Shown here one piece after another: positions 1-64,000 of a stretch of 64,000 nucleotides of DNA. The notes beneath the pieces are model-generated. The model was not told where the DNA came from and searched no databases. It saw nothing but the letters and a program-made list of their open reading frames with translations. Numbering within the stretch: position 1 is the stretch's first letter; each line of letters begins with the position of its first letter. Both the position numbers and the translations under genes were made by a program. The stretch comes from an uncultured Gammaproteobacteria bacterium (GTDB taxonomy: Bacteria > Patescibacteriota > Microgenomatia > UBA12405), in NCBI GenBank assembly GCA_964605545.1, contig CAZSCX010000001.1:16148-80147 (forward strand). Direction: 5' to 3'.

Positions 1-145
1 ACCTGGAAGAATTGGAGATAAAAATAGTTTTGCCCCGAATTTTTTGATAAAAAACGGGGCAAATTTAGTGATGGAAGTAGATGATCTTGTGTTATAATCG
101 GCCAAATGAATCTTAAAGAGATGGGTCGGGAGGTGAAAAAATTTC

Positions 146-391
146 TTGATGAAGGTGGAGATTAACACGATGATATCTCCAAGGAAGGATACGGTTGTTT
201 ATCGAGTATTTAAGAATGAAGATGATAAGATTGGAAAATTTATTGGTTATAGTCAATATCTTGATCCGACAGCAAGTAATATTATTGCCGAAGCTAAGGA
301 AAAATTATTTGATGATAATTATAAAATCCAATTGATTATAGTAGATAGAGAAACAAATAAACAAAAGGGGATTTTTTTAATTAAGGGTTGA
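146..391 (+). CDS. small hypothetical protein (81 aa)
   Basis: Intact ORF upstream of topA; no recognizable motif. Confidence 0.3.
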   Translation: MMKVEINTMISPRKDTVVYRVFKNEDDKIGKFIGYSQYLDPTASNIIAEAKEKLFDDNYKIQLIIVDRETNKQKGIFLIKG

Positions 392-408
392 CAGGCTTGA
401 TACAATAA

Positions 409-2364
409 TTGACAATGACTATAATGCCCAAGCTTTTAATTGTGGAGTCGCCGACCAAGGCGCGAACAATAAGTAAATATTTAGGAAAAGATTTTGAAGT
501 AGTAGCTACTATTGGCCATTTGAGAGATTTACCGACGAATAAGATGGGGGTGGATCTAAAAAGTTTTGATGTCGATTATGTAGTTGATGGTAAAAAGAAA
601 AAGGTAGTGGATGAAATAAAAAGGATGGCCAAAAAAGCGGGTGAGATTTATTTGGCTTCAGACCCTGATCGTGAAGGAGAGGCAATTTCTTGGCATGTGA
701 AGTATTTGATTGATCGGAGTGATGCTAAAAGAGTTAGTTTTCACGAAATTACCAAGGATGCGATTATGGAGGCCTTAGCTAGCCCTCGAGAAATTGATAT
801 GGATTTAGTTAATGCCCAACAGGCCAGAAGAATATTGGATAGGGTGGTGGGTTATAGTTTGTCGCCGGTGTTGTGGAAAAAAGTGAGAAGAGGTTTAAGT
901 GCTGGAAGAGTACAATCAGTGGCGGTGAGATTGATTGTCGAAAGAGAAAAAGAAATCGAAAATTTTAAAAAGGAAAAGTATTATCAAATTAGTGCCTTGG
1001 TAAAAGAAGGGTTCATGGCTGATTTAGCCAAGATTGACGGTAAAAATATTTATATTACTGAAAAATTAAAGTTATTTGATGGAGATTATAAATTTTCAAA
1101 AACAATACTGGATAAAGATAAGAGTGCCGATTTTGTTAAAGGTTTGGGTAAGGAATTTGTAGTAGAAAAAATAAGCGGAAGAGAGTTAATCAAGACACCA
1201 TTGCCGGCTTTTACAACTTCTAAATTGCAACAGATGGCAGCTAGAAGATTTGGTTGGAGTGGTAAACAGACAATGAGTGTGGCGCAAAAACTTTACGAAA
1301 AGGGTTTAATTACTTATCATCGAACCGATTCTGTTTATCTTTCTGATAAGGCAATGGTTGAGATGAGAAAATTTATTGAAGAAAAATACGGGAATGAATA
1401 TTTGTCTTCAAAGGTTAGGGTTTATCGAAATACAGCCAAAAATGCTCAAGAAGCTCATGAAGCGATTAGGCCGACAAATGTTAATTTGGTTTCGATTGAA
1501 AGCGATGCCCGTGAAATAAAATTGTATGATTTGATTTGGAAAAGAGCAGTGGCTACACAGGGGGCAGGGGCAAGAATGGAGAATACTACAGTAGAACTAT
1601 CTAATGGTAATGGTTTATTTGTAGCCAGAGGGGTAAGAATGTTGTTTGATGGTTTTATGAGAATTAATGGTGAAAAGCATGAGGATCAAATTTTGCCAAA
1701 ATTAAATAAGGGTGATAAGTTGGGATTAAAGGAAATAAAAGAGATTGAGTCAGAGACAATGGCACCACCAAGATATACCGATGCCAGTTTGGTATCAAGT
1801 TTAGAAAAACAGGGAATAGGCCGGCCGAGTACTTATGCGCCGATTATTTCAACGATTATTATGAGGCAATATGTGGAGAGAGATGAGGGAAGATTTAAGC
1901 CAACAAGTTTGGGAAAGGCGACTTGTGAATATTTAGTAAAGAATTTTGATGATATTATGTCTTTACCTTTTACGGCTGAGATGGAGGAGGATTTGGATTT
2001 GGTGTCTTTGGGAAAAATGGAATGGAAAACGATGATGAAGAAGTTTTATGGTGATTTTGAAAAAGAGGTGAAAGAAGCGACCGATAATTCGGACAGGGTA
2101 AAAGTGGAGACGGAGTCTTTAGGAAAAAAGTGTCCTGAGTGTAAAGAAGGAGACTTGGTGATTAGATTGGGAAGATTCGGAAAATTTATTTCTTGTTCTA
2201 GATTTCCGGAGTGTAAATTTACCGATCGATATTCGGAAGATGCTGGTTTTAAATGTCCAGAATGTGGGGCACCAGGAGTGGTAAGAAAAACAAAAACCGG
2301 AAGGAAGTTTTATGGTTGTTCGAAATATCCGAAATGTAAGTGGGCAGCTTGGAAAAAACCGTGA
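409..2364 (+). CDS. topA: DNA topoisomerase I
   Basis: N-terminal Toprim segment (LLIVESPTKARTISKYLG...ATIGHLRDLP) and C-terminal repeated C4 zinc ribbons (CPECKEGDLV..., CPECGAPGVV...). The start may instead be the internal MPKLL. Confidence 0.9.
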   Translation: MTMTIMPKLLIVESPTKARTISKYLGKDFEVVATIGHLRDLPTNKMGVDLKSFDVDYVVDGKKKKVVDEIKRMAKKAGEIYLASDPDREGEAISWHVKYLIDRSDAKRVSFHEITKDAIMEALASPREIDMDLVNAQQARRILDRVVGYSLSPVLWKKVRRGLSAGRVQSVAVRLIVEREKEIENFKKEKYYQISALVKEGFMADLAKIDGKNIYITEKLKLFDGDYKFSKTILDKDKSADFVKGLGKEFVVEKISGRELIKTPLPAFTTSKLQQMAARRFGWSGKQTMSVAQKLYEKGLITYHRTDSVYLSDKAMVEMRKFIEEKYGNEYLSSKVRVYRNTAKNAQEAHEAIRPTNVNLVSIESDAREIKLYDLIWKRAVATQGAGARMENTTVELSNGNGLFVARGVRMLFDGFMRINGEKHEDQILPKLNKGDKLGLKEIKEIESETMAPPRYTDASLVSSLEKQGIGRPSTYAPIISTIIMRQYVERDEGRFKPTSLGKATCEYLVKNFDDIMSLPFTAEMEEDLDLVSLGKMEWKTMMKKFYGDFEKEVKEATDNSDRVKVETESLGKKCPECKEGDLVIRLGRFGKFISCSRFPECKFTDRYSEDAGFKCPECGAPGVVRKTKTGRKFYGCSKYPKCKWAAWKKP

Positions 2365-2374
2365 TAATAATGGG

Positions 2375-2704
2375 TTAACAATCCATTATTAATGCATTAA
2401 AAACTAAAGGTAAGATAATTAGTAGTGCTATTATGGCGATAATGATTGTCAGTATTTGTTTTCCTGTAGAAAAACCATGTTTTTTGAGAAATATAGGCAA
2501 TTGAGTAATTGTTACAAAAACTAATATCCCGAAGCTAAGGAAGAAAGTTAAGAAAGCTGGTACAATGGTGTCTATTCCTTTTCCAAAGATCCACATTTTT
2601 GCAAATATTACCAATAGTATTATTGGTAATATTTGCACAGTTATTAATGCTAATGAAAGGATTATATTTTTAGTAGGTTTAACAAAATTAGTTGTGCTTT
2701 CCAT
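2375..2704 (-). CDS. small polytopic membrane protein
   Basis: Hydrophobic 3-4 TM profile. The track ORF 2375..2803 overlaps the upstream gene by 92 nt, so an internal ATG at 2704 is assumed as the start. Confidence 0.35.
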   Translation of the reverse strand: MESTTNFVKPTKNIILSLALITVQILPIILLVIFAKMWIFGKGIDTIVPAFLTFFLSFGILVFVTITQLPIFLKKHGFSTGKQILTIIIAIIALLIILPLVFNALIMDC

Positions 2705-2711
2705 AATTAGT

Positions 2712-4865
2712 TTATAACTTCTTTCCCCAATGTTCTCTAGAGATGCGGATGACTTTGTCACGCTGTTGATTCTTGCAGGAAAGTGGGGGTAGGGTAGTGG
2801 CATAGAAGGGCTGGGTGGTTTCGGAATCGATGGATAGTTTGCAAATTATTTGATATTTTCCAATTTTTATTAAATCTTCAGGCGGAAAATTGGGACCAAA
2901 TTCTTTGGAAAGAACATAGGCGTCCTGGTTGCCGACAACAAAAGACATCATGGAGCCAACGTTACCAAAGATGGCGTCTTGAATAGTACGGTCGAGCTGG
3001 GCCATATATTGATTGGCGACAATTAAATTTAATTTGAATTTTCTGGCCTCTGATAAAATTTTTATGAAAGCTTCAGTGGCAAAATTTTGAAATTCGTCGA
3101 CATAAAGATAAAAATCAGATCGTTCATCCGATGTCTGGAAAACCCGATTCATGGCAGAGAGTTGAATTTGGGTAATCAACATAGCACCTAAAAGAGCTGA
3201 GTTATCTTCGCCCAATTTACCATTGCTTAAATCGGCAATTAGGATCTTTTTTTGGTCCATTATGTCGGTAATATTGACTTTAGATTTGGCGTGGGCGATG
3301 GTATTTCTAATGTTAGTTGAGGAAATAAATTGACCAACTTTATTGAGAATTGGAGAAATTGATTCTTGTTGAAATTTTGGATCCATTTTTTCAAATTCAT
3401 TTTTCCAAAAATTGATTAAAGTCTGGTTTTTTAAATTGGCAATGACTTTCTCGCGAAAGTTTTTGTTGGTCAAAATTTCAACGATGTGAGTCATGTTGGT
3501 ATCGGGAGTATTGACAAGAGTAAGGAGGGTGTTTCTTAAAATGTGTTCTAATCGTGGCCCCCAGGAAACATTGCCATATAGCTTTTTAAAAATAGAAATT
3601 ACACCGGAGGCAACCAATTCTTTTTGAGATTCATTTTGAGCTTCGAGAACGTTGAGAGGATAGACGTATTGGGGATCGGCGGGATTAAAATAACAGACAT
3701 CGTTTATTCTATTTGAAGGAATATAATCCAAAATGGTATTACATAAATCACCGTGAGGATCGATAATGGCGACGCCTCGGCCTTTACGGATATCATCAAT
3801 GGCCATGTTGGCTATTAAAGTAGTTTTACCGGTACCGCTTTTTCCAATGATATAAGTATGGCGACGACGATCTTCACCTTCTTCGATACCAAAAATAGTC
3901 TCTTTGTTGTGAAATTCGGTTTTGGCAAAAAAAGTTATTTTATTTTTTTCTTCACTGGATAAATTATCGGCAATGGGTAGATTTTCGGGAGGATCGGCAT
4001 AAAGTTTCTTACCCCAGGCGATGTTGGGAAGTTTACTTAGGGCTCCAGGGAAATGCCAGAGGGCGGCCAATTCTTCAACATTTAAGATTTGATGTTTCAG
4101 TGATTGAGTGAATTTGCGAGAAAGAGCGCAGGTGGTGATTTTATTTTTGCCAAAGAAACCAGGAGATTGAGTTTTGAGATAATTGCCACGGGGAGAGGTG
4201 TAGGTACCAAAAGAGGAAGAGACGGCTTCAATTAAAGATGGATTGTTAGAAATTAAGTTTATTTGAGCTTCAAGGCCGGGAAATTGAATTTTTTGTTCGA
4301 ATATGGCTTTGTCGGGATGAGCAGTACGGATATTTTTTTCTTTATCAACAACAATACCATTTTGAATGGTGGAAAGAATGGAATGTTGCCAAGAGCGGGA
4401 AGCGGTAGCTAAAAGGATTTGATAGACAAAAAAGTCGTCTGGCTTGATAGATCGGGAAATGGGGGAGAGAACGGAATTTAAGGGATCGGTATCTTTGAAA
4501 TCTTTGGCGGTTTTGATGGGGTAATAATAAGAGCGGGATAATCCCATTTGGGTAACTTTTATATCTGGATTCAAATATTCTTGAGACTGTTTAATGATGG
4601 CACTGTTATATTGGGCGAGAATCTGAGAACGGAAAAATTCAATACTGGAACTGGGGACAGCGACGTAAAAACGGACTTGACCATTTTGAAGAACGATTTC
4701 CAAAGAAGCAAGTGTTCTTTTTCTTTTTAATAATTTATCAAGAAATGATCCTGGGGTAAATTGGGTGAAATTTGATAGAAGAGAGGACATTGATTCGGGA
4801 CTGAATTCATTTTCTTGAGGAAGACGAACTTCTAATAAGGTGAAATTTTCAGATACTGCGGGCAT
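2712..4865 (-). CDS. P-loop ATPase of the FtsK/HerA/VirB4/VirD4 (T4SS coupling-protein-like, AAA_10) superfamily
   Basis: Walker A IIGKSGTGKTTLIANMA followed by IIDPHGDL, Walker B FYLYVDEFQNF, and an EARKFKLNLIVANQ arginine-finger/Q motif typical of this clade. There are no N-terminal TM helices. Confidence 0.55.
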   Translation of the reverse strand: MPAVSENFTLLEVRLPQENEFSPESMSSLLSNFTQFTPGSFLDKLLKRKRTLASLEIVLQNGQVRFYVAVPSSSIEFFRSQILAQYNSAIIKQSQEYLNPDIKVTQMGLSRSYYYPIKTAKDFKDTDPLNSVLSPISRSIKPDDFFVYQILLATASRSWQHSILSTIQNGIVVDKEKNIRTAHPDKAIFEQKIQFPGLEAQINLISNNPSLIEAVSSSFGTYTSPRGNYLKTQSPGFFGKNKITTCALSRKFTQSLKHQILNVEELAALWHFPGALSKLPNIAWGKKLYADPPENLPIADNLSSEEKNKITFFAKTEFHNKETIFGIEEGEDRRRHTYIIGKSGTGKTTLIANMAIDDIRKGRGVAIIDPHGDLCNTILDYIPSNRINDVCYFNPADPQYVYPLNVLEAQNESQKELVASGVISIFKKLYGNVSWGPRLEHILRNTLLTLVNTPDTNMTHIVEILTNKNFREKVIANLKNQTLINFWKNEFEKMDPKFQQESISPILNKVGQFISSTNIRNTIAHAKSKVNITDIMDQKKILIADLSNGKLGEDNSALLGAMLITQIQLSAMNRVFQTSDERSDFYLYVDEFQNFATEAFIKILSEARKFKLNLIVANQYMAQLDRTIQDAIFGNVGSMMSFVVGNQDAYVLSKEFGPNFPPEDLIKIGKYQIICKLSIDSETTQPFYATTLPPLSCKNQQRDKVIRISREHWGKKL

Positions 4866-4910
4866 ACAAGTATTTTATCATTAAATCCCCCGATTCGCTT
4901 TGCTCATCTG

Positions 4911-4990
4911 CCCCCTTTGACGAAAGGGGGCCAAAATAAAAATAATGAATATGTTCCCCTTTTGTCAAAGGGGAAAGCCCCGAAGGGGAA
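4911..4990. other. three consecutive GC-rich hairpins (ccccctttgacgaaaggggg; ccccttttgtcaaagggg; ccccgaagggg)
   Basis: Perfect short palindromes read directly from the sequence in an AT-rich context, immediately upstream of the 2712..4865 start. Confidence 0.4.
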
Positions 4991-5232
4991 GGGGATTTGT
5001 ATGTGTATCAAATATGTATCTTGAAAATTTAAGAAAAAAGTAGTAAAATATGAATAATAAAATTATATAAGACTAAAGCTAAAGCTGTTTTAGGATTTTT
5101 ATATAGTTTTTGGTTCTTTAACAACCCGACAAATATCAAACAAAAAATGTAGTTTTTGCGACCCGATGGGGTTCTATCTGCCCTAGAGCTCGATCGGGTT
5201 GCAAAACTCAAAAATTTTGTAGGAGGTAGTGA

Positions 5233-5322
5233 ATGAAGAGAATGGTTATTGTTGTATTTTTGGTTTTAGTTCATGGTGAATTCAAATTCACTAAAGGAGG
5301 CGTGAGACAGGAGGTGAGCTGA
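5233..5322 (+). CDS. unannotated 29-aa ORF with strong Shine-Dalgarno (AGGAGG-6nt-ATG)
   Basis: aggaggtagtgaATG...; encodes MKRMVIVVFLVLVHGEFKFTKGGVRQEVS and is not in the ORF track. Confidence 0.2.
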   Translation: MKRMVIVVFLVLVHGEFKFTKGGVRQEVS

Positions 5323-5323
5323 T

Positions 5324-5464
5324 ATGAGACAACGAAGAGTTGTACAAACCAGCACGCCCCGGCGGAATCCTGGAGAGACGTTTAAGAATTACATGAAACG
5401 TATTCATCAGGTAGACAATGAGAGAAAGGCAAAAGAAAAAGGGGGACAAAATGGAAGAAAATAA
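5324..5464 (+). CDS. unannotated 46-aa basic ORF with Shine-Dalgarno (AGGAGG-9nt-ATG)
   Basis: caggaggtgagctgatATG; encodes MRQRRVVQTSTPRRNPGETFKNYMKRIHQVDNERKAKEKGGQNGRK. Confidence 0.2.
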   Translation: MRQRRVVQTSTPRRNPGETFKNYMKRIHQVDNERKAKEKGGQNGRK

Positions 5465-5636
5465 TTTTTTTTCTATTGATTGTCCTAGTTGTGGAACACC
5501 GATTTCTGTTCCGTATTGGGGCAGGAATGTTGTGTGTCCATCATGTGGGGGATCTGTACCTCACACAACTGTAGTTGGGGCTGAGATACACCACAAGTGT
5601 TGTCTTTTGGCCAAGAAAGGGGGAAATAATGAATAA
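5452..5636 (+). CDS. small zinc-ribbon protein (CPSCG...CPSCGG)
   Basis: Two CxxC pairs. The start is placed at MEENNFF, which has a GGGGGA RBS 5 nt upstream; the track ORF starts at 5418. Confidence 0.35.
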
Positions 5637-5829
5637 TATTTCAAAACCCTTGAGTGGTGCAGCAAAGATATCTCATGACAAAAAACTACAAAAACAACAG
5701 CCAATTGAAGTTGAATGTTTTTGTTGTTGGACTGTCAACAAAGTTCCACAGCAAGGAAAAGTTATGTGTAAAGACTGTGGAACTGACTTAACATTTCACA
5801 GAGATGTTAAGTTAAAAAAAAGCGTTTAA
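5629..5829 (+). CDS. small zinc-ribbon protein (CFCC...CKDCG)
   Basis: The start is placed at MNNISKPL with an AAGGGGGA RBS. It overlaps the previous stop by 8 nt, which suggests translational coupling. Confidence 0.35.
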   Translation: MNNISKPLSGAAKISHDKKLQKQQPIEVECFCCWTVNKVPQQGKVMCKDCGTDLTFHRDVKLKKSV

Positions 5830-5917
5830 TCTGGCCGGTTAAAATAGGAGAGAGGGAGGGGTGTCTTTGCAAAACTAGATACGAGTCATTATCGTATGAC
5901 AAATCCCTTCTCTCTCT

Positions 5918-5948
5918 CCAAACTTTTGGTTTGGAGCTTTGTTTTTTT
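5918..5948 (+). terminator. rho-independent terminator (ccaaacttttggtttgg + T-run)
   Basis: Perfect 6-bp stem with a tttt loop followed by agctttgttttttt, directly after the zinc-ribbon ORFs. Confidence 0.6.
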
Positions 5949-6065
5949 AGTTTAGTGTTTTTTTAGTTTTTGTTTGGTTTCCTGTCGGGTTGTTTTTGTT
6001 TTTTCCTTTTATGTGTAACAAATGCGTACTTGTTTTTTTATATTAGCTTGATAAAATAGGTTAAT

Positions 6066-6260
6066 ATGGCAAAAGAAAAAAAACAAATAATCCCTGTTCA
6101 AAAGCATTGTTTTACTTGTGATACCGATCGTGTTGTTGCAATAGGATTGGGTGATCATCCTCATAAAATGACAAAATATGGAAGAATTGATATTTGTCCT
6201 GGTTGTGATGGGCCATTATCTGATATTAAACCTCAAGAAAATAGCGTAGGTGTGATATAA
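6066..6260 (+). CDS. small zinc-ribbon protein (CFTCD...CPGCDG)
   Basis: Two CxxC pairs, 64 aa. Confidence 0.4.
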   Translation: MAKEKKQIIPVQKHCFTCDTDRVVAIGLGDHPHKMTKYGRIDICPGCDGPLSDIKPQENSVGVI

Positions 6261-6329
6261 TCCTAAGAGTTTTATTAATGATTCGTCCGCCAACTGGCGG
6301 ATTGGCGATACCCTGGGTGAAAGCCCGCC

Positions 6330-7169
6330 GTGTCTAAAAGGGTAAAAAGTATGGCAAAAAAAATATTAAAAAAAGTTTTAAAAAACAAAAAAGCGACTTC
6401 GATTAAAAAAGAGAAAGAAATAGTTAAAGAAAAAGAAAAGAAACTTGTAAATGTAGTGGTGAATGGGGAAAAAGTTAAAGAAGATAAGAAATATAATCTA
6501 ACTATTGGGATAAAAGATTTATTTGATGCCGGTTGTCACTTGGGACACAAGATTTCCAAGACTCATCCAAAAGCAAGAACAAATATTTATATTGCTAAAG
6601 ATGGAATTGAAATAATCAATTTGGAAAAAACAATTAAGGCTTTAGAAAAAGCATGTAATTATATTTATAATGCCAGAAGAAACGGTAAAAGTGTTTGTTT
6701 ACTTGGTACAAAAAGACAAGCAAAAGAGGTTATTCGTCGAGTAGCTTTGGATGCAGGTGTGCCCTATGTAACAGAAAGATGGTTGGGTGGAACAATTACT
6801 AATTGGGATCAAATTAAGAAGAATATTAAGAGATTGAAAGATTTGAAAGAGGGTTTTGAAAAGGATAAGTTTATTGAAAATACTAAAAAAGAACAAAGTG
6901 AAATGAAAAAAGAGATTTCTAGATTGGAAAGAATTGTTGGTGGGTTAGAAAAAGCCGATAGACTTTTTGATATTTTATTTGTTGTGGATGCTGGTTTTGA
7001 AAAAACGGCTATTAAAGAAGCAATTTTGAGAAAAATCAAAACTGTTGCGATTACTGATACTGATTGTAATCCAAATATTGTTGATTTTGCTATTCCTTCA
7101 AATGAAGATAATGTAAAAGCTGTTAATATAATAGTAGAGGAGATTGGTAGAGCTATTAAATCTGCCTAA
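6330..7169 (+). CDS. rpsB: 30S ribosomal protein S2 with ~55-aa Lys-rich N-terminal extension
   Basis: LFDAGCHLGHKISKTHPKARTNIYIAKDGIEIINLEKT and the rest of the S2 core; it is followed by tsf. Confidence 0.9.
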   Translation: MSKRVKSMAKKILKKVLKNKKATSIKKEKEIVKEKEKKLVNVVVNGEKVKEDKKYNLTIGIKDLFDAGCHLGHKISKTHPKARTNIYIAKDGIEIINLEKTIKALEKACNYIYNARRNGKSVCLLGTKRQAKEVIRRVALDAGVPYVTERWLGGTITNWDQIKKNIKRLKDLKEGFEKDKFIENTKKEQSEMKKEISRLERIVGGLEKADRLFDILFVVDAGFEKTAIKEAILRKIKTVAITDTDCNPNIVDFAIPSNEDNVKAVNIIVEEIGRAIKSA

Positions 7170-7177
7170 TTTAAAAT

Positions 7178-7636
7178 ATGGATAATAAAAAAATAATCGA
7201 ACAAGTTAAGAAACTCAGAGAAGAACTGGGTTTGGGAATTATGGAAATAAAGGCGGCTTTGGAAGCGGCCAAGGGTGATGAAAAAAAAGCTAAAGAAATT
7301 TTGAAAGAACAAGGTTTTAAAAAAGCCGAAAAAAGAACAGAAAAAGAAACTCATCAGGGTAGAGTGGCGACTTATACACATGCTACCGGAAAAGTTGGAG
7401 TAATGGTGGAATTGCTTTGTGAAACTGATTTTGTCGCTAAAAATGAAGAATTTTTGGCTTTAGCTAAAGATTTATGTTTACAGGTGGCAGCTATGGAACC
7501 AAAAGATACCAAGGCTTTATTGACCCAGGAATTTATTAAAGATCCATCTAAAAAAGTGGATGAATTGATAAAAGCTCTGATAGCTAAATTTGGTGAAAAT
7601 ATAAAATTAGGAAGAATTGAAAGATTTGAAATTTGA
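7178..7636 (+). CDS. tsf: elongation factor Ts (short form)
   Basis: N-terminal UBA-like segment IMEIKAALEAAKGDEKKAKEILKEQG and the conserved rpsB-tsf synteny. Confidence 0.85.
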   Translation: MDNKKIIEQVKKLREELGLGIMEIKAALEAAKGDEKKAKEILKEQGFKKAEKRTEKETHQGRVATYTHATGKVGVMVELLCETDFVAKNEEFLALAKDLCLQVAAMEPKDTKALLTQEFIKDPSKKVDELIKALIAKFGENIKLGRIERFEI

Positions 7637-7651
7637 TATACTGAGACTAGT

Positions 7652-8203
7652 ATGTTGAACTTTAATGATATAAAGATCCGGATGGATAAAATTGTTAGTA
7701 TTTTTTTGGAAGATATTGCTTCGATTAGAACGGGACGGGCAACTCCGGGATTGATAGAAAATGTGGTGGTGACGGTTTATGGTGGTCAAAAAATGAAATT
7801 GATTGAATTGGGAAGTATTGGAGTATCCGATGCTAGGACTTTGACTTTTCAACCATGGGATATGTCAATTATTCGAGAAATAAGTAATGGGATAGCGGCG
7901 GCCAATATTGGAATGAATCCTGCTATAGATGGACAGATTATCCGAATGAGTTTGCCGATGATGACGGTAGAACAAAGAGACGATTATATTAAAATGCTGG
8001 GACGTAAATTGGAAGGAGCGAGGGTGATGATCAGAGATGCCAGGGGTGATTTTAGAAAGGGATTGGTTGATGCTAAAAATGAAAAAACAATTTCTGAAGA
8101 TGAATTCAAAAAAGATGAAACGGAATTGCAGAAAATAACCGATGAATACATAAAAAAATTAGAGGAAAAGGCAGGGAAAAAGGAGATAGAAATTCGAGGA
8201 TAG
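7652..8203 (+). CDS. frr: ribosome recycling factor
   Basis: IRTGRATPGLIENVVVTVYGG and the coiled-coil remainder; 183 aa. Confidence 0.9.
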   Translation: MLNFNDIKIRMDKIVSIFLEDIASIRTGRATPGLIENVVVTVYGGQKMKLIELGSIGVSDARTLTFQPWDMSIIREISNGIAAANIGMNPAIDGQIIRMSLPMMTVEQRDDYIKMLGRKLEGARVMIRDARGDFRKGLVDAKNEKTISEDEFKKDETELQKITDEYIKKLEEKAGKKEIEIRG

Positions 8204-8205
8204 AT

Positions 8206-9255
8206 ATGGATTTAATCATTTTTTTATTGGCCTTATCGATATTGGTTTTGGTACATGAATTTGGTCATTATCTTTTTGCTATTAAAACGGGGGTTAAAGT
8301 TGAGGAGTTTGGTTTAGGTTTACCACCGAGGATGATTGGCAAGAAGATCGGAGGGACAATTTTTAGTTTGAATTGGTTACCAATTGGTGGTTTTTGTAAA
8401 TTATATGGCGAGGATGCCGAAGGAAAGGGTAAAAATGCCTTTAACAACAAAAGCCCTTGGCAAAAATTATTGGTGGTATTGGGAGGAGTTTTGATGAATT
8501 TAGTTTTGGCAATTATGATTTTTTCGGTAGTTTATTCGATTGTGGGAGTACCAAAAGAAACAGAAAAGGTTAAAATTTTGGAAATTGCCGATAAATCTCC
8601 GGCAGAAATAGTTGGTTTAAAAATTGATGATTGGATAAAAGAAATTAATGGTGAGCCAGTAAAAAGTTCCGAACAATTGATTGAGGTGGCAGGGAAATAC
8701 AAGGGTAACAAGACAGACGTTTTGGTGAATAGGGGAGGAGAAGATTTGAAATTTGAAATTGAAATAAGAGAAAATCCACCCGAAGGAGAAGGGGCGATGG
8801 GAGTGGCAATTTCTACTATGGAAATGCAAAAAATTCGCTGGTATGAATTTTATAAAGGAATTAGTTATGGTTTTAAAGAGGCTTATTATTGGGGAAAAAT
8901 TATTGGTGGTGGAGTGATAAAAATGATTGGTGATTTGTTTTTAGGAAAAACCCCAAAAGATGTTTCCGGGCCAATTGGAATGTATGAAGCAACAACAGCA
9001 ATAAAGAAAAATCAAGGTATTTTGGCAGTAATTCATTTTTTTGGAGTAGTATCGGTAAATTTAGCGGTGGTGAATATTTTGCCTTTTCCTGCTTTAGATG
9101 GAGGCAGAATATTATTTGTGATTTATGAGATGATTAGTCGTAAGAAAGCAAAGCAGTCTTTGGAAGTGATGATAAACAATATTGGTATGTGGGTATTGTT
9201 GACTTTGATTTTGATGATAACTTTTGGTGATCTTAAAAGGTTGTTTTTTAAATAA
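8206..9255 (+). CDS. rseP: RIP metalloprotease RseP (site-2 protease) with PDZ
   Basis: HEFGHYLFA (HExxH), a PDZ segment, and LNLAVVNILPFPALDGGR (LDG motif). Confidence 0.85.
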   Translation: MDLIIFLLALSILVLVHEFGHYLFAIKTGVKVEEFGLGLPPRMIGKKIGGTIFSLNWLPIGGFCKLYGEDAEGKGKNAFNNKSPWQKLLVVLGGVLMNLVLAIMIFSVVYSIVGVPKETEKVKILEIADKSPAEIVGLKIDDWIKEINGEPVKSSEQLIEVAGKYKGNKTDVLVNRGGEDLKFEIEIRENPPEGEGAMGVAISTMEMQKIRWYEFYKGISYGFKEAYYWGKIIGGGVIKMIGDLFLGKTPKDVSGPIGMYEATTAIKKNQGILAVIHFFGVVSVNLAVVNILPFPALDGGRILFVIYEMISRKKAKQSLEVMINNIGMWVLLTLILMITFGDLKRLFFK

Positions 9256-9341
9256 TTAAAATTCTTCGATATATTTTTTCTTCGCTGATGAATCTGCAAC
9301 GCAGGTTCAAGGCTTGAAAAAACACATCTTCATAATTTTAT

Positions 9342-10607
9342 TTATTGTATGGTTAATTCCAGGAGATGGGCGGAGTTGGGAGACATATAAATAGTGGTTT
9401 GATTGTTGTTTAAAATTTCTGAAGTAGTATTGCCCAAGAATTGCGTTTTATTTAATTTGTATTGACCTGATGGCAAGTCTTTTAGTGTAATAGGAACGGT
9501 TTCTTCGTGTTTATTGTCGGGATCATAGTTTACTAGAAGAATTTGAATAGTTTGGTTGTCTTTGGTGGCTAAAGCGGAAACATGTGAACCATTACCTTCT
9601 TGACCAATGAGTTCTCCTTTAAGTTTATTTAAAAATTCAAAAGCATAATAACGAGGTTTTATGGTTCCGTCCTTTTTTATTAAGCCCCAGTGAGTGTTTG
9701 GTCCATCGATTATTTCAAAAGTAAAAACTTTATGAATATAAGGAGAGAGACGGCTAGCGGATGAGAGAAGGTGAATGGCAGAAAAAATATTATTATAAAA
9801 ATCATCATTTTCCGAAGTTGGTCCAAATTCTGAAATGATCTTTTCTATATCACGATATGAGGGGTAAGAGGCGAGGAGAGAATTGAGATTTTCGATATCA
9901 GAAAGGTATTCCGTGGGATATTTTGAGTATTTATGCCATGATATAAAGTCTAGTTTGATATGGTTATTATTGCAGTATTCGAGTAAGTATTTTATCCAAT
10001 TAGGATAGTAGCCTGAAGTGCTGGGGCCACCAATTTTATAGGGAGTATTTTGAGCTCCGGCAGAGATGGCAACAGCGGTTTTGGCATAAAAGTCCAGGTA
10101 ATTATTTTCTCCTTTATAGTGCATTTTATTATAGAGATCGGGTTCGTTTAGAACTTCATAATAAATATTGTCAATGTTTTTTTCCACAGAGTAGCGATAA
10201 ACCAGAGCAGTGACGGCTTCCTGCCAATTTGAAACATCGTCAGGATTAGTGAGACTAAAGAAAGGTTTAGCACCGGTAGCAAGAATAGTATCGACAGTAT
10301 CGTCTAACTCTTTTTGGGTATAATAATTAAATACATGGTCTATTCTGATATATTGAGGCGAGAGCTTTTGGAGATGGGAAAGAGCTGGTTTGATCATGTT
10401 GGTATGTGATTCTTCTCCACCTTGAGAAAAATTACTCCAAAAATTTTTGGGAATATTGCCGACCGAGTTTTGAGTGTGAATAATGATGTTGGCTAAAGTA
10501 GGAGTGGCATCTTTACGTATATCTTGTTGTTGCTTAATTAATAGTATAAAGACAGGGAGAAGAAGAAAAAAAATGAGAGTGATAATAATTTGTTTCTTTT
10601 TTGACAA
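9342..10607 (-). CDS. glycoside hydrolase, clan GH-A (GH5/GH39-like), membrane-anchored; TTG start
   Basis: YEVLNEPD (acid/base NEP) and ISEFGPT (nucleophile EFG). The N-terminal TM helix followed by QQDIRKDA resembles the leader motif of the adjacent cluster. Confidence 0.6.
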   Translation of the reverse strand: MSKKKQIIITLIFFLLLPVFILLIKQQQDIRKDATPTLANIIIHTQNSVGNIPKNFWSNFSQGGEESHTNMIKPALSHLQKLSPQYIRIDHVFNYYTQKELDDTVDTILATGAKPFFSLTNPDDVSNWQEAVTALVYRYSVEKNIDNIYYEVLNEPDLYNKMHYKGENNYLDFYAKTAVAISAGAQNTPYKIGGPSTSGYYPNWIKYLLEYCNNNHIKLDFISWHKYSKYPTEYLSDIENLNSLLASYPSYRDIEKIISEFGPTSENDDFYNNIFSAIHLLSSASRLSPYIHKVFTFEIIDGPNTHWGLIKKDGTIKPRYYAFEFLNKLKGELIGQEGNGSHVSALATKDNQTIQILLVNYDPDNKHEETVPITLKDLPSGQYKLNKTQFLGNTTSEILNNNQTTIYMSPNSAHLLELTIQ

Positions 10608-10632
10608 GTTATAAATAGTATATAATGATTTT

Positions 10633-13314
10633 ATGAAAAAGTGTGCCGGATTAGCGCAAATTCCTTTGATGTTGGGATTGTTGCTAATGGCAGTGGCGAT
10701 ACCGGTAGTATCTCAATTGACAAAAAATAGTCAAGAAACAAGAAATCGAGCCCAGAGTATGCCGATAACTTATTACCGATTGATAGGTGATCAGTGTGTT
10801 GTGGCTGGAATTTTTTTAACGATTGACGAATGCCAGCAGGTAGTTAACGGGACTTGTTATGAGAATAGTAATTGTGAGAGCGGTGGAGAGGATGAGCCAA
10901 CGGCGACTCCTGATCCGATATCTAGATATTATATATGCGATTCGAAACCAGGAATGAAAAGACTTTGTAGTATTTCTTATTCTAGTGAGTCTGCTTGCCA
11001 GGCAGCTATTATAGATTCAAACACTCAAAAATGTGTTAATGATTGTAATAAAGAATGTTTAAATACATATTCTGTATGTATTGATCCGGCAATATTGGAA
11101 AAATGTCCAAATGGATCTCGAACAATGGGTTGTGAGCAATTGCTATATTCGAATGAAGTGCCAATGGGAGAGATTGCCGGAATAAATTATTTCTATGCCG
11201 ATCCGCCCAATAATTTTTTGGCTCGTTGTTTTTCTTTTGATTATGATTTTGAAGCGTCACAGGGTCGCGGAGGGGTTTTTGGAGAACTTGAGTGTTATGA
11301 GAGGTTCGGGAAACAAAATTGTTTTATCAGTAATGGTGATTGTTCAAATGTTTGTCCAAAACCAAGTACTAATACAATTACGCCAGCGCCGCCATTTGAG
11401 GCGTATAGATGTATGGAAAGTACCTGCCAGAGACAGATTTATGCAAGTATTGACGAGTGTTTGAAGGAAAATGGATTTGCCGGTTGTTTTAATGGTTGTA
11501 GTGATCAATTTTGTAGTGTCGAACAGGAATTAACCGAATATTATTATTGTGATTATAATAGTGAAAATGTAATTGAGGGAAGTTCTTTTGTTACGGGTGA
11601 GTGTGGCCATAATAGTTTTAAAAATATTTATGAATGCTATTCTCAGCATGAGAAATGTACTTTATTGAATTGTGATGATAATCCTTTGGGAATGAATGAT
11701 AATTGTCAGAAAAGTGTGATTGAGGAGGATAAAAAATTAAAATTATATTTTTGTAGTCCAAGCGGATGTCGGTGGGAAATGTTTAAAAACTGGGTAGAGT
11801 GCGGTAAATTACATGGTGTTTGTTATGATGCTTTGAATCAATGTAAATTGTATCAAAGATGTGCGGTGGCACCGCCAACTGATGATATCTATTATTTGGA
11901 TATGTCGTACACAAAATATAGTGAACAGTGTCGAAAAAGTAGTTATAAATATCTTGAAGATTGCGAACTCTATGTAAATGGTTGCGAAGAAGGAACAACA
12001 CTTGATTATTGCAAAAGACAGCTGGGAGAAAATTTTGAAAATGCAAGATGTTTTATGAATGATTCTTTGTGTGGCAGGCCAGCGCAAGAACCTTTAACAA
12101 TAGAAGTGACACCAAAATTTTCCAGTAATCCGGTGAGAGCGAAAGAAGAATTTTCTTTGGAAATTTTTGCCGATGTAATCAATGACGGTCAAACAATGCC
12201 CGATTTTTCTATTAAAGTGTGTATGACTGATAATTTAACTCGGGTATTAGACAAAGACAATACAAGTGATTGTAGTTTTACAGTAGAAGATGTCGAGGAT
12301 GAAACCCAAAAATGTTATCAGATTAGTGGTAGTTGTGTTGCAAAAAGTGAGAAGACAGTGTTGGCTAGATTATGGTTTGTGTCTGAAGCGGCCAATACAA
12401 CTGTGACTTTTTCGGTTGATTGGCCTGGATATTTTGCCGATGAATTGATTTTAAATATTGGGAATGAAGCACGAAGTTGTGATACCGGAGAGAATGGAGA
12501 TGCCAATAAAAATGGGGAGATTACAATGGATGATCATGGTATTTGGGAAAATGAATATTTTATAGGAACTTCGATGACATCTGATTTTAACTGTGATTCT
12601 AAGATTGATCTTTTGGATTTTGAAATTTGGCGATCAGGATATTTCAATCGAAATATTTCGATAACACCTTCGCCAAAACCGGTTGAATGTACAAATGGTG
12701 AATGGAAATGTTTGGATGCGACTAGAGCCCAACAATGTGTTGAGGGTTTTTGGAAAAATACAATTTGTGGTAGTGGATATAAATGTGATACTGGTGTTTG
12801 TAAAGAAGTCCAGTGTATTTTTGAAAATGAAAAATATTCAATTGGAACGAGTATTTGTACCGATACTTATTTGCCATCTGTATGTAGATCAAATGGTTTG
12901 TTTGAGGAAGGAGAATGGTGTAATAGAGGTGATTGGTGCAAGGATGGGATATGTAAAGAAATTACTTGTACCAAGGGAGATCAGGAATATAAAGTAGGTG
13001 AATCTTATTGTGGTGTTCAATCAATATTTAAATGTGGTGGTAGTGGAAGTTTTTATTCTTATGCATGTAATGGAACTTTGGTACCAGGAGAAAGATCTTG
13101 TCAGTGTGTACCTTTTGAAAATAGTCCAACGCCGACACCACCGGTAGGCACGCCGGTAACCAAATGTTATCGGAGAGATAATTATGCAGAGATGAATGTA
13201 GGGGATACTTATTGTCAGGACGATATATTTTATTTGTGTCAGAGTAACGGTATTTTGTATGAACATCAATGTATTAATGGTTGTTTAGGAGATGAATGTG
13301 CTAGTGAAATATAA
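10633..13314 (+). CDS. very Cys-rich secreted/surface protein (893 aa) with pilin-like leader and internal dockerin-like Ca-loops
   Basis: MKKCAG-LAQIPLMLGLLLMAVAIP leader and SQETRNRA motif. Carries an internal dockerin-like pair (NGDANKNGEITMDD ... DFNCDSKIDLLDFEIWR) and C-terminal C..G.W..C repeats. Confidence 0.5.
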   Translation: MKKCAGLAQIPLMLGLLLMAVAIPVVSQLTKNSQETRNRAQSMPITYYRLIGDQCVVAGIFLTIDECQQVVNGTCYENSNCESGGEDEPTATPDPISRYYICDSKPGMKRLCSISYSSESACQAAIIDSNTQKCVNDCNKECLNTYSVCIDPAILEKCPNGSRTMGCEQLLYSNEVPMGEIAGINYFYADPPNNFLARCFSFDYDFEASQGRGGVFGELECYERFGKQNCFISNGDCSNVCPKPSTNTITPAPPFEAYRCMESTCQRQIYASIDECLKENGFAGCFNGCSDQFCSVEQELTEYYYCDYNSENVIEGSSFVTGECGHNSFKNIYECYSQHEKCTLLNCDDNPLGMNDNCQKSVIEEDKKLKLYFCSPSGCRWEMFKNWVECGKLHGVCYDALNQCKLYQRCAVAPPTDDIYYLDMSYTKYSEQCRKSSYKYLEDCELYVNGCEEGTTLDYCKRQLGENFENARCFMNDSLCGRPAQEPLTIEVTPKFSSNPVRAKEEFSLEIFADVINDGQTMPDFSIKVCMTDNLTRVLDKDNTSDCSFTVEDVEDETQKCYQISGSCVAKSEKTVLARLWFVSEAANTTVTFSVDWPGYFADELILNIGNEARSCDTGENGDANKNGEITMDDHGIWENEYFIGTSMTSDFNCDSKIDLLDFEIWRSGYFNRNISITPSPKPVECTNGEWKCLDATRAQQCVEGFWKNTICGSGYKCDTGVCKEVQCIFENEKYSIGTSICTDTYLPSVCRSNGLFEEGEWCNRGDWCKDGICKEITCTKGDQEYKVGESYCGVQSIFKCGGSGSFYSYACNGTLVPGERSCQCVPFENSPTPTPPVGTPVTKCYRRDNYAEMNVGDTYCQDDIFYLCQSNGILYEHQCINGCLGDECASEI

Positions 13315-14437
13315 AAATATATTATTGATGTTGGGGTTGTTGATAGTAATGGTGGTAAGTTTAGTATTGATTAAAAGGCAACAGGATTTGAGAAGAGGAG
13401 CGGCGGGTTTAAAGACTGCTTTGTTGATTTTGAGCCCGGAGTCGGTAGGGGCAACTATTGGCGATAATTTTGATATTAATTTTTCAGTGAGTACCGAATC
13501 GACTATGTCGGCAGCAAAACTGAACATTTGTTATCCGACTAATATTGATTTGGAGAGTCAAAATACTGAATTGGCAGATTTTAATTTGTATGTAAATGCG
13601 GTGGGAGAATCAGGGGGAGAAAAGTGTGTTGAGGTGGTATTGACGGGAATTGCCAGTGACGATAAATTACCAAGTAAATTTATTAAATTATTAAAATTAA
13701 ATTTTGTAGCCAGACAGAGTGGTAGAGGGACGGTCAAAGTTGATGTCACAAAATCGCAGATGGTTGGTGTAGGGGGAGAAATTGCTATTGATTCAGGAGT
13801 AAATGAGGTAGTGGTGAGTGTAAATGATGAAAATGGTCAGGGAGGTGGCGGAGAAACGCCGACTTTAGAACCAACACCTTTTATGAAATATTGGAAGTGT
13901 GATCCGGTAACAATGGTATGTGAAGAAATTAATCCTGATGAGTGTTTGTTGATTGGAGAGGAGTGTTTGGTAAATGAGAATTGTCCGACTGATTACACTT
14001 GTCTTGAGATGACAATTACACCGACATCGCCAATAGTAACAACGACACCGATAGTTGAAATGAAATATTGGATCTGTGATGAAGCCACTAAAATATGTGA
14101 GGAAGTAAGTGAAACGGTGTGTAATTTGGATTCAAATTGCAAGATTAGTATTGATTGTCCAGATGGATACACTTGTTCTGTAATTACGATTACCAAAACT
14201 CCAGTACCAGTTGGATGTCAGGATTGTAAATCTTTAGATCCTGAATATAGTGGCAATGGGAGAAAAGGCGGAGATTATAATTGTGATGCGGTTGTTAATG
14301 GAACTGATTTTGTAATTTGGCGGAGAGAAGCTTTAGATAAAATTATGAGGTATGATTGTTGGCAGGCTGATGGTAATGATGACGATAAGGTATCATTAAT
14401 TGATTATTCTTTGTGGAGGGAATGGTATTTAAAGTAG
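13292..14437 (+). CDS. surface protein: N-anchor, cohesin-like domain, 2x eight-Cys module, C-terminal dockerin-like domain
   Basis: Leader ...LIKRQQDLRRGAAG and a cohesin-like segment (IKLLKLNFVARQSGRGTVKVDV). Two YWxCDxxTxxCEE...CPDGYTC modules. The C-terminus is YNCDAVVNGTDFVIWRREAL...DGNDDDKVSLIDYSLWREWYLK. Confidence 0.5.
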   Translation: MNVLVKYKNILLMLGLLIVMVVSLVLIKRQQDLRRGAAGLKTALLILSPESVGATIGDNFDINFSVSTESTMSAAKLNICYPTNIDLESQNTELADFNLYVNAVGESGGEKCVEVVLTGIASDDKLPSKFIKLLKLNFVARQSGRGTVKVDVTKSQMVGVGGEIAIDSGVNEVVVSVNDENGQGGGGETPTLEPTPFMKYWKCDPVTMVCEEINPDECLLIGEECLVNENCPTDYTCLEMTITPTSPIVTTTPIVEMKYWICDEATKICEEVSETVCNLDSNCKISIDCPDGYTCSVITITKTPVPVGCQDCKSLDPEYSGNGRKGGDYNCDAVVNGTDFVIWRREALDKIMRYDCWQADGNDDDKVSLIDYSLWREWYLK

Positions 14438-14477
14438 TGCTACTTGATATTATGCTAATATTAATTGATAATTATTT

Positions 14478-16304
14478 ATGATGTTTGATAAAAAGAATTT
14501 GGCTAATGTGGTAACAGCAGTGTTTTTGTTTACAGCGTTGATGGTGACTGGTTTGGCAGTAAAGAGAACTTTGGATATGAGAAATAGGGCAGCGACGACA
14601 GGGACAAAATTTTATATTGATCCGGCTAGTGTGGAATTAAAAGTGGGAGAGACAAAAGAATTTGCTGTTTATGTCGATACTTCTGATACCGGAGAAAAAG
14701 TAGCTTTTGTGGAAGGGCAGTTGTGTTATGGTCCAAAAATTAAAATTGCCAGTCAGTCGGCTGATGTTTATAAACCACAGGAAGAATATTTTAATGATGT
14801 TGACCTAATTAAGGGCAAGAGAGCGGAAGATATCGTCGATGGTACAACGGCTGGAGTGAAGTGTTTAAATTTTGCCTTAAGTTCGGCTAGTGTTACATCA
14901 GATAATTTAAAAAGCGGAGTAGTAAAAACTTTAATCGTTAGATTTACTGGGGTGGAAACAGGTAGCGAAAAAGTTAGTTTTACCCAAGATCCATTAAAGA
15001 CTTATTATAATAATAATTTAAGTGATGAGCCTGGAATTATTGCTGCTTATACCGATTCAGAAATTACGGTGGTGACACCAAGCGAGGGAAGTGAATCATT
15101 GATTACTCTTGATGGTTCAAAATTGGCAACTAAAGTTGGTGAAACCGGAGAAGTAATAGTAAAACTTGATACTTCGTCATCATCTAGAGAAGTCGATGGA
15201 TTTCAGGCGACTGTTTGTTATGGAAAGGAATATAAAATTGGAAATACCTTGGCAGATGTAACAGTGGCCAATAGTACCAGCAAGGGTTTATCGAGCATTT
15301 TCAGACCAATTACAGTTATTCCGAAGACTGATGGTAGTGGGACATGTGCAACAATAGCAATGAGAGCTTCGGCTGAAGATGGAGTTGAATTGCCTTCTGG
15401 TTCTTTTGATGTTTTGAGAATAAAACTGGAAGCTGTTATAGCTGGCAAAGGGACGGTTTATTTAGATAAAGAGCAATGTGAAGTGAGTGGACCAAGTGTG
15501 CCCGGCAAGGGAAATGCGATTACTCACGATATTGGATCGGCTGTAGCTTATGAAGTGCTTTCTGATGGAGGAAAATTTTGGCAATGTAATGAAACAACAA
15601 GAATTTGTGAGGAAATAAGTGAAACTACATGTAATTTGATTGATAACTGTATCCGTAGTGGAGATTGTCCTGTAGGTTATACTTGTCCGAGTACAACCGA
15701 TACACCGAAACCAACACCAACAGATACACCGGAGGAAACTGGTTTGATATTTAATTTTAAAATGACTTTTCAAGGTTTAATGTCAAATGCCTCGGAATGT
15801 GGTGAGAAATGGAATAATTTAAAAATTAAATTAGTTGACAGTAAAGGTAAAGAAAGTCCTTTGATGGATGTAGCTATTTCACCGGAAGATGCTTTGTCTA
15901 TGGCTGTAGAACCGATGGTTTTTAAAGGAAAAGTATATTTGGGTGAATATGTGCCGGAAGGAGATGTTTTTGCTTTGATGCGGGGGCCAATTCATATTAC
16001 CGATAAATATGGTATGGATGCACAAAACGGTGAATACAATATTTATTTGGGTAAACTTAATGGAATGACGGAAAATTTGGAAACGACAAAATTATTTGAT
16101 TTTACAAAATATGCTTTGAGAGGCGGTGATGTCGATGCCAATGATATGCTCAATGGGGCAGATTATACAAAGATTAAAGATAGTTTAAGTTGTACGGAAA
16201 GTACTTGTTTAAATTCTGATATTAATGGTGATTGTGTAGTTAATGCAGCCGATACTACATTTTTTATAGATAATATTAAAATACGCAATGGCAAATTATA
16301 CTAA
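14478..16304 (+). CDS. surface protein: N-anchor, two cohesin-like domains, eight-Cys module, C-terminal dockerin
   Basis: Leader ...VKRTLDMRNRAATTG and cohesin-like strands (KTLIVRFTGVETGSEKVSF). C-terminal dockerin pair GDVDANDMLNGADYTKIK / DINGDCVVNAADTTFFI. Confidence 0.5.
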   Translation: MMFDKKNLANVVTAVFLFTALMVTGLAVKRTLDMRNRAATTGTKFYIDPASVELKVGETKEFAVYVDTSDTGEKVAFVEGQLCYGPKIKIASQSADVYKPQEEYFNDVDLIKGKRAEDIVDGTTAGVKCLNFALSSASVTSDNLKSGVVKTLIVRFTGVETGSEKVSFTQDPLKTYYNNNLSDEPGIIAAYTDSEITVVTPSEGSESLITLDGSKLATKVGETGEVIVKLDTSSSSREVDGFQATVCYGKEYKIGNTLADVTVANSTSKGLSSIFRPITVIPKTDGSGTCATIAMRASAEDGVELPSGSFDVLRIKLEAVIAGKGTVYLDKEQCEVSGPSVPGKGNAITHDIGSAVAYEVLSDGGKFWQCNETTRICEEISETTCNLIDNCIRSGDCPVGYTCPSTTDTPKPTPTDTPEETGLIFNFKMTFQGLMSNASECGEKWNNLKIKLVDSKGKESPLMDVAISPEDALSMAVEPMVFKGKVYLGEYVPEGDVFALMRGPIHITDKYGMDAQNGEYNIYLGKLNGMTENLETTKLFDFTKYALRGGDVDANDMLNGADYTKIKDSLSCTESTCLNSDINGDCVVNAADTTFFIDNIKIRNGKLY

Positions 16305-16737
16305 GGCTTTTACTTTGGTGGAGTTGTTGGTAGCGATGACAATTATTATGGTACTGACAATTGTGGCGGTGGTAAATTATGGTAGTGTCCAAAAAAATGC
16401 CAGAGATTCAAAAAGAAAGGCTGATTTAGAAAAAGTGAGGGTGGCGTTGGAAATGTATAAACAGGATCATGATGGATGTTATCCGCCAAATACCAATACT
16501 TTGGATGACGAGGGTTATTTAGATATTGTGCCAAGAACTGATCCGAAAGGACAGCCGTATTGTTATATATTTGCTGGATCTGCTTGTGGGTCACCAGCAG
16601 TAGGAAATACGTCTTATTCTTTGTATACAAGTATGGAAAATGAGAAAAATGAATCTTCATCTTTTGATGCTTTTACTTGTATTGGAGATGGTGGTCTTAC
16701 ATTGGAAAATACAAATTATGGAGTTAGTAATCCTTAA
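16288..16737 (+). CDS. type IV pilin / T2SS pseudopilin (PulG/GspG-like)
   Basis: Class III signal: basic leader then A/G-FTLVELLVAMTIIMVL. Followed by a GspG-like SVQKNARDSKRKADLEKVRVALEMY. Confidence 0.75.
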   Translation: MANYTKAFTLVELLVAMTIIMVLTIVAVVNYGSVQKNARDSKRKADLEKVRVALEMYKQDHDGCYPPNTNTLDDEGYLDIVPRTDPKGQPYCYIFAGSACGSPAVGNTSYSLYTSMENEKNESSSFDAFTCIGDGGLTLENTNYGVSNP

Positions 16738-16740
16738 AAT

Positions 16741-17352
16741 ATGAAAAAAAATAAAGGCTTGGCTCAAATTCCATTGATAATTGGTTTGATGGTAGTGGCG
16801 GTGGCTATTCCAATGATCAAAAATATATCAATGAAAAAAGAAAAGACTAAAAATATTGTTTCTGAGGAAAAGGTCGTCGAAAAAAAGATGAAAAAAGTTG
16901 AGGCAAAAATGTTTTTGGAACCAAAGGATATAAATTTAAAAGTTGGAGAAAAAAAGAAAATTAAGATAATAGTTGATACAAGTGAGGGAAAAAGGAAGGT
17001 TGATATTGCCAGGGCAGTGTTGTGTTGGAGTGGGGGATTGGCAATAGGTGATATTGAGAAAGATATTGTTTTAGATAAATCTTTTTTTGATGGTTTTGTT
17101 TTTAAAAATCCTGTTAAGGTGGAAGGGTTCGATTGTATTGATATAGTTGCTAATTCACAAAAGAGAACTAATGAATTGAATTCCGGTAAAATGACTTTGG
17201 CTGAAGTTGTATTTGTGGCTACAGAAAAAATGGAAGGAGGGGTGTTTACTTTTGATTCTGTTTTAAGTGAAGTTTCTGGTCCTGCTAATGAAAATGGCGA
17301 TTATGGGATTCAATTAGGGGAATTTGAAAAATTTATTTATCAGGTTAAATAG
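16741..17352 (+). CDS. pilin-like-leader protein with single cohesin-like domain
   Basis: MKKNKG-LAQIPLIIGLMVVAVAIP leader and a cohesin-like body (MTLAEVVFVATEKMEGGVFTFD). Confidence 0.45.
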   Translation: MKKNKGLAQIPLIIGLMVVAVAIPMIKNISMKKEKTKNIVSEEKVVEKKMKKVEAKMFLEPKDINLKVGEKKKIKIIVDTSEGKRKVDIARAVLCWSGGLAIGDIEKDIVLDKSFFDGFVFKNPVKVEGFDCIDIVANSQKRTNELNSGKMTLAEVVFVATEKMEGGVFTFDSVLSEVSGPANENGDYGIQLGEFEKFIYQVK

Positions 17353-17355
17353 GCC

Positions 17356-19848
17356 GTGAAGAAGTGTCTATTTCTTTTTTTGTTTTTAGGTTTATTTTTG
17401 GCACCGTCAGTATTGGCGGAAGAGAATTACGATGGTTATTTAATTAAGTATAAGAGTGGAAAAATTGAGAAAAGTGCTACTAAACCGATGAATATAATGA
17501 GCGAGGGAGAGGAAAGTGATATTAAGTTTATTCAACCGAATTATATTTATGAAACGTGTGAAATTAGCGAGAACGATAAATATTGGTATTTAAAAAATAC
17601 CGGCCAAATATTTCAAGAAAAAAGTGGGGTTGGTATAAAAGGGAGGTCAGGGGTGGATTTAGGAAAAGAGGCAGCCGATGAACTAACAAGAAATGAGAGT
17701 AAACAAGACATAATTGTGGCCGTCTTGGATTTGGGGTTGGATTACAATGACACGATATTTACTGGGAAATTATGGAATGGAGAGAATTGTAAAAATGAGT
17801 TGGGGGAAACGATGGGAGGATGTAAAAATGGTTATGATTTTGTAAATAACGATAAAGATCCTTTGCCAAATAGTAGTGAAGATCATGGTACTCATGTGGC
17901 GGGGATAGTGGCATCAATTGCACCGAATGCGAAATTAATGATATTGAGAGTAGGGGCTGGGGGAACGATGCCGGCAGAAGCTATAAGCCGGGCAATTGAT
18001 TTTGCCAAAGTCAATGGGGCGAAGGTTATTAATGCTAGTTTTGCCTCTTCAAAAGGATCTGATGGAAAATATCCAGATATTTTTGATTTATTGATGTACG
18101 ATTCAATTAAAAATTTTGATGGACTTTTCATCAATGCGGCAGGAAATGAAAATACCAATATCGATACAGGAGTGACCGGCGGGAGACCGTTTCCGGCATC
18201 GTTAAAATATGGAATGGGAGGTTTTAACGAGCCATTGAAAAATATTTTTGTAGTTTCGGCAACGAATTATTATGATGATATTACTTATTTTTCCAATTTT
18301 GGTAAAGATACAGTAGATATCGCAGCAATGGGAGCAGGTATTTATGGAGTGAGTAATAACGGTGGTAGGGTTTATTATCAGGGGACTTCGATGGCGACAC
18401 CGATGGTTTCCGGAGTGGCGGCTTATTTGTTAGGCTTGAGACCAAGTATGAGTGTGGCCGAATTAATTTCTTTGATTTCCGGAAGCGGAATTAAGGCTGA
18501 GGGAGTGAAGGGGATGGTGTTAAGTGGAAGGAGATTAAATTTGGAAACGGCAGTGAGAAAAATGAAAAATATGGAATGGGATAGGGAAAGCAAGGGAAGT
18601 GAAGGGGTAAAAAGATTGAGTGACGGAAAAATAGGAGGAGGAATTTTTATGGAAATAAACAGTAAATATTTACCGGAATTTTTGTATCTCTATTTATCAG
18701 ATATGTCCAATTCGTTGCGATTGACAAGATGCAGTGAAATGAAATGCGAGAGTGTTAGTGAGACAAAGGAATTGTTAAAAGGAGGATTAAATCCAATTGC
18801 GTTTTCTTTGACAGCTGATGATCGGCCAATAATTTTGTCAGGGGGAACTTTTAGTTTATTAAAAATTTGTAAAGATAAAGATTGTATTGAATACAAAGAT
18901 GTGGGAAGTGGTAATTATGGAGTTAATGTATCAATTAATGGAGAAATAGATGTCGATAGCAAGGGTAGAATAGTCTGGACTTTTTATACGGCGGATAGAA
19001 ACTGGGTGATTTTGAATAGATGTGATGATGCGCAATGCACTAGTTACCAATCTTGGAAGACGGCTTCAATGATATCAAATGATTCAGAAGCGGCGTTGGA
19101 TTTAAAAATAGATAAAAGTGATCGAATATTTTTGGCATACAACGAACAAATTTCGGTTAAAAAATTAATTAAGTGTGATGATAATTTAAGCGATAGTTGT
19201 GATTTGTTGGGCACAGATAATCAATCAATTTATGGCTATGGAAATGCTTTGGCGATAGATAAAGATGACAATCTTTATTGGCTTTTACCGGCTAGTGGTG
19301 GTCTTAAGTTAAGTAGGTGTTTAAATGGTGATTGCCAGATAATAAATTCATTGATATCGGTGTCGGTTGATAGTGGGTCTTTGTTTATGAGTAAATTAAA
19401 AATGGTAATGAATGTTGGCGGAGTACCAATGATAACGATAGGTGATGATGGTGATAAATATGGAGTAAAAATAATTAAATGTAAAGACAAAAATTGTAGT
19501 CAGAGTGAGACGGTGATAATTGACAATCAATATGGTGTAGGGGAAAGTATGAGAATAAAAAGTGGGGCGGGAGGAATGGGTGGAGTGGCTTATTTGGATA
19601 CATTGTCGGCTGATTTGAAATATCATAGTTTTCTGAATTATTTTCCAGTGAAGTGTAGTGAGAATTATTTTGGTAAAAATCAAGGTGATTATAATTGCGA
19701 TAATTTAATTACTGGGGGAGATTATATTGTTTGGAGGAGAGAATTTTTGGATAAAAAAATTGGAGAAAAATTTGAGTCAGATGGAGATGGAGATGGTAGA
19801 TCTAGTCTGAGTGATTATTCGTTATGGAGAGAAGAGTATTTGAAATAA
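17356..19848 (+). CDS. subtilisin-like serine peptidase (S8) with C-x4-C repeat region and C-terminal dockerin-like domain; GTG start
   Basis: Catalytic triad contexts VAVLDLGLD, HGTHVAGIVAS and GTSMATPMVSG. Six [KR]C..x..C[ST/Q] repeats. C-terminus GDYNCDNLITGGDYIVWRREFLDK...DGDGDGRSSLSDYSLWREEYLK. Confidence 0.8.
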   Translation: MKKCLFLFLFLGLFLAPSVLAEENYDGYLIKYKSGKIEKSATKPMNIMSEGEESDIKFIQPNYIYETCEISENDKYWYLKNTGQIFQEKSGVGIKGRSGVDLGKEAADELTRNESKQDIIVAVLDLGLDYNDTIFTGKLWNGENCKNELGETMGGCKNGYDFVNNDKDPLPNSSEDHGTHVAGIVASIAPNAKLMILRVGAGGTMPAEAISRAIDFAKVNGAKVINASFASSKGSDGKYPDIFDLLMYDSIKNFDGLFINAAGNENTNIDTGVTGGRPFPASLKYGMGGFNEPLKNIFVVSATNYYDDITYFSNFGKDTVDIAAMGAGIYGVSNNGGRVYYQGTSMATPMVSGVAAYLLGLRPSMSVAELISLISGSGIKAEGVKGMVLSGRRLNLETAVRKMKNMEWDRESKGSEGVKRLSDGKIGGGIFMEINSKYLPEFLYLYLSDMSNSLRLTRCSEMKCESVSETKELLKGGLNPIAFSLTADDRPIILSGGTFSLLKICKDKDCIEYKDVGSGNYGVNVSINGEIDVDSKGRIVWTFYTADRNWVILNRCDDAQCTSYQSWKTASMISNDSEAALDLKIDKSDRIFLAYNEQISVKKLIKCDDNLSDSCDLLGTDNQSIYGYGNALAIDKDDNLYWLLPASGGLKLSRCLNGDCQIINSLISVSVDSGSLFMSKLKMVMNVGGVPMITIGDDGDKYGVKIIKCKDKNCSQSETVIIDNQYGVGESMRIKSGAGGMGGVAYLDTLSADLKYHSFLNYFPVKCSENYFGKNQGDYNCDNLITGGDYIVWRREFLDKKIGEKFESDGDGDGRSSLSDYSLWREEYLK

Positions 19849-19868
19849 TGTTAATATTTATTATATAA

Positions 19869-21605
19869 ATGAGGAATAATTTGAAAAGAATTTTGTTTAG
19901 TATGATTTTGATGATCGGATTGGTAGTGACAGGAGTGTTGGTACAAAGTACACAGGAGACGAGGCGTAGAGCGGCAGAAGGAGAAGTTTCATGTGGGGAA
20001 CAAGATGGAGTAGTTAGAATGGCGGGTGAGACTTGGTGTCAAGAGGGATCTCCTCAGATGGTTAAAAAATGTTTGAATGATAGTACTGTTTCTGTAAGTG
20101 AATTTGAATGTGGTCCTGGTGATGAATGTGTTAATGGAAAATGTGAATTTATTAAGGAAGGCTGTACGACTCCTGAATATGGTGGAAAGTTTTTTTCTCC
20201 TGGTCAAATAGTATGTGTAAGTGAAACAAGCTACAGGGAATGTCAGGCTAATAATCAATATAGTGAGATTAAATCCTGTGGAGAGAATCAGATATGTGAT
20301 TTTGGTATGTCTGGTTATCATTGTGTAAATAAAGATACGACTTGTATAGATTATGAAATGTCGAATCAATATAATACGGTTTATTATGCACCGGGTGAGG
20401 TATTGTGTAAAAGTGATAATAGTTATGTAAGATGTTTAGACGATAGTACTTTTTCTGCGGAATTAAAATGTGATGAAGGGTCACTTTGTTATCGAGGTAA
20501 GGGGTGTGTCAGAAATGGTGGATGTATAAGGGAAGGAAGATTGCCAGCTTTTGATGGAGATACATATTGTGATGATAATGATTTGAGTATTATAAAAACT
20601 TGCCTAGATAGTAATTGGTTAATTGATAAATGTTCCGAGGGAGAGGGTTGTGATAATCGAGATAATAATGAAAATCCGACGGCATTTAAGTGTGTAAAAA
20701 AAGTTGATAAATGTACTTGGAATGAGGCGGATTATAGTGTTGGAGAGAGAAGATGTGGAGAGGACAATCCTAAAGAAATATTTACTTGTACTGATTTTGG
20801 TTGGGATTTTGGAATGATTTATGATGGTAGTAATGTAACTTGCGAAACAAAAAAAGAATCATTTACTAATGGCAAGTGTAAATTATGTAAAAAGCCGTAT
20901 GTTTGTGATACAAGTGCTAAGAATGTTGGGGCGAGATTTTTAATAGATTTGGTGAGTGACGAGAATACTAATTTGGATGTGGGGACGACGATAGTTTTTG
21001 AGATTGGAGTGGACAGTACAGGACGGTCGATTACGGGAATTGATGCAGATCTGGATTTTGATGCAAGTATTCTTAAAATATTGAAAGTAGATAATTTAAT
21101 TAATTTATTAACAATGAAGGCGCCTTACGATAGTGGTGTTCTTTCTTTTTATAATGGTAACCCTGAAACTATTTATTCAAGAGTTTTTAAGAATGAAAAG
21201 ATTGCTAGAATTACTTTTGAAGTTTTGAAGAAAGTAAATAATTGGTCGATTAAATTTAAGTGTGTTAATAGTAGTATGACAGATTCGAATCTTTTGAATG
21301 CTGAAAATGGGGTGGTGACTGATTTAATTTCTTGTGGTGATAATGAGTGGTTTTATGTTGATGAAACGGGAAATAAACTGAACCAGAATCCTTTTGGATG
21401 TGATGAAAGTGCATTGAGACAAAATGATCCTAAATTTAGGGGAGATTATAATTGTGATGGGGATTTGACCGGGGGGGACTATATTGTTTGGAGGGGTGAG
21501 TTTATTGATAAAAAGTATGAGTTTGGAGTACAGTCTGATGGAAATTGTGACGGGAAAAGTAGTTTGATCGATTACTCGAGATGGAGAGAAGAGTATTTGA
21601 AATAG
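19869..21605 (+). CDS. Cys-rich surface protein with cohesin-like domain and C-terminal dockerin-like domain
   Basis: Leader ...VQSTQETRRRAAEGE. The cohesin-like segment (KIARITFEVLKK...SMTDSNLLNAENGVVTDLISCGDN) is near-identical in motif to 32782's. C-terminus GDYNCDGDLTGGDYIVWRGEFIDK...DGNCDGKSSLIDYSRWREEYLK. Confidence 0.5.
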   Translation: MRNNLKRILFSMILMIGLVVTGVLVQSTQETRRRAAEGEVSCGEQDGVVRMAGETWCQEGSPQMVKKCLNDSTVSVSEFECGPGDECVNGKCEFIKEGCTTPEYGGKFFSPGQIVCVSETSYRECQANNQYSEIKSCGENQICDFGMSGYHCVNKDTTCIDYEMSNQYNTVYYAPGEVLCKSDNSYVRCLDDSTFSAELKCDEGSLCYRGKGCVRNGGCIREGRLPAFDGDTYCDDNDLSIIKTCLDSNWLIDKCSEGEGCDNRDNNENPTAFKCVKKVDKCTWNEADYSVGERRCGEDNPKEIFTCTDFGWDFGMIYDGSNVTCETKKESFTNGKCKLCKKPYVCDTSAKNVGARFLIDLVSDENTNLDVGTTIVFEIGVDSTGRSITGIDADLDFDASILKILKVDNLINLLTMKAPYDSGVLSFYNGNPETIYSRVFKNEKIARITFEVLKKVNNWSIKFKCVNSSMTDSNLLNAENGVVTDLISCGDNEWFYVDETGNKLNQNPFGCDESALRQNDPKFRGDYNCDGDLTGGDYIVWRGEFIDKKYEFGVQSDGNCDGKSSLIDYSRWREEYLK

Positions 21606-21632
21606 ATGTTGAATATGTAATAATGAATTAGG

Positions 21633-23198
21633 ATGAAGAAAAAATTGTATGTTATTTTTGGATTGTTTGTTTTGACTTTGGCTTTGGGGGTGACGGTAAA
21701 ATTGAGTGAAAAACCACAGGAGATAAGGAGAAAGGCGGCGGAGAATAATCTTGAAACATCAACGGCCGTGGAAGTGCGTTGTGATACTTTTACCCCTTTT
21801 ACATTATCTAGTGTACCTGATGAACAAACATATCCTTTTAGTTTGACAGTAGGGGATATAAATGCAGATGGATTAAAAGATGTTTGTGTTGGTTTTTCTC
21901 ATAACACTTCTCATGAGGTAGTTCCTGGTTATCAGTGTATAAAAAATATTGATAACAAGGAGTATTTAGTTGGATCTTTATTGACGTTTAAGAGAACATC
22001 CTCCTATGCAGCAATATCGGTTGGCTTCGTCGGTGGTACTGATTTTGTATATACACCAGGAACTACATTGGCGTCGTTATATATTATGAATAATACATTG
22101 AAAACGGGGAATCAATTGCTGTCTAATATTGTTAGTTTTTATGAGCCTAACGTAACCAAATTGGGACCGAATATTTTAACTACCGATTTAAACAATGATG
22201 GATATCAAGAGATTGTTTCTTCTGATCAAGATTATGCAATTCAAGTTTTTTTTAATAAAAAAGATGGTACTTTTAATACTTATGTTGATTATAGTGTGCC
22301 ATACGGTTATCATTTTACAGCAGTGGCAGATTTAAAAGGAGATGGGAGTAAAGATGATTTAATTGTTTCATCTTTTCAAAAAAGACAAATAAGTGTGTTG
22401 TTGAATAATGGTGCAGGTTTACTTGGTGCGGCAGTGGGATATACCGTGCCTTCTGATGTTCAGTATGTATCTCCATATGGAATAACGGCGGCTGATTATA
22501 ATGGTGATGGTTTGGATGAAGTGGCTGTTGTTTCTGGTGCATATGGTATAGATACGGTATTGAGTATTTTTGATAATTTGGGTAAGGGGAAATTGAGCCT
22601 TTCAAAAACTATTCGTGGTGACAAATTGGATGATTCTCGATCAACTTGGGTGACTTCTTTGGATCTTAATGGAGATAATTATATTGATATTGCAGCTACT
22701 ATGGGTAAAGACAAAATAACTTTCCTTTATAATGACGGGAAAGGGAATTTTAGTGAGGAAAATATGGATATTTATGATTCCGGTTATGGCTATCCGGCTG
22801 ATTTGAGGGCTGAGGATATTAATGGAGATGGTCAAAAAGATCTTTTATATGTACTTCGTAATTCAGATAAGTTAATGGTTTATTTGACATGTAAAAAAGA
22901 AAGTACTCCAACTCCTACGATTATGCCGGCGGAGGGCTTGTGCAAAAGTGTGGTTCTGGATTCATTGCATCCAGAATGTTTGGTAAGTTGCAAGAAAACA
23001 GATGCAAATTATGTTGGTATGGATAAATGGGGGGCAGATTATAACTGTGATGGGGATGTGACTGGTGGAGATTTTATAGTTTGGAGAAGAGAATTTTTGG
23101 ATAAAATTGTGGGTGATTCTTTGCAATCTGATGGCAATTGTGACAATAAAGTAAGTTTGGCCGATTATTCTAAATGGAGAGAGGAGTATTTAAAATAA
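21633..23198 (+). CDS. FG-GAP repeat beta-propeller protein with C-terminal dockerin-like domain
   Basis: Leader ...KLSEKPQEIRRKAAEN. Six D-x-N-x-D-G repeats (DINADGLKD, DLNNDGYQE, DLKGDGSKD, DYNGDGLDE, DLNGDNYID, DINGDGQKD). C-terminus ADYNCDGDVTGGDFIVWRREFLDK...DGNCDNKVSLADYSKWREEYLK. Confidence 0.65.
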   Translation: MKKKLYVIFGLFVLTLALGVTVKLSEKPQEIRRKAAENNLETSTAVEVRCDTFTPFTLSSVPDEQTYPFSLTVGDINADGLKDVCVGFSHNTSHEVVPGYQCIKNIDNKEYLVGSLLTFKRTSSYAAISVGFVGGTDFVYTPGTTLASLYIMNNTLKTGNQLLSNIVSFYEPNVTKLGPNILTTDLNNDGYQEIVSSDQDYAIQVFFNKKDGTFNTYVDYSVPYGYHFTAVADLKGDGSKDDLIVSSFQKRQISVLLNNGAGLLGAAVGYTVPSDVQYVSPYGITAADYNGDGLDEVAVVSGAYGIDTVLSIFDNLGKGKLSLSKTIRGDKLDDSRSTWVTSLDLNGDNYIDIAATMGKDKITFLYNDGKGNFSEENMDIYDSGYGYPADLRAEDINGDGQKDLLYVLRNSDKLMVYLTCKKESTPTPTIMPAEGLCKSVVLDSLHPECLVSCKKTDANYVGMDKWGADYNCDGDVTGGDFIVWRREFLDKIVGDSLQSDGNCDNKVSLADYSKWREEYLK

Positions 23199-23241
23199 TG
23201 AGAAACTTTACATTAATAAATTTATTATGTAATAATTATTT

Positions 23242-24006
23242 ATGAAAAAAAGGATTAGTGGTGCAGTACAAATACCTATTTTGGTTGGTTTATTAATAGT
23301 AGCGGCGGCTTTACCGATAGTTTCAAAATTGACACAAAAAAGTCAGGATGTGCGTAATTTGGCGGCCGAGGGAGAGGTAACGGCAACTCCGACATGTAAT
23401 CCAAATGCTTGTAGTCAGACTACCGGATGTACGATGAATAGATGTTCTCCTGGTGATGCTATCCAAACAAATTGTACTTTGTGTGCTCCAATTCCAACGG
23501 CTGATCCGAATTATACGGCGGGATGTAATAATAATTGTTCTAACTGTGCGGCAACGGATACACCAATTCCGACAAACACTCCGACTAATACACCGATTCC
23601 AACTAATACTCTAGTACCGACAATGGCTTGTACTATTAGTCAAAAATTAATTGATGATGGAGTGACAATTAAGGCATACAAGGTTAATGCCGATAAATCA
23701 GTTGGAAATGAAGTTACATTTAATGTTTCTACTGGTCAATTGGGTATTGATGATAGTTTTAATAGTAATATGGTTCTTTTTGAAGTGACGATTAGTAAAA
23801 AAAGTGGAGTAAAAAATGTAGGATTGCTTTTTAAAAGTAAAGATGGAACCATTAATGCTTCAGCTTGGACTAGCGGAAGTGTGTCTGGAACTGGTTTAAG
23901 TTTTTATAGTAGTCCGACTACAAGTGGGGATTTGGTAGCCAAGTTTCCGTTACAGTTAAGTTTTACCAAAAGTGTTCAAGTTGATATTTCAGTCCAATAT
24001 TATTAA
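23242..24006 (+). CDS. pilin-like-leader Cys-rich protein with Thr/Pro linker
   Basis: MKKRISG-AVQIPILVGLLIVAAALP leader and SQDVRNLAAEGE. A TDTPIPTNTPTNTPIPTNT linker precedes a C-terminal beta domain. There is no dockerin. Confidence 0.4.
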   Translation: MKKRISGAVQIPILVGLLIVAAALPIVSKLTQKSQDVRNLAAEGEVTATPTCNPNACSQTTGCTMNRCSPGDAIQTNCTLCAPIPTADPNYTAGCNNNCSNCAATDTPIPTNTPTNTPIPTNTLVPTMACTISQKLIDDGVTIKAYKVNADKSVGNEVTFNVSTGQLGIDDSFNSNMVLFEVTISKKSGVKNVGLLFKSKDGTINASAWTSGSVSGTGLSFYSSPTTSGDLVAKFPLQLSFTKSVQVDISVQYY

Positions 24007-24015
24007 TAGTATAAA

Positions 24016-25311
24016 ATGAAAAAAAATAGTGTCTGGGCAATTTTAGCATTGGCGGTGGTGGCGGTGGCTTTGCCAATGGCAGTGGAATTGACGGGGAGGT
24101 CAGCGGAATTAAGAAGGAAAGCAGTTGATTTTATGGAAAATTGTAGTTGTACTAATGCGACTTCGGCAGAATGTACAAGTTTGAAGGCTAATGGGATTGC
24201 TTACAAACCGTGTAATGCTTGTAACGAATTTTGTGGAGATCCTATCGCATGTAATGAGGGGGATCCGGTGGATTGGAGATTGCCGGCTTTTAAATGTAAT
24301 ACTCCGGGACATGAAGTACAAGTTTCTTGGGCTTGGTATTGTGATGATCCTGATTATTGGGACACTGAATGTCCCCTGGATACGGTTGATGTTGATAAAT
24401 GCCAATGTTGTAAGTTAGATGTTTATGTTGCGGGTAAAACTTTTCATTGTACAACGTCAGTGTGGGTTCCGGGGGCTACTTTAACACCAACAGAGGTGCC
24501 TACTCAGGTACCAACGGAAATACCAACATCGATACCGACTAATACAATAGCGCCGACAGCAACTAATACGCCAACAGAAACTTTGACTCCGACAATAACG
24601 CCGATACCGCCGGTGTGTGAATGTACTACTAGTGATTATTGTTATGATGCTATTGCTGATTTTGGTGGAAAACAGTGGAATCCGTGTGTGGCATGTGAAT
24701 CGATGTGTGTGGCCAAAGATAAGGGAGAGAATTTGGCTCCGGAATCATTGGCTAAAAAATATGATTGTCCTAGCTTGGGGATACAGTTGAATTTAGGTGA
24801 ATATTGTCAAAATCCGATAAATTTTGAACATTGTGGTTTAGATATTGATCCGTGTCTGTGTTGCAATTTAACTGGTATTACCGGTTATTTTGGGAATGTA
24901 GGGGAGTGTACTTCGGCAATATGTAAATATATTCCAACACCGACTTTTACACCAACGCCGTTTCCATATTGTACGCCGGTGCCGTGTCCGATAGGAGGTA
25001 AATTTTCTTGTCCTGTTGATAAAGCTCCTTGTCTTGGGGGTTGTGGAATGGAGTGTTTGACCCCGACACCAACCGAAACACCTGCGGAATGTCCGGTGAG
25101 ATGTGAAATGGAAGATGAAAATTATGAGGGAATGGATAAATGGGGTGGAGATTATAATTGCGATGGAAGTTTGACCGGTGGAGATTTTATGATTTGGCGA
25201 ATAGAATTTTTGGATAAAATTGTGGGTGATTTCTTAAAATCAGATGGAAATTGTGATGGTAAGGTAAGTTTAGCTGATTATTCAAAATGGAGAGAAGAGT
25301 ATCTAAAATGA
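24016..25311 (+). CDS. Cys-rich surface protein with TP-rich linkers and C-terminal dockerin-like domain
   Basis: Leader ...VELTGRSAELRRKAVD. C-terminus GDYNCDGSLTGGDFMIWRIEFLDK...DGNCDGKVSLADYSKWREEYLK. Confidence 0.45.
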   Translation: MKKNSVWAILALAVVAVALPMAVELTGRSAELRRKAVDFMENCSCTNATSAECTSLKANGIAYKPCNACNEFCGDPIACNEGDPVDWRLPAFKCNTPGHEVQVSWAWYCDDPDYWDTECPLDTVDVDKCQCCKLDVYVAGKTFHCTTSVWVPGATLTPTEVPTQVPTEIPTSIPTNTIAPTATNTPTETLTPTITPIPPVCECTTSDYCYDAIADFGGKQWNPCVACESMCVAKDKGENLAPESLAKKYDCPSLGIQLNLGEYCQNPINFEHCGLDIDPCLCCNLTGITGYFGNVGECTSAICKYIPTPTFTPTPFPYCTPVPCPIGGKFSCPVDKAPCLGGCGMECLTPTPTETPAECPVRCEMEDENYEGMDKWGGDYNCDGSLTGGDFMIWRIEFLDKIVGDFLKSDGNCDGKVSLADYSKWREEYLK

Positions 25312-26783
25312 AAAAGTTGGTATTACTGGTAGTGTTTGTATTTTTTTTAAGTTTTGGTAAGGTGATTTTAGCGGAAACTTGTAGCCCAACATGGGTGTCT
25401 TTGGATAAGATATACACTGGGGGAATTTTTTTGGATATAGGGAAAGATAATAAACCTATGGTTCTTTATACAGAGTATATAAAAACAGGATCAGTGAATG
25501 GATCGCGTTTTTTAAAATGTACATCGAATGATTGCAAAAGTTTTAATGATATTAATTTTGATGGTCTTTTCCAGTGGTGGAGTGGAGGGGCAGGAAATTT
25601 TTCTGATGGAAGCGTTGCTTTTGTAATGGTTACTAATAATATGGATATGTATTTTGTGAAATGTAGTGATGATAAGTGTTCCAATTATACAAAGATTTTG
25701 TTCAAAAAAGATATTGTTATGGATAGAGATAATACTAATTATGAAATTAAAGCTAATTCTCCTAGTCAAGTAGTAGTTGATGGAAATGATTTACCATTTT
25801 TTTATTTTACACAGAGTTTTGTTTATGGAAGTGGAACCCAAGGAGATCCGTATATCGATTTGTATTTAGTGCGATGTAGTAAGAAGGATTGTAGTGAATA
25901 CAAGGTGAATAAGATTGATAAGATTTTAAATGTACCCAATGATTCTGTTACAGGTACAATAGATAGTGAAAATAAACTGATTATTTTTCATACCATTGGT
26001 GATCAGCAATTGATTTTGAATTATAATGGGACAAAAACATTAATCGATGAGGCTGCGTATCAATGTACCAATAGAAGCGAATTGGGTTTTTTATCGATGT
26101 ATTTGGGAAATGATGGTAATCCGGTTTTAAATTATATTAAGAGGGTTGGAAGTGGTGATGGTTGTACTAATAAATATATTACGGTTTTTTGTAAAAATAA
26201 AACTTGTACAGAAAAAAATGTAATAGATACCGTAAAAGGTATTAATATGAAAAAAGGGAGAGAAGGATATCCGGTTTATGAATATGTAGATAAATACAAC
26301 AGCGGAGTTATTGTTTGTAAAAATGCCGATTGTTCGGAAAAAATTCAAAGATCGGTTTTGACCGATTGTAATCCGGATTTTAATCTTTGTCCGCGTTTTG
26401 TAGATTTTGAATTAGATAATGAATTCAAACCGGTGTTTTTAATTAACCGATGGGTTTCTGGGTTGGGTCATTATGTACTGGATATTTACCGATGCTGTAC
26501 AGTCGATTGTGGGACAACATTTGAACCTCTTAATTGGTATGGGACATGTAAAAACGTTGTGGATGAAGCAAGAGGGTGTACCAAGTGTGAAAGTGATAGT
26601 TATCAGGGAATGAATCGTTGGGGTGGGGATTATAACTGCAGCGGAGATTTGACGACAGGTGATTATATTGTTTGGAGAGATGAATTTTTGAAAAAAGGAA
26701 CAGAGAGAAATGCCGATGGTGATTGTGACGGAAAAACGAGTTTGTCAGATTATTCAAAGTGGAGAGAGGAATATTTGAAGTAA
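25287..26783 (+). CDS. secreted C-x4-C repeat protein with C-terminal dockerin-like domain (paralog A)
   Basis: Sec-type signal ...VILA-ETCSP. Repeats FLKCTSNDCKSF, YFVKCSDDKCSNY, YLVRCSKKDCSEY, VFCKNKTCTEK, VCKNADCSEK. C-terminus GDYNCSGDLTTGDYIVWRDEFLKK...DGDCDGKTSLSDYSKWREEYLK. Confidence 0.5.
   Translation: MERRVSKMKKLVLLVVFVFFLSFGKVILAETCSPTWVSLDKIYTGGIFLDIGKDNKPMVLYTEYIKTGSVNGSRFLKCTSNDCKSFNDINFDGLFQWWSGGAGNFSDGSVAFVMVTNNMDMYFVKCSDDKCSNYTKILFKKDIVMDRDNTNYEIKANSPSQVVVDGNDLPFFYFTQSFVYGSGTQGDPYIDLYLVRCSKKDCSEYKVNKIDKILNVPNDSVTGTIDSENKLIIFHTIGDQQLILNYNGTKTLIDEAAYQCTNRSELGFLSMYLGNDGNPVLNYIKRVGSGDGCTNKYITVFCKNKTCTEKNVIDTVKGINMKKGREGYPVYEYVDKYNSGVIVCKNADCSEKIQRSVLTDCNPDFNLCPRFVDFELDNEFKPVFLINRWVSGLGHYVLDIYRCCTVDCGTTFEPLNWYGTCKNVVDEARGCTKCESDSYQGMNRWGGDYNCSGDLTTGDYIVWRDEFLKKGTERNADGDCDGKTSLSDYSKWREEYLK
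26502..26567. repeat. 66-nt stretch identical to 28017..28082 (also 26179..26230 = 27697..27748), marking a recent tandem duplication or gene conversion
   Basis: Direct comparison of the two paralog genes; the shared stretch is gtcgattgtgggacaacatttgaacctcttaattggtatgggacatgtaaaaacgttgtggatgaa. Confidence 0.8.
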
Positions 26784-26810
26784 GCCATAAGTGTGTCATA
26801 ATTAAATGAA

Positions 26811-28298
26811 ATGAGGAAGTTATTGTTTTTATTATGTTTAGGAATTTTTTTGGGTACAGGTGGTGTGGTGTTGGCAGAAACATGTAGTCCGACAGAGGTG
26901 TCTTTGAATAGGGAAAAAACTGGAGGAATTTTTTTGAATATTGGTAAAGATAATAAACCTGTGGTTCTTTATACGGAATATAAGACGAGTATGGTTACAG
27001 AATCGAGTTTTTTAAAATGTACGACTGACGATTGTAGTGATTTTGGGGAAGTTGATTTTTCTTCGATATTTCCTTTAGAAAATGGGGGAGTAGGTGTGTT
27101 TAGCGATGGAAGCGTGGCTTTTATGATGGTGAGTGAGGGTGAAAACAATAATATGTATTTTGTAAAATGTAGCGATAATAAATGTACTAGTTATACAAAA
27201 ACTTTATTTAAAAGTGATTTTGTTAAAGATAGTAATTTGAATATTTTTCGTAATTCTCCAGCCCAAGTTTTTATTGACAAGAACGATTTGCCTAATTTTT
27301 ATTTTCGGCAAAGTTTTACCGATGGAACTAGAATGGATCAATATTTGGATATATATCTAGTAAGATGTAGTAAAAAGGATTGTAGTGAATACAAAGTAAA
27401 TAAGATAGATAAAGTAATAGCTGAGGCAGCTATTGACGGTTTTTGGGGGCAAACTTTTGTGGTAGATAATGATGACAAAACTGTTTTGGAGTATTTGATG
27501 TTGGAATACGAAACAGGAGATTTGCAATTGGTTTTAAATTATGATGGAACAAAAACGATAATTGATGAAGCCGAGAATAGGTGCTACAACAGAAGTGAAT
27601 TGATGTTGCCGTCGATGTATTTAGGAAACGATGGTAATCCTGTTTTAAATTATATGAAAAGAGTTGGGAGTGCCGATAGTTGCACAACCAAATACATTAC
27701 GGTTTTTTGTAAAAATAAAACTTGTACAGAAAAAAATGTAATAGATACGGTTAAGGGTTTTAAAATGAGAAAAGGAAGGGAGGGTTATCCGGTTTATGAA
27801 TATTTGGATGGAGGAGACAGGGGGGTTATAGTTTGTAAAAATGCCGATTGTTCGGAAAAAACACAAAAGGCAATTTTGACCGGATGTAATCCTAATTTAA
27901 ATGTTACGTGCCCAGGTTTTGTTGATTTTAAATTGGACAATGAATATAAACCGGTTTGGTTGATAAATAGGGTGATTTCTAGTAAGAATATTTTGTCAAT
28001 TTATCGATGTTGTACGGTCGATTGTGGGACAACATTTGAACCTCTTAATTGGTATGGGACATGTAAAAACGTTGTGGATGAAACAAGAGGGTGTACTAAG
28101 TGTGAAAGTGATAATTATCAAGGAATTAATCGTTGGGGAGGGGATTATAATTGTAGTGGGGATTTAACAGCCGGGGATTATATTGTTTGGCGAGATGAAT
28201 TTTTTAAAAAGGGAACGGAGAGGGAGGCGGATGGGGATTGTGATGGTAAAACGAGTCTTTCCGATTATTCAAAATGGAGAGAGGAGTATCTTAAATAA
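26811..28298 (+). CDS. secreted C-x4-C repeat protein with C-terminal dockerin-like domain (paralog B, tandem duplicate)
   Basis: Colinear with 25287..26783 and shares perfect 52-nt and 66-nt nucleotide stretches with it. Confidence 0.5.
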   Translation: MRKLLFLLCLGIFLGTGGVVLAETCSPTEVSLNREKTGGIFLNIGKDNKPVVLYTEYKTSMVTESSFLKCTTDDCSDFGEVDFSSIFPLENGGVGVFSDGSVAFMMVSEGENNNMYFVKCSDNKCTSYTKTLFKSDFVKDSNLNIFRNSPAQVFIDKNDLPNFYFRQSFTDGTRMDQYLDIYLVRCSKKDCSEYKVNKIDKVIAEAAIDGFWGQTFVVDNDDKTVLEYLMLEYETGDLQLVLNYDGTKTIIDEAENRCYNRSELMLPSMYLGNDGNPVLNYMKRVGSADSCTTKYITVFCKNKTCTEKNVIDTVKGFKMRKGREGYPVYEYLDGGDRGVIVCKNADCSEKTQKAILTGCNPNLNVTCPGFVDFKLDNEYKPVWLINRVISSKNILSIYRCCTVDCGTTFEPLNWYGTCKNVVDETRGCTKCESDNYQGINRWGGDYNCSGDLTAGDYIVWRDEFFKKGTEREADGDCDGKTSLSDYSKWREEYLK

Positions 28299-28341
28299 TT
28301 TGATTGATTGACTTAGTATTTTAGGAATGTTTTAATTAAAT

Positions 28342-30822
28342 ATGAGTTTTAATGTACGAAGATGTGGATTGATACAATTACCTATTTTGATTGGAATTTT
28401 AATAATCTCAGTAGCAATTCCTGCCTTGACGGTTTTGGTACAAGAGAATCAAGATGTTAGAAATCGAGCGGCGAATGGGGATAAAATAATTTGTGAAAGA
28501 TGTAGTAAAAATAGTAGTTGTGAATGGGTAGTGTATGAAGTTGATGCTTCTGTGGGGTGTGATGTTTTATATGAATCACAGATGACTATTATTAGTAGGA
28601 CGGCAAAATGCGAATGTGGAAAAGTTGCTAATGCAACTGATTCTAGATGTGGAACAGTGAGTACCGGTGGGTGTACAGGGACAAAATGTAATGCCGCTGG
28701 CGATACATGTTGTATTAATTCTTTTAATGGTGGAACAATACCATATTGTGAAGCTGGTTTTGTCTGTGATATGAATTCAAGTTCAAGTTTATTTGGAAAG
28801 TGTATTAAACCTTGGAGTAGTACTCAACAATGTAATAGGTGTAGTAGTAATAGAAATTGTTATCGAGCCTATTTTGAAGCTCCTTATCCGGGAGATTGTG
28901 CTACCATAGAACCTCTTTCTACTTCTCTTATTAAATATGTTTATGAGGCTGGTTGTTGTGCTGGTGGGGGAGATACTACTCCTCCGACTCAAAAATGGTA
29001 TTACTGTGATGGGACACAGAGTACTTGTAAAGTAGATACCAATACTTATGCTGATTCAGCCAGTTGTTCGGCGGCTCATGGAGGTAGAACTTGTTATTAT
29101 TATGATGAAGAGGCTGGATGTAATAGTTTATGTGCAGCGGCGGATTATAAATATTATTGTGATACAACATGTAAAAAGACAACTGAAAAGTTTGCTGGTG
29201 CGGATTGTTCGGCAGTTTTGGGAAAAGCTTGTTATTCGACCAGTAATTGTAATGGAGTATGTCCAACTTCTGGAACTTCTTGTTCAGGGAGTGAAGGTAC
29301 AGTTCCAAGTGGATCTTGGGGGTGTCAAAGTTTGAGTACGAGAGCCTATTGTTTAAATGGTGTGTGGTCAAGCTCGAATAGTGAATATTGTCAGTACGAT
29401 TGTAAAGATGGTAGATGTAATTCAGCTCCGCCTACAACATGTAATGATTATCAGGGAAATCCAATTTCGGCTGGTTTTTGGGGTTGTAAGACAGCAACTA
29501 CAAGAGCGTGGTGTAATTCAGGTGTTTGGATAAATGATTATAATTGTGCTACGAATGGTGGTACTTGTGTGAATGGTGAGTGTCAAACTGTGGCAGCATG
29601 TAGTAAAGTTGGCGATACTTGTTGTTTAGGTGGTGCTACTGGGAAATTTTGTAATAATAGCTTAGTCTGTGGTAGCGATAGCAAATGTGCAAGTTCTTGT
29701 GGCATAGAAAATTACCCGTGTTGCTATAATCCGAATGGTGCTGGTACTTGTACAAACAGTTTCGGCTCTCCTTATTTAAAGTGTGTGGCTGACAAGTGTG
29801 TTAAAGATCCAGAACGATGTTTTTTGAATTTTGGTACTGCTACTACTGTGATATATGAGGATACTTTTTGCTATCGAGAGAGTGGAAAACCAGAGACGAT
29901 AAGAAAGTGTGAATATGGTGGTAGTACTACTTTTGTGACTAATTGTAGTTTTAGTTGTATGGCTGGTAGAAATATAGGAGAGCCTCTTGTTGCGGAATGT
30001 TGTGGTGGCTTGAATGAGACTTGTTGCTCTGGCACTGAGTGTTCTCCTGGTTTGAGTTGTATTAGTGGGGTTTGTAAGAATCCGACAACAAATGTTTGTG
30101 GAAATAGACCAGATGGGACAGCGAGAGTGCCTGGAGAATCATGGTGTGTAGATAATAAATTATATGAATGTATTAACCCAACAGGTACTTTGATAAATCT
30201 TAAAACTACTACTTGTATCGATGGTTGTATAAAACTTACCAATACTACAGCAAAATGTAATGTGGTGAAGAAATATTGGCAACATGATGCAGTGGCGAAT
30301 GGCTATAATTGTTCGACCGATAGTCGTTGGATGTGTACAGAAACTACTACAGTAACTAAGTTTGCCGATAAAGCTAGTTGTGAAAATGATGTTGGTTGTG
30401 ATGTTACTTTTTATAGATATACATGTAATCCTGTTACCGGTAATTGGAGTTGTGTAAATACACCGCAAACCGGCCAGCCTTCTTATTCGGAAGTAACTTA
30501 TGGATCTGCGGCAGCGGCGGAACAAAAATGTATTACTGATGATCCAAGTGATTTGTGCAAGAAAACATCTACTTGTTCAGTATGTTCAGAGGAAAAGAAT
30601 GGTTATGTTGGACCAGATAAGAGCGGAGGAGACTATAATTGTGATGGAGTTTTGACAACAGGTGATTATATTGTTTGGCGTGGAGAGTATTTGGATTATG
30701 TTTTAAAACGGGTTAACAAAAATAGATATGTGGCCAATGGTAATTGTAAAAATAATCCTGATTTGTATTATTTAACTGGAACTAGAGATTATTCTTTATG
30801 GAGAGAAAATTATTTAAAATAA
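28342..30822 (+). CDS. hyper-cysteine-rich surface protein (826 aa, ~100 Cys) with pilin-like leader and variant C-terminal dockerin
   Basis: MSFNVRRCG-LIQLPILIGILIISVAIP leader and NQDVRNRAANGD. Repeated GSWGCQ..C.NGVW / GFWGCK..C.SGVW modules. C-terminus GDYNCDGVLTTGDYIVWRGEYLD...NGNCKNNPDLYYLTGTRDYSLWRENYLK. Confidence 0.5.
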   Translation: MSFNVRRCGLIQLPILIGILIISVAIPALTVLVQENQDVRNRAANGDKIICERCSKNSSCEWVVYEVDASVGCDVLYESQMTIISRTAKCECGKVANATDSRCGTVSTGGCTGTKCNAAGDTCCINSFNGGTIPYCEAGFVCDMNSSSSLFGKCIKPWSSTQQCNRCSSNRNCYRAYFEAPYPGDCATIEPLSTSLIKYVYEAGCCAGGGDTTPPTQKWYYCDGTQSTCKVDTNTYADSASCSAAHGGRTCYYYDEEAGCNSLCAAADYKYYCDTTCKKTTEKFAGADCSAVLGKACYSTSNCNGVCPTSGTSCSGSEGTVPSGSWGCQSLSTRAYCLNGVWSSSNSEYCQYDCKDGRCNSAPPTTCNDYQGNPISAGFWGCKTATTRAWCNSGVWINDYNCATNGGTCVNGECQTVAACSKVGDTCCLGGATGKFCNNSLVCGSDSKCASSCGIENYPCCYNPNGAGTCTNSFGSPYLKCVADKCVKDPERCFLNFGTATTVIYEDTFCYRESGKPETIRKCEYGGSTTFVTNCSFSCMAGRNIGEPLVAECCGGLNETCCSGTECSPGLSCISGVCKNPTTNVCGNRPDGTARVPGESWCVDNKLYECINPTGTLINLKTTTCIDGCIKLTNTTAKCNVVKKYWQHDAVANGYNCSTDSRWMCTETTTVTKFADKASCENDVGCDVTFYRYTCNPVTGNWSCVNTPQTGQPSYSEVTYGSAAAAEQKCITDDPSDLCKKTSTCSVCSEEKNGYVGPDKSGGDYNCDGVLTTGDYIVWRGEYLDYVLKRVNKNRYVANGNCKNNPDLYYLTGTRDYSLWRENYLK

Positions 30823-30825
30823 AAT

Positions 30826-32160
30826 ATGACAAATAATAAAAATAAACTTTTTGTTTTATTAATAATATTGGCAGTATCTATTTTTGGGTCGGTAATGCTG
30901 ACAAGACAAACACAAGAGCTAAGAAGGAAGGCAGCTGATGGTTATATTCAATCTTTTGAACCAGTTTCAATAACTGGTATGAAAGTGGGAGGGACAGCGT
31001 CGGTAACTGTTTTAGCAGAAACACCTTTAGGTTTTAAATCGGCGACTATTCTGATTTGTTACCCTGATTATTTGAAGGAACTAACAAAGGATGATATTAA
31101 ATTATCGGATTATTTTACAATTGATTTACCGCCGATTCGAAGAGTTGATTTGGGTTATAGTGGAAAAATTTGTTCGGTAATAGAGGCGATGGTGAGTATA
31201 GATGATGCAACTAAAACTGGAGCGCCAGCAGGAATATCTCAGGTGGCGAAGCTTACTTTTACCGGAAATAAGGTTGGAACTGGTGGTAAGATAGAAGCAA
31301 TTATTGGTCCTGTTTCCGGTAGAGAATATGGTAAAACGACCGATAAGAATTTTAGATCATTGGTTTCCGGTGATTTTACAGACGGACAAGATAAAGTCTT
31401 TAGCACTGTTGGGTCTGTTGATATTAGTGTTGAAGGTGATAAGAAATATGTTAGAGGAGATTGTGATTTTAGTACTGGTAAATATGAATGTACAGAGAGT
31501 GCTAATGGGACTATGGATTTGGCTACTTGTGAGACAGATACAAATTGTTATGTTAAAGGTGATGATTATGTTTTGAAGTTTAGAGTTATTTTTCCAGGTG
31601 TTTGGCCGCAAAATAAATTTATTGATGGTTATGAAAAAGTTAGTTTATTGGTTGAATCAGCAGTTGGTACGACTTGGTTGGGAGATGTAACAATGACAAA
31701 GGTGGCAAAAGAAGAGACAACCGATATAAAAGACGGTGATATTCAATATCAGGTGTATCAGGCGTCGGTGCCATTGAAAGGTTTTAATTACAACAAGGAT
31801 TTAGCGGTAACTATAAAAGGAGTAAAGCATTTAGGAATGAGGTTTGGCGAAGATAATCAAAAAGGTTGCTATAGATCGATGATAGGAAAAATTGGTTCGA
31901 CTAATGCTTTAACAAAAGATGAGACTACAACACCTTTGTTTAACTTCATTAAAACTCCATTACCGGGCGGTGATGTTGATAATAATGATATTGTGAATGC
32001 GGCCGATTATTCTCAGGTTAAGTCAAAAATGTTGACTTGTGATAATGCCAAGTGTGGGGAGGATATTAATGGTGATGGAATTATAAATAGTACTGATGCC
32101 AGTTATATTAATTTAACAGTCTCTGACAAATGTGGAGACTGGTGGACTACAGGAGAATAA
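30826..32160 (+). CDS. surface protein with cohesin-like domain and C-terminal dockerin (DVDNND type)
   Basis: Leader ...LTRQTQELRRKAADG and cohesin-like AKLTFTGNKVGTGGKIEAII. C-terminus GGDVDNNDIVNAADYSQVKSK / DINGDGIINSTDASYIN. Confidence 0.5.
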   Translation: MTNNKNKLFVLLIILAVSIFGSVMLTRQTQELRRKAADGYIQSFEPVSITGMKVGGTASVTVLAETPLGFKSATILICYPDYLKELTKDDIKLSDYFTIDLPPIRRVDLGYSGKICSVIEAMVSIDDATKTGAPAGISQVAKLTFTGNKVGTGGKIEAIIGPVSGREYGKTTDKNFRSLVSGDFTDGQDKVFSTVGSVDISVEGDKKYVRGDCDFSTGKYECTESANGTMDLATCETDTNCYVKGDDYVLKFRVIFPGVWPQNKFIDGYEKVSLLVESAVGTTWLGDVTMTKVAKEETTDIKDGDIQYQVYQASVPLKGFNYNKDLAVTIKGVKHLGMRFGEDNQKGCYRSMIGKIGSTNALTKDETTTPLFNFIKTPLPGGDVDNNDIVNAADYSQVKSKMLTCDNAKCGEDINGDGIINSTDASYINLTVSDKCGDWWTTGE

Positions 32161-32776
32161 TATGAAAAATATTAGTAAAAATACTTTTTACTGGATAATA
32201 CCAGTTTTTTGTCTTGTTATAATTTTTCAAGCGGTGGTTTTAGTAAATAGTACTTTAAACCAAAAAACTACGATGACGGCCAGTAAATCGGCAGATGTCA
32301 ACGATAAAGAGAGTCAGGTGAAATTAGTGCCGGAAGTTGATTTGGGTTTGGTGGCCATGGAAACTGAATGGAAAATAGGTAAGAAATATAAGGTAACTTT
32401 TGAGGCAACTTCGAAACAGACCAGATTAATAGATGCAATGGATTTATATGTCAAATATGATAAAGATGCTTTTACGGTAAGTAATTTACTTTCCGGAGAT
32501 GGTTTACCAAAACCAACTTCCAGCAAAATTAGCACCAAAACCGGTTTGTTGGTAGCTAATATTTATATTCCGGTGAACGAGAATTATAAAATGGAAAAGG
32601 CGGTAAAAAAGACACTTTTGACTTTTGAAGTTACACCAAAGAAGTTAGGGGATTTTACTTTTGAAATTGATACTGGAAAAGTAGTAAAAGAATCTGTTAC
32701 TATGATAGTAGAATCAAAAACTGCTAAGGTTTTACCTTTTGCAGCAGAGATGTTAGCGGTTAAAGTAATTAAATAG
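32132..32776 (+). CDS. membrane-anchored cohesin-like domain protein
   Basis: Single TM helix (FYWIIPVFCLVIIFQAVVLV) followed by a beta-sandwich-like body (KKTLLTFEVTPKKLGDFTFEID). Confidence 0.4.
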   Translation: METGGLQENNMKNISKNTFYWIIPVFCLVIIFQAVVLVNSTLNQKTTMTASKSADVNDKESQVKLVPEVDLGLVAMETEWKIGKKYKVTFEATSKQTRLIDAMDLYVKYDKDAFTVSNLLSGDGLPKPTSSKISTKTGLLVANIYIPVNENYKMEKAVKKTLLTFEVTPKKLGDFTFEIDTGKVVKESVTMIVESKTAKVLPFAAEMLAVKVIK

Positions 32777-32781
32777 AATTA

Positions 32782-33474
32782 ATGAAAAATGTAATCAAAA
32801 TATTGCCCATTTTGATTTTGTTGATGGGTTTGTCGGTTAAGCCTGTAAGTGCAGCGGCGAGATTGACGTTGGATCCTGCGACAAAGAATCTGAAGGTTGG
32901 GGAATCAATGGAAATAGCCGTTAATGCTTATTCAGAAACAAAAACAGTAGCTGGTATTGATGCAGTAATAACTTTTGATTCTGCTAAGCTTGAAGCATCA
33001 AGTGTATCACTTGCCTATACTGGGTTGTCGTTTAAACAAACTGTATCAGGTAACAAGATTACAATTGCTTTATATAAAGAAAATTATACTGAATTGGGTG
33101 CGACGGCGATAAATGGCAAGGTAGCAACGATAGTTTTCAAAGCAAAAGAAACCGGTACAGCAACGGCTAGATTTACTTGTACAACTTCGACAATGACGGA
33201 TTCCAATATTTTGAATATGGATGGGGGAACTGTAACTGATATTATTTCTTGTGTGGACAATGGAACCGGTACTTATGAAATAAGTGCGTCTTCGTCAGCG
33301 ACAGCAACAAGTACACCGACAACAGCTGCAAGTAGTAATACAAATACACCAACTCCGATACAGACGACTACAGCGGCACAATTGCCAAAGACGGGTAGTA
33401 CCGAGACAACTGTATTCTTGACTATATTTGGGTTATTAGGTGTAGCTGGAGCGTTTATTTTGAGAGCTTTATGA
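32782..33474 (+). CDS. cohesin-like domain protein with LPXTG sortase cell-wall anchor (putative anchoring scaffoldin)
   Basis: Signal peptide and a cohesin-like body (GKVATIVFKAKETGTATARF...TMTDSNILNMDGGTVTDIISC). A Thr/Ser/Pro linker leads to LPKTG, a hydrophobic stretch and RAL at the C-terminus. Confidence 0.65.
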   Translation: MKNVIKILPILILLMGLSVKPVSAAARLTLDPATKNLKVGESMEIAVNAYSETKTVAGIDAVITFDSAKLEASSVSLAYTGLSFKQTVSGNKITIALYKENYTELGATAINGKVATIVFKAKETGTATARFTCTTSTMTDSNILNMDGGTVTDIISCVDNGTGTYEISASSSATATSTPTTAASSNTNTPTPIQTTTAAQLPKTGSTETTVFLTIFGLLGVAGAFILRAL

Positions 33475-34142
33475 GAGGTGCAGCGAAAGTAAAAACAATT
33501 TTGGTAATTATTATATTGTTATTGGTTGGGGTTTTAGGAGTAGTTGGGGTGGGAGCGGTTAGGACTTATATGTCTGGCGCAGCTGCAGATGCTGGACCAA
33601 AAACAGTCAGTGCAATTATAAGTAACGATGGTAGTTCGGCGACAATTAGTTTTTCGACTGACAAAAAGGTTATTCCTACAATTTTGTACGGGACTTCACC
33701 GACGACGATGTATTTGAGCAAGGTAGCGGCTGAGGAATCAACAGAATTCAATATAAATTTGTCTCCATTGAAAGCTAACACTCAGTATTATTATGCGATC
33801 AAAATTGCCGATACTACTTATGATAATGCGGGTATCCCTTATTCTTTTTCGACAACTGCCAAGAGTAGTAGCAAAACAACAGAAGCAGCGGTGACATCAA
33901 CACCTATACCGACGGTAGCGACTTCTAGTGCCAGTACCAAGACAGAATGTAATAAGGAGACTGATTATAATAATGATGGTGTGATTAACACTATTGACTA
34001 TGTACTTTGTAGCAGTGGCAAAGTAACCGGAGCACCGGCAGCGAGTGCCAGTTCGGCTCCAAGTTGTAGTGGAACTGATTACAATAATGACGGAACAATA
34101 AATGCCGTTGATGAACTGTTGTGTAGACAAAAAGCGAATTAA
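33471..34142 (+). CDS. membrane-anchored FN3-like domain protein with two C-terminal dockerin-like repeats
   Basis: N-terminal TM helix and an FN3-like segment (TISFSTDKK...TQYYYAIKI). Repeats ETDYNNDGVINTIDYVLC and TDYNNDGTINAVDELLC. Its ATGA overlaps the previous stop. Confidence 0.5.
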   Translation: MRGAAKVKTILVIIILLLVGVLGVVGVGAVRTYMSGAAADAGPKTVSAIISNDGSSATISFSTDKKVIPTILYGTSPTTMYLSKVAAEESTEFNINLSPLKANTQYYYAIKIADTTYDNAGIPYSFSTTAKSSSKTTEAAVTSTPIPTVATSSASTKTECNKETDYNNDGVINTIDYVLCSSGKVTGAPAASASSAPSCSGTDYNNDGTINAVDELLCRQKAN

Positions 34143-34159
34143 TAGGTAAAATATCCGAT

Positions 34160-34372
34160 ATGGCACTAATAGTCAAAAAGAAAAAAGGCGAATCTAAGGA
34201 TGATATTATCGGTAAATTCCGAAGATTGGTCTTGGAAGAAGATATTACTGAAGAAGTAAAAACCAGAACCGCGTATCAAAAACCGTCAGAATTAAGGTAT
34301 GCCCTTAAGAAAATTATTTTATGGCGGGAAAAATGTAGACGGCGAGCCAAAAAATCTCGAAAACATGCTTAA
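34160..34372 (+). CDS. rpsU: 30S ribosomal protein S21
   Basis: KKGESKDDIIGKFRRLV...YQKPSELRYALKK with a basic C-terminal tail; 70 aa. Confidence 0.65.
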   Translation: MALIVKKKKGESKDDIIGKFRRLVLEEDITEEVKTRTAYQKPSELRYALKKIILWREKCRRRAKKSRKHA

Positions 34373-34799
34373 AGATAAAATAAAAGAAGATTCAGTCGTA
34401 GCTTTGAAATCTCATGATAATAGAAAGGTTGAGGTATTAAGGTATTTAATTTCTTTGATCGATAAAAAAGAAATGCAGTTGCCGGTAGGAGAAATGAAAG
34501 AAGAAGATGAATTATCGGTAATAAGAAAGGAATTAAAAAACAAGGAAGAATCCAAAGAAATGTTTTTAAAAGGAAATCGGAATGATTTGGTAGATCAGTT
34601 GGATTATGAAATTGCTTTGGTTAAAGAATATTTACCTAAGGGTTTGGATGAAGTTGAAATAGTAAAATTTGTTGATGAGGCAATAGCGAAGGTAGGTAGT
34701 AATTTTGGGATGGTGATGAAAGAAGTTGTGCAAAAAGTGGCCGGTAGAGCCGGTGGTGATGTTATTTCAAAAATTGTTAAAGAAAAGATCAGTGGCTAA
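34365..34799 (+). CDS. GatB/YqeY domain protein
   Basis: LVKEYLPKGLDEVEIVKFVDEAIAKVGSNFGMVMKEVVQKVAGRAGGDVISKIVKE. The start is placed at the internal ATG overlapping the rpsU stop; the track ORF starts at 34299. Confidence 0.7.
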   Translation: MLKDKIKEDSVVALKSHDNRKVEVLRYLISLIDKKEMQLPVGEMKEEDELSVIRKELKNKEESKEMFLKGNRNDLVDQLDYEIALVKEYLPKGLDEVEIVKFVDEAIAKVGSNFGMVMKEVVQKVAGRAGGDVISKIVKEKISG

Positions 34800-35148
34800 T
34801 AGAATTTTAATTAAACATAATAGTAATTGGGGTTTGGATGAGGAATTGGTCAAAAAATATACTCTTAAGGCTTTAAAAGAGCGAAATTTAGATGAAATAG
34901 AATTGAGTATTCGATTTGTTGGGAGGAAAGTAGCCAAAGAATTAAATCAAAAATTTCGGAAAATGAATTATATTCCTCAGGTTTTGGGTTTCCCGATGTC
35001 AAAGAAAAAAGAAGTTGATGGGTGGATACATTTAGGAGATATTGTTATTTGCAATGAAAAACTGAAATATGAGGCAAAGTTCCAAAAAAAGAATATAAGC
35101 GAAATATTGGAATTTTGGCTCTTACACGGAGTAGATAACTTGTTATAA
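34792..35148 (+). CDS. ybeY: YbeY-like endoribonuclease homolog lacking the H-x-H-x5-H zinc triad (GTG start assumed; alternative ATG at 34759)
   Basis: ELSIRFVGRKVAKELNQKFRKMNYIPQVLGFPM and HLGDIVIC match YbeY. The C-terminus ends ...FWLLHGVDNLL, leaving only one of the three His residues. Confidence 0.5.
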   Translation: MANRILIKHNSNWGLDEELVKKYTLKALKERNLDEIELSIRFVGRKVAKELNQKFRKMNYIPQVLGFPMSKKKEVDGWIHLGDIVICNEKLKYEAKFQKKNISEILEFWLLHGVDNLL

Positions 35149-35154
35149 TGAGTT

Positions 35155-36582
35155 GTGAGTGTTTATCATCTTAAATATAGACCGCAATTATTTTCTGAAT
35201 TGGACTTGGATTATTTGGCAACGAAGTTAAAAAAAATTTTGGCAGCAAAAGAAACACCTCAGTCGTTTTTGTTATCGGGACCGAAAGGAGCGGGAAAGAC
35301 ATCGGTGGCGAGGATTATCGCAAGAGCGATAAATTGTTTAGATTTGAAAGATGGCGAACCTTGTGGTAAATGTGGTAATTGTACAATGGTATTGAAAAAT
35401 GCCGATTTGGATGTGATAGAAATTGATGCTGCTTCCAATAGAGGAATTGATGATATTAGAAATCTTAAAGAGAGTACTTATTTGATGCCTTCTAAATTGA
35501 AGAAAAAAGTTTTTATCGTTGACGAAGTTCATATGCTGACTAAAGAAGCTTTTAATGCTTTATTAAAAGTGATTGAAGAGCCGCCAGAACATGTTGTTTT
35601 TATCCTTTGCACTACTGATGAGAAAAAAATTCCGGATACTATTTTGTCTCGTTTGGTAAAAATTGAGTTTCGAAAAGGGACGAAGAAAGAATTAATAATG
35701 TCGATGGAGAGGATTATAAAGGGGGAAAAATTGGAAATTGAAAAAGAAGCTTTAGAGGTTTTGGCTTCAAAAAGTGATGGAAGTTTCCGTAATTTGCAAA
35801 AAACTTTAAACGAAGTAGTGATGGAATATGGAAAGAAGGTAAGCAGAGAAAATGTAATTGAATATTTGATTGGTAAATTTGGTGATTACAGTGGTGAAGA
35901 AGTAGAAAGTGATTTAAATAATCGTAATTTAAATGAGATATTAAATAAACTTGAGGTTTTGTCGACTAAAGGAGTTGATTTTGTGAATTTAAGAGAGACT
36001 TGGTTGAACTATTTTCATAAAAAATTGCTGGAAAAACCTGAAGTTGATTTAGTGAAATGGGTTAATTTGTTGATAGGGGCGAGTAAAATCGAAAAGGAAA
36101 TATCAATTGAACAATTACCATTGGAGTTGGCCGTAATCGATTTTTTGAAAGATAAAGAAATAAAGACACCGATAGTGGTAGAAACAAAAGAAACAACGGT
36201 GATAGTTGAAAAAGATGAAATTATTGTTGGTGATGTGTCTATGGAGGCAATTGAAGAGAAATGGGCACTTATTTTGGCAGAAATAAAACCCCTTAATCAT
36301 AGTGTTGAGGCATTTTTAAGAGCGACTAAACCAAAAAAAATGAAAGGAAAAGCTTTGGTATTGGAAGTGTTTTATCCTTTTCATAAAGATAAATTGGAAG
36401 AGTCAAAGAACAGGGAAGTCATGGAAAATTGTTTGTCAAAAATAATGGGTAAACAATTATGTGTCGAATATGTATTGGCTAAAGATAGGCATAAACCATT
36501 GGAAATAAAAAATGATACACCGGTGGAGACGGTGGTAGAAAAAGCAGATATTTATGATATTGCCAAAGATATTTTTGGATGA
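35155..36582 (+). CDS. dnaX: DNA polymerase III subunit gamma/tau
   Basis: Walker A LSGPKGAGKTSVARI, a zinc module CGKCGNCTMV, and IDAASNRGIDDIR, FIVDEVHML and SRL sensor motifs. Confidence 0.85.
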   Translation: MSVYHLKYRPQLFSELDLDYLATKLKKILAAKETPQSFLLSGPKGAGKTSVARIIARAINCLDLKDGEPCGKCGNCTMVLKNADLDVIEIDAASNRGIDDIRNLKESTYLMPSKLKKKVFIVDEVHMLTKEAFNALLKVIEEPPEHVVFILCTTDEKKIPDTILSRLVKIEFRKGTKKELIMSMERIIKGEKLEIEKEALEVLASKSDGSFRNLQKTLNEVVMEYGKKVSRENVIEYLIGKFGDYSGEEVESDLNNRNLNEILNKLEVLSTKGVDFVNLRETWLNYFHKKLLEKPEVDLVKWVNLLIGASKIEKEISIEQLPLELAVIDFLKDKEIKTPIVVETKETTVIVEKDEIIVGDVSMEAIEEKWALILAEIKPLNHSVEAFLRATKPKKMKGKALVLEVFYPFHKDKLEESKNREVMENCLSKIMGKQLCVEYVLAKDRHKPLEIKNDTPVETVVEKADIYDIAKDIFG

Positions 36583-36602
36583 AAATGTTAAAATAGGAGT
36601 AT

Positions 36603-36851
36603 ATGTTTGACAAAGCAAAATTATTAGCAAAGGCATTTAAAATTAAAAGAATGATTGAGTCGGAAACGACTGAGTTGGAGGAGGGTGGAATAAAAATTGT
36701 GGTGAGTGGTGATCAGAGAGTAAAACAGCTATCGATAAATGGGGTGGAAAATAGGATGTTGATGGAAGTAATCAATAAGGCAATGAAAAAATCACAAGAA
36801 AATGCGGCCAGAAAAATGAAAGAATCGGGTGGACTTGAAGGTCTATTTTAA
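36603..36851 (+). CDS. ybaB: nucleoid-associated protein YbaB/EbfC
   Basis: 82 aa, sitting in the conserved dnaX-ybaB-recR arrangement. Confidence 0.8.
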   Translation: MFDKAKLLAKAFKIKRMIESETTELEEGGIKIVVSGDQRVKQLSINGVENRMLMEVINKAMKKSQENAARKMKESGGLEGLF

Positions 36852-36854
36852 TTT

Positions 36855-37457
36855 ATGGGATCATATCCAAAACAGATAAAAAATTTAATTGAGGATTTTG
36901 AGAGATTACCTGGGATTGGTCCAAAAAGTGCGACAAGATTGGTATTTTATTTATTAAATGTACCAAAAGAGGCGATAGCAAAGTTTGCAAAAAATTTGAT
37001 TGACATTAAAGATGTCAAAATTTGCAATGAATGTTTTGGAGTATCCGAAAAAGAGATTTGTGATATTTGTAATGATAAAAATCGAAATAAAAAAATAATT
37101 TGTGTGGTGGAGAGATCGATTGATTTGTTAGCGATAGAAAATATTGGTGAATTTAAGGGTGTTTATCATGTTTTGGGGGGAGTGATCAATCCTTTAAATC
37201 ACGTTGGACCGGAAGATTTGAAAATTCAGGAATTAATTGATCGGTTAAGAGTTGGAATAGAAGAGGTGATTATTGCAACTAACCCAACAATGGAAGGAGA
37301 AGCGACGGCCTTATTTATTAAAAAGAAAATTGATAATTTTAATAAAGAAATAAAAATTAGCCGGATTGGTTCTGGTTTGCCAATTGGAGCAGATTTGGAG
37401 TATGCTGATTTAGCGACATTGTCTCGGGCAATGTCAGGGAGAAAACAATATGAATGA
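36855..37457 (+). CDS. recR: recombination protein RecR
   Basis: HhH segment LPGIGPKSATRL, a C4 zinc finger CNECFGVSEKEICDIC, and a Toprim segment. Confidence 0.9.
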   Translation: MGSYPKQIKNLIEDFERLPGIGPKSATRLVFYLLNVPKEAIAKFAKNLIDIKDVKICNECFGVSEKEICDICNDKNRNKKIICVVERSIDLLAIENIGEFKGVYHVLGGVINPLNHVGPEDLKIQELIDRLRVGIEEVIIATNPTMEGEATALFIKKKIDNFNKEIKISRIGSGLPIGADLEYADLATLSRAMSGRKQYE

Positions 37458-37920
37458 TGATAATATAATGAAAAATGCTATAAAACAGGTAAAAGATTTA
37501 GGAATAGAGACAGGGAGGGAAATGGTAAAAGCAACAGTTGGGATTACAAAGGGAATTAGTGTGGGTGAATTGTTAGGAGATATTCAGCCGATGAGCGACG
37601 AAGAGTTACAAAGGAAGAAAATGGAAGATGAAAAGAAGAAAAGAGAAGAGGAACAGAAATTAAAATCAAGAATTAAGGGAAATGATTTGGAAAGTGAGAT
37701 GAAGAGATTAAGAGATCAAACAGAGAGAGAAGAGCAGGAGAAAGAAAGAATGGAAATGGAGGAGAAAAAAAGATTAGAAGAGAGAAAAAGGCAAGAAGAC
37801 GAGGAAATAGCGGCGATGGAAACAAGTAATCCACGAAAAGCGAAAAAGAAAAGAGGGAGTGCTTTTTTGCCGAATGATAAAAAATCACAAACTGCAGAGT
37901 ACAGTAAAAAGCCTGATTAG
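37450..37920 (+). CDS. hypothetical highly charged (E/K/R-rich) coiled-coil protein
   Basis: Low-complexity EEKKRLEERKRQEDEE-type composition. Confidence 0.35.
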   Translation: MNDDNIMKNAIKQVKDLGIETGREMVKATVGITKGISVGELLGDIQPMSDEELQRKKMEDEKKKREEEQKLKSRIKGNDLESEMKRLRDQTEREEQEKERMEMEEKKRLEERKRQEDEEIAAMETSNPRKAKKKRGSAFLPNDKKSQTAEYSKKPD

Positions 37921-37937
37921 TGGTGATAAAATATACT

Positions 37938-39296
37938 ATGTTAATTTATAATACTGCAACAAGAAAAAAAGAGGAATTGAAAACAATAAAACCGGGTGAA
38001 GTGGGGATATATGCTTGTGGTCCGACAGTCTATTCACATCAACATATTGGAAACATGTACGCTTATATTTCTTGGGATATTTTGGTAAGGTCTCTGAAAT
38101 ATTTGGGTTTTAAGGTGAAATATGTGATGAATGTGACTGATGTCGGTCATTTGACCAGTGATAGTGATGAAGGTGAAGATAAAATGGAAAAAGGATCCAA
38201 GCGGGAAGGTTTGTCTGTTTGGGATATTGCCAAAAAATATGAAAAACAGTTTTTTGATGATGAAAAATCGTTAAATATTGAAAGACCAGATGTTGTTTGT
38301 AGGGCAACAGAATATATTAAAGAACAAATTGAATTAATCAAAAAGATTGAACAAAATGGTTTTACTTATAAAATAAGTGATGGAATTTATTTTGACACAA
38401 GTAAATTTGAGGCTTACGCAGATTTTGCCAAATTAAATTTGGAACAACAAAAAGAAGGAGCCAGAGTAGAGGTTAATCTAGAAAAGAAGAATATAACTGA
38501 TTTTGCTTTGTGGAAATTTTCTCCTTCGGCAGACACAGGGCAAGTTCGGCAGATGGAGTGGGAGAGTCCCTGGGGAGTTGGTTTCCCTGGTTGGCATATC
38601 GAATGTACTGCCATGTCGACTGAACATTTAGGAATACCTTTTGATATTCATACTGGGGGAATTGACCATATTTCTATTCATCATACAAATGAGATTGCTC
38701 AATCTTTTGGTGCTTTTGGGAAGAGTTCGGTAAATTATTGGATGCACAATGGTTTCTTAACTTTTAAAGGAGAAAAAATAAGTAAATCAACTGGAGGTTT
38801 GTTGACTATAGGAGATTTGGTAGCAATGGGTTTTGAACCGCTTGCATATCGATATATGGTAATTTCTTCTCAATATCGAAGTGGTTTAGATTTTTCTTTG
38901 GATAATTTAAAAACAGCTCAAATTTCTTTAAGGAAATTGAAAGAATCAGTTAAAGAAGTAAAAGGGGAAGTAAATAAAGAATATATTGATCAGTTTAAAA
39001 AATTATTGGAAAATGATCTTTCGATGCCGGAAGTAATGGCTTTGGTTTGGAAAATTGTCAGAGATGAACCGGCGACAGTTTTGGAGATGGACAAGATTTT
39101 GGGTTTGAATTTAGGTCACAAGGAGGAAGAAATTATTCCTAATGAAGTAGAAAAGCTGGTTTTAGAGAGAAAAAAGGCACGGGGAGAGAAAAATTGGATG
39201 GAATCTGATAGATTAAGAGAGGAGATTAGAAAATTGGGTTATGAAATAGAAGACCTACAAAATGATTGTAAAATAAGGAAGCTTATGGTAATCTAG
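37938..39296 (+). CDS. cysS: cysteine--tRNA ligase
   Basis: IYACGPTVYSHQHIGN (HIGH motif) and KISKSTGG (KMSKS). The start is placed at MLIYNTATRKKEE; the track ORF starts at 37920. Confidence 0.9.
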   Translation: MLIYNTATRKKEELKTIKPGEVGIYACGPTVYSHQHIGNMYAYISWDILVRSLKYLGFKVKYVMNVTDVGHLTSDSDEGEDKMEKGSKREGLSVWDIAKKYEKQFFDDEKSLNIERPDVVCRATEYIKEQIELIKKIEQNGFTYKISDGIYFDTSKFEAYADFAKLNLEQQKEGARVEVNLEKKNITDFALWKFSPSADTGQVRQMEWESPWGVGFPGWHIECTAMSTEHLGIPFDIHTGGIDHISIHHTNEIAQSFGAFGKSSVNYWMHNGFLTFKGEKISKSTGGLLTIGDLVAMGFEPLAYRYMVISSQYRSGLDFSLDNLKTAQISLRKLKESVKEVKGEVNKEYIDQFKKLLENDLSMPEVMALVWKIVRDEPATVLEMDKILGLNLGHKEEEIIPNEVEKLVLERKKARGEKNWMESDRLREEIRKLGYEIEDLQNDCKIRKLMVI

Positions 39297-39302
39297 AAAG
39301 CT

Positions 39303-39581
39303 ATGGAAACAAAAAAATTTAAATATCAATTAATCCTGGTGCTTGATCCAGCTTTGGCGGAGAAAGATAGGGAAGCGTTGTTCAAAAAAATTGGAGAAAA
39401 ATTTGAAAAAAATGAACATCTTGGAATTAAAGAGATGCAATACAAGATTAAAAATAACGAAAAAGGTGATTATTGGATTTTTGAAACAGAAGCCGATAAA
39501 CCGATTCAAATGAAAGAATTTAATATTTATTTAAATAGAGAAATTAAAATTATACGTTATTTACTGTTAAAAAGGAGATAA
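39303..39581 (+). CDS. rpsF: 30S ribosomal protein S6
   Basis: YQLILVLDPALAEKDREALFKKI and rpsF-ssb-rpsR synteny. Confidence 0.8.
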   Translation: METKKFKYQLILVLDPALAEKDREALFKKIGEKFEKNEHLGIKEMQYKIKNNEKGDYWIFETEADKPIQMKEFNIYLNREIKIIRYLLLKRR

Positions 39582-39585
39582 GAAA

Positions 39586-40119
39586 ATGCCTAGTCGCTGT
39601 CTTAATCGGGTAACTTTAATAGGTAATCTAACTCGTGACCCGGAGTTACGCTATACACCAGCCGGTATGGCGGTCGTTAGTTTTGGTTTAGCCACCAATA
39701 GAGTGTGGGTAACCAAACAAGGTGAAAAGAAAGAGGATGCTCAATTTCACCGAATTGTTGCTTGGAACAAGTTGGCTGAACTTTGTTCTCAGTTATTAAG
39801 TAAGGGGCGCCGAGTTTATGTTGATGGCCGAATTCAATATCGTGATTACACCGATGCCGAAAACAATAAAAAACAAATTGCCGAAATTGTCATTGACGAT
39901 ATGATTATTTTGGACAATAAAGGTATGAATAATGGTAATAGTGGTAGTCATGTTGAAGAAGACTTGTCGGTTAGCCAAGATTTAAGTGCTGGTGCAGAAG
40001 CCCCAGTTGAAGATATTGTTATTCCCGATGATTTGGGAGCAATTGAGCCAACTGAAACTGCGGCAGAAACTCCGGTTTCAGCTCCGGAAGAAAGCAAGGC
40101 TGACGAGATGCCTTTTTAA
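39586..40119 (+). CDS. ssb: single-stranded DNA-binding protein
   Basis: OB fold NRVTLIGNLTRDPELRYTPAGMAVVSFGLATNR and an acidic C-terminal tail ...DEMPF. Confidence 0.9.
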   Translation: MPSRCLNRVTLIGNLTRDPELRYTPAGMAVVSFGLATNRVWVTKQGEKKEDAQFHRIVAWNKLAELCSQLLSKGRRVYVDGRIQYRDYTDAENNKKQIAEIVIDDMIILDNKGMNNGNSGSHVEEDLSVSQDLSAGAEAPVEDIVIPDDLGAIEPTETAAETPVSAPEESKADEMPF

Positions 40120-40127
40120 AATAAAAT

Positions 40128-40358
40128 ATGATTAAAAAAACTTTTAAAAAGAAAGTAAAAGAGAGAGCTTGTGGATATTGCAAGACGAAAACCAATCCTG
40201 ATTGGAAGGACTATGAAACATTAGCTTCTTTTCTTACAAATAGAGGAAAGATATCGCCTGGTAGTATGACTGGACTTTGTGCTAGACACCAGAGAAAATT
40301 GGCGTCAGCAATTAAACAAGCAAGACATTTGGCTCTTTTGCCGTTTATTACTCAGTAA
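40128..40358 (+). CDS. rpsR: 30S ribosomal protein S18
   Basis: CGYCKTK...ISPGSMTGLCARHQRKLASAIKQARHLALLPF. Confidence 0.9.
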   Translation: MIKKTFKKKVKERACGYCKTKTNPDWKDYETLASFLTNRGKISPGSMTGLCARHQRKLASAIKQARHLALLPFITQ

Positions 40359-40377
40359 TAGTTTTTGCAAAATAAAG

Positions 40378-40403
40378 ACCCTCCTGTAATGGGAGGGTTT
40401 TTC
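40378..40403 (+). terminator. rho-independent terminator (gaccctcc tgtaat gggaggg ttttt)
   Basis: 7-bp GC stem plus a T-run immediately after rpsR. Confidence 0.7.
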
Positions 40404-40420
40404 GGATATAATTTATATAT

Positions 40421-41161
40421 ATGAAGTCTTCAATTAGGACCAAATGGATTGTTAAATTGGGACCAAAAGCAAAATTAAAATGCAAAGTTGGTGATGTAGT
40501 AGAACAAGGACAGATTATTTTGGTTGAAGGAACAGATGTTGTCAGAAGTTATGATGCTTCGATTGTTTTATCAAAATTAAAGAAGGAAAAGATAGAGACA
40601 ATAAATATGAGTTGGAAAAATAAAGAGATTAAAACAGGAGATATAATTTGTGAAACCGGAGGATTGGCAAATAAAAAAGTTTTTGCTCCAATAGACGGAG
40701 TTTTTTGCGGTATAGATGAATTTTTTAATATGACAATTAAAATTGAAGAGAAAGATAAAAAAATAATTTATGCTCCGATAAAAGCAGTGGTTGTAGAAGC
40801 AGATAAAGAAAGGTTGGTTTTGGAATTTAAGGCAAGCGAAATACTAGGTAAGGGTTTAATTTTGGGTCGAGTTTGGGGGAATGCTGATTTTAAGGAATAT
40901 AAAGAAATTTCGGACTTGGATTATCGTTGTGATGGTAAGGTAATTATGACAACCAATACTGAAATGACTTTTATTACCAAAGCAGAGGTGGTGGGAGTAG
41001 TTGGGATTATAGTTAAAGAGGAAAAAGAAATAGAGGCAGATATTCCAGTATTGATGATAAATGCCGATGATTGGGGTAAATTATTAAAAATGGGGGAAAA
41101 TAAAGATCTTTACAGAGTATTATTAAATGCTAAACTAGACAGATTGTTAATTGCAAAATAA
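40421..41161 (+). CDS. hypothetical protein (246 aa)
   Basis: Intact ORF upstream of ctpA with no diagnostic motif. Confidence 0.35.
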   Translation: MKSSIRTKWIVKLGPKAKLKCKVGDVVEQGQIILVEGTDVVRSYDASIVLSKLKKEKIETINMSWKNKEIKTGDIICETGGLANKKVFAPIDGVFCGIDEFFNMTIKIEEKDKKIIYAPIKAVVVEADKERLVLEFKASEILGKGLILGRVWGNADFKEYKEISDLDYRCDGKVIMTTNTEMTFITKAEVVGVVGIIVKEEKEIEADIPVLMINADDWGKLLKMGENKDLYRVLLNAKLDRLLIAK

Positions 41162-41163
41162 TC

Positions 41164-42354
41164 ATGAATATTAGAAAAACAAGAAATATTGTAGTTGGGA
41201 TTTTGGTATTAATTTTAGTGGCGAAAGTTAGTTTTGATTTGGGTAAAAGACAAAATGGAAATGATTTTGATTTGTCGATGATGTGGCAGGTAAAAGAAAG
41301 ATTGCAAGAAAAGTATTTGGATAAATCAAAGATAAAAGATGAAAGTATGAAGTATGGAGCAATTGAAGGTTTAGTTTCTTCTCTCGACGATCCTTATACA
41401 GTATTTTTGCCACCGAAGGAAAACAAAAGTGCAAATGATGATTTGGCAGGAAAGTTTGGTGGAGTAGGAATTTCTTTGGGATATAAGGATAAAACATTGG
41501 CGGTAATGAGTGCTTTACCAAAAACACCGGCGGAAAAGGCAGGATTGGTAGCGGGTGATTTGATTTTAAAAATTATTGATAAAACAAAGGGAGTAGATAG
41601 AGATACAACCGGAATTACTTTACAGGAAGCAGTGGAATTAATTAGAGGTGATATTGGAACCGAGATAACTTTAAAAATGTTTAGAGAAGGTAAAGACGGT
41701 ACTTTTGATGTAGTCTTAAAAAGAGATAATATTGAAGTGCCAAGTATTGAATTGGAATGGATTGAAAGAAAAGGAAAAAAGATAGCTTGGGTTAAATTAT
41801 ATAAATTTACCGATACTTTATTTAAAGATTGGACTGAAACGGTTGATAAAATAATCAAGGATAAAGATATAAATTATGGTGGAATTGTTTTAGATTTGAG
41901 AAGTAACCCCGGAGGATATTTGGCGGCTTCGGTTTACGTAGCATCTGATTTTATTAAAAGTGGAGTGATTGTTAAACAAGAATCAAGTAAAGATGGAGTA
42001 CAGGAATATAAAGTTGATTCAAGCCGTAATAAATTATTAAAAGATGAATTAGTAATTTTGGTTAATGGTGGTTCAGCATCAGCGGCAGAAATTTTGGCCG
42101 GGGCATTGCGAGAATATGAAAGAGGATTATTAGTTGGAGAGAAAACTTTTGGTAAGGGAACGGTTCAAGAACCTGAAGATTTTAAGGATGGTTCAGGAAT
42201 CCATATTACTATTGCTAAGTGGTTGTTGCCCAGTGGGAAAAATATTCACGGAATGGGAGTGGATCCGGATGTGGAAGTTAAATATGTGCCCAATGAAAAA
42301 GATCCAAAGGCTGACAATCAACTTGAAAAAGCAGTCGAAGTATTATTAAAATAA
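41164..42354 (+). CDS. ctpA: carboxyl-terminal processing protease (S41) with PDZ
   Basis: N-terminal TM helix; PDZ segment (PAEKAGLVAGDLILKI); S41 motifs GIVLDLRSNPGGYL and VNGGSASAAEILAGAL. Confidence 0.85.
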   Translation: MNIRKTRNIVVGILVLILVAKVSFDLGKRQNGNDFDLSMMWQVKERLQEKYLDKSKIKDESMKYGAIEGLVSSLDDPYTVFLPPKENKSANDDLAGKFGGVGISLGYKDKTLAVMSALPKTPAEKAGLVAGDLILKIIDKTKGVDRDTTGITLQEAVELIRGDIGTEITLKMFREGKDGTFDVVLKRDNIEVPSIELEWIERKGKKIAWVKLYKFTDTLFKDWTETVDKIIKDKDINYGGIVLDLRSNPGGYLAASVYVASDFIKSGVIVKQESSKDGVQEYKVDSSRNKLLKDELVILVNGGSASAAEILAGALREYERGLLVGEKTFGKGTVQEPEDFKDGSGIHITIAKWLLPSGKNIHGMGVDPDVEVKYVPNEKDPKADNQLEKAVEVLLK

Positions 42355-42359
42355 GAATT

Positions 42360-43433
42360 ATGAAAAAAATAGGAGTTGTGTTCCTTTTTGGTTTATTGGC
42401 AGGTTTATTGATCATGTCAAAGTTAGGTGATAATTTTAAAAAAAGTGAATTACCGACAAAGAGGGAAGTGGTAGATGAAGAGTCGGTGGTAACTCGAGTA
42501 GTAGAAGAAGCTGCACCAAGTGTAGTGACGGTTTCTATTTTGAAAACCCAAATAATAAATGATTTTTTCAATTTTGTTTCCGAAACACAAAACATCGAAA
42601 AAGATATTGGTACTGGATTTATCATTTCTAATGATGGTTTGATTGTTACAAATAAACATGTAGTTGCTGATACTGAGGCAAAATACAAAGTAGTTGTAGG
42701 TAAAGATGAAGTATTGGAAGTGAAACAAATTTATCGTGACCCTTTAACTGATTTGGCAATTTTGAAGGTGGATAAAAATGATTTAAAGCCAGTTAAAATG
42801 GGAGATTCGGATAAAATTAAAGTTGGTCAAACTGTAATTGCAATTGGAACGGCTTTGGGAGAATTCAGGTCAACTGTTACTCGGGGAGTAATTTCTGGAT
42901 TGGGAAGAGGAATTACGGCAGGATCGCCAATTGAAGGTCTGGAAAAGCTGGATAATGTAATTCAAACCGATGCGGCAATCAATCCGGGAAACTCGGGTGG
43001 ACCACTTTTGAACTCGTCTGGTGAAGTGATAGGGGTAAATGTAGCAGTGTCGCAGGCTGGTCAAAACATTGGATTTGCTCTGCCGATTAATTTGGTGAAA
43101 GAGTCGATTGATAACTTTAGGGCGACGGGGGAATTTGACCGGCCGTATTTGGGGGTGGCTTATCAGATGATTACGAAACAGGCGGCGTTGCTAAACGAAG
43201 TGCCACAGGGTGCTTATGTTCAAAATTTGGTTAAAGATGGACCGGCAGAAAAGGCAGGATTAAAGATTGGCGATATTATGACCGAAATTGATGGACAGAA
43301 ATTAAATGATGAAAAAAACGCAACGGTTGTAAATATAATTAACAAAAAGAAAATAGGGGATGAAGTGAAAATAAGTGTTTATCGGGAATCACAGGAGATT
43401 ACTCTTGTGGTGAAGTTGGAAAAGAAAAACTAA
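42360..43433 (+). CDS. htrA: HtrA/DegP-family trypsin-like serine protease with C-terminal PDZ
   Basis: TNKHVV (His), DLAILKV (Asp), GNSGGPLLN (Ser); PDZ segment [13 protein letters not shown]. Confidence 0.85.
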
Positions 43434-44121
43434 GTTCGAGTAAGAGGTCTTCGAGGTTACCGTCGAGGATTTCGGAGAGATTATTAAAGGATTTGTTGAT
43501 ACGGTGGTCTTTGACTTGATTGCGGTCGTAGTTGTAAGTACGGATTTTGTCCGATCTTTTGGCTTGTCCAATGACGGCACGGGCGCCGCTAATTTGGGAC
43601 ATTTTTTTGTCTTCTTCTATTTGCCAAAGTTTACTTTGTAATATTTCTAGAGCGGCTTGTTTATTGGCGGCTTGAAACCGTTCCTTGCGACAAGAAACGA
43701 CAATACCAGTGGGTTTGTGGGTTATACGGACAGCTGTGGATACTTTATTGACATTTTGGCCGCCATTACCGCCGGCCCGACAAGCTTGGAATTCAATATC
43801 GTCTGGGTTTATTTTTATTTCATGACTGGTAATTTTAGGTAAGACTACAACAGCAGCGGTTGATGTATGAATACGCCCTTTTTTTTCGGTAACGGGAATT
43901 CTTTGAACACGATGAGTACCGGTTTCATATTGAAGTTGATTAAAGGCATCATAACCGCTAACTTGCATGACGCCATCGTCCAGTTGGGCTACTTTCCAGC
44001 CGACTTTGTTGGCATAACGGTTATACATTCGTTGCAAATCATCAGCCCAAAGTTGAGCCTCATCCCCACCGGGACCTGGGCGAAATTCCATAATAGCGAT
44101 ATTGGGATCAATAGTAGGCAT
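43399..44121 (-). CDS. prfA: peptide chain release factor 1 lacking N-terminal domain 1
   Basis: P-x-T tripeptide context [18 protein letters not shown] (RF1-type, not RF2's SPF), GGQ motif [28 protein letters not shown], and C-terminal [17 protein letters not shown]. Only 240 aa; alignment with full-length RF1 begins at about its residue 105. Confidence 0.7.
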
Positions 44122-44370
44122 CTATTTTGTTTTGGAAGTTTTTCTAGTTTTTGGACCTTTGTAGTTTTTGCCTTTTTCCACTTTTTCTTTGAATTTATCG
44201 ATTCTTCCTCTAATGTCAACAAATTTTTGCTGACCAGTATAGAAAGGATGGCATTTATTGCAGACTTCAACGTCGATTTTTTCTAAAGTTGAACCGGTAG
44301 TAAATTTATTGCCACAGACACAGTTGATTGCGGCTTTATCGAAATATTGTGGATGAATTCCTTGTTTCAT
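44122..44370 (-). CDS. rpmE: 50S ribosomal protein L31
   Basis: MKQGIHPQY...CVCGNKF...[24 protein letters not shown]. Confidence 0.85.
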
Positions 44371-46067
44371 AGGGGATAGTATAACATTTCAATGTATGCT
44401 TTGTTAATAGTTGAATTTGGGTTGATTTTGAGCTTATCTAGAAGCTCTTTAGCTGGTTGCGAAATAAACTCTATGTATGTTTTTTGATTATTGCCAATCA
44501 AATCATAATGAAAAATAACATTATCAAGTTGATATATGGTTCTCATCTTTGAGATTGTTTTGATACATTTTCCATACATATTTGTAAATTTATCCTTAAT
44601 ATCTGGGGTAATTTGGAATTCAAATTTTGGACGATTAATTTCGTTAGTACCGGTATTTGGTCCTTTATAGGCGAGAATTAAATCACCACTTTCTTCTCTA
44701 ATTCGAAGAGATTCACCGGTTTTTGCTAAATCTCTATCAAAGGGATTGTAGTAATAATCAACTTGTGGTGTTTTTAAAATACGATCAGCACCAATGTCTT
44801 CAAGATCTTTTTCGGTTAAATTGGTTTCAAATTTTTGTTGATATTCTTTTTTTCGTGAACGACTGGCTTCAATATTTGGCATATATTCATTATTGATTAC
44901 AAAATCGGCATTATTTATGGTTGTTTGAATGTATTTTTCGTGCATGGGTTCGACTATGGAAGAAAAATAAGACAGAATGTCTTGAGGTGAGAAGCTGGTG
45001 CGAGTAACGTCTCTCATAAGTCGACGAATAATGCGTCCATGGGTGCCGATATCGGTAAAGACTTTTATATCGGATTGATCTTTAATTTCGTTATTTAAAG
45101 CAAATAAACCTTCCAAAAATATTATTTTGGCTGGTTTAAGTCTATTTGGTTCCAATAATTCGCCTGTAAGCATTGAATAGTTTGGTTTTAAAATTGTTTC
45201 TCCATTTTTTAATGCAATCAAATGTTCCTTTATTAGAGAAATATTGACTACCTCTGGTTGATCATAATTTAAAGTAATACCAGTTTCTTTTTTGTACTCT
45301 TCCATGAATTTATTACCAAGGTAATAATCGTCCATGGTTAAAATAATGGAATCCTTTTTAAAATAATCATAAAGAAAATTGGCGATAGTAGTTTTACCTG
45401 AAGCGGAACCTCCAGCAAGGGCGACAATAATCGGTTCTTTACTTGTTTTGTTTGCCTTATCGATGAGTTCTATTAAATGACTAACGCCTTCTTCTTTTTG
45501 ATAGATTGGTACCGTAATTTCTATAAGGGGTTTGTTTTTTTCGATGGGGTTTTGATGAATTAAATATTTGTTTTTAAATTTTTCATCATAAGTGACTTCT
45601 TTATTTAGCCAAGAAGGAACAATAAAATTATTATTTTGTATCTCTGTTTCAAATTCAATTTCAGCAGTACAGAGACCTTCTAAATGATCATTATGGTAAA
45701 GATCTATTTCTATTGTTAAATCATTGTAGGGGAGAAGGTGGCGTGTTTTTTTGATAAGTGTTTTTTCTGGAGAAAGTGATTTTAATAGTTCATCATAAAT
45801 TGGTTTTGTCAAAATGGCTTCTTCTTCGATGCGTTTGTTGCCAGTACCTTTTTTGGTATATATATAATATTTATCGTTTTCATTTTGCCGAGATTCTTTT
45901 CGGAGACGGATTTCAGTATTAAAACTGGAATAAAGATATGTTTGTTCAATATCAATTTTTTGTAATTCGTCCAATTTAAAAGGTAAATTATTTGGATTTT
46001 CAATTAAGAATTTTCTTTCAATTTCGTAATGAATTAATTCTTTGGAAACATTTTGTTCTTTTGTCAT
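44367..46067 (-). CDS. CYTH domain - uridine kinase/PRK-family P-loop kinase - CYTH-like fusion protein
   Basis: N-terminal YEIERKFLI (ExExK CYTH signature) with later RLRK and EIEFETE strands. Central segment is [23 protein letters not shown]...NYDQPE. C-terminal beta-rich [16 protein letters not shown]...FEFQI. Confidence 0.65.
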
Positions 46068-47302
46068 AATTTACTTAATAGTGATTCAAAAGTTGTGGTT
46101 TCTTGCTCTTTAGTTTTTAGATTTTTGAGGGTAACCGTACCATTTTTAGCTTCGTTTTCGCCTATAATTGCGATAAAATTTATACCAATACTGTCAGCAT
46201 AAGTAATTTGCTTACCAAGCTTATCGTTGGAAAAATAATAAGTTGAGGCGATGGAATTATTTCTTAATAGATTGAGTAATTCGATTTCTTTAGCTACTTG
46301 ACCAAAATTGGCAACCAAAATTTTGGTATTGGTTTTGGGAATATTTTCAATTAAATTTTGGTCTAAAATACAATCAACAAGTCGGTCAAGACAGAGGGAG
46401 GAGCCGACAGCTGGGATGTCTGGACCACCTAAAGATTTGACTAGATTGTCATAACGGCCACCACCAGTAATGGAACCAATTTTTGGTTCTTCTACATAAG
46501 TTTCAAAAATGGGACCAGTGTAATAATCAAGACCGCGAACGAGGGTAGGGTCGAAGGTAAAAGCAAAAGAAGGGACGCCAAAGTCAATAATTTTTTGAAA
46601 AACTTGATTTAGATAATCATCTGGCTGAGCTGTTTTGATATATTCGAAAATACTGTCAATTTGAGGTTGGGGTATACCTTTGTTAATGAGCTCTTTTTGT
46701 ACTCCATCTTGGCCTATTTTTTGGATTTTATCGAGAGTTTGAAGTACGGAATTCTTGTCTTTTTCGATGCCAGCAGAGGTTAAGAGATTGTTTAAAACAC
46801 TACGACTGTTTATTTTGATAGAGAACTTTTTGAAATTTAATTTAGTAAAAATGTTGTAGATAATAGCAATTATCTCGGCGTCACTGGTGGGGGAGTTGGA
46901 ACCAAAAATATCTATATCACACTGGGTAAATTCACGATAGCGACCTTTTTGGGTATTATCGGCTCGCCAAACTGGTTGAATTTGATAACGTTTAAAAGGT
47001 AGGGGTAAATTGTATGTAGATAGAACTCGGCTAGTAGGGACGGTGAGATCATAGCGCATACCAACATCACGACCACCTTTGTCTTTAAAAGAATAGACTA
47101 ATTTGTCTCCCTCAGCGCCATATTTTCCCATCAAAACAGATGAATATTCTAGAGTTGGTGTTTCAAGGGGTTCGAACCCAAAAAGTTCAAAAGCTTCAAT
47201 ACAAATATTTTTGACCATGTTTCGGACTGCCATTTGTGATGGCAGAAAATCACGAAAACCTTTGAGTGTTGTACTTTTATCAGACATAGCTAATTTTATC
47301 AT
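46064..47302 (-). CDS. hisS: histidine--tRNA ligase
   Basis: Class II motifs LKGFRDFLP, RYQIQPVWRAD and GGGRYDNLV. Its 4-nt overlap with the upstream gene suggests coupling. Confidence 0.9.
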   Translation of the reverse strand: MIKLAMSDKSTTLKGFRDFLPSQMAVRNMVKNICIEAFELFGFEPLETPTLEYSSVLMGKYGAEGDKLVYSFKDKGGRDVGMRYDLTVPTSRVLSTYNLPLPFKRYQIQPVWRADNTQKGRYREFTQCDIDIFGSNSPTSDAEIIAIIYNIFTKLNFKKFSIKINSRSVLNNLLTSAGIEKDKNSVLQTLDKIQKIGQDGVQKELINKGIPQPQIDSIFEYIKTAQPDDYLNQVFQKIIDFGVPSFAFTFDPTLVRGLDYYTGPIFETYVEEPKIGSITGGGRYDNLVKSLGGPDIPAVGSSLCLDRLVDCILDQNLIENIPKTNTKILVANFGQVAKEIELLNLLRNNSIASTYYFSNDKLGKQITYADSIGINFIAIIGENEAKNGTVTLKNLKTKEQETTTFESLLSKL

Positions 47303-47323
47303 TTATGGGTTAAAATAGAGCAA

Positions 47324-48070
47324 ATGAGAGTGAGGGTAATAAAGACAGAAAAGGTGACGGAAAAAAATAAAGGATTATTAAATTTTGTGGATAAATATAT
47401 AAAGAGATTGGAAGAAAAATCGGTGGTAGTGATTACTTCAAAGGTAATATCAATTTTAGAAGGAAGAATAATGCGAAAAGAAGGAATTCCAAAAGCGGAT
47501 TTGATTGCCAATGAAAGTGATCAGTATTTGATTTATACCAATAATTATTGTCATCATGAATTTACTTTGTCGATTAAAGAAGATTTGTTGATTCCAAACG
47601 CTGGAATAGATGAGTCAAATGCTTTTGGTCATTATATTTTATGGCCGAAAGATCCATATAATACGGCAAAAATATTGTGGAAATATTGGCGGAATAAATT
47701 TAAAATAAAAAAATTAGGGGTGATAATTACCGATAGCAAGACGACACCTTTGCGATGGGGAACGACAGGGGTCAGTATTGGCTATTGTGGTTTTGATGGC
47801 TTAAACAATTATATTGGCAAAAAAGATATTTTTAAAAAGAAAATGACAATCACAAAGGCAAATATTGCCGACGGATTGGCGGCGGCGGCGGTGGTGGCGA
47901 TGGGAGAGGGCAAAGAGCAGACGCCGATAGCGATAATTACTGATTTTGAGAAAGTTAAATTTAAAAAGACAGCGACTAACAAAAGAGAGAGGAAAAATTT
48001 TAGTATTCCGATGGAAGAGGATATCTATTCACCACTACTTTTGGGGGTGAAATGGATGAAGAAGAAATAA
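47324..48070 (+). CDS. CofE-like (F420-0:gamma-glutamyl ligase family) protein
   Basis: VIITDSKTTPLRWGTTGVSIGYCGF and ADGLAAAAVVAMGEG resemble the CofE/nitroreductase-like fold. Confidence 0.5.
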   Translation: MRVRVIKTEKVTEKNKGLLNFVDKYIKRLEEKSVVVITSKVISILEGRIMRKEGIPKADLIANESDQYLIYTNNYCHHEFTLSIKEDLLIPNAGIDESNAFGHYILWPKDPYNTAKILWKYWRNKFKIKKLGVIITDSKTTPLRWGTTGVSIGYCGFDGLNNYIGKKDIFKKKMTITKANIADGLAAAAVVAMGEGKEQTPIAIITDFEKVKFKKTATNKRERKNFSIPMEEDIYSPLLLGVKWMKKK

Positions 48071-48076
48071 TTTTGG

Positions 48077-48152
48077 GGGTGAGTAACCGGACTTGAACCG
48101 GCAACCTTCTGCTCCACAGGCAGACGCTCTAACCAATTGAGCTATACCCACC
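48077..48152 (-). tRNA. tRNA-His (anticodon GTG) with genomically encoded G(-1)
   Basis: Reverse complement reads G-GTGGGTA-TA-GCTC-AATTGGTTA-GAGC-G-TCTGC-CTGTGGA-GCAGA-AGGTT-GCCGG-TTCAAGT-CCGGT-TACTCAC-C. The cloverleaf is intact, the anticodon loop is CU-GUG-GA, and an extra 5' G pairs with the discriminator C. CCA is not encoded. Confidence 0.85.
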
Positions 48153-48259
48153 AAGTAAAATTTCAATTTTCAATTTTCAAATATCAAAAAGGAATTAAGT
48201 CATTTTAGCCAAAAAGAGGGGAATTATCAAGGTTTTAGAATTTTGCTATACTACAAGAA

Positions 48260-48910
48260 GTGGTAATAAAAAAGATAGCGATTAAATTAAATTTGGATGG
48301 AGGGAGAATTGATAAGTTGGAAATTGGGGGAAATAAAATATTGGATAGATTTGAGAGAATTGATGGCAAAATTGGAAGTACTCATATTTGTATACCAAAT
48401 TTCGGTGGTGAGCTAAGTGAATATGGATTACCGTTTCATGGATATGCCAGAAATGAAAAATGGGAAATTTTGGAAGAAAGAGACAATTTTATAAAGATAA
48501 GGTATTTGATGAAGAACAAGGATTTGTATCCGACAAATTTGGAAATAATTCAGACATTTGATTTTGAGAAGAAATTTATTCATAAAGTGATGGTAAAGAA
48601 TATTGGAGAAAGAAAAGCGCCAATTAATATTGCGATTCATTATTATTTTAATATGCCATATGGTTGGCAAGATTTGAAAATTAATGGAGAAGAGGTAAGA
48701 AGGATTGTTGAAAAAGATAGCGAAATTATGGCAAGAAAAAATAATGTAATTACTGATGAAAAAAGAACTATTATTATGGAAACTAAAAATGTACGAGATT
48801 TACATTTATGGAGTGGGGGAAATCAGAATTTTTGTTGTATTGAGCCGGTAATGGGTATGAGAGATGTTGGAATAAATGAGGAAATTGAAATGATTATTGG
48901 ACTCGAGTAA
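48260..48910 (+). CDS. aldose 1-epimerase (galactose mutarotase)-like family protein
   Basis: HICIPNFGGE...YGLPFHGYARNEKWEI is a mutarotase-like motif. Confidence 0.45.
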   Translation: MVIKKIAIKLNLDGGRIDKLEIGGNKILDRFERIDGKIGSTHICIPNFGGELSEYGLPFHGYARNEKWEILEERDNFIKIRYLMKNKDLYPTNLEIIQTFDFEKKFIHKVMVKNIGERKAPINIAIHYYFNMPYGWQDLKINGEEVRRIVEKDSEIMARKNNVITDEKRTIIMETKNVRDLHLWSGGNQNFCCIEPVMGMRDVGINEEIEMIIGLE

Positions 48911-49901
48911 AAATCTTGACGGCAACAAATGATTTAGGATTTTTAGGATCTGGAAGGAGAGAAGCAATAACTTTATCACCAATTTTTAATTCTTTATTTT
49001 CGGTAGAAACTTGATATTGGATATCTTTGTTTTTGTTTGGAATAATTGTTATTACAGAAGCTTCTTGGGAAATATCGGCAATAGTTCCGGAAACAACTTG
49101 ATAATTTTTTATAATGTCTTTGGAATTTACAATTAAAATTCTGGAAGTTTGGAGAGTGTCGTTGGTAGGATCATAGGTTCCCATAGCCAAAATAGTTTGG
49201 TTGGTTTTTAGAGTATTGGCTTTAATTTTGGTTTTCTTTTCGTTAATAACAGTAACATCTTTACTAAGTTCCAATTTGTAAGTCAGATCATTTTTTTCGA
49301 TGGTAATTTTTTGATCATCAATTTGAATAATATTACCCCAAAAAGCTTTTTTATTGTCTGCGGCCAGATTGACTTTGGCTTGTTCCTTAAATTTTTCTCT
49401 TAAATTTTGAATTTCATCTGATTCTTGGGCAAAAACAGGTTTAAAAATTTTTTGAATTAAGAAAACTTGAGCTGAAGAGTAGGTGATGGTTAAATCAACA
49501 TCAGTCTGATTGTCTTGTAAATCAAAAGAACTGATTTGGATTTCGTTGACACCGGCTTCAAGTTTGACTGCTTGAGAAAAGCTACCGTTTTCGTCGGCTT
49601 GAGTATTATAAGAAGTAACCGGAGTGTTGATAATAATTTGAGCTTTTGGAGAGCTGCTACCGGTAATAGTGATGGAAGAATTACTTACCAGCGTATTATC
49701 TAAAGGTTGAAAAATGGTTAGATCGGTTTTTTGAGGAGTATCGGTTGGAGCAGTTGATGGAGTAATTTCTGGAGTTTCTGTTGGGGTGGGTTGATTGACA
49801 CTAATTTTATGTTTTCCCTTATTTATGGTGTAATATCCTCCAGTTAAAACTATACCAAAGAGAGAACCGAGGATAATGGCTAGGAGAACATTTTTGAACA
49901 T
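48894..49901 (-). CDS. hypothetical membrane-anchored Thr/Pro-rich secreted protein
   Basis: N-terminal TM helix, a PTPTETPEITPSTAPTDTP linker and a beta-rich remainder. Confidence 0.35.
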   Translation of the reverse strand: MFKNVLLAIILGSLFGIVLTGGYYTINKGKHKISVNQPTPTETPEITPSTAPTDTPQKTDLTIFQPLDNTLVSNSSITITGSSSPKAQIIINTPVTSYNTQADENGSFSQAVKLEAGVNEIQISSFDLQDNQTDVDLTITYSSAQVFLIQKIFKPVFAQESDEIQNLREKFKEQAKVNLAADNKKAFWGNIIQIDDQKITIEKNDLTYKLELSKDVTVINEKKTKIKANTLKTNQTILAMGTYDPTNDTLQTSRILIVNSKDIIKNYQVVSGTIADISQEASVITIIPNKNKDIQYQVSTENKELKIGDKVIASLLPDPKNPKSFVAVKIFTRVQ

Positions 49902-49932
49902 GTATTGATTTTATCATAAAGCAATAGAATCA

Positions 49933-50514
49933 ATGATAAAATTAGCTACTATGGAAATTAAATATCAAGGCCAACAAACAATCATATTAAAAAGTAAAAA
50001 AGAAAATGTTGTGATTGATCCCCAAAAAGGCGGAGCTCAAATTGATTCGCGAATTATCGTTTTTACCGATAAAGAATTAAATTATTTTGGATTAAATGAA
50101 GAAAAAGTGATTATTGCCGGTCCAGGTGAATATGAAATCGGGGGAGTGGAAATAAAAGGATTTAAAGCAGGAGACAATAAATTGATGTATGTGATTGAAA
50201 ATGAAGGGTTAATTGTTGGAGTATTAGGTGAAATTGAAGAAATGTTGGAAGAAAAGCAAATTGAAAGAATTAATGGTATTGATGTTTTGATAGTAAATAT
50301 CGATGAGTGCAAAATTAAAGGAAAAATGTTTCTTGATTTAGCAAAAAAATGGGGAGCTAATTATTTGATACCTGTGGGATATAAAAAAGATGGTGATTCT
50401 TTAAAGAAATTTTTGGATGAAGTTGATGAGGAAGGATTGGAAGCAATAGAAAGTTTAAAAATAGATCGAGATAACCTGCCTGATGGTTTAGAGGTTATAA
50501 TACTGCAATGTTGA
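49933..50514 (+). CDS. hypothetical protein (193 aa)
   Basis: Intact ORF; there is no HxHxDH motif, so an MBL-fold call is not supported. Confidence 0.3.
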   Translation: MIKLATMEIKYQGQQTIILKSKKENVVIDPQKGGAQIDSRIIVFTDKELNYFGLNEEKVIIAGPGEYEIGGVEIKGFKAGDNKLMYVIENEGLIVGVLGEIEEMLEEKQIERINGIDVLIVNIDECKIKGKMFLDLAKKWGANYLIPVGYKKDGDSLKKFLDEVDEEGLEAIESLKIDRDNLPDGLEVIILQC

Positions 50515-51803
50515 GATTACCACCAAATTCATCTGAGGCAGAGGTATGTGTTTTAGGTTCTATATTGATAGATAATGATGCAGTTTTGGCAGTAACTGAT
50601 TTTTTGAGACCGGAACATTTTTATGAGGAAGCAAATGGTAAGGTCTATGAGGCGATGATGTATTTGTTTGAAAATAGAAGTCCAATTGATATTGTGACCG
50701 TGGCCGAGAAACTAAAAGAAATGAAAGCATTAAAAAAGGTTGGTGGTAAGGCATTTTTAGTGAAATTAGCCAACGAGGTACCGACAGCGGCCAATGTGGC
50801 CAGTTATGGAAAAATAATTAAATCTTTATCGGCAAAAAGGGAATTAATAAGTGCGGCGGCAAGAATTACCGATAAAGCTTTTGATGAAAGTTTACCTTCG
50901 GATCAATTATTGGATATGGCAGAACAGGAAGTATTTTCTTTATCACAAAGGCATGTAAAAAATTCACCCTCTTCTCTTAAAGAAGTATTGACGGCAAGTT
51001 TTGATAGATTGGATGAGTTACAAAAATTGGGGTCGGGGTTAAGAGGTGTACCGACGGGTTTTGCATCTTTAGATAGGATGTTGGCCGGTATGCAAAATAG
51101 CAATTTATTGATCTTGGCGGCAAGACCAGGGGTAGGAAAGACGGCTTTTGCTTTGAATATTGCTCGTCATACAGCAGTAGAAGAAAAATTACCAACAGCA
51201 ATTTTTTCTTTGGAAATGAGCAAGGAAGAATTGGTTGATCGTCTTTTGGTGAGACAGGGTTTAATAGATGCTTGGAAATTAAAAACGGGTCAATTATCCG
51301 ATGATGATTTTGCCTCTTTATCTGAAGCCATGGGTATTTTAGCTGAAGCTCCACTCTATATTGACGATACACCGGGATTGACAGTAACAGAGTTGAGGAC
51401 TAAAGCAAGAAGATTACAGTTGGATAAGGGTATCAAATTTATTATTGTTGATTATTTACAATTAATGCATGGGAATACTCGAGATAATAGGGTACAGGAG
51501 GTTTCAGAAATTTCTCAGGGTTTAAAAAATTTGGCAAGAGAATTAAAAATTCCAATTTTGGCGGCAGCGCAATTATCAAGAGCAATGGAAGCAAGAGGAG
51601 GTCGACCGAGGTTGTCTGATCTTCGGGAATCGGGTAGTATCGAACAGGATGCCGATGTAGTGATGTTTTTACATCGTGAAGATGAGGAAGTGCGCGAGAT
51701 GGTGGCTTTGTCAATTGAAAAACACAGAAATGGCCCTACTGGTCAAATGAATCTTTACTTTAATGGAAAACAGGTAAGTTTCTTTGATGTGGAGAAGAAA
51801 TAG
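50508..51803 (+). CDS. dnaB: replicative DNA helicase DnaB
   Basis: N-terminal LPPNSSEAEVCVLGSILIDNDAV, Walker A LILAARPGVGKTAFALNIA, and RecA-like motifs (IIVDYLQLM, ELKIPILAAAQLSR). Confidence 0.9.
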   Translation: MLRLPPNSSEAEVCVLGSILIDNDAVLAVTDFLRPEHFYEEANGKVYEAMMYLFENRSPIDIVTVAEKLKEMKALKKVGGKAFLVKLANEVPTAANVASYGKIIKSLSAKRELISAAARITDKAFDESLPSDQLLDMAEQEVFSLSQRHVKNSPSSLKEVLTASFDRLDELQKLGSGLRGVPTGFASLDRMLAGMQNSNLLILAARPGVGKTAFALNIARHTAVEEKLPTAIFSLEMSKEELVDRLLVRQGLIDAWKLKTGQLSDDDFASLSEAMGILAEAPLYIDDTPGLTVTELRTKARRLQLDKGIKFIIVDYLQLMHGNTRDNRVQEVSEISQGLKNLARELKIPILAAAQLSRAMEARGGRPRLSDLRESGSIEQDADVVMFLHREDEEVREMVALSIEKHRNGPTGQMNLYFNGKQVSFFDVEKK

Positions 51804-51804
51804 G

Positions 51805-51888
51805 TGCCGAAAGAGGGAATCGAACCCCCATGGTGTTGCCACCACACGATTTTGAGTCGTGCGCGTCTGCCAGTTCCGCCATTTCGGC
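51805..51888 (-). tRNA. tRNA-Leu (anticodon CAA), long variable arm
   Basis: Reverse complement GCCGAAA-TG-GCGG-AACTGGCAGA-CGC...CTCAAAA...GGTTCGATTCCC...TTTCGGC-A. It is 84 nt with a type II variable arm and a GGTTCGATTCC T-loop. Confidence 0.85.
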
Positions 51889-51916
51889 TAATATCAGTGT
51901 TATTATACAATAAGAT

Positions 51917-52534
51917 ATGTACTTATTATTCTTGTTAATAGCGGTTTTGTTTTTTTTATACGGTTCTTGGAAGGCGTTAAAAGAAGATTTTGCCAGCCAG
52001 GAAGTGCTTGGTTTTACTTGGCAATTAATATTGGGAATGATATTGATTAGTCGAATTGCCGGTGGAGATTGGAGAGATGGTCCTTGGTGGCAGATTTTAG
52101 CAATTTGGAATCCGATGAAAGTAAATTATTTTGTCGGTTTATTGGGGGGGATTTTAATTAGTGCTTTTTTTGCCAAACAAAAAAAATGGAAATTATGGGT
52201 TTTGCTAGAAGATATTAGTGCTAGTTTTTTAATTTTTTTGCTAGTTATGTATTTGGGTCAAATTTTTCAATTGTATTCTATTTTTTTGTTAATTAGAATT
52301 TTAATTCTTGTTGTAGGTTTGTTTTTAGCTTCATATTGGATGAAGAAATATCGTTCTTTTATTTGGTACCGAAGCGGAAAAAAAGGTTTTGTATTTTTTG
52401 CCTTATGTACGGTTCTTTTCTTTTTGATGGCTTTAAGTTCTTTTTTCCTAAATAATGGGCAAATAATGTCTTATTTGTACTTAATTGTTAGTTTGCTTTC
52501 CGGAGTGGGATTGTATATCCTGGGTAAGGTATGA
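51917..52534 (+). CDS. hypothetical polytopic membrane protein
   Basis: Multiple hydrophobic helices. Confidence 0.35.
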   Translation: MYLLFLLIAVLFFLYGSWKALKEDFASQEVLGFTWQLILGMILISRIAGGDWRDGPWWQILAIWNPMKVNYFVGLLGGILISAFFAKQKKWKLWVLLEDISASFLIFLLVMYLGQIFQLYSIFLLIRILILVVGLFLASYWMKKYRSFIWYRSGKKGFVFFALCTVLFFLMALSSFFLNNGQIMSYLYLIVSLLSGVGLYILGKV

Positions 52535-52899
52535 AGAAAGATATATTAAGGTTTCCAAGAAATATAGTGGATCCTATTAGAATTTTTTTGGAAAGAGAAA
52601 TAGTTCGTTTGAAAAGGACAAAAAAAAGAATAAGTAAAAGTGATCCTTTTGCGGACAATACCAGAATAGAAGAAAATTCACTAGAAGAAGACGTTGACGA
52701 ACAAATAGGTCATTTTGATAGTCAAGTAAAAGCAAAGTTTATGGATAAGCAAATTGTCCAATTGAGAAAAACTTTAACGATGATTAAATTAGGTAGATAT
52801 GGTATTTGCGAGAAATGCGGTAAAATGATTGATACAGATAGGTTGGCGGCTAAACCGGATGCAACAATTTGTATTAAGTGTGAGAGAGAAAGAGAATAA
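52531..52899 (+). CDS. DksA/TraR-family C4 zinc-finger protein
   Basis: C-terminal CEKCGKMIDTDRLAAKPDATICIKCERE. Confidence 0.6.
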   Translation: MKKDILRFPRNIVDPIRIFLEREIVRLKRTKKRISKSDPFADNTRIEENSLEEDVDEQIGHFDSQVKAKFMDKQIVQLRKTLTMIKLGRYGICEKCGKMIDTDRLAAKPDATICIKCERERE

Positions 52900-52902
52900 A
52901 AA

Positions 52903-53097
52903 ATGGAAATAATTGCCCTGATATTTATTTTGATAGGTGGAGGATTAAATACTTATGAGAGAATTAGGTGGGGTTTTGTGCATGATTATTGGAATTTTTT
53001 GGGGTTAGGCATATATAATAATATTAACGATTGGTTGATCGGAATCGGATTAATTTTATATTTTATAGCAGTATGGAAAAAGAAAAAATTAAGATAA
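52903..53097 (+). CDS. small hydrophobic protein (64 aa)
   Basis: Two predicted TM segments; could be spurious. Confidence 0.2.
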   Translation: MEIIALIFILIGGGLNTYERIRWGFVHDYWNFLGLGIYNNINDWLIGIGLILYFIAVWKKKKLR

Positions 53098-53702
53098 TTT
53101 TTGAAAATGAGGATTTTTTGGTTTTGGATAAACCGGCCGGTTGGGTGACGACCAAGGAAAATAATAAAGCGGAAAAAAATATGGAAAAATGGTTGGAAAT
53201 TAATAGAAAAAATGATTTACCAAGAAATGGTATTGTTCATCGATTAGATAAGGGGACGAGTGGGGTTTTGATAGTAGCCAAAAATTTGAAAACTCTAGAT
53301 TATTTGAAAGATAAATTTAAAAAAAGAAAAATAATAAAAAAATATACTGCTTTGGTAGAAGGTGATTTGCCATTAGTAGGGGAGATGAATTTGCCAATTG
53401 ATAGGTCAAAATATAGTTTTGGAAAATTTAAGGTAAGCGAAGAAGGGAAAAAAGCTTTAACTAAATTTAGAGTATTGAAGAAAATCCAAAAGGAGGGAAA
53501 AACTGTAAGTTTGGTCGATATTGATCTTTTAACGGGGCGAACCCATCAAATTAGGGTTCATTTTTCTTATTTAGGATGGCCGATAGTAGGTGATGTTTTA
53601 TATGGAAGTAAGGATAAGAGTTTAGGGAGACCGATTTTACATTGTCGGGAAATTAGTTTCGACGATTATCATTTTATTAGTCCCTATGAAGAGGAGTCGT
53701 GA
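53073..53702 (+). CDS. RluA-family pseudouridine synthase
   Basis: HRLDKGTSGVLIVAKN catalytic-Asp motif and GRTHQIRVH. The start is placed at MEKEKIKIIFENEDFLVLDKPAG. Confidence 0.8.
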   Translation: MEKEKIKIIFENEDFLVLDKPAGWVTTKENNKAEKNMEKWLEINRKNDLPRNGIVHRLDKGTSGVLIVAKNLKTLDYLKDKFKKRKIIKKYTALVEGDLPLVGEMNLPIDRSKYSFGKFKVSEEGKKALTKFRVLKKIQKEGKTVSLVDIDLLTGRTHQIRVHFSYLGWPIVGDVLYGSKDKSLGRPILHCREISFDDYHFISPYEEES

Positions 53703-54480
53703 TAAGGTAACCAAATTTGCTTGGTATTTTTTAGGGGGATTTATGATTTTATTGTTGCTGGCTTTTTTTTGGCGTGATTATAGATGGGATGGGAAAAAAG
53801 ATATTAGAATTGGAATGATTGACGATGAGGGTTTAATAGTGATGGTGATTTCACCAACCAGAAGAATGATAAATAAATTAATAACGGTTAAAAATACACC
53901 TATTTGGGTAAGTGGTGGTTATGGATATTACGAGGCGGAAAAAGTAAAAAAATTATTATTGCAGGAAAAAAAAGAAAATTTAATTAAGGAGATATTTTTT
54001 TATAATTTTGGTGTGATGGTAGATAAAATTGAGTGGAATAAAAAAGAAATAAGCCCAGATTTATTGGGAATTATTGGTTATATACGTTTTCGTTTAAGCG
54101 AAGAAAATTATTTGAATAATATTGAATATTTAACGACCAGCAAAGAGGACAATGAAAGAATTTTGGATGAGGTGGCGGTGAGAGATTTGGCAGATAGTAG
54201 TTTGTTGGAAGAAAATATGAAGGTAAATGTTTATAATAGCAGTGATGTTTCCGGTTTGGCTGGTTTTTTGGGTAAAAGATTAGATTGGATGGGCTTAACG
54301 GTTATTGGAATTAATAATTCGATAATTAAAGAAGATTTTTTTTGTCGGATAGTGAGTGGCGGGGAATTGAAAATTAAATTTATTTGGAACTGCGAAAAAA
54401 TTGTTGATAAGAATTTAAATATTGATGAATTGGAAATTTATTTTGGCGAAAATTTCGCCAAGATGTTACAATACTTCTGA
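53686..54480 (+). CDS. membrane-anchored protein with LytR_C-like C-terminal domain
   Basis: N-terminal TM helix; the C-terminal VNVYNSSDVSGLAGFLGKRLDWMGLTVIGINN resembles LytR_C. Confidence 0.45.
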   Translation: MKRSRDKVTKFAWYFLGGFMILLLLAFFWRDYRWDGKKDIRIGMIDDEGLIVMVISPTRRMINKLITVKNTPIWVSGGYGYYEAEKVKKLLLQEKKENLIKEIFFYNFGVMVDKIEWNKKEISPDLLGIIGYIRFRLSEENYLNNIEYLTTSKEDNERILDEVAVRDLADSSLLEENMKVNVYNSSDVSGLAGFLGKRLDWMGLTVIGINNSIIKEDFFCRIVSGGELKIKFIWNCEKIVDKNLNIDELEIYFGENFAKMLQYF

Positions 54481-54481
54481 T

Positions 54482-55147
54482 ATGTCCGGTCATTCAAAAT
54501 GGAATAATATAAAGAATAGAAAGGGAGCTCAAGATAAAAAAAGAAGCGAATTATTTACAAAAGCTTCTCGTAATATCTTGACAGCGCTGAGAACCGGTAG
54601 TGGTTTAGAAACGGCGATTCAAAAAGCTAAAGAAGTTAATATGCCAAAGGAAAATATTGATAGGTTGATTAATCGTTTTAATGAGAGAAAGGATAATTTA
54701 GTCAATTTTTATCTTGAGGGTTATGCGCCTTTTTCGATACCTTTGATGATTGAAGTAGAAACGGACAATAGAAATAGGGTTCTAGGAGAAATTAAATTGA
54801 TATTTAAAGAAAATGACGGAATATTTGGTGAAAATGGCAGTACTTCTTTTTTATTTGATAGGGTGGGGGAGATTGAGTGTGAGGTTTTGACGGAGGAGCG
54901 GGAATTGGAATTAATCGATAAGGGAGCAATTGATTTTGAAGATAATTATGTATTTTGTCAGGTTGAAGATCTTAATAAATTGGAAGAGGCGATGGGAATA
55001 AAAGGGGAGATTGTGATGAAATCAAAGTCCCCAATTGTTTTGGATGAAGAGAAGACCGAAAAAGTATTGGACTTTATTTCTAAATTGGAGGAAAATGATG
55101 ATGTGATTAATGTTTTTGCAGGATTAGATTATGCCAAGGAGATTTAG
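54482..55147 (+). CDS. yebC: YebC/PmpR-family DNA-binding transcriptional regulator
   Basis: MSGHSKWNNIKNRKGAQDKKRSELFTKASRNILTA. Confidence 0.85.
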   Translation: MSGHSKWNNIKNRKGAQDKKRSELFTKASRNILTALRTGSGLETAIQKAKEVNMPKENIDRLINRFNERKDNLVNFYLEGYAPFSIPLMIEVETDNRNRVLGEIKLIFKENDGIFGENGSTSFLFDRVGEIECEVLTEERELELIDKGAIDFEDNYVFCQVEDLNKLEEAMGIKGEIVMKSKSPIVLDEEKTEKVLDFISKLEENDDVINVFAGLDYAKEI

Positions 55148-55916
55148 ATTTCTTTTGGTATCAATTTTGTCGGCAATTTTGTTTTTGATATTTATTGCAA
55201 TTCCCTACGAGTGGCGTTATTGGGCGTTAGCAATGGATGTTTTTCTATTGGTAGTTTTGGTTTGGTGGGGTTTAATGATGAAAAAAGGCATGCCTCTTCT
55301 TTTGCGATTGATGACTGTATTTTTACCAATAGGATTTTTTATTGGCTATGGATTGTTTGTAGCGATTATTCCATATAATTTTATTGCTGGATTGATAGAA
55401 AGTATTTTTTTTGGAACAGTAGTTTATATAATTTTTTTGGTACAAAACGTTTTTTTGTTTGCCGTGGGATACAAAACAGTACCTTTGTATCGAGCAGCTT
55501 ATACCATGGGGTCGATTTTAATGTTGCTAACAACCTTCTTTTTGTTTGATAGTTTGTTTTCTTTTAATTTGAACTATTGGTTAAATATGATTTTTGTGTT
55601 TGTAATTTGTATGTTGATTTTTGCCTATCATTTTTTCAGTGTGTCAATAGAGTTGCCCGATGATGGTAAGAATTTGGATATTAGATCGTATATTATGGTA
55701 CCGGCGTTCATTATGTCTCAATTGGCGTTGGTCTTTTCTTTTTGGCCGGTGGGAATATTTAAAGGTTCAATCTATTTGACAGCGATTATTTATATAATTG
55801 CTGGATTGATTCAATCAGACATAAGAGGAAGATTATTTAGAAGAACGATATTATCTTTTTTGTGGATTGGAGTAGCGGTAGTCTTGGGAATTATTTTGAT
55901 GACTGGATGGCGGTGA
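55131..55916 (+). CDS. hypothetical polytopic membrane protein
   Basis: About 8 hydrophobic helices. Confidence 0.35.
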   Translation: MPRRFRFLLVSILSAILFLIFIAIPYEWRYWALAMDVFLLVVLVWWGLMMKKGMPLLLRLMTVFLPIGFFIGYGLFVAIIPYNFIAGLIESIFFGTVVYIIFLVQNVFLFAVGYKTVPLYRAAYTMGSILMLLTTFFLFDSLFSFNLNYWLNMIFVFVICMLIFAYHFFSVSIELPDDGKNLDIRSYIMVPAFIMSQLALVFSFWPVGIFKGSIYLTAIIYIIAGLIQSDIRGRLFRRTILSFLWIGVAVVLGIILMTGWR

Positions 55917-56811
55917 GGGCGGCGTTAATAGCAATTTCTTCGGCAGTACAACCTCGGGAAAGATCATTGACCGGTTTTTCTAGACCCTGTAAAAGTGGTC
56001 CTACGGCAATATTGTGTCCAAATCTTGAAGCTAGTTTATAGCCAATATTACCTGAATTTAAGTCAGGAAATATTAAGATATTGGCTTCGCCTTTTAAAGG
56101 ACTATCAGGACATTTAATTTTGCTGACTTCGGGTGAGATAGCGGCATCCAATTGTATTTCACCGTCGGCAATAATGTCCGGATGAGATTGTTTGAATAGG
56201 GAAGTAGCTAATTGTATTTTTTCGACTGTCGGACCGTGGCCGGAATTTCTAGTAGAATATGAAAGAAAGGCTATTTTTGGTTCCTGCCCCACTATTTGTT
56301 TGTAAGATAATGCCGAATCATAGGCAATATCAGCCAATAAAGAAGCATCAGGATCAATATTTAAGCCACAATCGGCAAAAATAAATGTTTTATCTTCTCT
56401 TAAAATGATAAAGAAACTGGAAACCAAATGGTTGGTAGTGTGTTTGAGAATTTGAAGAGCGGGTCTTAAAAGTTTAACCGATGGGGAAGAAGCGGCTCCA
56501 ACTAGACCGTCGGCAAAACCCTGTTTCACTAACATGACACCAAAATAGAAAGGATCTTCAATGAGTTTCAAGGCCTCTTCTTCGGTTAACCCTTTTTCTT
56601 TTCTAATTAAATATAAATCGTGGGCGAGGGAAGTTTTGAAGCTAGAATCATTATATTTATCGTATTTTTCCAACAATATTACATTACATATTTTATGATG
56701 GGTGAGGAGAGCGGTAGCGTCTTGGACCCGAGGATCATTTCCTTCTAAAATGATTATTGATTTTCCAAGCGGCTTAGCTTTGGTAAAAATAGCATTTTCT
56801 AATTTCAACAT
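55891..56811 (-). CDS. pta: phosphate acetyl/butyryltransferase
   Basis: ILEGNDPRVQDA, GLVGAASSPS, KIAFLSYSTRNSGHGP and NDLSRGCTAEEIAINAALTAI. Confidence 0.8.
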   Translation of the reverse strand: MLKLENAIFTKAKPLGKSIIILEGNDPRVQDATALLTHHKICNVILLEKYDKYNDSSFKTSLAHDLYLIRKEKGLTEEEALKLIEDPFYFGVMLVKQGFADGLVGAASSPSVKLLRPALQILKHTTNHLVSSFFIILREDKTFIFADCGLNIDPDASLLADIAYDSALSYKQIVGQEPKIAFLSYSTRNSGHGPTVEKIQLATSLFKQSHPDIIADGEIQLDAAISPEVSKIKCPDSPLKGEANILIFPDLNSGNIGYKLASRFGHNIAVGPLLQGLEKPVNDLSRGCTAEEIAINAALTAIQSSK

Positions 56812-57419
56812 ATATAAATTTTACCAGGGATACTAGCAATGGGGAAGGGGAAACGCCAATATTTTCACGAATTATAGGATAATTTTCACATAAAGTTATA
56901 GGATAGGTGATATAGAATGATATAGTCTGTGTGGAAAACTATCAAACCGACGAATACATCACCGGAGTACCCTAGAGGAGGGGTGGATAGTACAGTAATT
57001 AGTAAACAAAAAATAGTAATTAGTAGATATAAAATAGTATAAATATGCTTATAAATAGGCAATATTCCCTTTTGGGTAGGCAAGCTAATTTACCATGTCG
57101 CACAATGTATCTTTTGCGACCTTTCGGTTCAGAGAGCCCTCCCCCCTGCCAAAAAATATGTTTTTCTAAAACAAAATTTTATTTCTTTTTTTTAATTTTT
57201 ATTTTTTAATTAAAGTATTTATATATGACCAATTACTCTATTTGTCACCCGGATCAGGCCTGGATTGGTTTTGGGTTCAAAGACCCCTCTTGACCCCCCA
57301 CTGACTCCCCTAATGTCTTGGATAACTTAGTATAAAGTCAAAAAATGCCGTAAAATAGGCAAGACTTCATGTAAGCCTCTAAAACGAATGAAAGCTGTTT
57401 TTGCTTGATATAATGAAGC

Positions 57420-58349
57420 ATGGATATGAATTTAACTGTCCTTATTGATAAATTCCTGGTATTTTTAGAGCTAGAACACAACTGTTCAAAATTAACGATT
57501 AGAAATTATCGTCATTATCTTGACGTCTTAATTGATTTTTTGTCAGACAATGGTAAGCGAGAAATTTCTATAAATGATATTACGTCGGATTCGATAGCGG
57601 AGTTTAGATTAAGTTTAAAAACTAAAGGAATGAAAATTGTAACTCAAGGATATTATATAATTGCTTTGCGTTCGTTTTTGAAGTGGTTGAGAAGAAAAGA
57701 TATTAAAGCAATGGATCCGGAAAAACTAGATGTACCAAAAGTAAAAGACCATAGTTTAAAATTTTTGGATTTGGAGCAAATGCATAGATTGTTAAATCAG
57801 CCGATTTTGTCTTCAAAAACAGGTTTGCGAGATAAAGCGATTTTGGAATTATTGTTTTCAACCGGATTGCGGGTATCGGAATTGATTGGTTTAAATCGAG
57901 ATCAGATTAATTTAAAAACGAGAGAGTTTGGGGTTATTGGTAAAGGGGGCAGGTCAAGGGTTGTTTTTATTTCTACCGAGGCGGCCAAATACCTTGATCA
58001 ATATCTTGTAACCCGATCGGATCATTTCAAGCCTTTGTTTATAAATATGAAAAGTGAAAAAAGTATTACGGCAGATGATAAGAAAGTAAGATTGACAGCT
58101 AGATCAGTTCAAAGATTGGTAAAAAGTTATGTCGCAAAAGCTAAGTTACCGGTAAAAGCAACACCTCATACCCTACGTCATTCAATGGCAACTGATTTGT
58201 TACGTGAAGGTGCTGATATTAGATCGGTTCAAGAAATTTTGGGACATAAAAATATCGCCACAACGCAGATTTATACTCATGTGACCGATGCAAGATTAAG
58301 AGAAATACACGAAAAATTTCATGCTGGTAATAAAAAAGATGGTGTGTAA
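57420..58349 (+). CDS. xerC: tyrosine site-specific recombinase (XerC/XerD-like)
   Basis: N-terminal SAM-like core-binding domain. Catalytic R..HxxR..Y contexts: LRVSE, HTLRHSMATDLLREGADIRSVQEILGHKNIATTQIYTHV. Confidence 0.8.
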   Translation: MDMNLTVLIDKFLVFLELEHNCSKLTIRNYRHYLDVLIDFLSDNGKREISINDITSDSIAEFRLSLKTKGMKIVTQGYYIIALRSFLKWLRRKDIKAMDPEKLDVPKVKDHSLKFLDLEQMHRLLNQPILSSKTGLRDKAILELLFSTGLRVSELIGLNRDQINLKTREFGVIGKGGRSRVVFISTEAAKYLDQYLVTRSDHFKPLFINMKSEKSITADDKKVRLTARSVQRLVKSYVAKAKLPVKATPHTLRHSMATDLLREGADIRSVQEILGHKNIATTQIYTHVTDARLREIHEKFHAGNKKDGV

Positions 58350-58558
58350 TAAATATGGCCTATATCCAGCTCAATAATGATTAGTTTGTTCAAAGAATGT
58401 TTCCAGAGCTCAACTACCCTATTTTTGATGTTATTTATCCCCTATTTTAGGCCAATACTTAAATTTTAAGCCTTGTTAGCACTCATATAATTTGACTGCT
58501 AAACAACCCCAAGAGGATTATATAATCTTATAATATATAATATAAGCTTTTGACTCCC

Positions 58559-61162
58559 CTACCCTATATTTTTTACTTCGGTTTCAAGCATTTTTTCTAA
58601 GACAGTTAAAGCAGAGACTTTGTCATCACCGGTTTTAAATCGCATTAAAATTACACCTTTGGTGTTGCGAGATAAGAGAGGAACGTTTTTTATAGGTAAT
58701 TTTATAGTAATTGCTTTTTTGCTGACGAGAATAATTTGATCATGGTTTTCGGTGACCACTTGAGCTCCGGCAATTTTGCCTGTTTTATCTGTCAAAGCGG
58801 CGACTTTGACACCAATACCACCTCTTTTTTGGAGAGGATAGAGATAGACATTGCTACGTTTGCCGACGCCGTTTTCGGTTACGATCAGAAGATGCTGTTG
58901 GGACTTGGTAATTTCAGGAACGATACCCATACTGACCAGATAATCGTTGTCTTTTAGTAGGATGCCCCTAACTCCGCGAGTATGGCGGCCCATGGGGCGA
59001 CAATCAGCTTCATTGAAACGAATACATTTACCGTTGTGGGTGACGAGAAAGACCTGATCTGAACCTGAAGTAGATTTGGCAAAAATAAGGTGATCACCTT
59101 CATCAAGTTTAATAGCGGTTAAGCCAGTTTGACGGATGTTTTTGAATTTATCGATATTGGTTTTTTTGAGGGTACCGTTTTTGGTAGCCAAAATTATGAA
59201 TTTGGCTGGATTATCTTTGGATAGAGGTAAAGTGGCTTGAATGCTTTCACCTTGAATAATGTTGATTAAATTAACGACAGCTTGACCTTTGGCTTGACGA
59301 CTGCCTTCAGGAACATCCCATACCTTGGTTTTGAAGACACGGCCTTTATTGGTAAAGAAGAGCAAATCATCATGAGTATTAACGGAAAGAATAGATTCAA
59401 TTTCGTCCTCGATTTTTGTAGCCATGCCAACAACACCTTGACCACCGCGTTTTTGGGTATGATATGTGTCTTTAGGAACACGCTTGATATAACCGGTTTT
59501 GGTGATAGTAACCAAAGCGGCTTCGTTGGGTATTAAATCTTCATCAGAAAAGTCTTCTAAACCTTTGACATAAATTCTAGTTTTACGTTCATCGCCGTAT
59601 TTTTCGACAATTTCTTTATTTTCTTTTTTGATTACAGCAACCATTGAATTAGGATCGGTAATAATTTTAGTCAAAGCATCAATTTGTTTTTTGAGTTCAT
59701 TATATTCATCTTCAATTTTTTGACGTTCGAGAGCAGCGAGTTTTCGAAGTTGCATTTCCAAGATGGCGTTGGCTTGAAGATCGGTAAAATCAAATTTTTT
59801 GATTAAATTATCACGAGCATCGTCGGTACTTTTGGAAGCTTTAATTGTCTTGATAATTTCGTCAATTTTGTCTAGAGCTTTTTTGAGGCCTTCTAAAATA
59901 TGGGCGCGAAGTGAAGCTGATTTGAGATCAAAAATAGTTCTCTTGCGAATAATATCTTCACGATGCCGCAAAAAGAGTAATAACATTTGGCGTAAATTTA
60001 GGGTTTGAGGAATACCATTGACCAGGGCCAGCATGTTGGCAGAATAAGATGATTGTAGGGCAGTGTATTTATAAAGTTTATTAAGGATTGCTTTCGGTTT
60101 GCCTATTTTCTTGATTTCGACCACGATACGAATACCATGGCGATCTGATTCATCACGAAGATCGGAAATACCAATGATTTTTTTGTCTCGGACAAGATCG
60201 GCAATTTTGCTGACCAGTTCGGATTTATTGACTTGATAAGGCAATTCGGTGATGATAATTCTGACTTTACCGGATTTTGTTTCTTCAATATCGGCTTTAC
60301 CGCGGACATCAAATTTACCGCGGCCGGTTGTGTACATTTCGATAATACCTTTGCGTCCGTAAATTTCGCCTGAGGTTGGAAAATCAGGTCCTTTAACAAT
60401 TTTACAAAGATCTTCCACGGTAACAGTTGTTTCCAAAAGGAAATGAAGGTTTTCTAATTCACGAATAGGCAATAAGACTTTTTCGATAGTGCTGATATTT
60501 TTACTAAGAGGTTTAAGTTCAATTTCCGATTCGGCTTTTTCGAGATGTGTATTTTCCAGGGCTAAATCAATAGCTTCACTAATTTCCTTTAAATTGTGAG
60601 GTGGAATGCGGGTGGCCATACCAACAGCGATACCATCGGCGCCATTTAGGAGAAGATTGGGTATTTTGGCCGGGAGAATACTTGGTTCAACTTCACTGGC
60701 GTCAAAGTTTGGCATCATTATAACCGTTTCTTTATTAATATCAGAAACCATTTCAGCCGAAATTTTGTCCAGTTTGACTTCGGTGTAACGCATGGCAGCG
60801 GGTGGATCACCATCAATTGAACCAAAATTTCCCTGTCCTTTAACAAGTGGATAACGAAGAGAGAATTCTTGGGCCATACGAACCATAGCCATATAAACTG
60901 ACATATCACCATGAGGATGATATTTACCCAAAACTTCACCGACAACTTTGGCTGATTTAGTAGTTTTTCCAGTAGTTAAGCCCATATTGTTCATAGCGTA
61001 AATGATACGGCGATGAACTGGTTTTAAACCATCACGAACATCAGGAAGAGCGCGTTGAACTATAACGCTCATGGCATAATCCAAATAGGATTTTTCCATT
61101 TCTGGAACAATATCTACATTTAAAATTTTGCCGATAGTTTGAAAAGGTTTTTTGTCTACCAT
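58559..61162 (-). CDS. gyrA: DNA gyrase subunit A
   Basis: [50 protein letters not shown] (active-site Tyr region) and C-terminal beta-pinwheel repeats. Confidence 0.95.
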
Positions 61163-61164
61163 AA

Positions 61165-63105
61165 TTAGATATCTAGTGTGGCTAGATGGGCGTGGGTTTG
61201 AATAAACTTTTTACGAGGAGGAACTTCTTCGCCCATTAAAACTCTAAAAACTTCATCAGCCTTGGCTGCGTCCTCGATGTTTATTTTTTTAAGGATTCTC
61301 GTATCAGGATTCATGGTGGTTTCCCAGAGTTGTTGAGGATTCATTTCACCTAAACCTTTATATCTTTGGATATCAAAACCTTTTGATAAGTCACATTGTT
61401 TGAGATAAGTATCTTTTTCTTCTTCGGTGTAAACATATTTGACTTCTTTACCGGTTTTTATTTTATAAAGCGGAGGCATTGCGAGATAAACATAACCTTT
61501 TTCAAGAGTAAATGGCATATGACGAAAGAGAAAAGTCAAAAGAAGAGTGGCAATATGGGCACCGTCAACATCGGCATCCGACATAATAATAATTCGATGA
61601 TATCGACACCTATCGATATTTAATGTATCACCTATTCCACTACCCAAGGCAATTATTAAGTCTTTGAGTTTATCGGATGAAACAATTTTATCGAGACGCA
61701 TACCTTCGGTGTTTAAGGCTTTACCCCAAAGAGGGAGGATGGCTTGGAAACGACGATCTCTCCCCTGTTTAGCGCTACCACCGGCGGAATCACCTTCGAC
61801 AATATAAATTTCTGATTCTTCGGGATTTTTACTTTGACAATCAGCCAATTTTCCGGGTAATCCGAGAGAATCAAAAAGGCCTTTACGCATGATAGCGTCT
61901 TTGGCGGCACGAGCGGCTTTACGAATTTGAATAGCCAGAAGAGATTTACCGACTATAACTTTGGCTACATCGGGATGTTCTTCAAAATACATTTCAAGTT
62001 GTTCTCGAACAATTTTTTGAACTATGGGTTGGACTTCGGAATTTCCTAATTTTCCCTTAGTTTGACCTTCGAATTGAAGATTTTTAGAAGACATTTTGAG
62101 TGAGACTACGGCGGTTAGACCCTCTCGGACGTCGTCTCCTGTGATGGTATCGTCTTTACCTTTGAGTAATTCTTTTCTAATGGCATAATCTTTGATTACT
62201 TTAGTCAGAGAAATTTTGAAGCCGGTTAAATGAGTGCCACCTTCGGTGGTATTGATGATATTGACGTAAGATGGAGTATTTTCTTGGAAACTGTCGTTAT
62301 ATTGAATAGCGATTTCAACATCAACGCCCTCTTCGGCTCCATGAAGATAAATTGGTTCATGGACAACAACTTTATTTTTATTGATCTCCCGTAAAAGGGA
62401 AACTATTCCACCTTCAAAGTAGTAATGATGTTCAGTGTTAATGTTTTCATTGTAGTAATGAAAATAAATTTTGGACGTAAGATAGGCTCTATCTTTTAAA
62501 GATTTAACAATTATTTTAGGGTCAAATTCAACTGTTTCTTTAAAAATTTCTGGATCGGGAGAAAAGGTGGCAGTGGTACCAGTGAGATTTTTGGGAATAA
62601 TATTTTTGAGTAATTCAATTTTTGTTTCAGAAATTTCGGTTAATTTTGTTTTAACTTTTCCACGGCTAAAATCCATATAGTAGATTTTATTGTTGCGACG
62701 AACTTCGACTTGATAAAGTTTGGAAAGAGCGTTGACACAGGCGGCACCAACACCATGCAGACCACCGGAGACTTTATAGGCAGAGCCTTCAAATTTACCG
62801 CCGGAATGAAGAGTAGTCATAATGACTTCAATAGCGGGTTTTTTGTATTTAGGCATGATATCGATAGGAAAACCGCGACCATCATCGGCAACCGTAACAG
62901 AACCATCTTTTTGGACGATTACCCAAATGTTTTTGGCAAATCCGGCTAAAGCTTCGTCAATCGAATTATCGACAATTTCAGTGAGACAATGATGAAGTCC
63001 CCTAATATCAGTGGAGCCGATATACATGGCAGGACGTTTTCTGACGGGTTCTAAGCCCTCTAAAACGACGATTTGTTCACTAGTATAGGAATCACTTGGA
63101 GACAC
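61165..63105 (-). CDS. gyrB: DNA gyrase subunit B
   Basis: GHKL ATPase motifs ([26 protein letters not shown]) and Toprim motifs ([18 protein letters not shown]). Confidence 0.95.
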
Positions 63106-63146
63106 AATTTATGATAACAGATTAAATTAGCTTTACAATAAGCAAA

Positions 63147-63680
63147 TTATGCGGTATTTTCCGCCAAAATATGGTAAGAAATTACCGAGGCGGCGACCAG
63201 GACATTAAGTGATTTATTTATCCCAAACATCGGGATTTCTACTATCTTATCAATGAGTTTTAGGGTGTCTTTTGAAATACCATTGACTTCAGAGCCCAAA
63301 ACCAAAGCCAGGGGGAATTTATATTTTGCTTTATTGTATGGAACACTTTTTTTGTCTTGTTCACAAGCAACTAAAAAATAACCATTTTGGTGTAATTTTT
63401 TAAGGCATTCTTGGGTATTTTCGAAATGTTCCCAGGGAACGAATTTCCAAGTGCCGATTGAAGCTCGATGAATTTTTATATTTGGTGGCGTGATAACTGG
63501 TCCGCAAAGGTATATTTTTTGGGCGCCGATGGCGTCGGCGAGACGGAAAAAACTACCGATATTGTAAGTATCCAAAACATTATCCAGTACAAGGACTATT
63601 TCTTGTTTTTTAACATTCTCCCCTATTTTTTTGGCTATGCCAAGTTTAGTTTTACGTAATTGATGCGAATTTAAGGGCAT
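63147..63680 (-). CDS. SpoU/TrmH-family RNA 2'-O-methyltransferase
   Basis: VLDNVLDTYNIGSFFRLADAIGAQKIYL and LVLGSEVNGIS SPOUT motifs. Confidence 0.75.
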   Translation of the reverse strand: MPLNSHQLRKTKLGIAKKIGENVKKQEIVLVLDNVLDTYNIGSFFRLADAIGAQKIYLCGPVITPPNIKIHRASIGTWKFVPWEHFENTQECLKKLHQNGYFLVACEQDKKSVPYNKAKYKFPLALVLGSEVNGISKDTLKLIDKIVEIPMFGINKSLNVLVAASVISYHILAENTA

Positions 63681-63682
63681 AC

Positions 63683-64000
63683 TTAGCAGCCGCCTTGAGA
63701 AGCGGTGCCGGTGTTGGTGGTTTCAATTTTGGTAGAACACTCTTTTGGTGCTTTTTTGAAACCAGCACAAAGGGCTTCTTTTTGAGCGTTAGGAGTACGG
63801 AATTCCGTTTGAGGAATAACAACTTTACCCAAAGTAACCGAACCTTTACCGTCTTGGGTATAGGCATCTTCCGGAGGAAAGTTAACATTGTTGACTAAAA
63901 CTGTCGGAGATCCCTGTACTTTATATTTATCGGTTAAGGCAATTTCTTCTTCGATTAGCTTAATACCGTCTTTATTAAAACATTCGGTAATTTTGGCGGT
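63683..64000 (-). CDS. thioredoxin-fold (DsbA-like) thiol-disulfide oxidoreductase, C-terminal part (N-terminus beyond window)
   Basis: Translating the minus strand gives ...ITECFNKDGIKLIEEEIALTDKYKVQGSPTVLVNN... This is a different frame from track ORF 63652..63888. Confidence 0.45.
   Translation of the reverse strand, partial: TAKITECFNKDGIKLIEEEIALTDKYKVQGSPTVLVNNVNFPPEDAYTQDGKGSVTLGKVVIPQTEFRTPNAQKEALCAGFKKAPKECSTKIETTNTGTASQGGC

Follow-up and report, generated by a model that had tools for sequence, protein, structure and literature searches.

The 230-aa open reading frame at 32782..33474, which opens with ATG, probably encodes a single-cohesin wall-anchoring protein of a Shapirobacteria-type Microgenomates (CPR) bacterium, linked to the wall by a sortase and capturing co-encoded dockerins. 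In architecture the protein matches the anchoring scaffoldins of the ScaE/Sca2 type, and the sequences of the gene and its surroundings indicate that it is not part of a cellulosome and that the system is not cellulolytic. A preliminary description had read the gene as a candidate wall-bound scaffold, and this reading is supported. CPR/Patescibacteria are thought to live attached to hosts, and their surface machinery is almost unknown; cohesin-dockerin assembly is best known from cellulosomes. The whole stretch of DNA that was analysed, 64 kb in length, is called the window below. Genes are named by their start coordinates and all the features described lie on the + strand.

Layout and cohesin module of the 32782 protein

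Five parts were distinguished in the product of 32782: a signal peptide, one cohesin module, a Thr/Ser/Pro stalk of about 30 aa, LPKTG, and a hydrophobic helix ending in R-A-L. The putative signal peptide (aa 1-25, 32782..32856) consists of MKNVIKILPILILLMGLSVKPVSA and is followed by Ala-Ala. By inspection, its n, h and c regions and the VSA-A site are those of a Sec-type signal peptide, and the pattern was kept in alignment A1. The stalk (aa 171-200, 33292..33381) is rich in Thr, Ser, Pro and Ala, was modelled by AF2 with pLDDT <50 and is presumed to be a wall-spanning linker. In the orthologues it has a hypervariable sequence, a conserved composition and a median length of 29 aa. The signal peptide and the Thr/Ser/Pro linker named in the preliminary description were both recovered. 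No SLH domain was found in the 32782 product by the Pfam scan.

The cohesin module (aa 26-170, 32857..33291) was assigned with Pfam, AF2 and Foldseek. The Pfam Cohesin model PF00963 matched aa 34-150 with 39.9 bits (gathering cutoff 24.1; E=6e-10). The AF2 model was all-beta with 12 beta-strands and pLDDT >90 over aa 30-170, and the best 50 PDB fold matches of the body determined by Foldseek were all cohesins (E 8e-9 to 1e-5, target TM ≤0.77). These included the type III cohesin of ScaE (2zf9) and the non-cellulosomal cohesins 2xdh, 2vo8, 2jh2 and 2w1n. The body had been proposed to be cohesin-like, and the cohesin model and the structural prediction both confirmed it. The identity to characterised cohesins was just 10-21% in the fold-match set, and in the PDB profile search the best non-antibody matches were again cohesins with marginal E-values of about 1e-3. 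The cysteines Cys133 and Cys157 were both invariant in the family (alignment A1).

A paralogous cohesin was detected by BLASTP, Pfam and the family HMM at aa 352-493 of the 19869 protein (19869..21605), a Cys-rich protein ending in a type-A dockerin-like module. The two proteins were 31% identical along 143 aa (E=2e-15), and the stretch SSMTDSN(I/L)LN...VTD(I/L)ISC is common to both. The 19869 cohesin scored 25.2 bits with the Pfam Cohesin model, which is above the cutoff, and 5.5e-19 with the family HMM. The similarity to the 19869 module claimed earlier is therefore real, but the strand ATIVFKAKETG that had been cited for it is just loosely shared. With a cohesin followed by C-terminal type-A dockerin-like repeats, the architecture of 19869 is adaptor-like.

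Candidate dockerin partners, the conserved module and its possible wiring

The gene directly downstream, 33471 (33471..34142), was resolved by Pfam and AF2 into an N-terminal helix (aa 5-37), an FN3-like domain, a Ser/Thr linker and a dockerin, dockerin C. The FN3-like domain (aa 44-127, 33600-33851) was assigned from AF2 fold matches; Pur_ac_phosph_N reached 23 bits, below its cutoff. The Cys-bracketed two-repeat dockerin (aa 160-218, 33948-34124) was matched by Dockerin_1 (PF00404) in two stretches, with 27.0 bits when the whole protein was searched and 31.5 bits when the tail was searched alone (cutoff 22.9). Its Ca2+ loops, DYNNDGVINTID and DYNNDGTINAVD, are two D-x-N-x-D-G-x-x-N-x-x-D loops. 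The AF2 model contained two loop-helix units with helices at 174-181 and 212-222, and dockerins were the best PDB sequence matches of the tail. Both repeats were invariant in four orthologues. The search yielded 56 homologues; in one subclade a single loop is retained.

The stop codon TGA of 32782 (33472-33474) overlaps the ATG of 33471 (33471-33473) as ATGA. The 4-nt stop/start overlap was kept in 29 of 58 loci, and in almost every other locus the two genes likewise overlap or are at most 4 nt apart. Both statements made earlier about 33471, the ATGA overlap and the two dockerin-like repeats, hold in the light of the stop and start coordinates and of the Dockerin_1 score, model, PDB matches and orthologues. 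From these sequence features, 33471 appears to be translationally coupled to 32782, and its dockerin is a genuine one with two repeats.

The two genes belong to a tightly packed module of five, flanked by rseP on one side and by rpsU-yqeY-ybeY-dnaX on the other. The order is a Cys-rich protein with a dockerin-like A tail, dockerin B, a membrane-helix cohesin-like protein, 32782 as gene 4, and the helix-FN3-dockerin C protein. The first gene (28342..30822) encodes 826 aa, 10.5% of them Cys, and ends in a type-A dockerin-like module, the second repeat of which is degenerate according to the repeat catalogue; a high Cys content and tails of the form DFNCDG...DFSVWK were likewise found in its orthologues at loci L004 and L008. 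The second gene (30826..32160) encodes a secreted protein with a C-terminal type-B dockerin (Dockerin_1 27.3 bits, or 30.6 with the tail by itself), and the same kind of tail was found at the orthologous positions in L004, L006 and L008. The third gene (32162..32776) encodes an N-terminal membrane helix and a cohesin-like domain at aa ~71-167, detected with the family HMM at E=3e-8. The comparison of alignments A1 and A4 by hhalign gave E=4.6e-5 for this domain, and the Pfam Cohesin model 16.6 bits, below the cutoff.

Of 60 species-representative genomes of the Shapirobacteria type, 58 have the cohesin gene immediately before the FN3-dockerin gene, and in 55 of these 58 loci the membrane-anchored cohesin-like gene lies upstream of the cohesin gene. 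The triad of these three genes was likewise present in loci L004-L009. The minimal module holds three cohesin-like and three dockerin types. No description of the module was found in the literature on cohesin, dockerin or sortase in Shapirobacteria/CPR.

Further candidate clients with dockerin-like tails were located at 13292..28298 from the repeat catalogue and the Pfam domains. In the same strand-cluster, the window contains 12 or more dockerin-like tails and as many as 5 further cohesin-like modules; the tails are many more than had been listed in the preliminary description. They are carried by FN3, S8 subtilase and FG-GAP proteins and by Cys-rich proteins of unassigned function. The type-A tails are near-identical (GGDYNCDGxLTxGDYIVWRxEFL...DGNCDGKxSLxDYSKWREEYLK) and terminate a protein that is also cohesin-like (13292-14437), the S8 subtilase (17356-19848), the FG-GAP protein (21633-23198) and three more candidates (24016-25311, 25287-26783 and 26811-28298), whereas a type-B tail was assigned to 14478-16304. 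Isolated type-A tails scored 15.8-22 bits with Dockerin_1 (cutoff 22.9) or were undetected; they resemble EF-hand pairs equally and match EF-hand_7 as well as Dockerin_1. In 14478 and nine type-A tails the Dockerin_1 score was below the cutoff, yet the paired Ca-loops are canonical; 33471 and 30826 were above it. Both module types occur together in the 19869, 13292 and 14478 proteins. The large relatives within the cohesin subfamily carry several cohesins and a terminal dockerin, as does P0080, which lies beside a GH44; some relatives have 9 cohesins and a dockerin. No dockerin was found by the repeat catalogue on the sole glycosidase nearby, the GH39 at 9342-10607, and the clients in the window were not polysaccharide-degrading enzymes.

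The partners of the individual cohesins may be distributed otherwise than the gene order implies. In the mirror-tree analysis, the partial correlation of dockerin C with the TM-cohesin was 0.40 (given the LPXTG cohesin) and that with the LPXTG cohesin was 0.09 (given the TM-cohesin), a significant signal, but one confounded by rate and saturation differences and shared phylogeny; the divergence of dockerin C followed the TM-cohesin slightly better, and therefore the 33471 dockerin may belong to the 32162 protein. It is thus conceivable, at somewhat less than even chances, that 32782 is the wall socket for the type-A/B proteins, including the 19869 adaptor, and that the 33471 dockerin plugs into 32162. 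The three cohesin-like and three dockerin types of the minimal module would fit such a wiring, as would the many type-A clients of the window, which need a socket. However, the closest gene coupling, the ATGA overlap, joins the LPXTG cohesin with the FN3-dockerin gene, and the type-A tails are sub-threshold dockerins.

Sorting signal and sortase

The LPKTG sortase recognition motif (aa 201-205, 33382..33396) was assigned from PF00746, TIGR01167 and the orthologues. It is followed at 33397..33474 by the hydrophobic helix, STETTVFLTIFGLLGVAGAFIL, and then by R-A-L and the stop codon. The motif lies 25 residues from the C-terminus, with 22 hydrophobic residues after it and then R-A-L. The C-terminus scored 29.6 bits with PF00746 (cutoff 20) and 22.1 with TIGR01167 (cutoff 15.9). 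The STETTVFLTIFGLLGVAGAFIL segment was modelled by AF2 as a helix at residues 208-229, and a hydrophobic segment was present in all orthologues. No other real ORF of the window ends in an LPXTG-type tail.

The family of 32782 comprised 253 clusters at E≤1e-30, of which 137 small representatives were examined for LPXTG. LPx[TAS]G with a hydrophobic tail was found in 125 of these 137 and in 58/58 orthologues from different species, so the tail is not a product of chance. The charged tail of 32782 is minimal, with one Arg (R228); K or R occurred within the last six residues in 101 of the 125 relatives and was absent from these positions in 24. A "textbook" sortase signal had been proposed for LPKTG, the hydrophobic stretch and RAL. 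The elements themselves are borne out by two curated models above cutoff, the modelled helix and the conservation across species, but with one Arg in its tail the signal falls a little short of textbook. Judged from the alignments, the LPxTG motif appears to be under selection and the stalk preceding it hypervariable.

Searches by motif, phmmer and two HMMs detected no sortase in the 64 kb window or in the 10 kb on either side of the module at 71 related loci (933 kb). The scan covered 997 kb in total, with positive controls detected at 1e-49. In the protein search, no CPR-labelled sortase was present among the 120 class D-like environmental sortases listed, and the search of viral contigs yielded class C sortases on large contigs only; the probe was a consensus-like sequence validated on PDB. 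Sortase is reported to be near-ubiquitous in Microgenomates (PMC6744442) and is encoded by a related Microgenomates genome (PMC7143001). The presence of the enzyme in the source genome would be expected from the clade-level literature (PMC6744442). Pilus-type polymerisation by a sortase was rejected, as neither a pilin motif nor a class C sortase was found nearby and the body has a cohesin fold.

The C-terminal helix could also be a plain membrane anchor, so that the cohesin would be tethered to the membrane and not covalently bound to the wall. The sortase-free 997 kb, the basic tail that is very short or absent in some relatives, and the few family members with a degenerate motif or a TM helix only are compatible with this explanation. 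It is nevertheless unlikely, since LPx[TAS]G is kept at a fixed distance from the C-terminus in all the orthologues despite the hypervariable stalk, which is hard to explain without a recognising enzyme. Both sorting-signal models above cutoff and the wide distribution of sortase in the clade also argue against it.

Proposed assembly and relation to known systems

For 32782 as a sortase-linked wall anchor, the following course of events can be proposed. The protein would be exported by Sec, its signal peptide would be removed and a disulfide would form between Cys133 and Cys157; genes for such disulfide machinery (MdbA/VKOR) are known from CPR (PMC6744442). A housekeeping sortase, its gene lying in another part of the genome, would cut between Thr204 and Gly205 and join Thr204 to the peptidoglycan, and the stalk would carry the cohesin to the outer surface of the wall. 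There the cohesin would capture at least one co-encoded secreted protein by its Ca2+-binding dockerin. The FN3-dockerin protein is a candidate, as is the expanded set of subtilase, FG-GAP and Cys-rich proteins with type-A/B tails; either or both may be bound. An assembly of this kind, bound to the wall at the cell surface, would serve attachment or extracellular processing and not the breakdown of cellulose.

A further reading is that no dockerin is bound at all and that the cohesin fold serves as a beta-sandwich adhesin of a general kind or as a carbohydrate-binding module, the Ca-loop repeats being unrelated EF-hand or structural motifs. It would agree with the low identity to characterised cohesins, the marginal PDB profile matches, the EF-hand_7 matches of the type-A tails and the existence of non-cellulosomal cohesin-like modules without a known partner, but it is improbable given that both module types stand together in one conserved, translationally coupled module in 58 genomes and within the single proteins 19869, 13292 and 14478, that relatives combine 9 cohesins with a dockerin, and that the cohesin and both of the dockerins B and C exceed their Pfam cutoffs.

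A wider and rather speculative proposal is that the module forms a core envelope organelle of the Shapirobacteria-type CPR bacteria, composed of the membrane-anchored cohesin-like protein, the LPXTG cohesin, the helix-FN3-dockerin protein and the other two proteins with dockerins. The membrane, the wall and exposed adhesins or proteases would be linked by three orthogonal cohesin-dockerin pairs, and the assembly would be the main conserved substrate system of the near-universal Microgenomates sortase and a platform for lineage-specific host-attachment proteins. Such proteins would be marked by the common type-A tail and an N-terminal Q-E-x-R-x-K-A signal.

The architecture of 32782 is not new, as ScaE and Sca2 share the combination of cohesin and LPXTG and are experimentally supported precedents of it (PMC5301203, PMC4611034). 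ScaE of Ruminococcus flavefaciens and R. champanellensis has the same succession of signal peptide, one cohesin, linker and C-terminal LPXTG. Its gene is clustered with those of dockerin-bearing partners, and it is the socket through which other scaffoldins, adhesins (CttA) and a peptidase are held on the wall (PMC5301203). However, its cohesin is of type III, with a TM of 0.58 to 32782 compared with up to 0.77 for type I and an identity of 13-14%, and its partners have X-module-dockerin dyads and carry a cellulosome. In contrast, FN3, subtilase, FG-GAP and Cys-rich clients, a Cys-bracketed dockerin and a CPR host were encountered with 32782. Sca2 binds the dockerins of non-glycosidase proteins, e.g. 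peptidases, and was proposed to be a general surface-anchoring device (PMC4611034). It differs as a protein of 534 aa from the amylosome of the Firmicute Ruminococcus bromii, with GH13 amylases as the main clients; the binding of Sca2 is experimental, whereas that of 32782 is predicted.

In the SLH-anchored scaffoldins of Acetivibrio/Clostridium (SdbA, OlpB and Orf2p types), a wall-displayed cohesin holds dockerin components (PMC11557425), which is the role proposed for 32782. Their attachment is non-covalent through SLH and their cohesins are of type II, whereas 32782 is devoid of SLH. The glycosidase/toxin complexes of Clostridium perfringens and the cohesin of Archaeoglobus fulgidus resemble 32782 in the use of cohesin and dockerin beyond cellulose, but these cohesins are found in large enzymes or stand alone, without a sortase signal or a five-gene module. 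Essential envelope proteins of the Saccharibacterium Southlakia epibionticum contain dockerin and FN3 domains and have been implicated in its life as an epibiont (PMC10633639). By their description, these are likewise surface proteins of CPR/Patescibacteria with dockerin and FN3; they come from another CPR lineage, and no cohesin or sortase-anchored partner is described in PMC10633639.

Substrates of the Microgenomates sortase were named in no paper found, and the family of 32782 is a conserved, clade-wide candidate for this role. The assembly as a whole suggests that ultra-small bacteria use a cohesin-dockerin "plug and socket" to display proteases and adhesin-like proteins. Homologues of 32782 are already named cohesin or LPXTG proteins by automatic annotation.

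Domain composition and predicted fold of the LPXTG cohesin protein

The open reading frame at 32782-33474 (+) was as given in the preliminary description, with a product of 230 aa. A Sec-type signal peptide was recognised by inspection at its N-terminus (MKNVIKILPILILLMGLSVKPVSA followed by AA), and the domain was identified as a cohesin with the Pfam Cohesin model (39.9 bits, gathering cutoff 24.1). A Thr/Ser/Pro/Ala-rich linker of about 30 residues, LPKTG at residues 201-205, 22 hydrophobic residues and R-A-L were also confirmed. The sorting signal scored above the curated cutoffs of Pfam Gram_pos_anchor (29.6 bits, cutoff 20) and TIGR01167 (22.1, cutoff 15.9), and it was the sole LPXTG-type tail among the real ORFs of the window. 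Gene 33471-34142 follows directly, its ATG sharing an ATGA overlap with the TGA stop. The described relationship with the paralogous 19869 cohesin protein corresponded to 31% identity over 143 aa (E=2e-15), including the common motif SSMTDSN(I/L)LN...VTD(I/L)ISC.

In the AlphaFold2 model, calculated from an alignment of 19 homologues, residues ~30-170 were all β-strand with pLDDT above 90, the stalk was disordered and a helix was formed by residues 208-229 at the C-terminus. The preliminary description was to be abandoned if the body were not cohesin-like; since every one of the 50 best PDB matches by Foldseek was a cohesin module (E 8e-9 to 1e-5), the predicted fold speaks for a cohesin-like body. 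The best-fitting class was that of type I cohesins, e.g. 1g1k with a TM of 0.77, and 2zf9, the type III cohesin of sortase-anchored ScaE, was among the matches with a TM of 0.58.

The Pfam Cohesin match, the PF00746/TIGR01167-type signal, the cohesin fold and the adjoining dockerin gene support the reading of this protein as a wall-bound scaffold. They likewise support placing it, with predicted anchoring, among the known single-cohesin proteins that sortases anchor to the wall. ScaE of R. flavefaciens and Sca2 of R. bromii share this architecture of a single cohesin and a sortase signal, and they hold dockerin-bearing components, including peptidases, on the wall (PMC5301203, PMC4611034, PMC11557425). 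In contrast to these systems, the host here is a CPR bacterium, the candidate clients do not include cellulases or amylases, the dockerin is Cys-bracketed and the gene lies in a conserved module adjoining housekeeping genes. A 2,276-aa relative at 4650-11480 of the related locus L071 (JGI Ga0616349_0002182) has a C-terminal dockerin in addition to nine cohesin stretches of the same subfamily and Big_7/fn3 spacers, and next to it lie a GH44, another two cohesin proteins and a pair of cupredoxins. This arrangement is the classical primary-scaffoldin layout.

Conservation of the sorting signal, and the search for a sortase

In 58/58 orthologues, a hydrophobic helix comes after an LPx[T/A/S]G motif located about 25 residues before the C-terminus (LPxTG in 52, LPxAG in 5 and LPxSG in 1). 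The stalk ahead of the motif has a hypervariable sequence and a median length of 29 aa. When 1.84 billion representatives were searched exhaustively with a profile, 253 clusters were obtained at E<=1e-30; the top 150 comprised 137 small proteins, and motif and tail were detected in 125 of these. The conservation of motif and tail in both sets is the strongest evidence obtained for the existence of a recognising transpeptidase, and it indicates that the sorting signal of the family is under selection.

Motif, phmmer and two HMM scans of 997 kb (positive controls at 1e-49), comprising the window and the ±10 kb around the module in all of the related genomes, detected no sortase. A sortase family is reported to be "near ubiquitous in Microgenomates", along with MdbA/VKOR disulfide machinery (PMC6744442), and a closed Microgenomates genome with a sortase has been described (PMC7143001). 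From this literature on Microgenomates, we infer the presence of a sortase in the same genome.

The conserved module and its candidate dockerin partner

In all of the loci examined first (L004-L009), the gene order was a membrane cohesin-like gene (~205 aa, membrane helix and cohesin-like domain), the cohesin-LPXTG gene and a helix-FN3-dockerin gene (~250 aa). A genome scan with the partner alignment, using one genome per species, yielded 60 loci, about half of which bear the names Shapirobacteria, Woesebacteria or Patescibacteria; the labels of most others are seemingly placeholders, e.g. "uncultured Gammaproteobacteria". The cohesin gene was directly upstream of the partner in 58/60 loci, and the membrane cohesin-like gene preceded it in 55 of those 58. 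The stop-start overlap of cohesin and partner was 4 nt in 29/58 loci, and nearly all the rest had an overlap or gap of <=4 nt. Usually, two more genes preceded the triad: the product of one is Cys-rich and has a DFNCDG...DFSVWK-type tail, and that of the other carries a second dockerin type. Their window counterparts are 28342 and 30826. Among the papers searched, none described the cohesin-LPXTG/FN3-dockerin module.

The candidate partner at 33471-34142 (+) was confirmed as dockerin-bearing, scoring above the Dockerin_1 cutoff with two stretches. Its model consists of an N-terminal helix and a confident sandwich with FN3 domains as fold matches; a Ser/Thr linker, modelled as disordered, leads to two loop-helix units. 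The tail scored 31.5 bits with Dockerin_1, and dockerins ranked first among its PDB matches. Both Ca-loops are enclosed by Cys pairs conserved in the family. One subclade (L042, L045-L047, L049, L055, L061-L065 and L067) has one loop only: in place of the two repeats, its FN3 partner carries one Cys-bracketed helix-loop-helix (C..EFKEKFGTSD..YDFDDNGTVNT.DW..CL), and the cohesins mostly have LPETG or LPDTG and tails devoid of a basic residue. By Tn-seq, dockerin- and FN3-domain envelope proteins were essential in a Saccharibacterium (PMC10633639).

Across 51 species, r values of 0.51 and 0.61 related the divergence of the 33471 dockerin to that of the two cohesins, whereas a correlation with the FN3 domain of the same protein was almost absent (r=0.12). 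With each cohesin controlled for the other, the dockerin tracked the membrane cohesin-like protein better (partial r 0.40 vs 0.09), a comparison confounded by rate and saturation. Due to these effects, we take the correlation just as a warning that the neighbouring gene need not be the partner.

Candidate clients with dockerin-like tails, and the genome setting

Nine window proteins (13292-30822, +) end in a near-identical two-repeat type-A tail, GGDYNCDGxLTxGDYIVWRxEFL...DGNCDGKxSLxDYSKWREEYLK, at the extreme C-terminus. One of them is an S8 subtilase, another an FG-GAP protein, and several contain 5-10% Cys. The second dockerin type occurs in two additional proteins. The type-A tails were either undetected with Dockerin_1 or remained under the Pfam cutoff, at 15.8-22 bits. 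They resemble EF-hand pairs as much as dockerins. The tandem paralogues 25287 and 26811 both have this tail. Other cohesin-like modules were found in 19869, 13292, 14478 and 32162. As 19869-21605, 13292-14437 and 14478-16304 (+) combine such a module with a dockerin-like tail, their architecture is that of adaptor scaffoldins. The 19869 protein has six or more Cys-rich repeats ahead of the cohesin. The secreted proteins 10633-13314, 24016-25311 and 28342-30822 (+) contain 8-10.5% Cys and no Pfam domain, fitting the disulfide machinery reported for CPR.

Many secreted proteins of 10633-32160 (+) and of L004, L008 and L009 have an N-terminal signature in which a hydrophobic helix stands immediately before Q-[ED]-x-R-[RN]-[RK]-A; in many cases G-L-A-Q-I-P-L comes ahead of it. 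With a strict pattern, 29/30 occurrences in 1,601 ORFs were N-terminal, and 19 of these 29 proteins end in a dockerin-like loop. The signature is absent from the LPXTG cohesin and might serve the clients as a dedicated signal or as a cleavage site.

The homologues of the LPXTG cohesin are named Candidatus Shapirobacteria at NCBI, a part of the Microgenomates group (Patescibacteria/CPR), and one is annotated by JGI as "LPXTG-motif cell wall-anchored protein". The secreted-protein cluster 10633-34142 (+), which contains the cohesin gene, is inserted between rpsB-tsf-frr-rseP and rpsU-yqeY-ybeY-dnaX-recR. The window has a GC content of 35% and an extreme excess of G over C on the + strand, in agreement with the strand disparity reported in related Microgenomates (PMC7143001); at 1-56000 the + strand GC skew was +0.30 to +0.46 in 4-kb windows, falling to 0.06-0.17 in stretches with genes on the - strand. 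The ORF 2712-4865 (-) encodes a homologue of TrwB/VirD4-like type IV coupling ATPases, a gene also present upstream of the module in L008, a Shapirobacteria locus. A GH39 glycoside hydrolase at 9342-10607 (-), the sole glycosidase in the vicinity of the cluster, has the N-terminal helix and signature described above (QQDIRKDA) and no dockerin. Within the cluster, the ORF 16288-16737 (+) codes for a protein resembling type IV pilins (N_methyl motif, T2SSG-like), and the gene after it, 16741-17352, gave a faint cohesin-like match.
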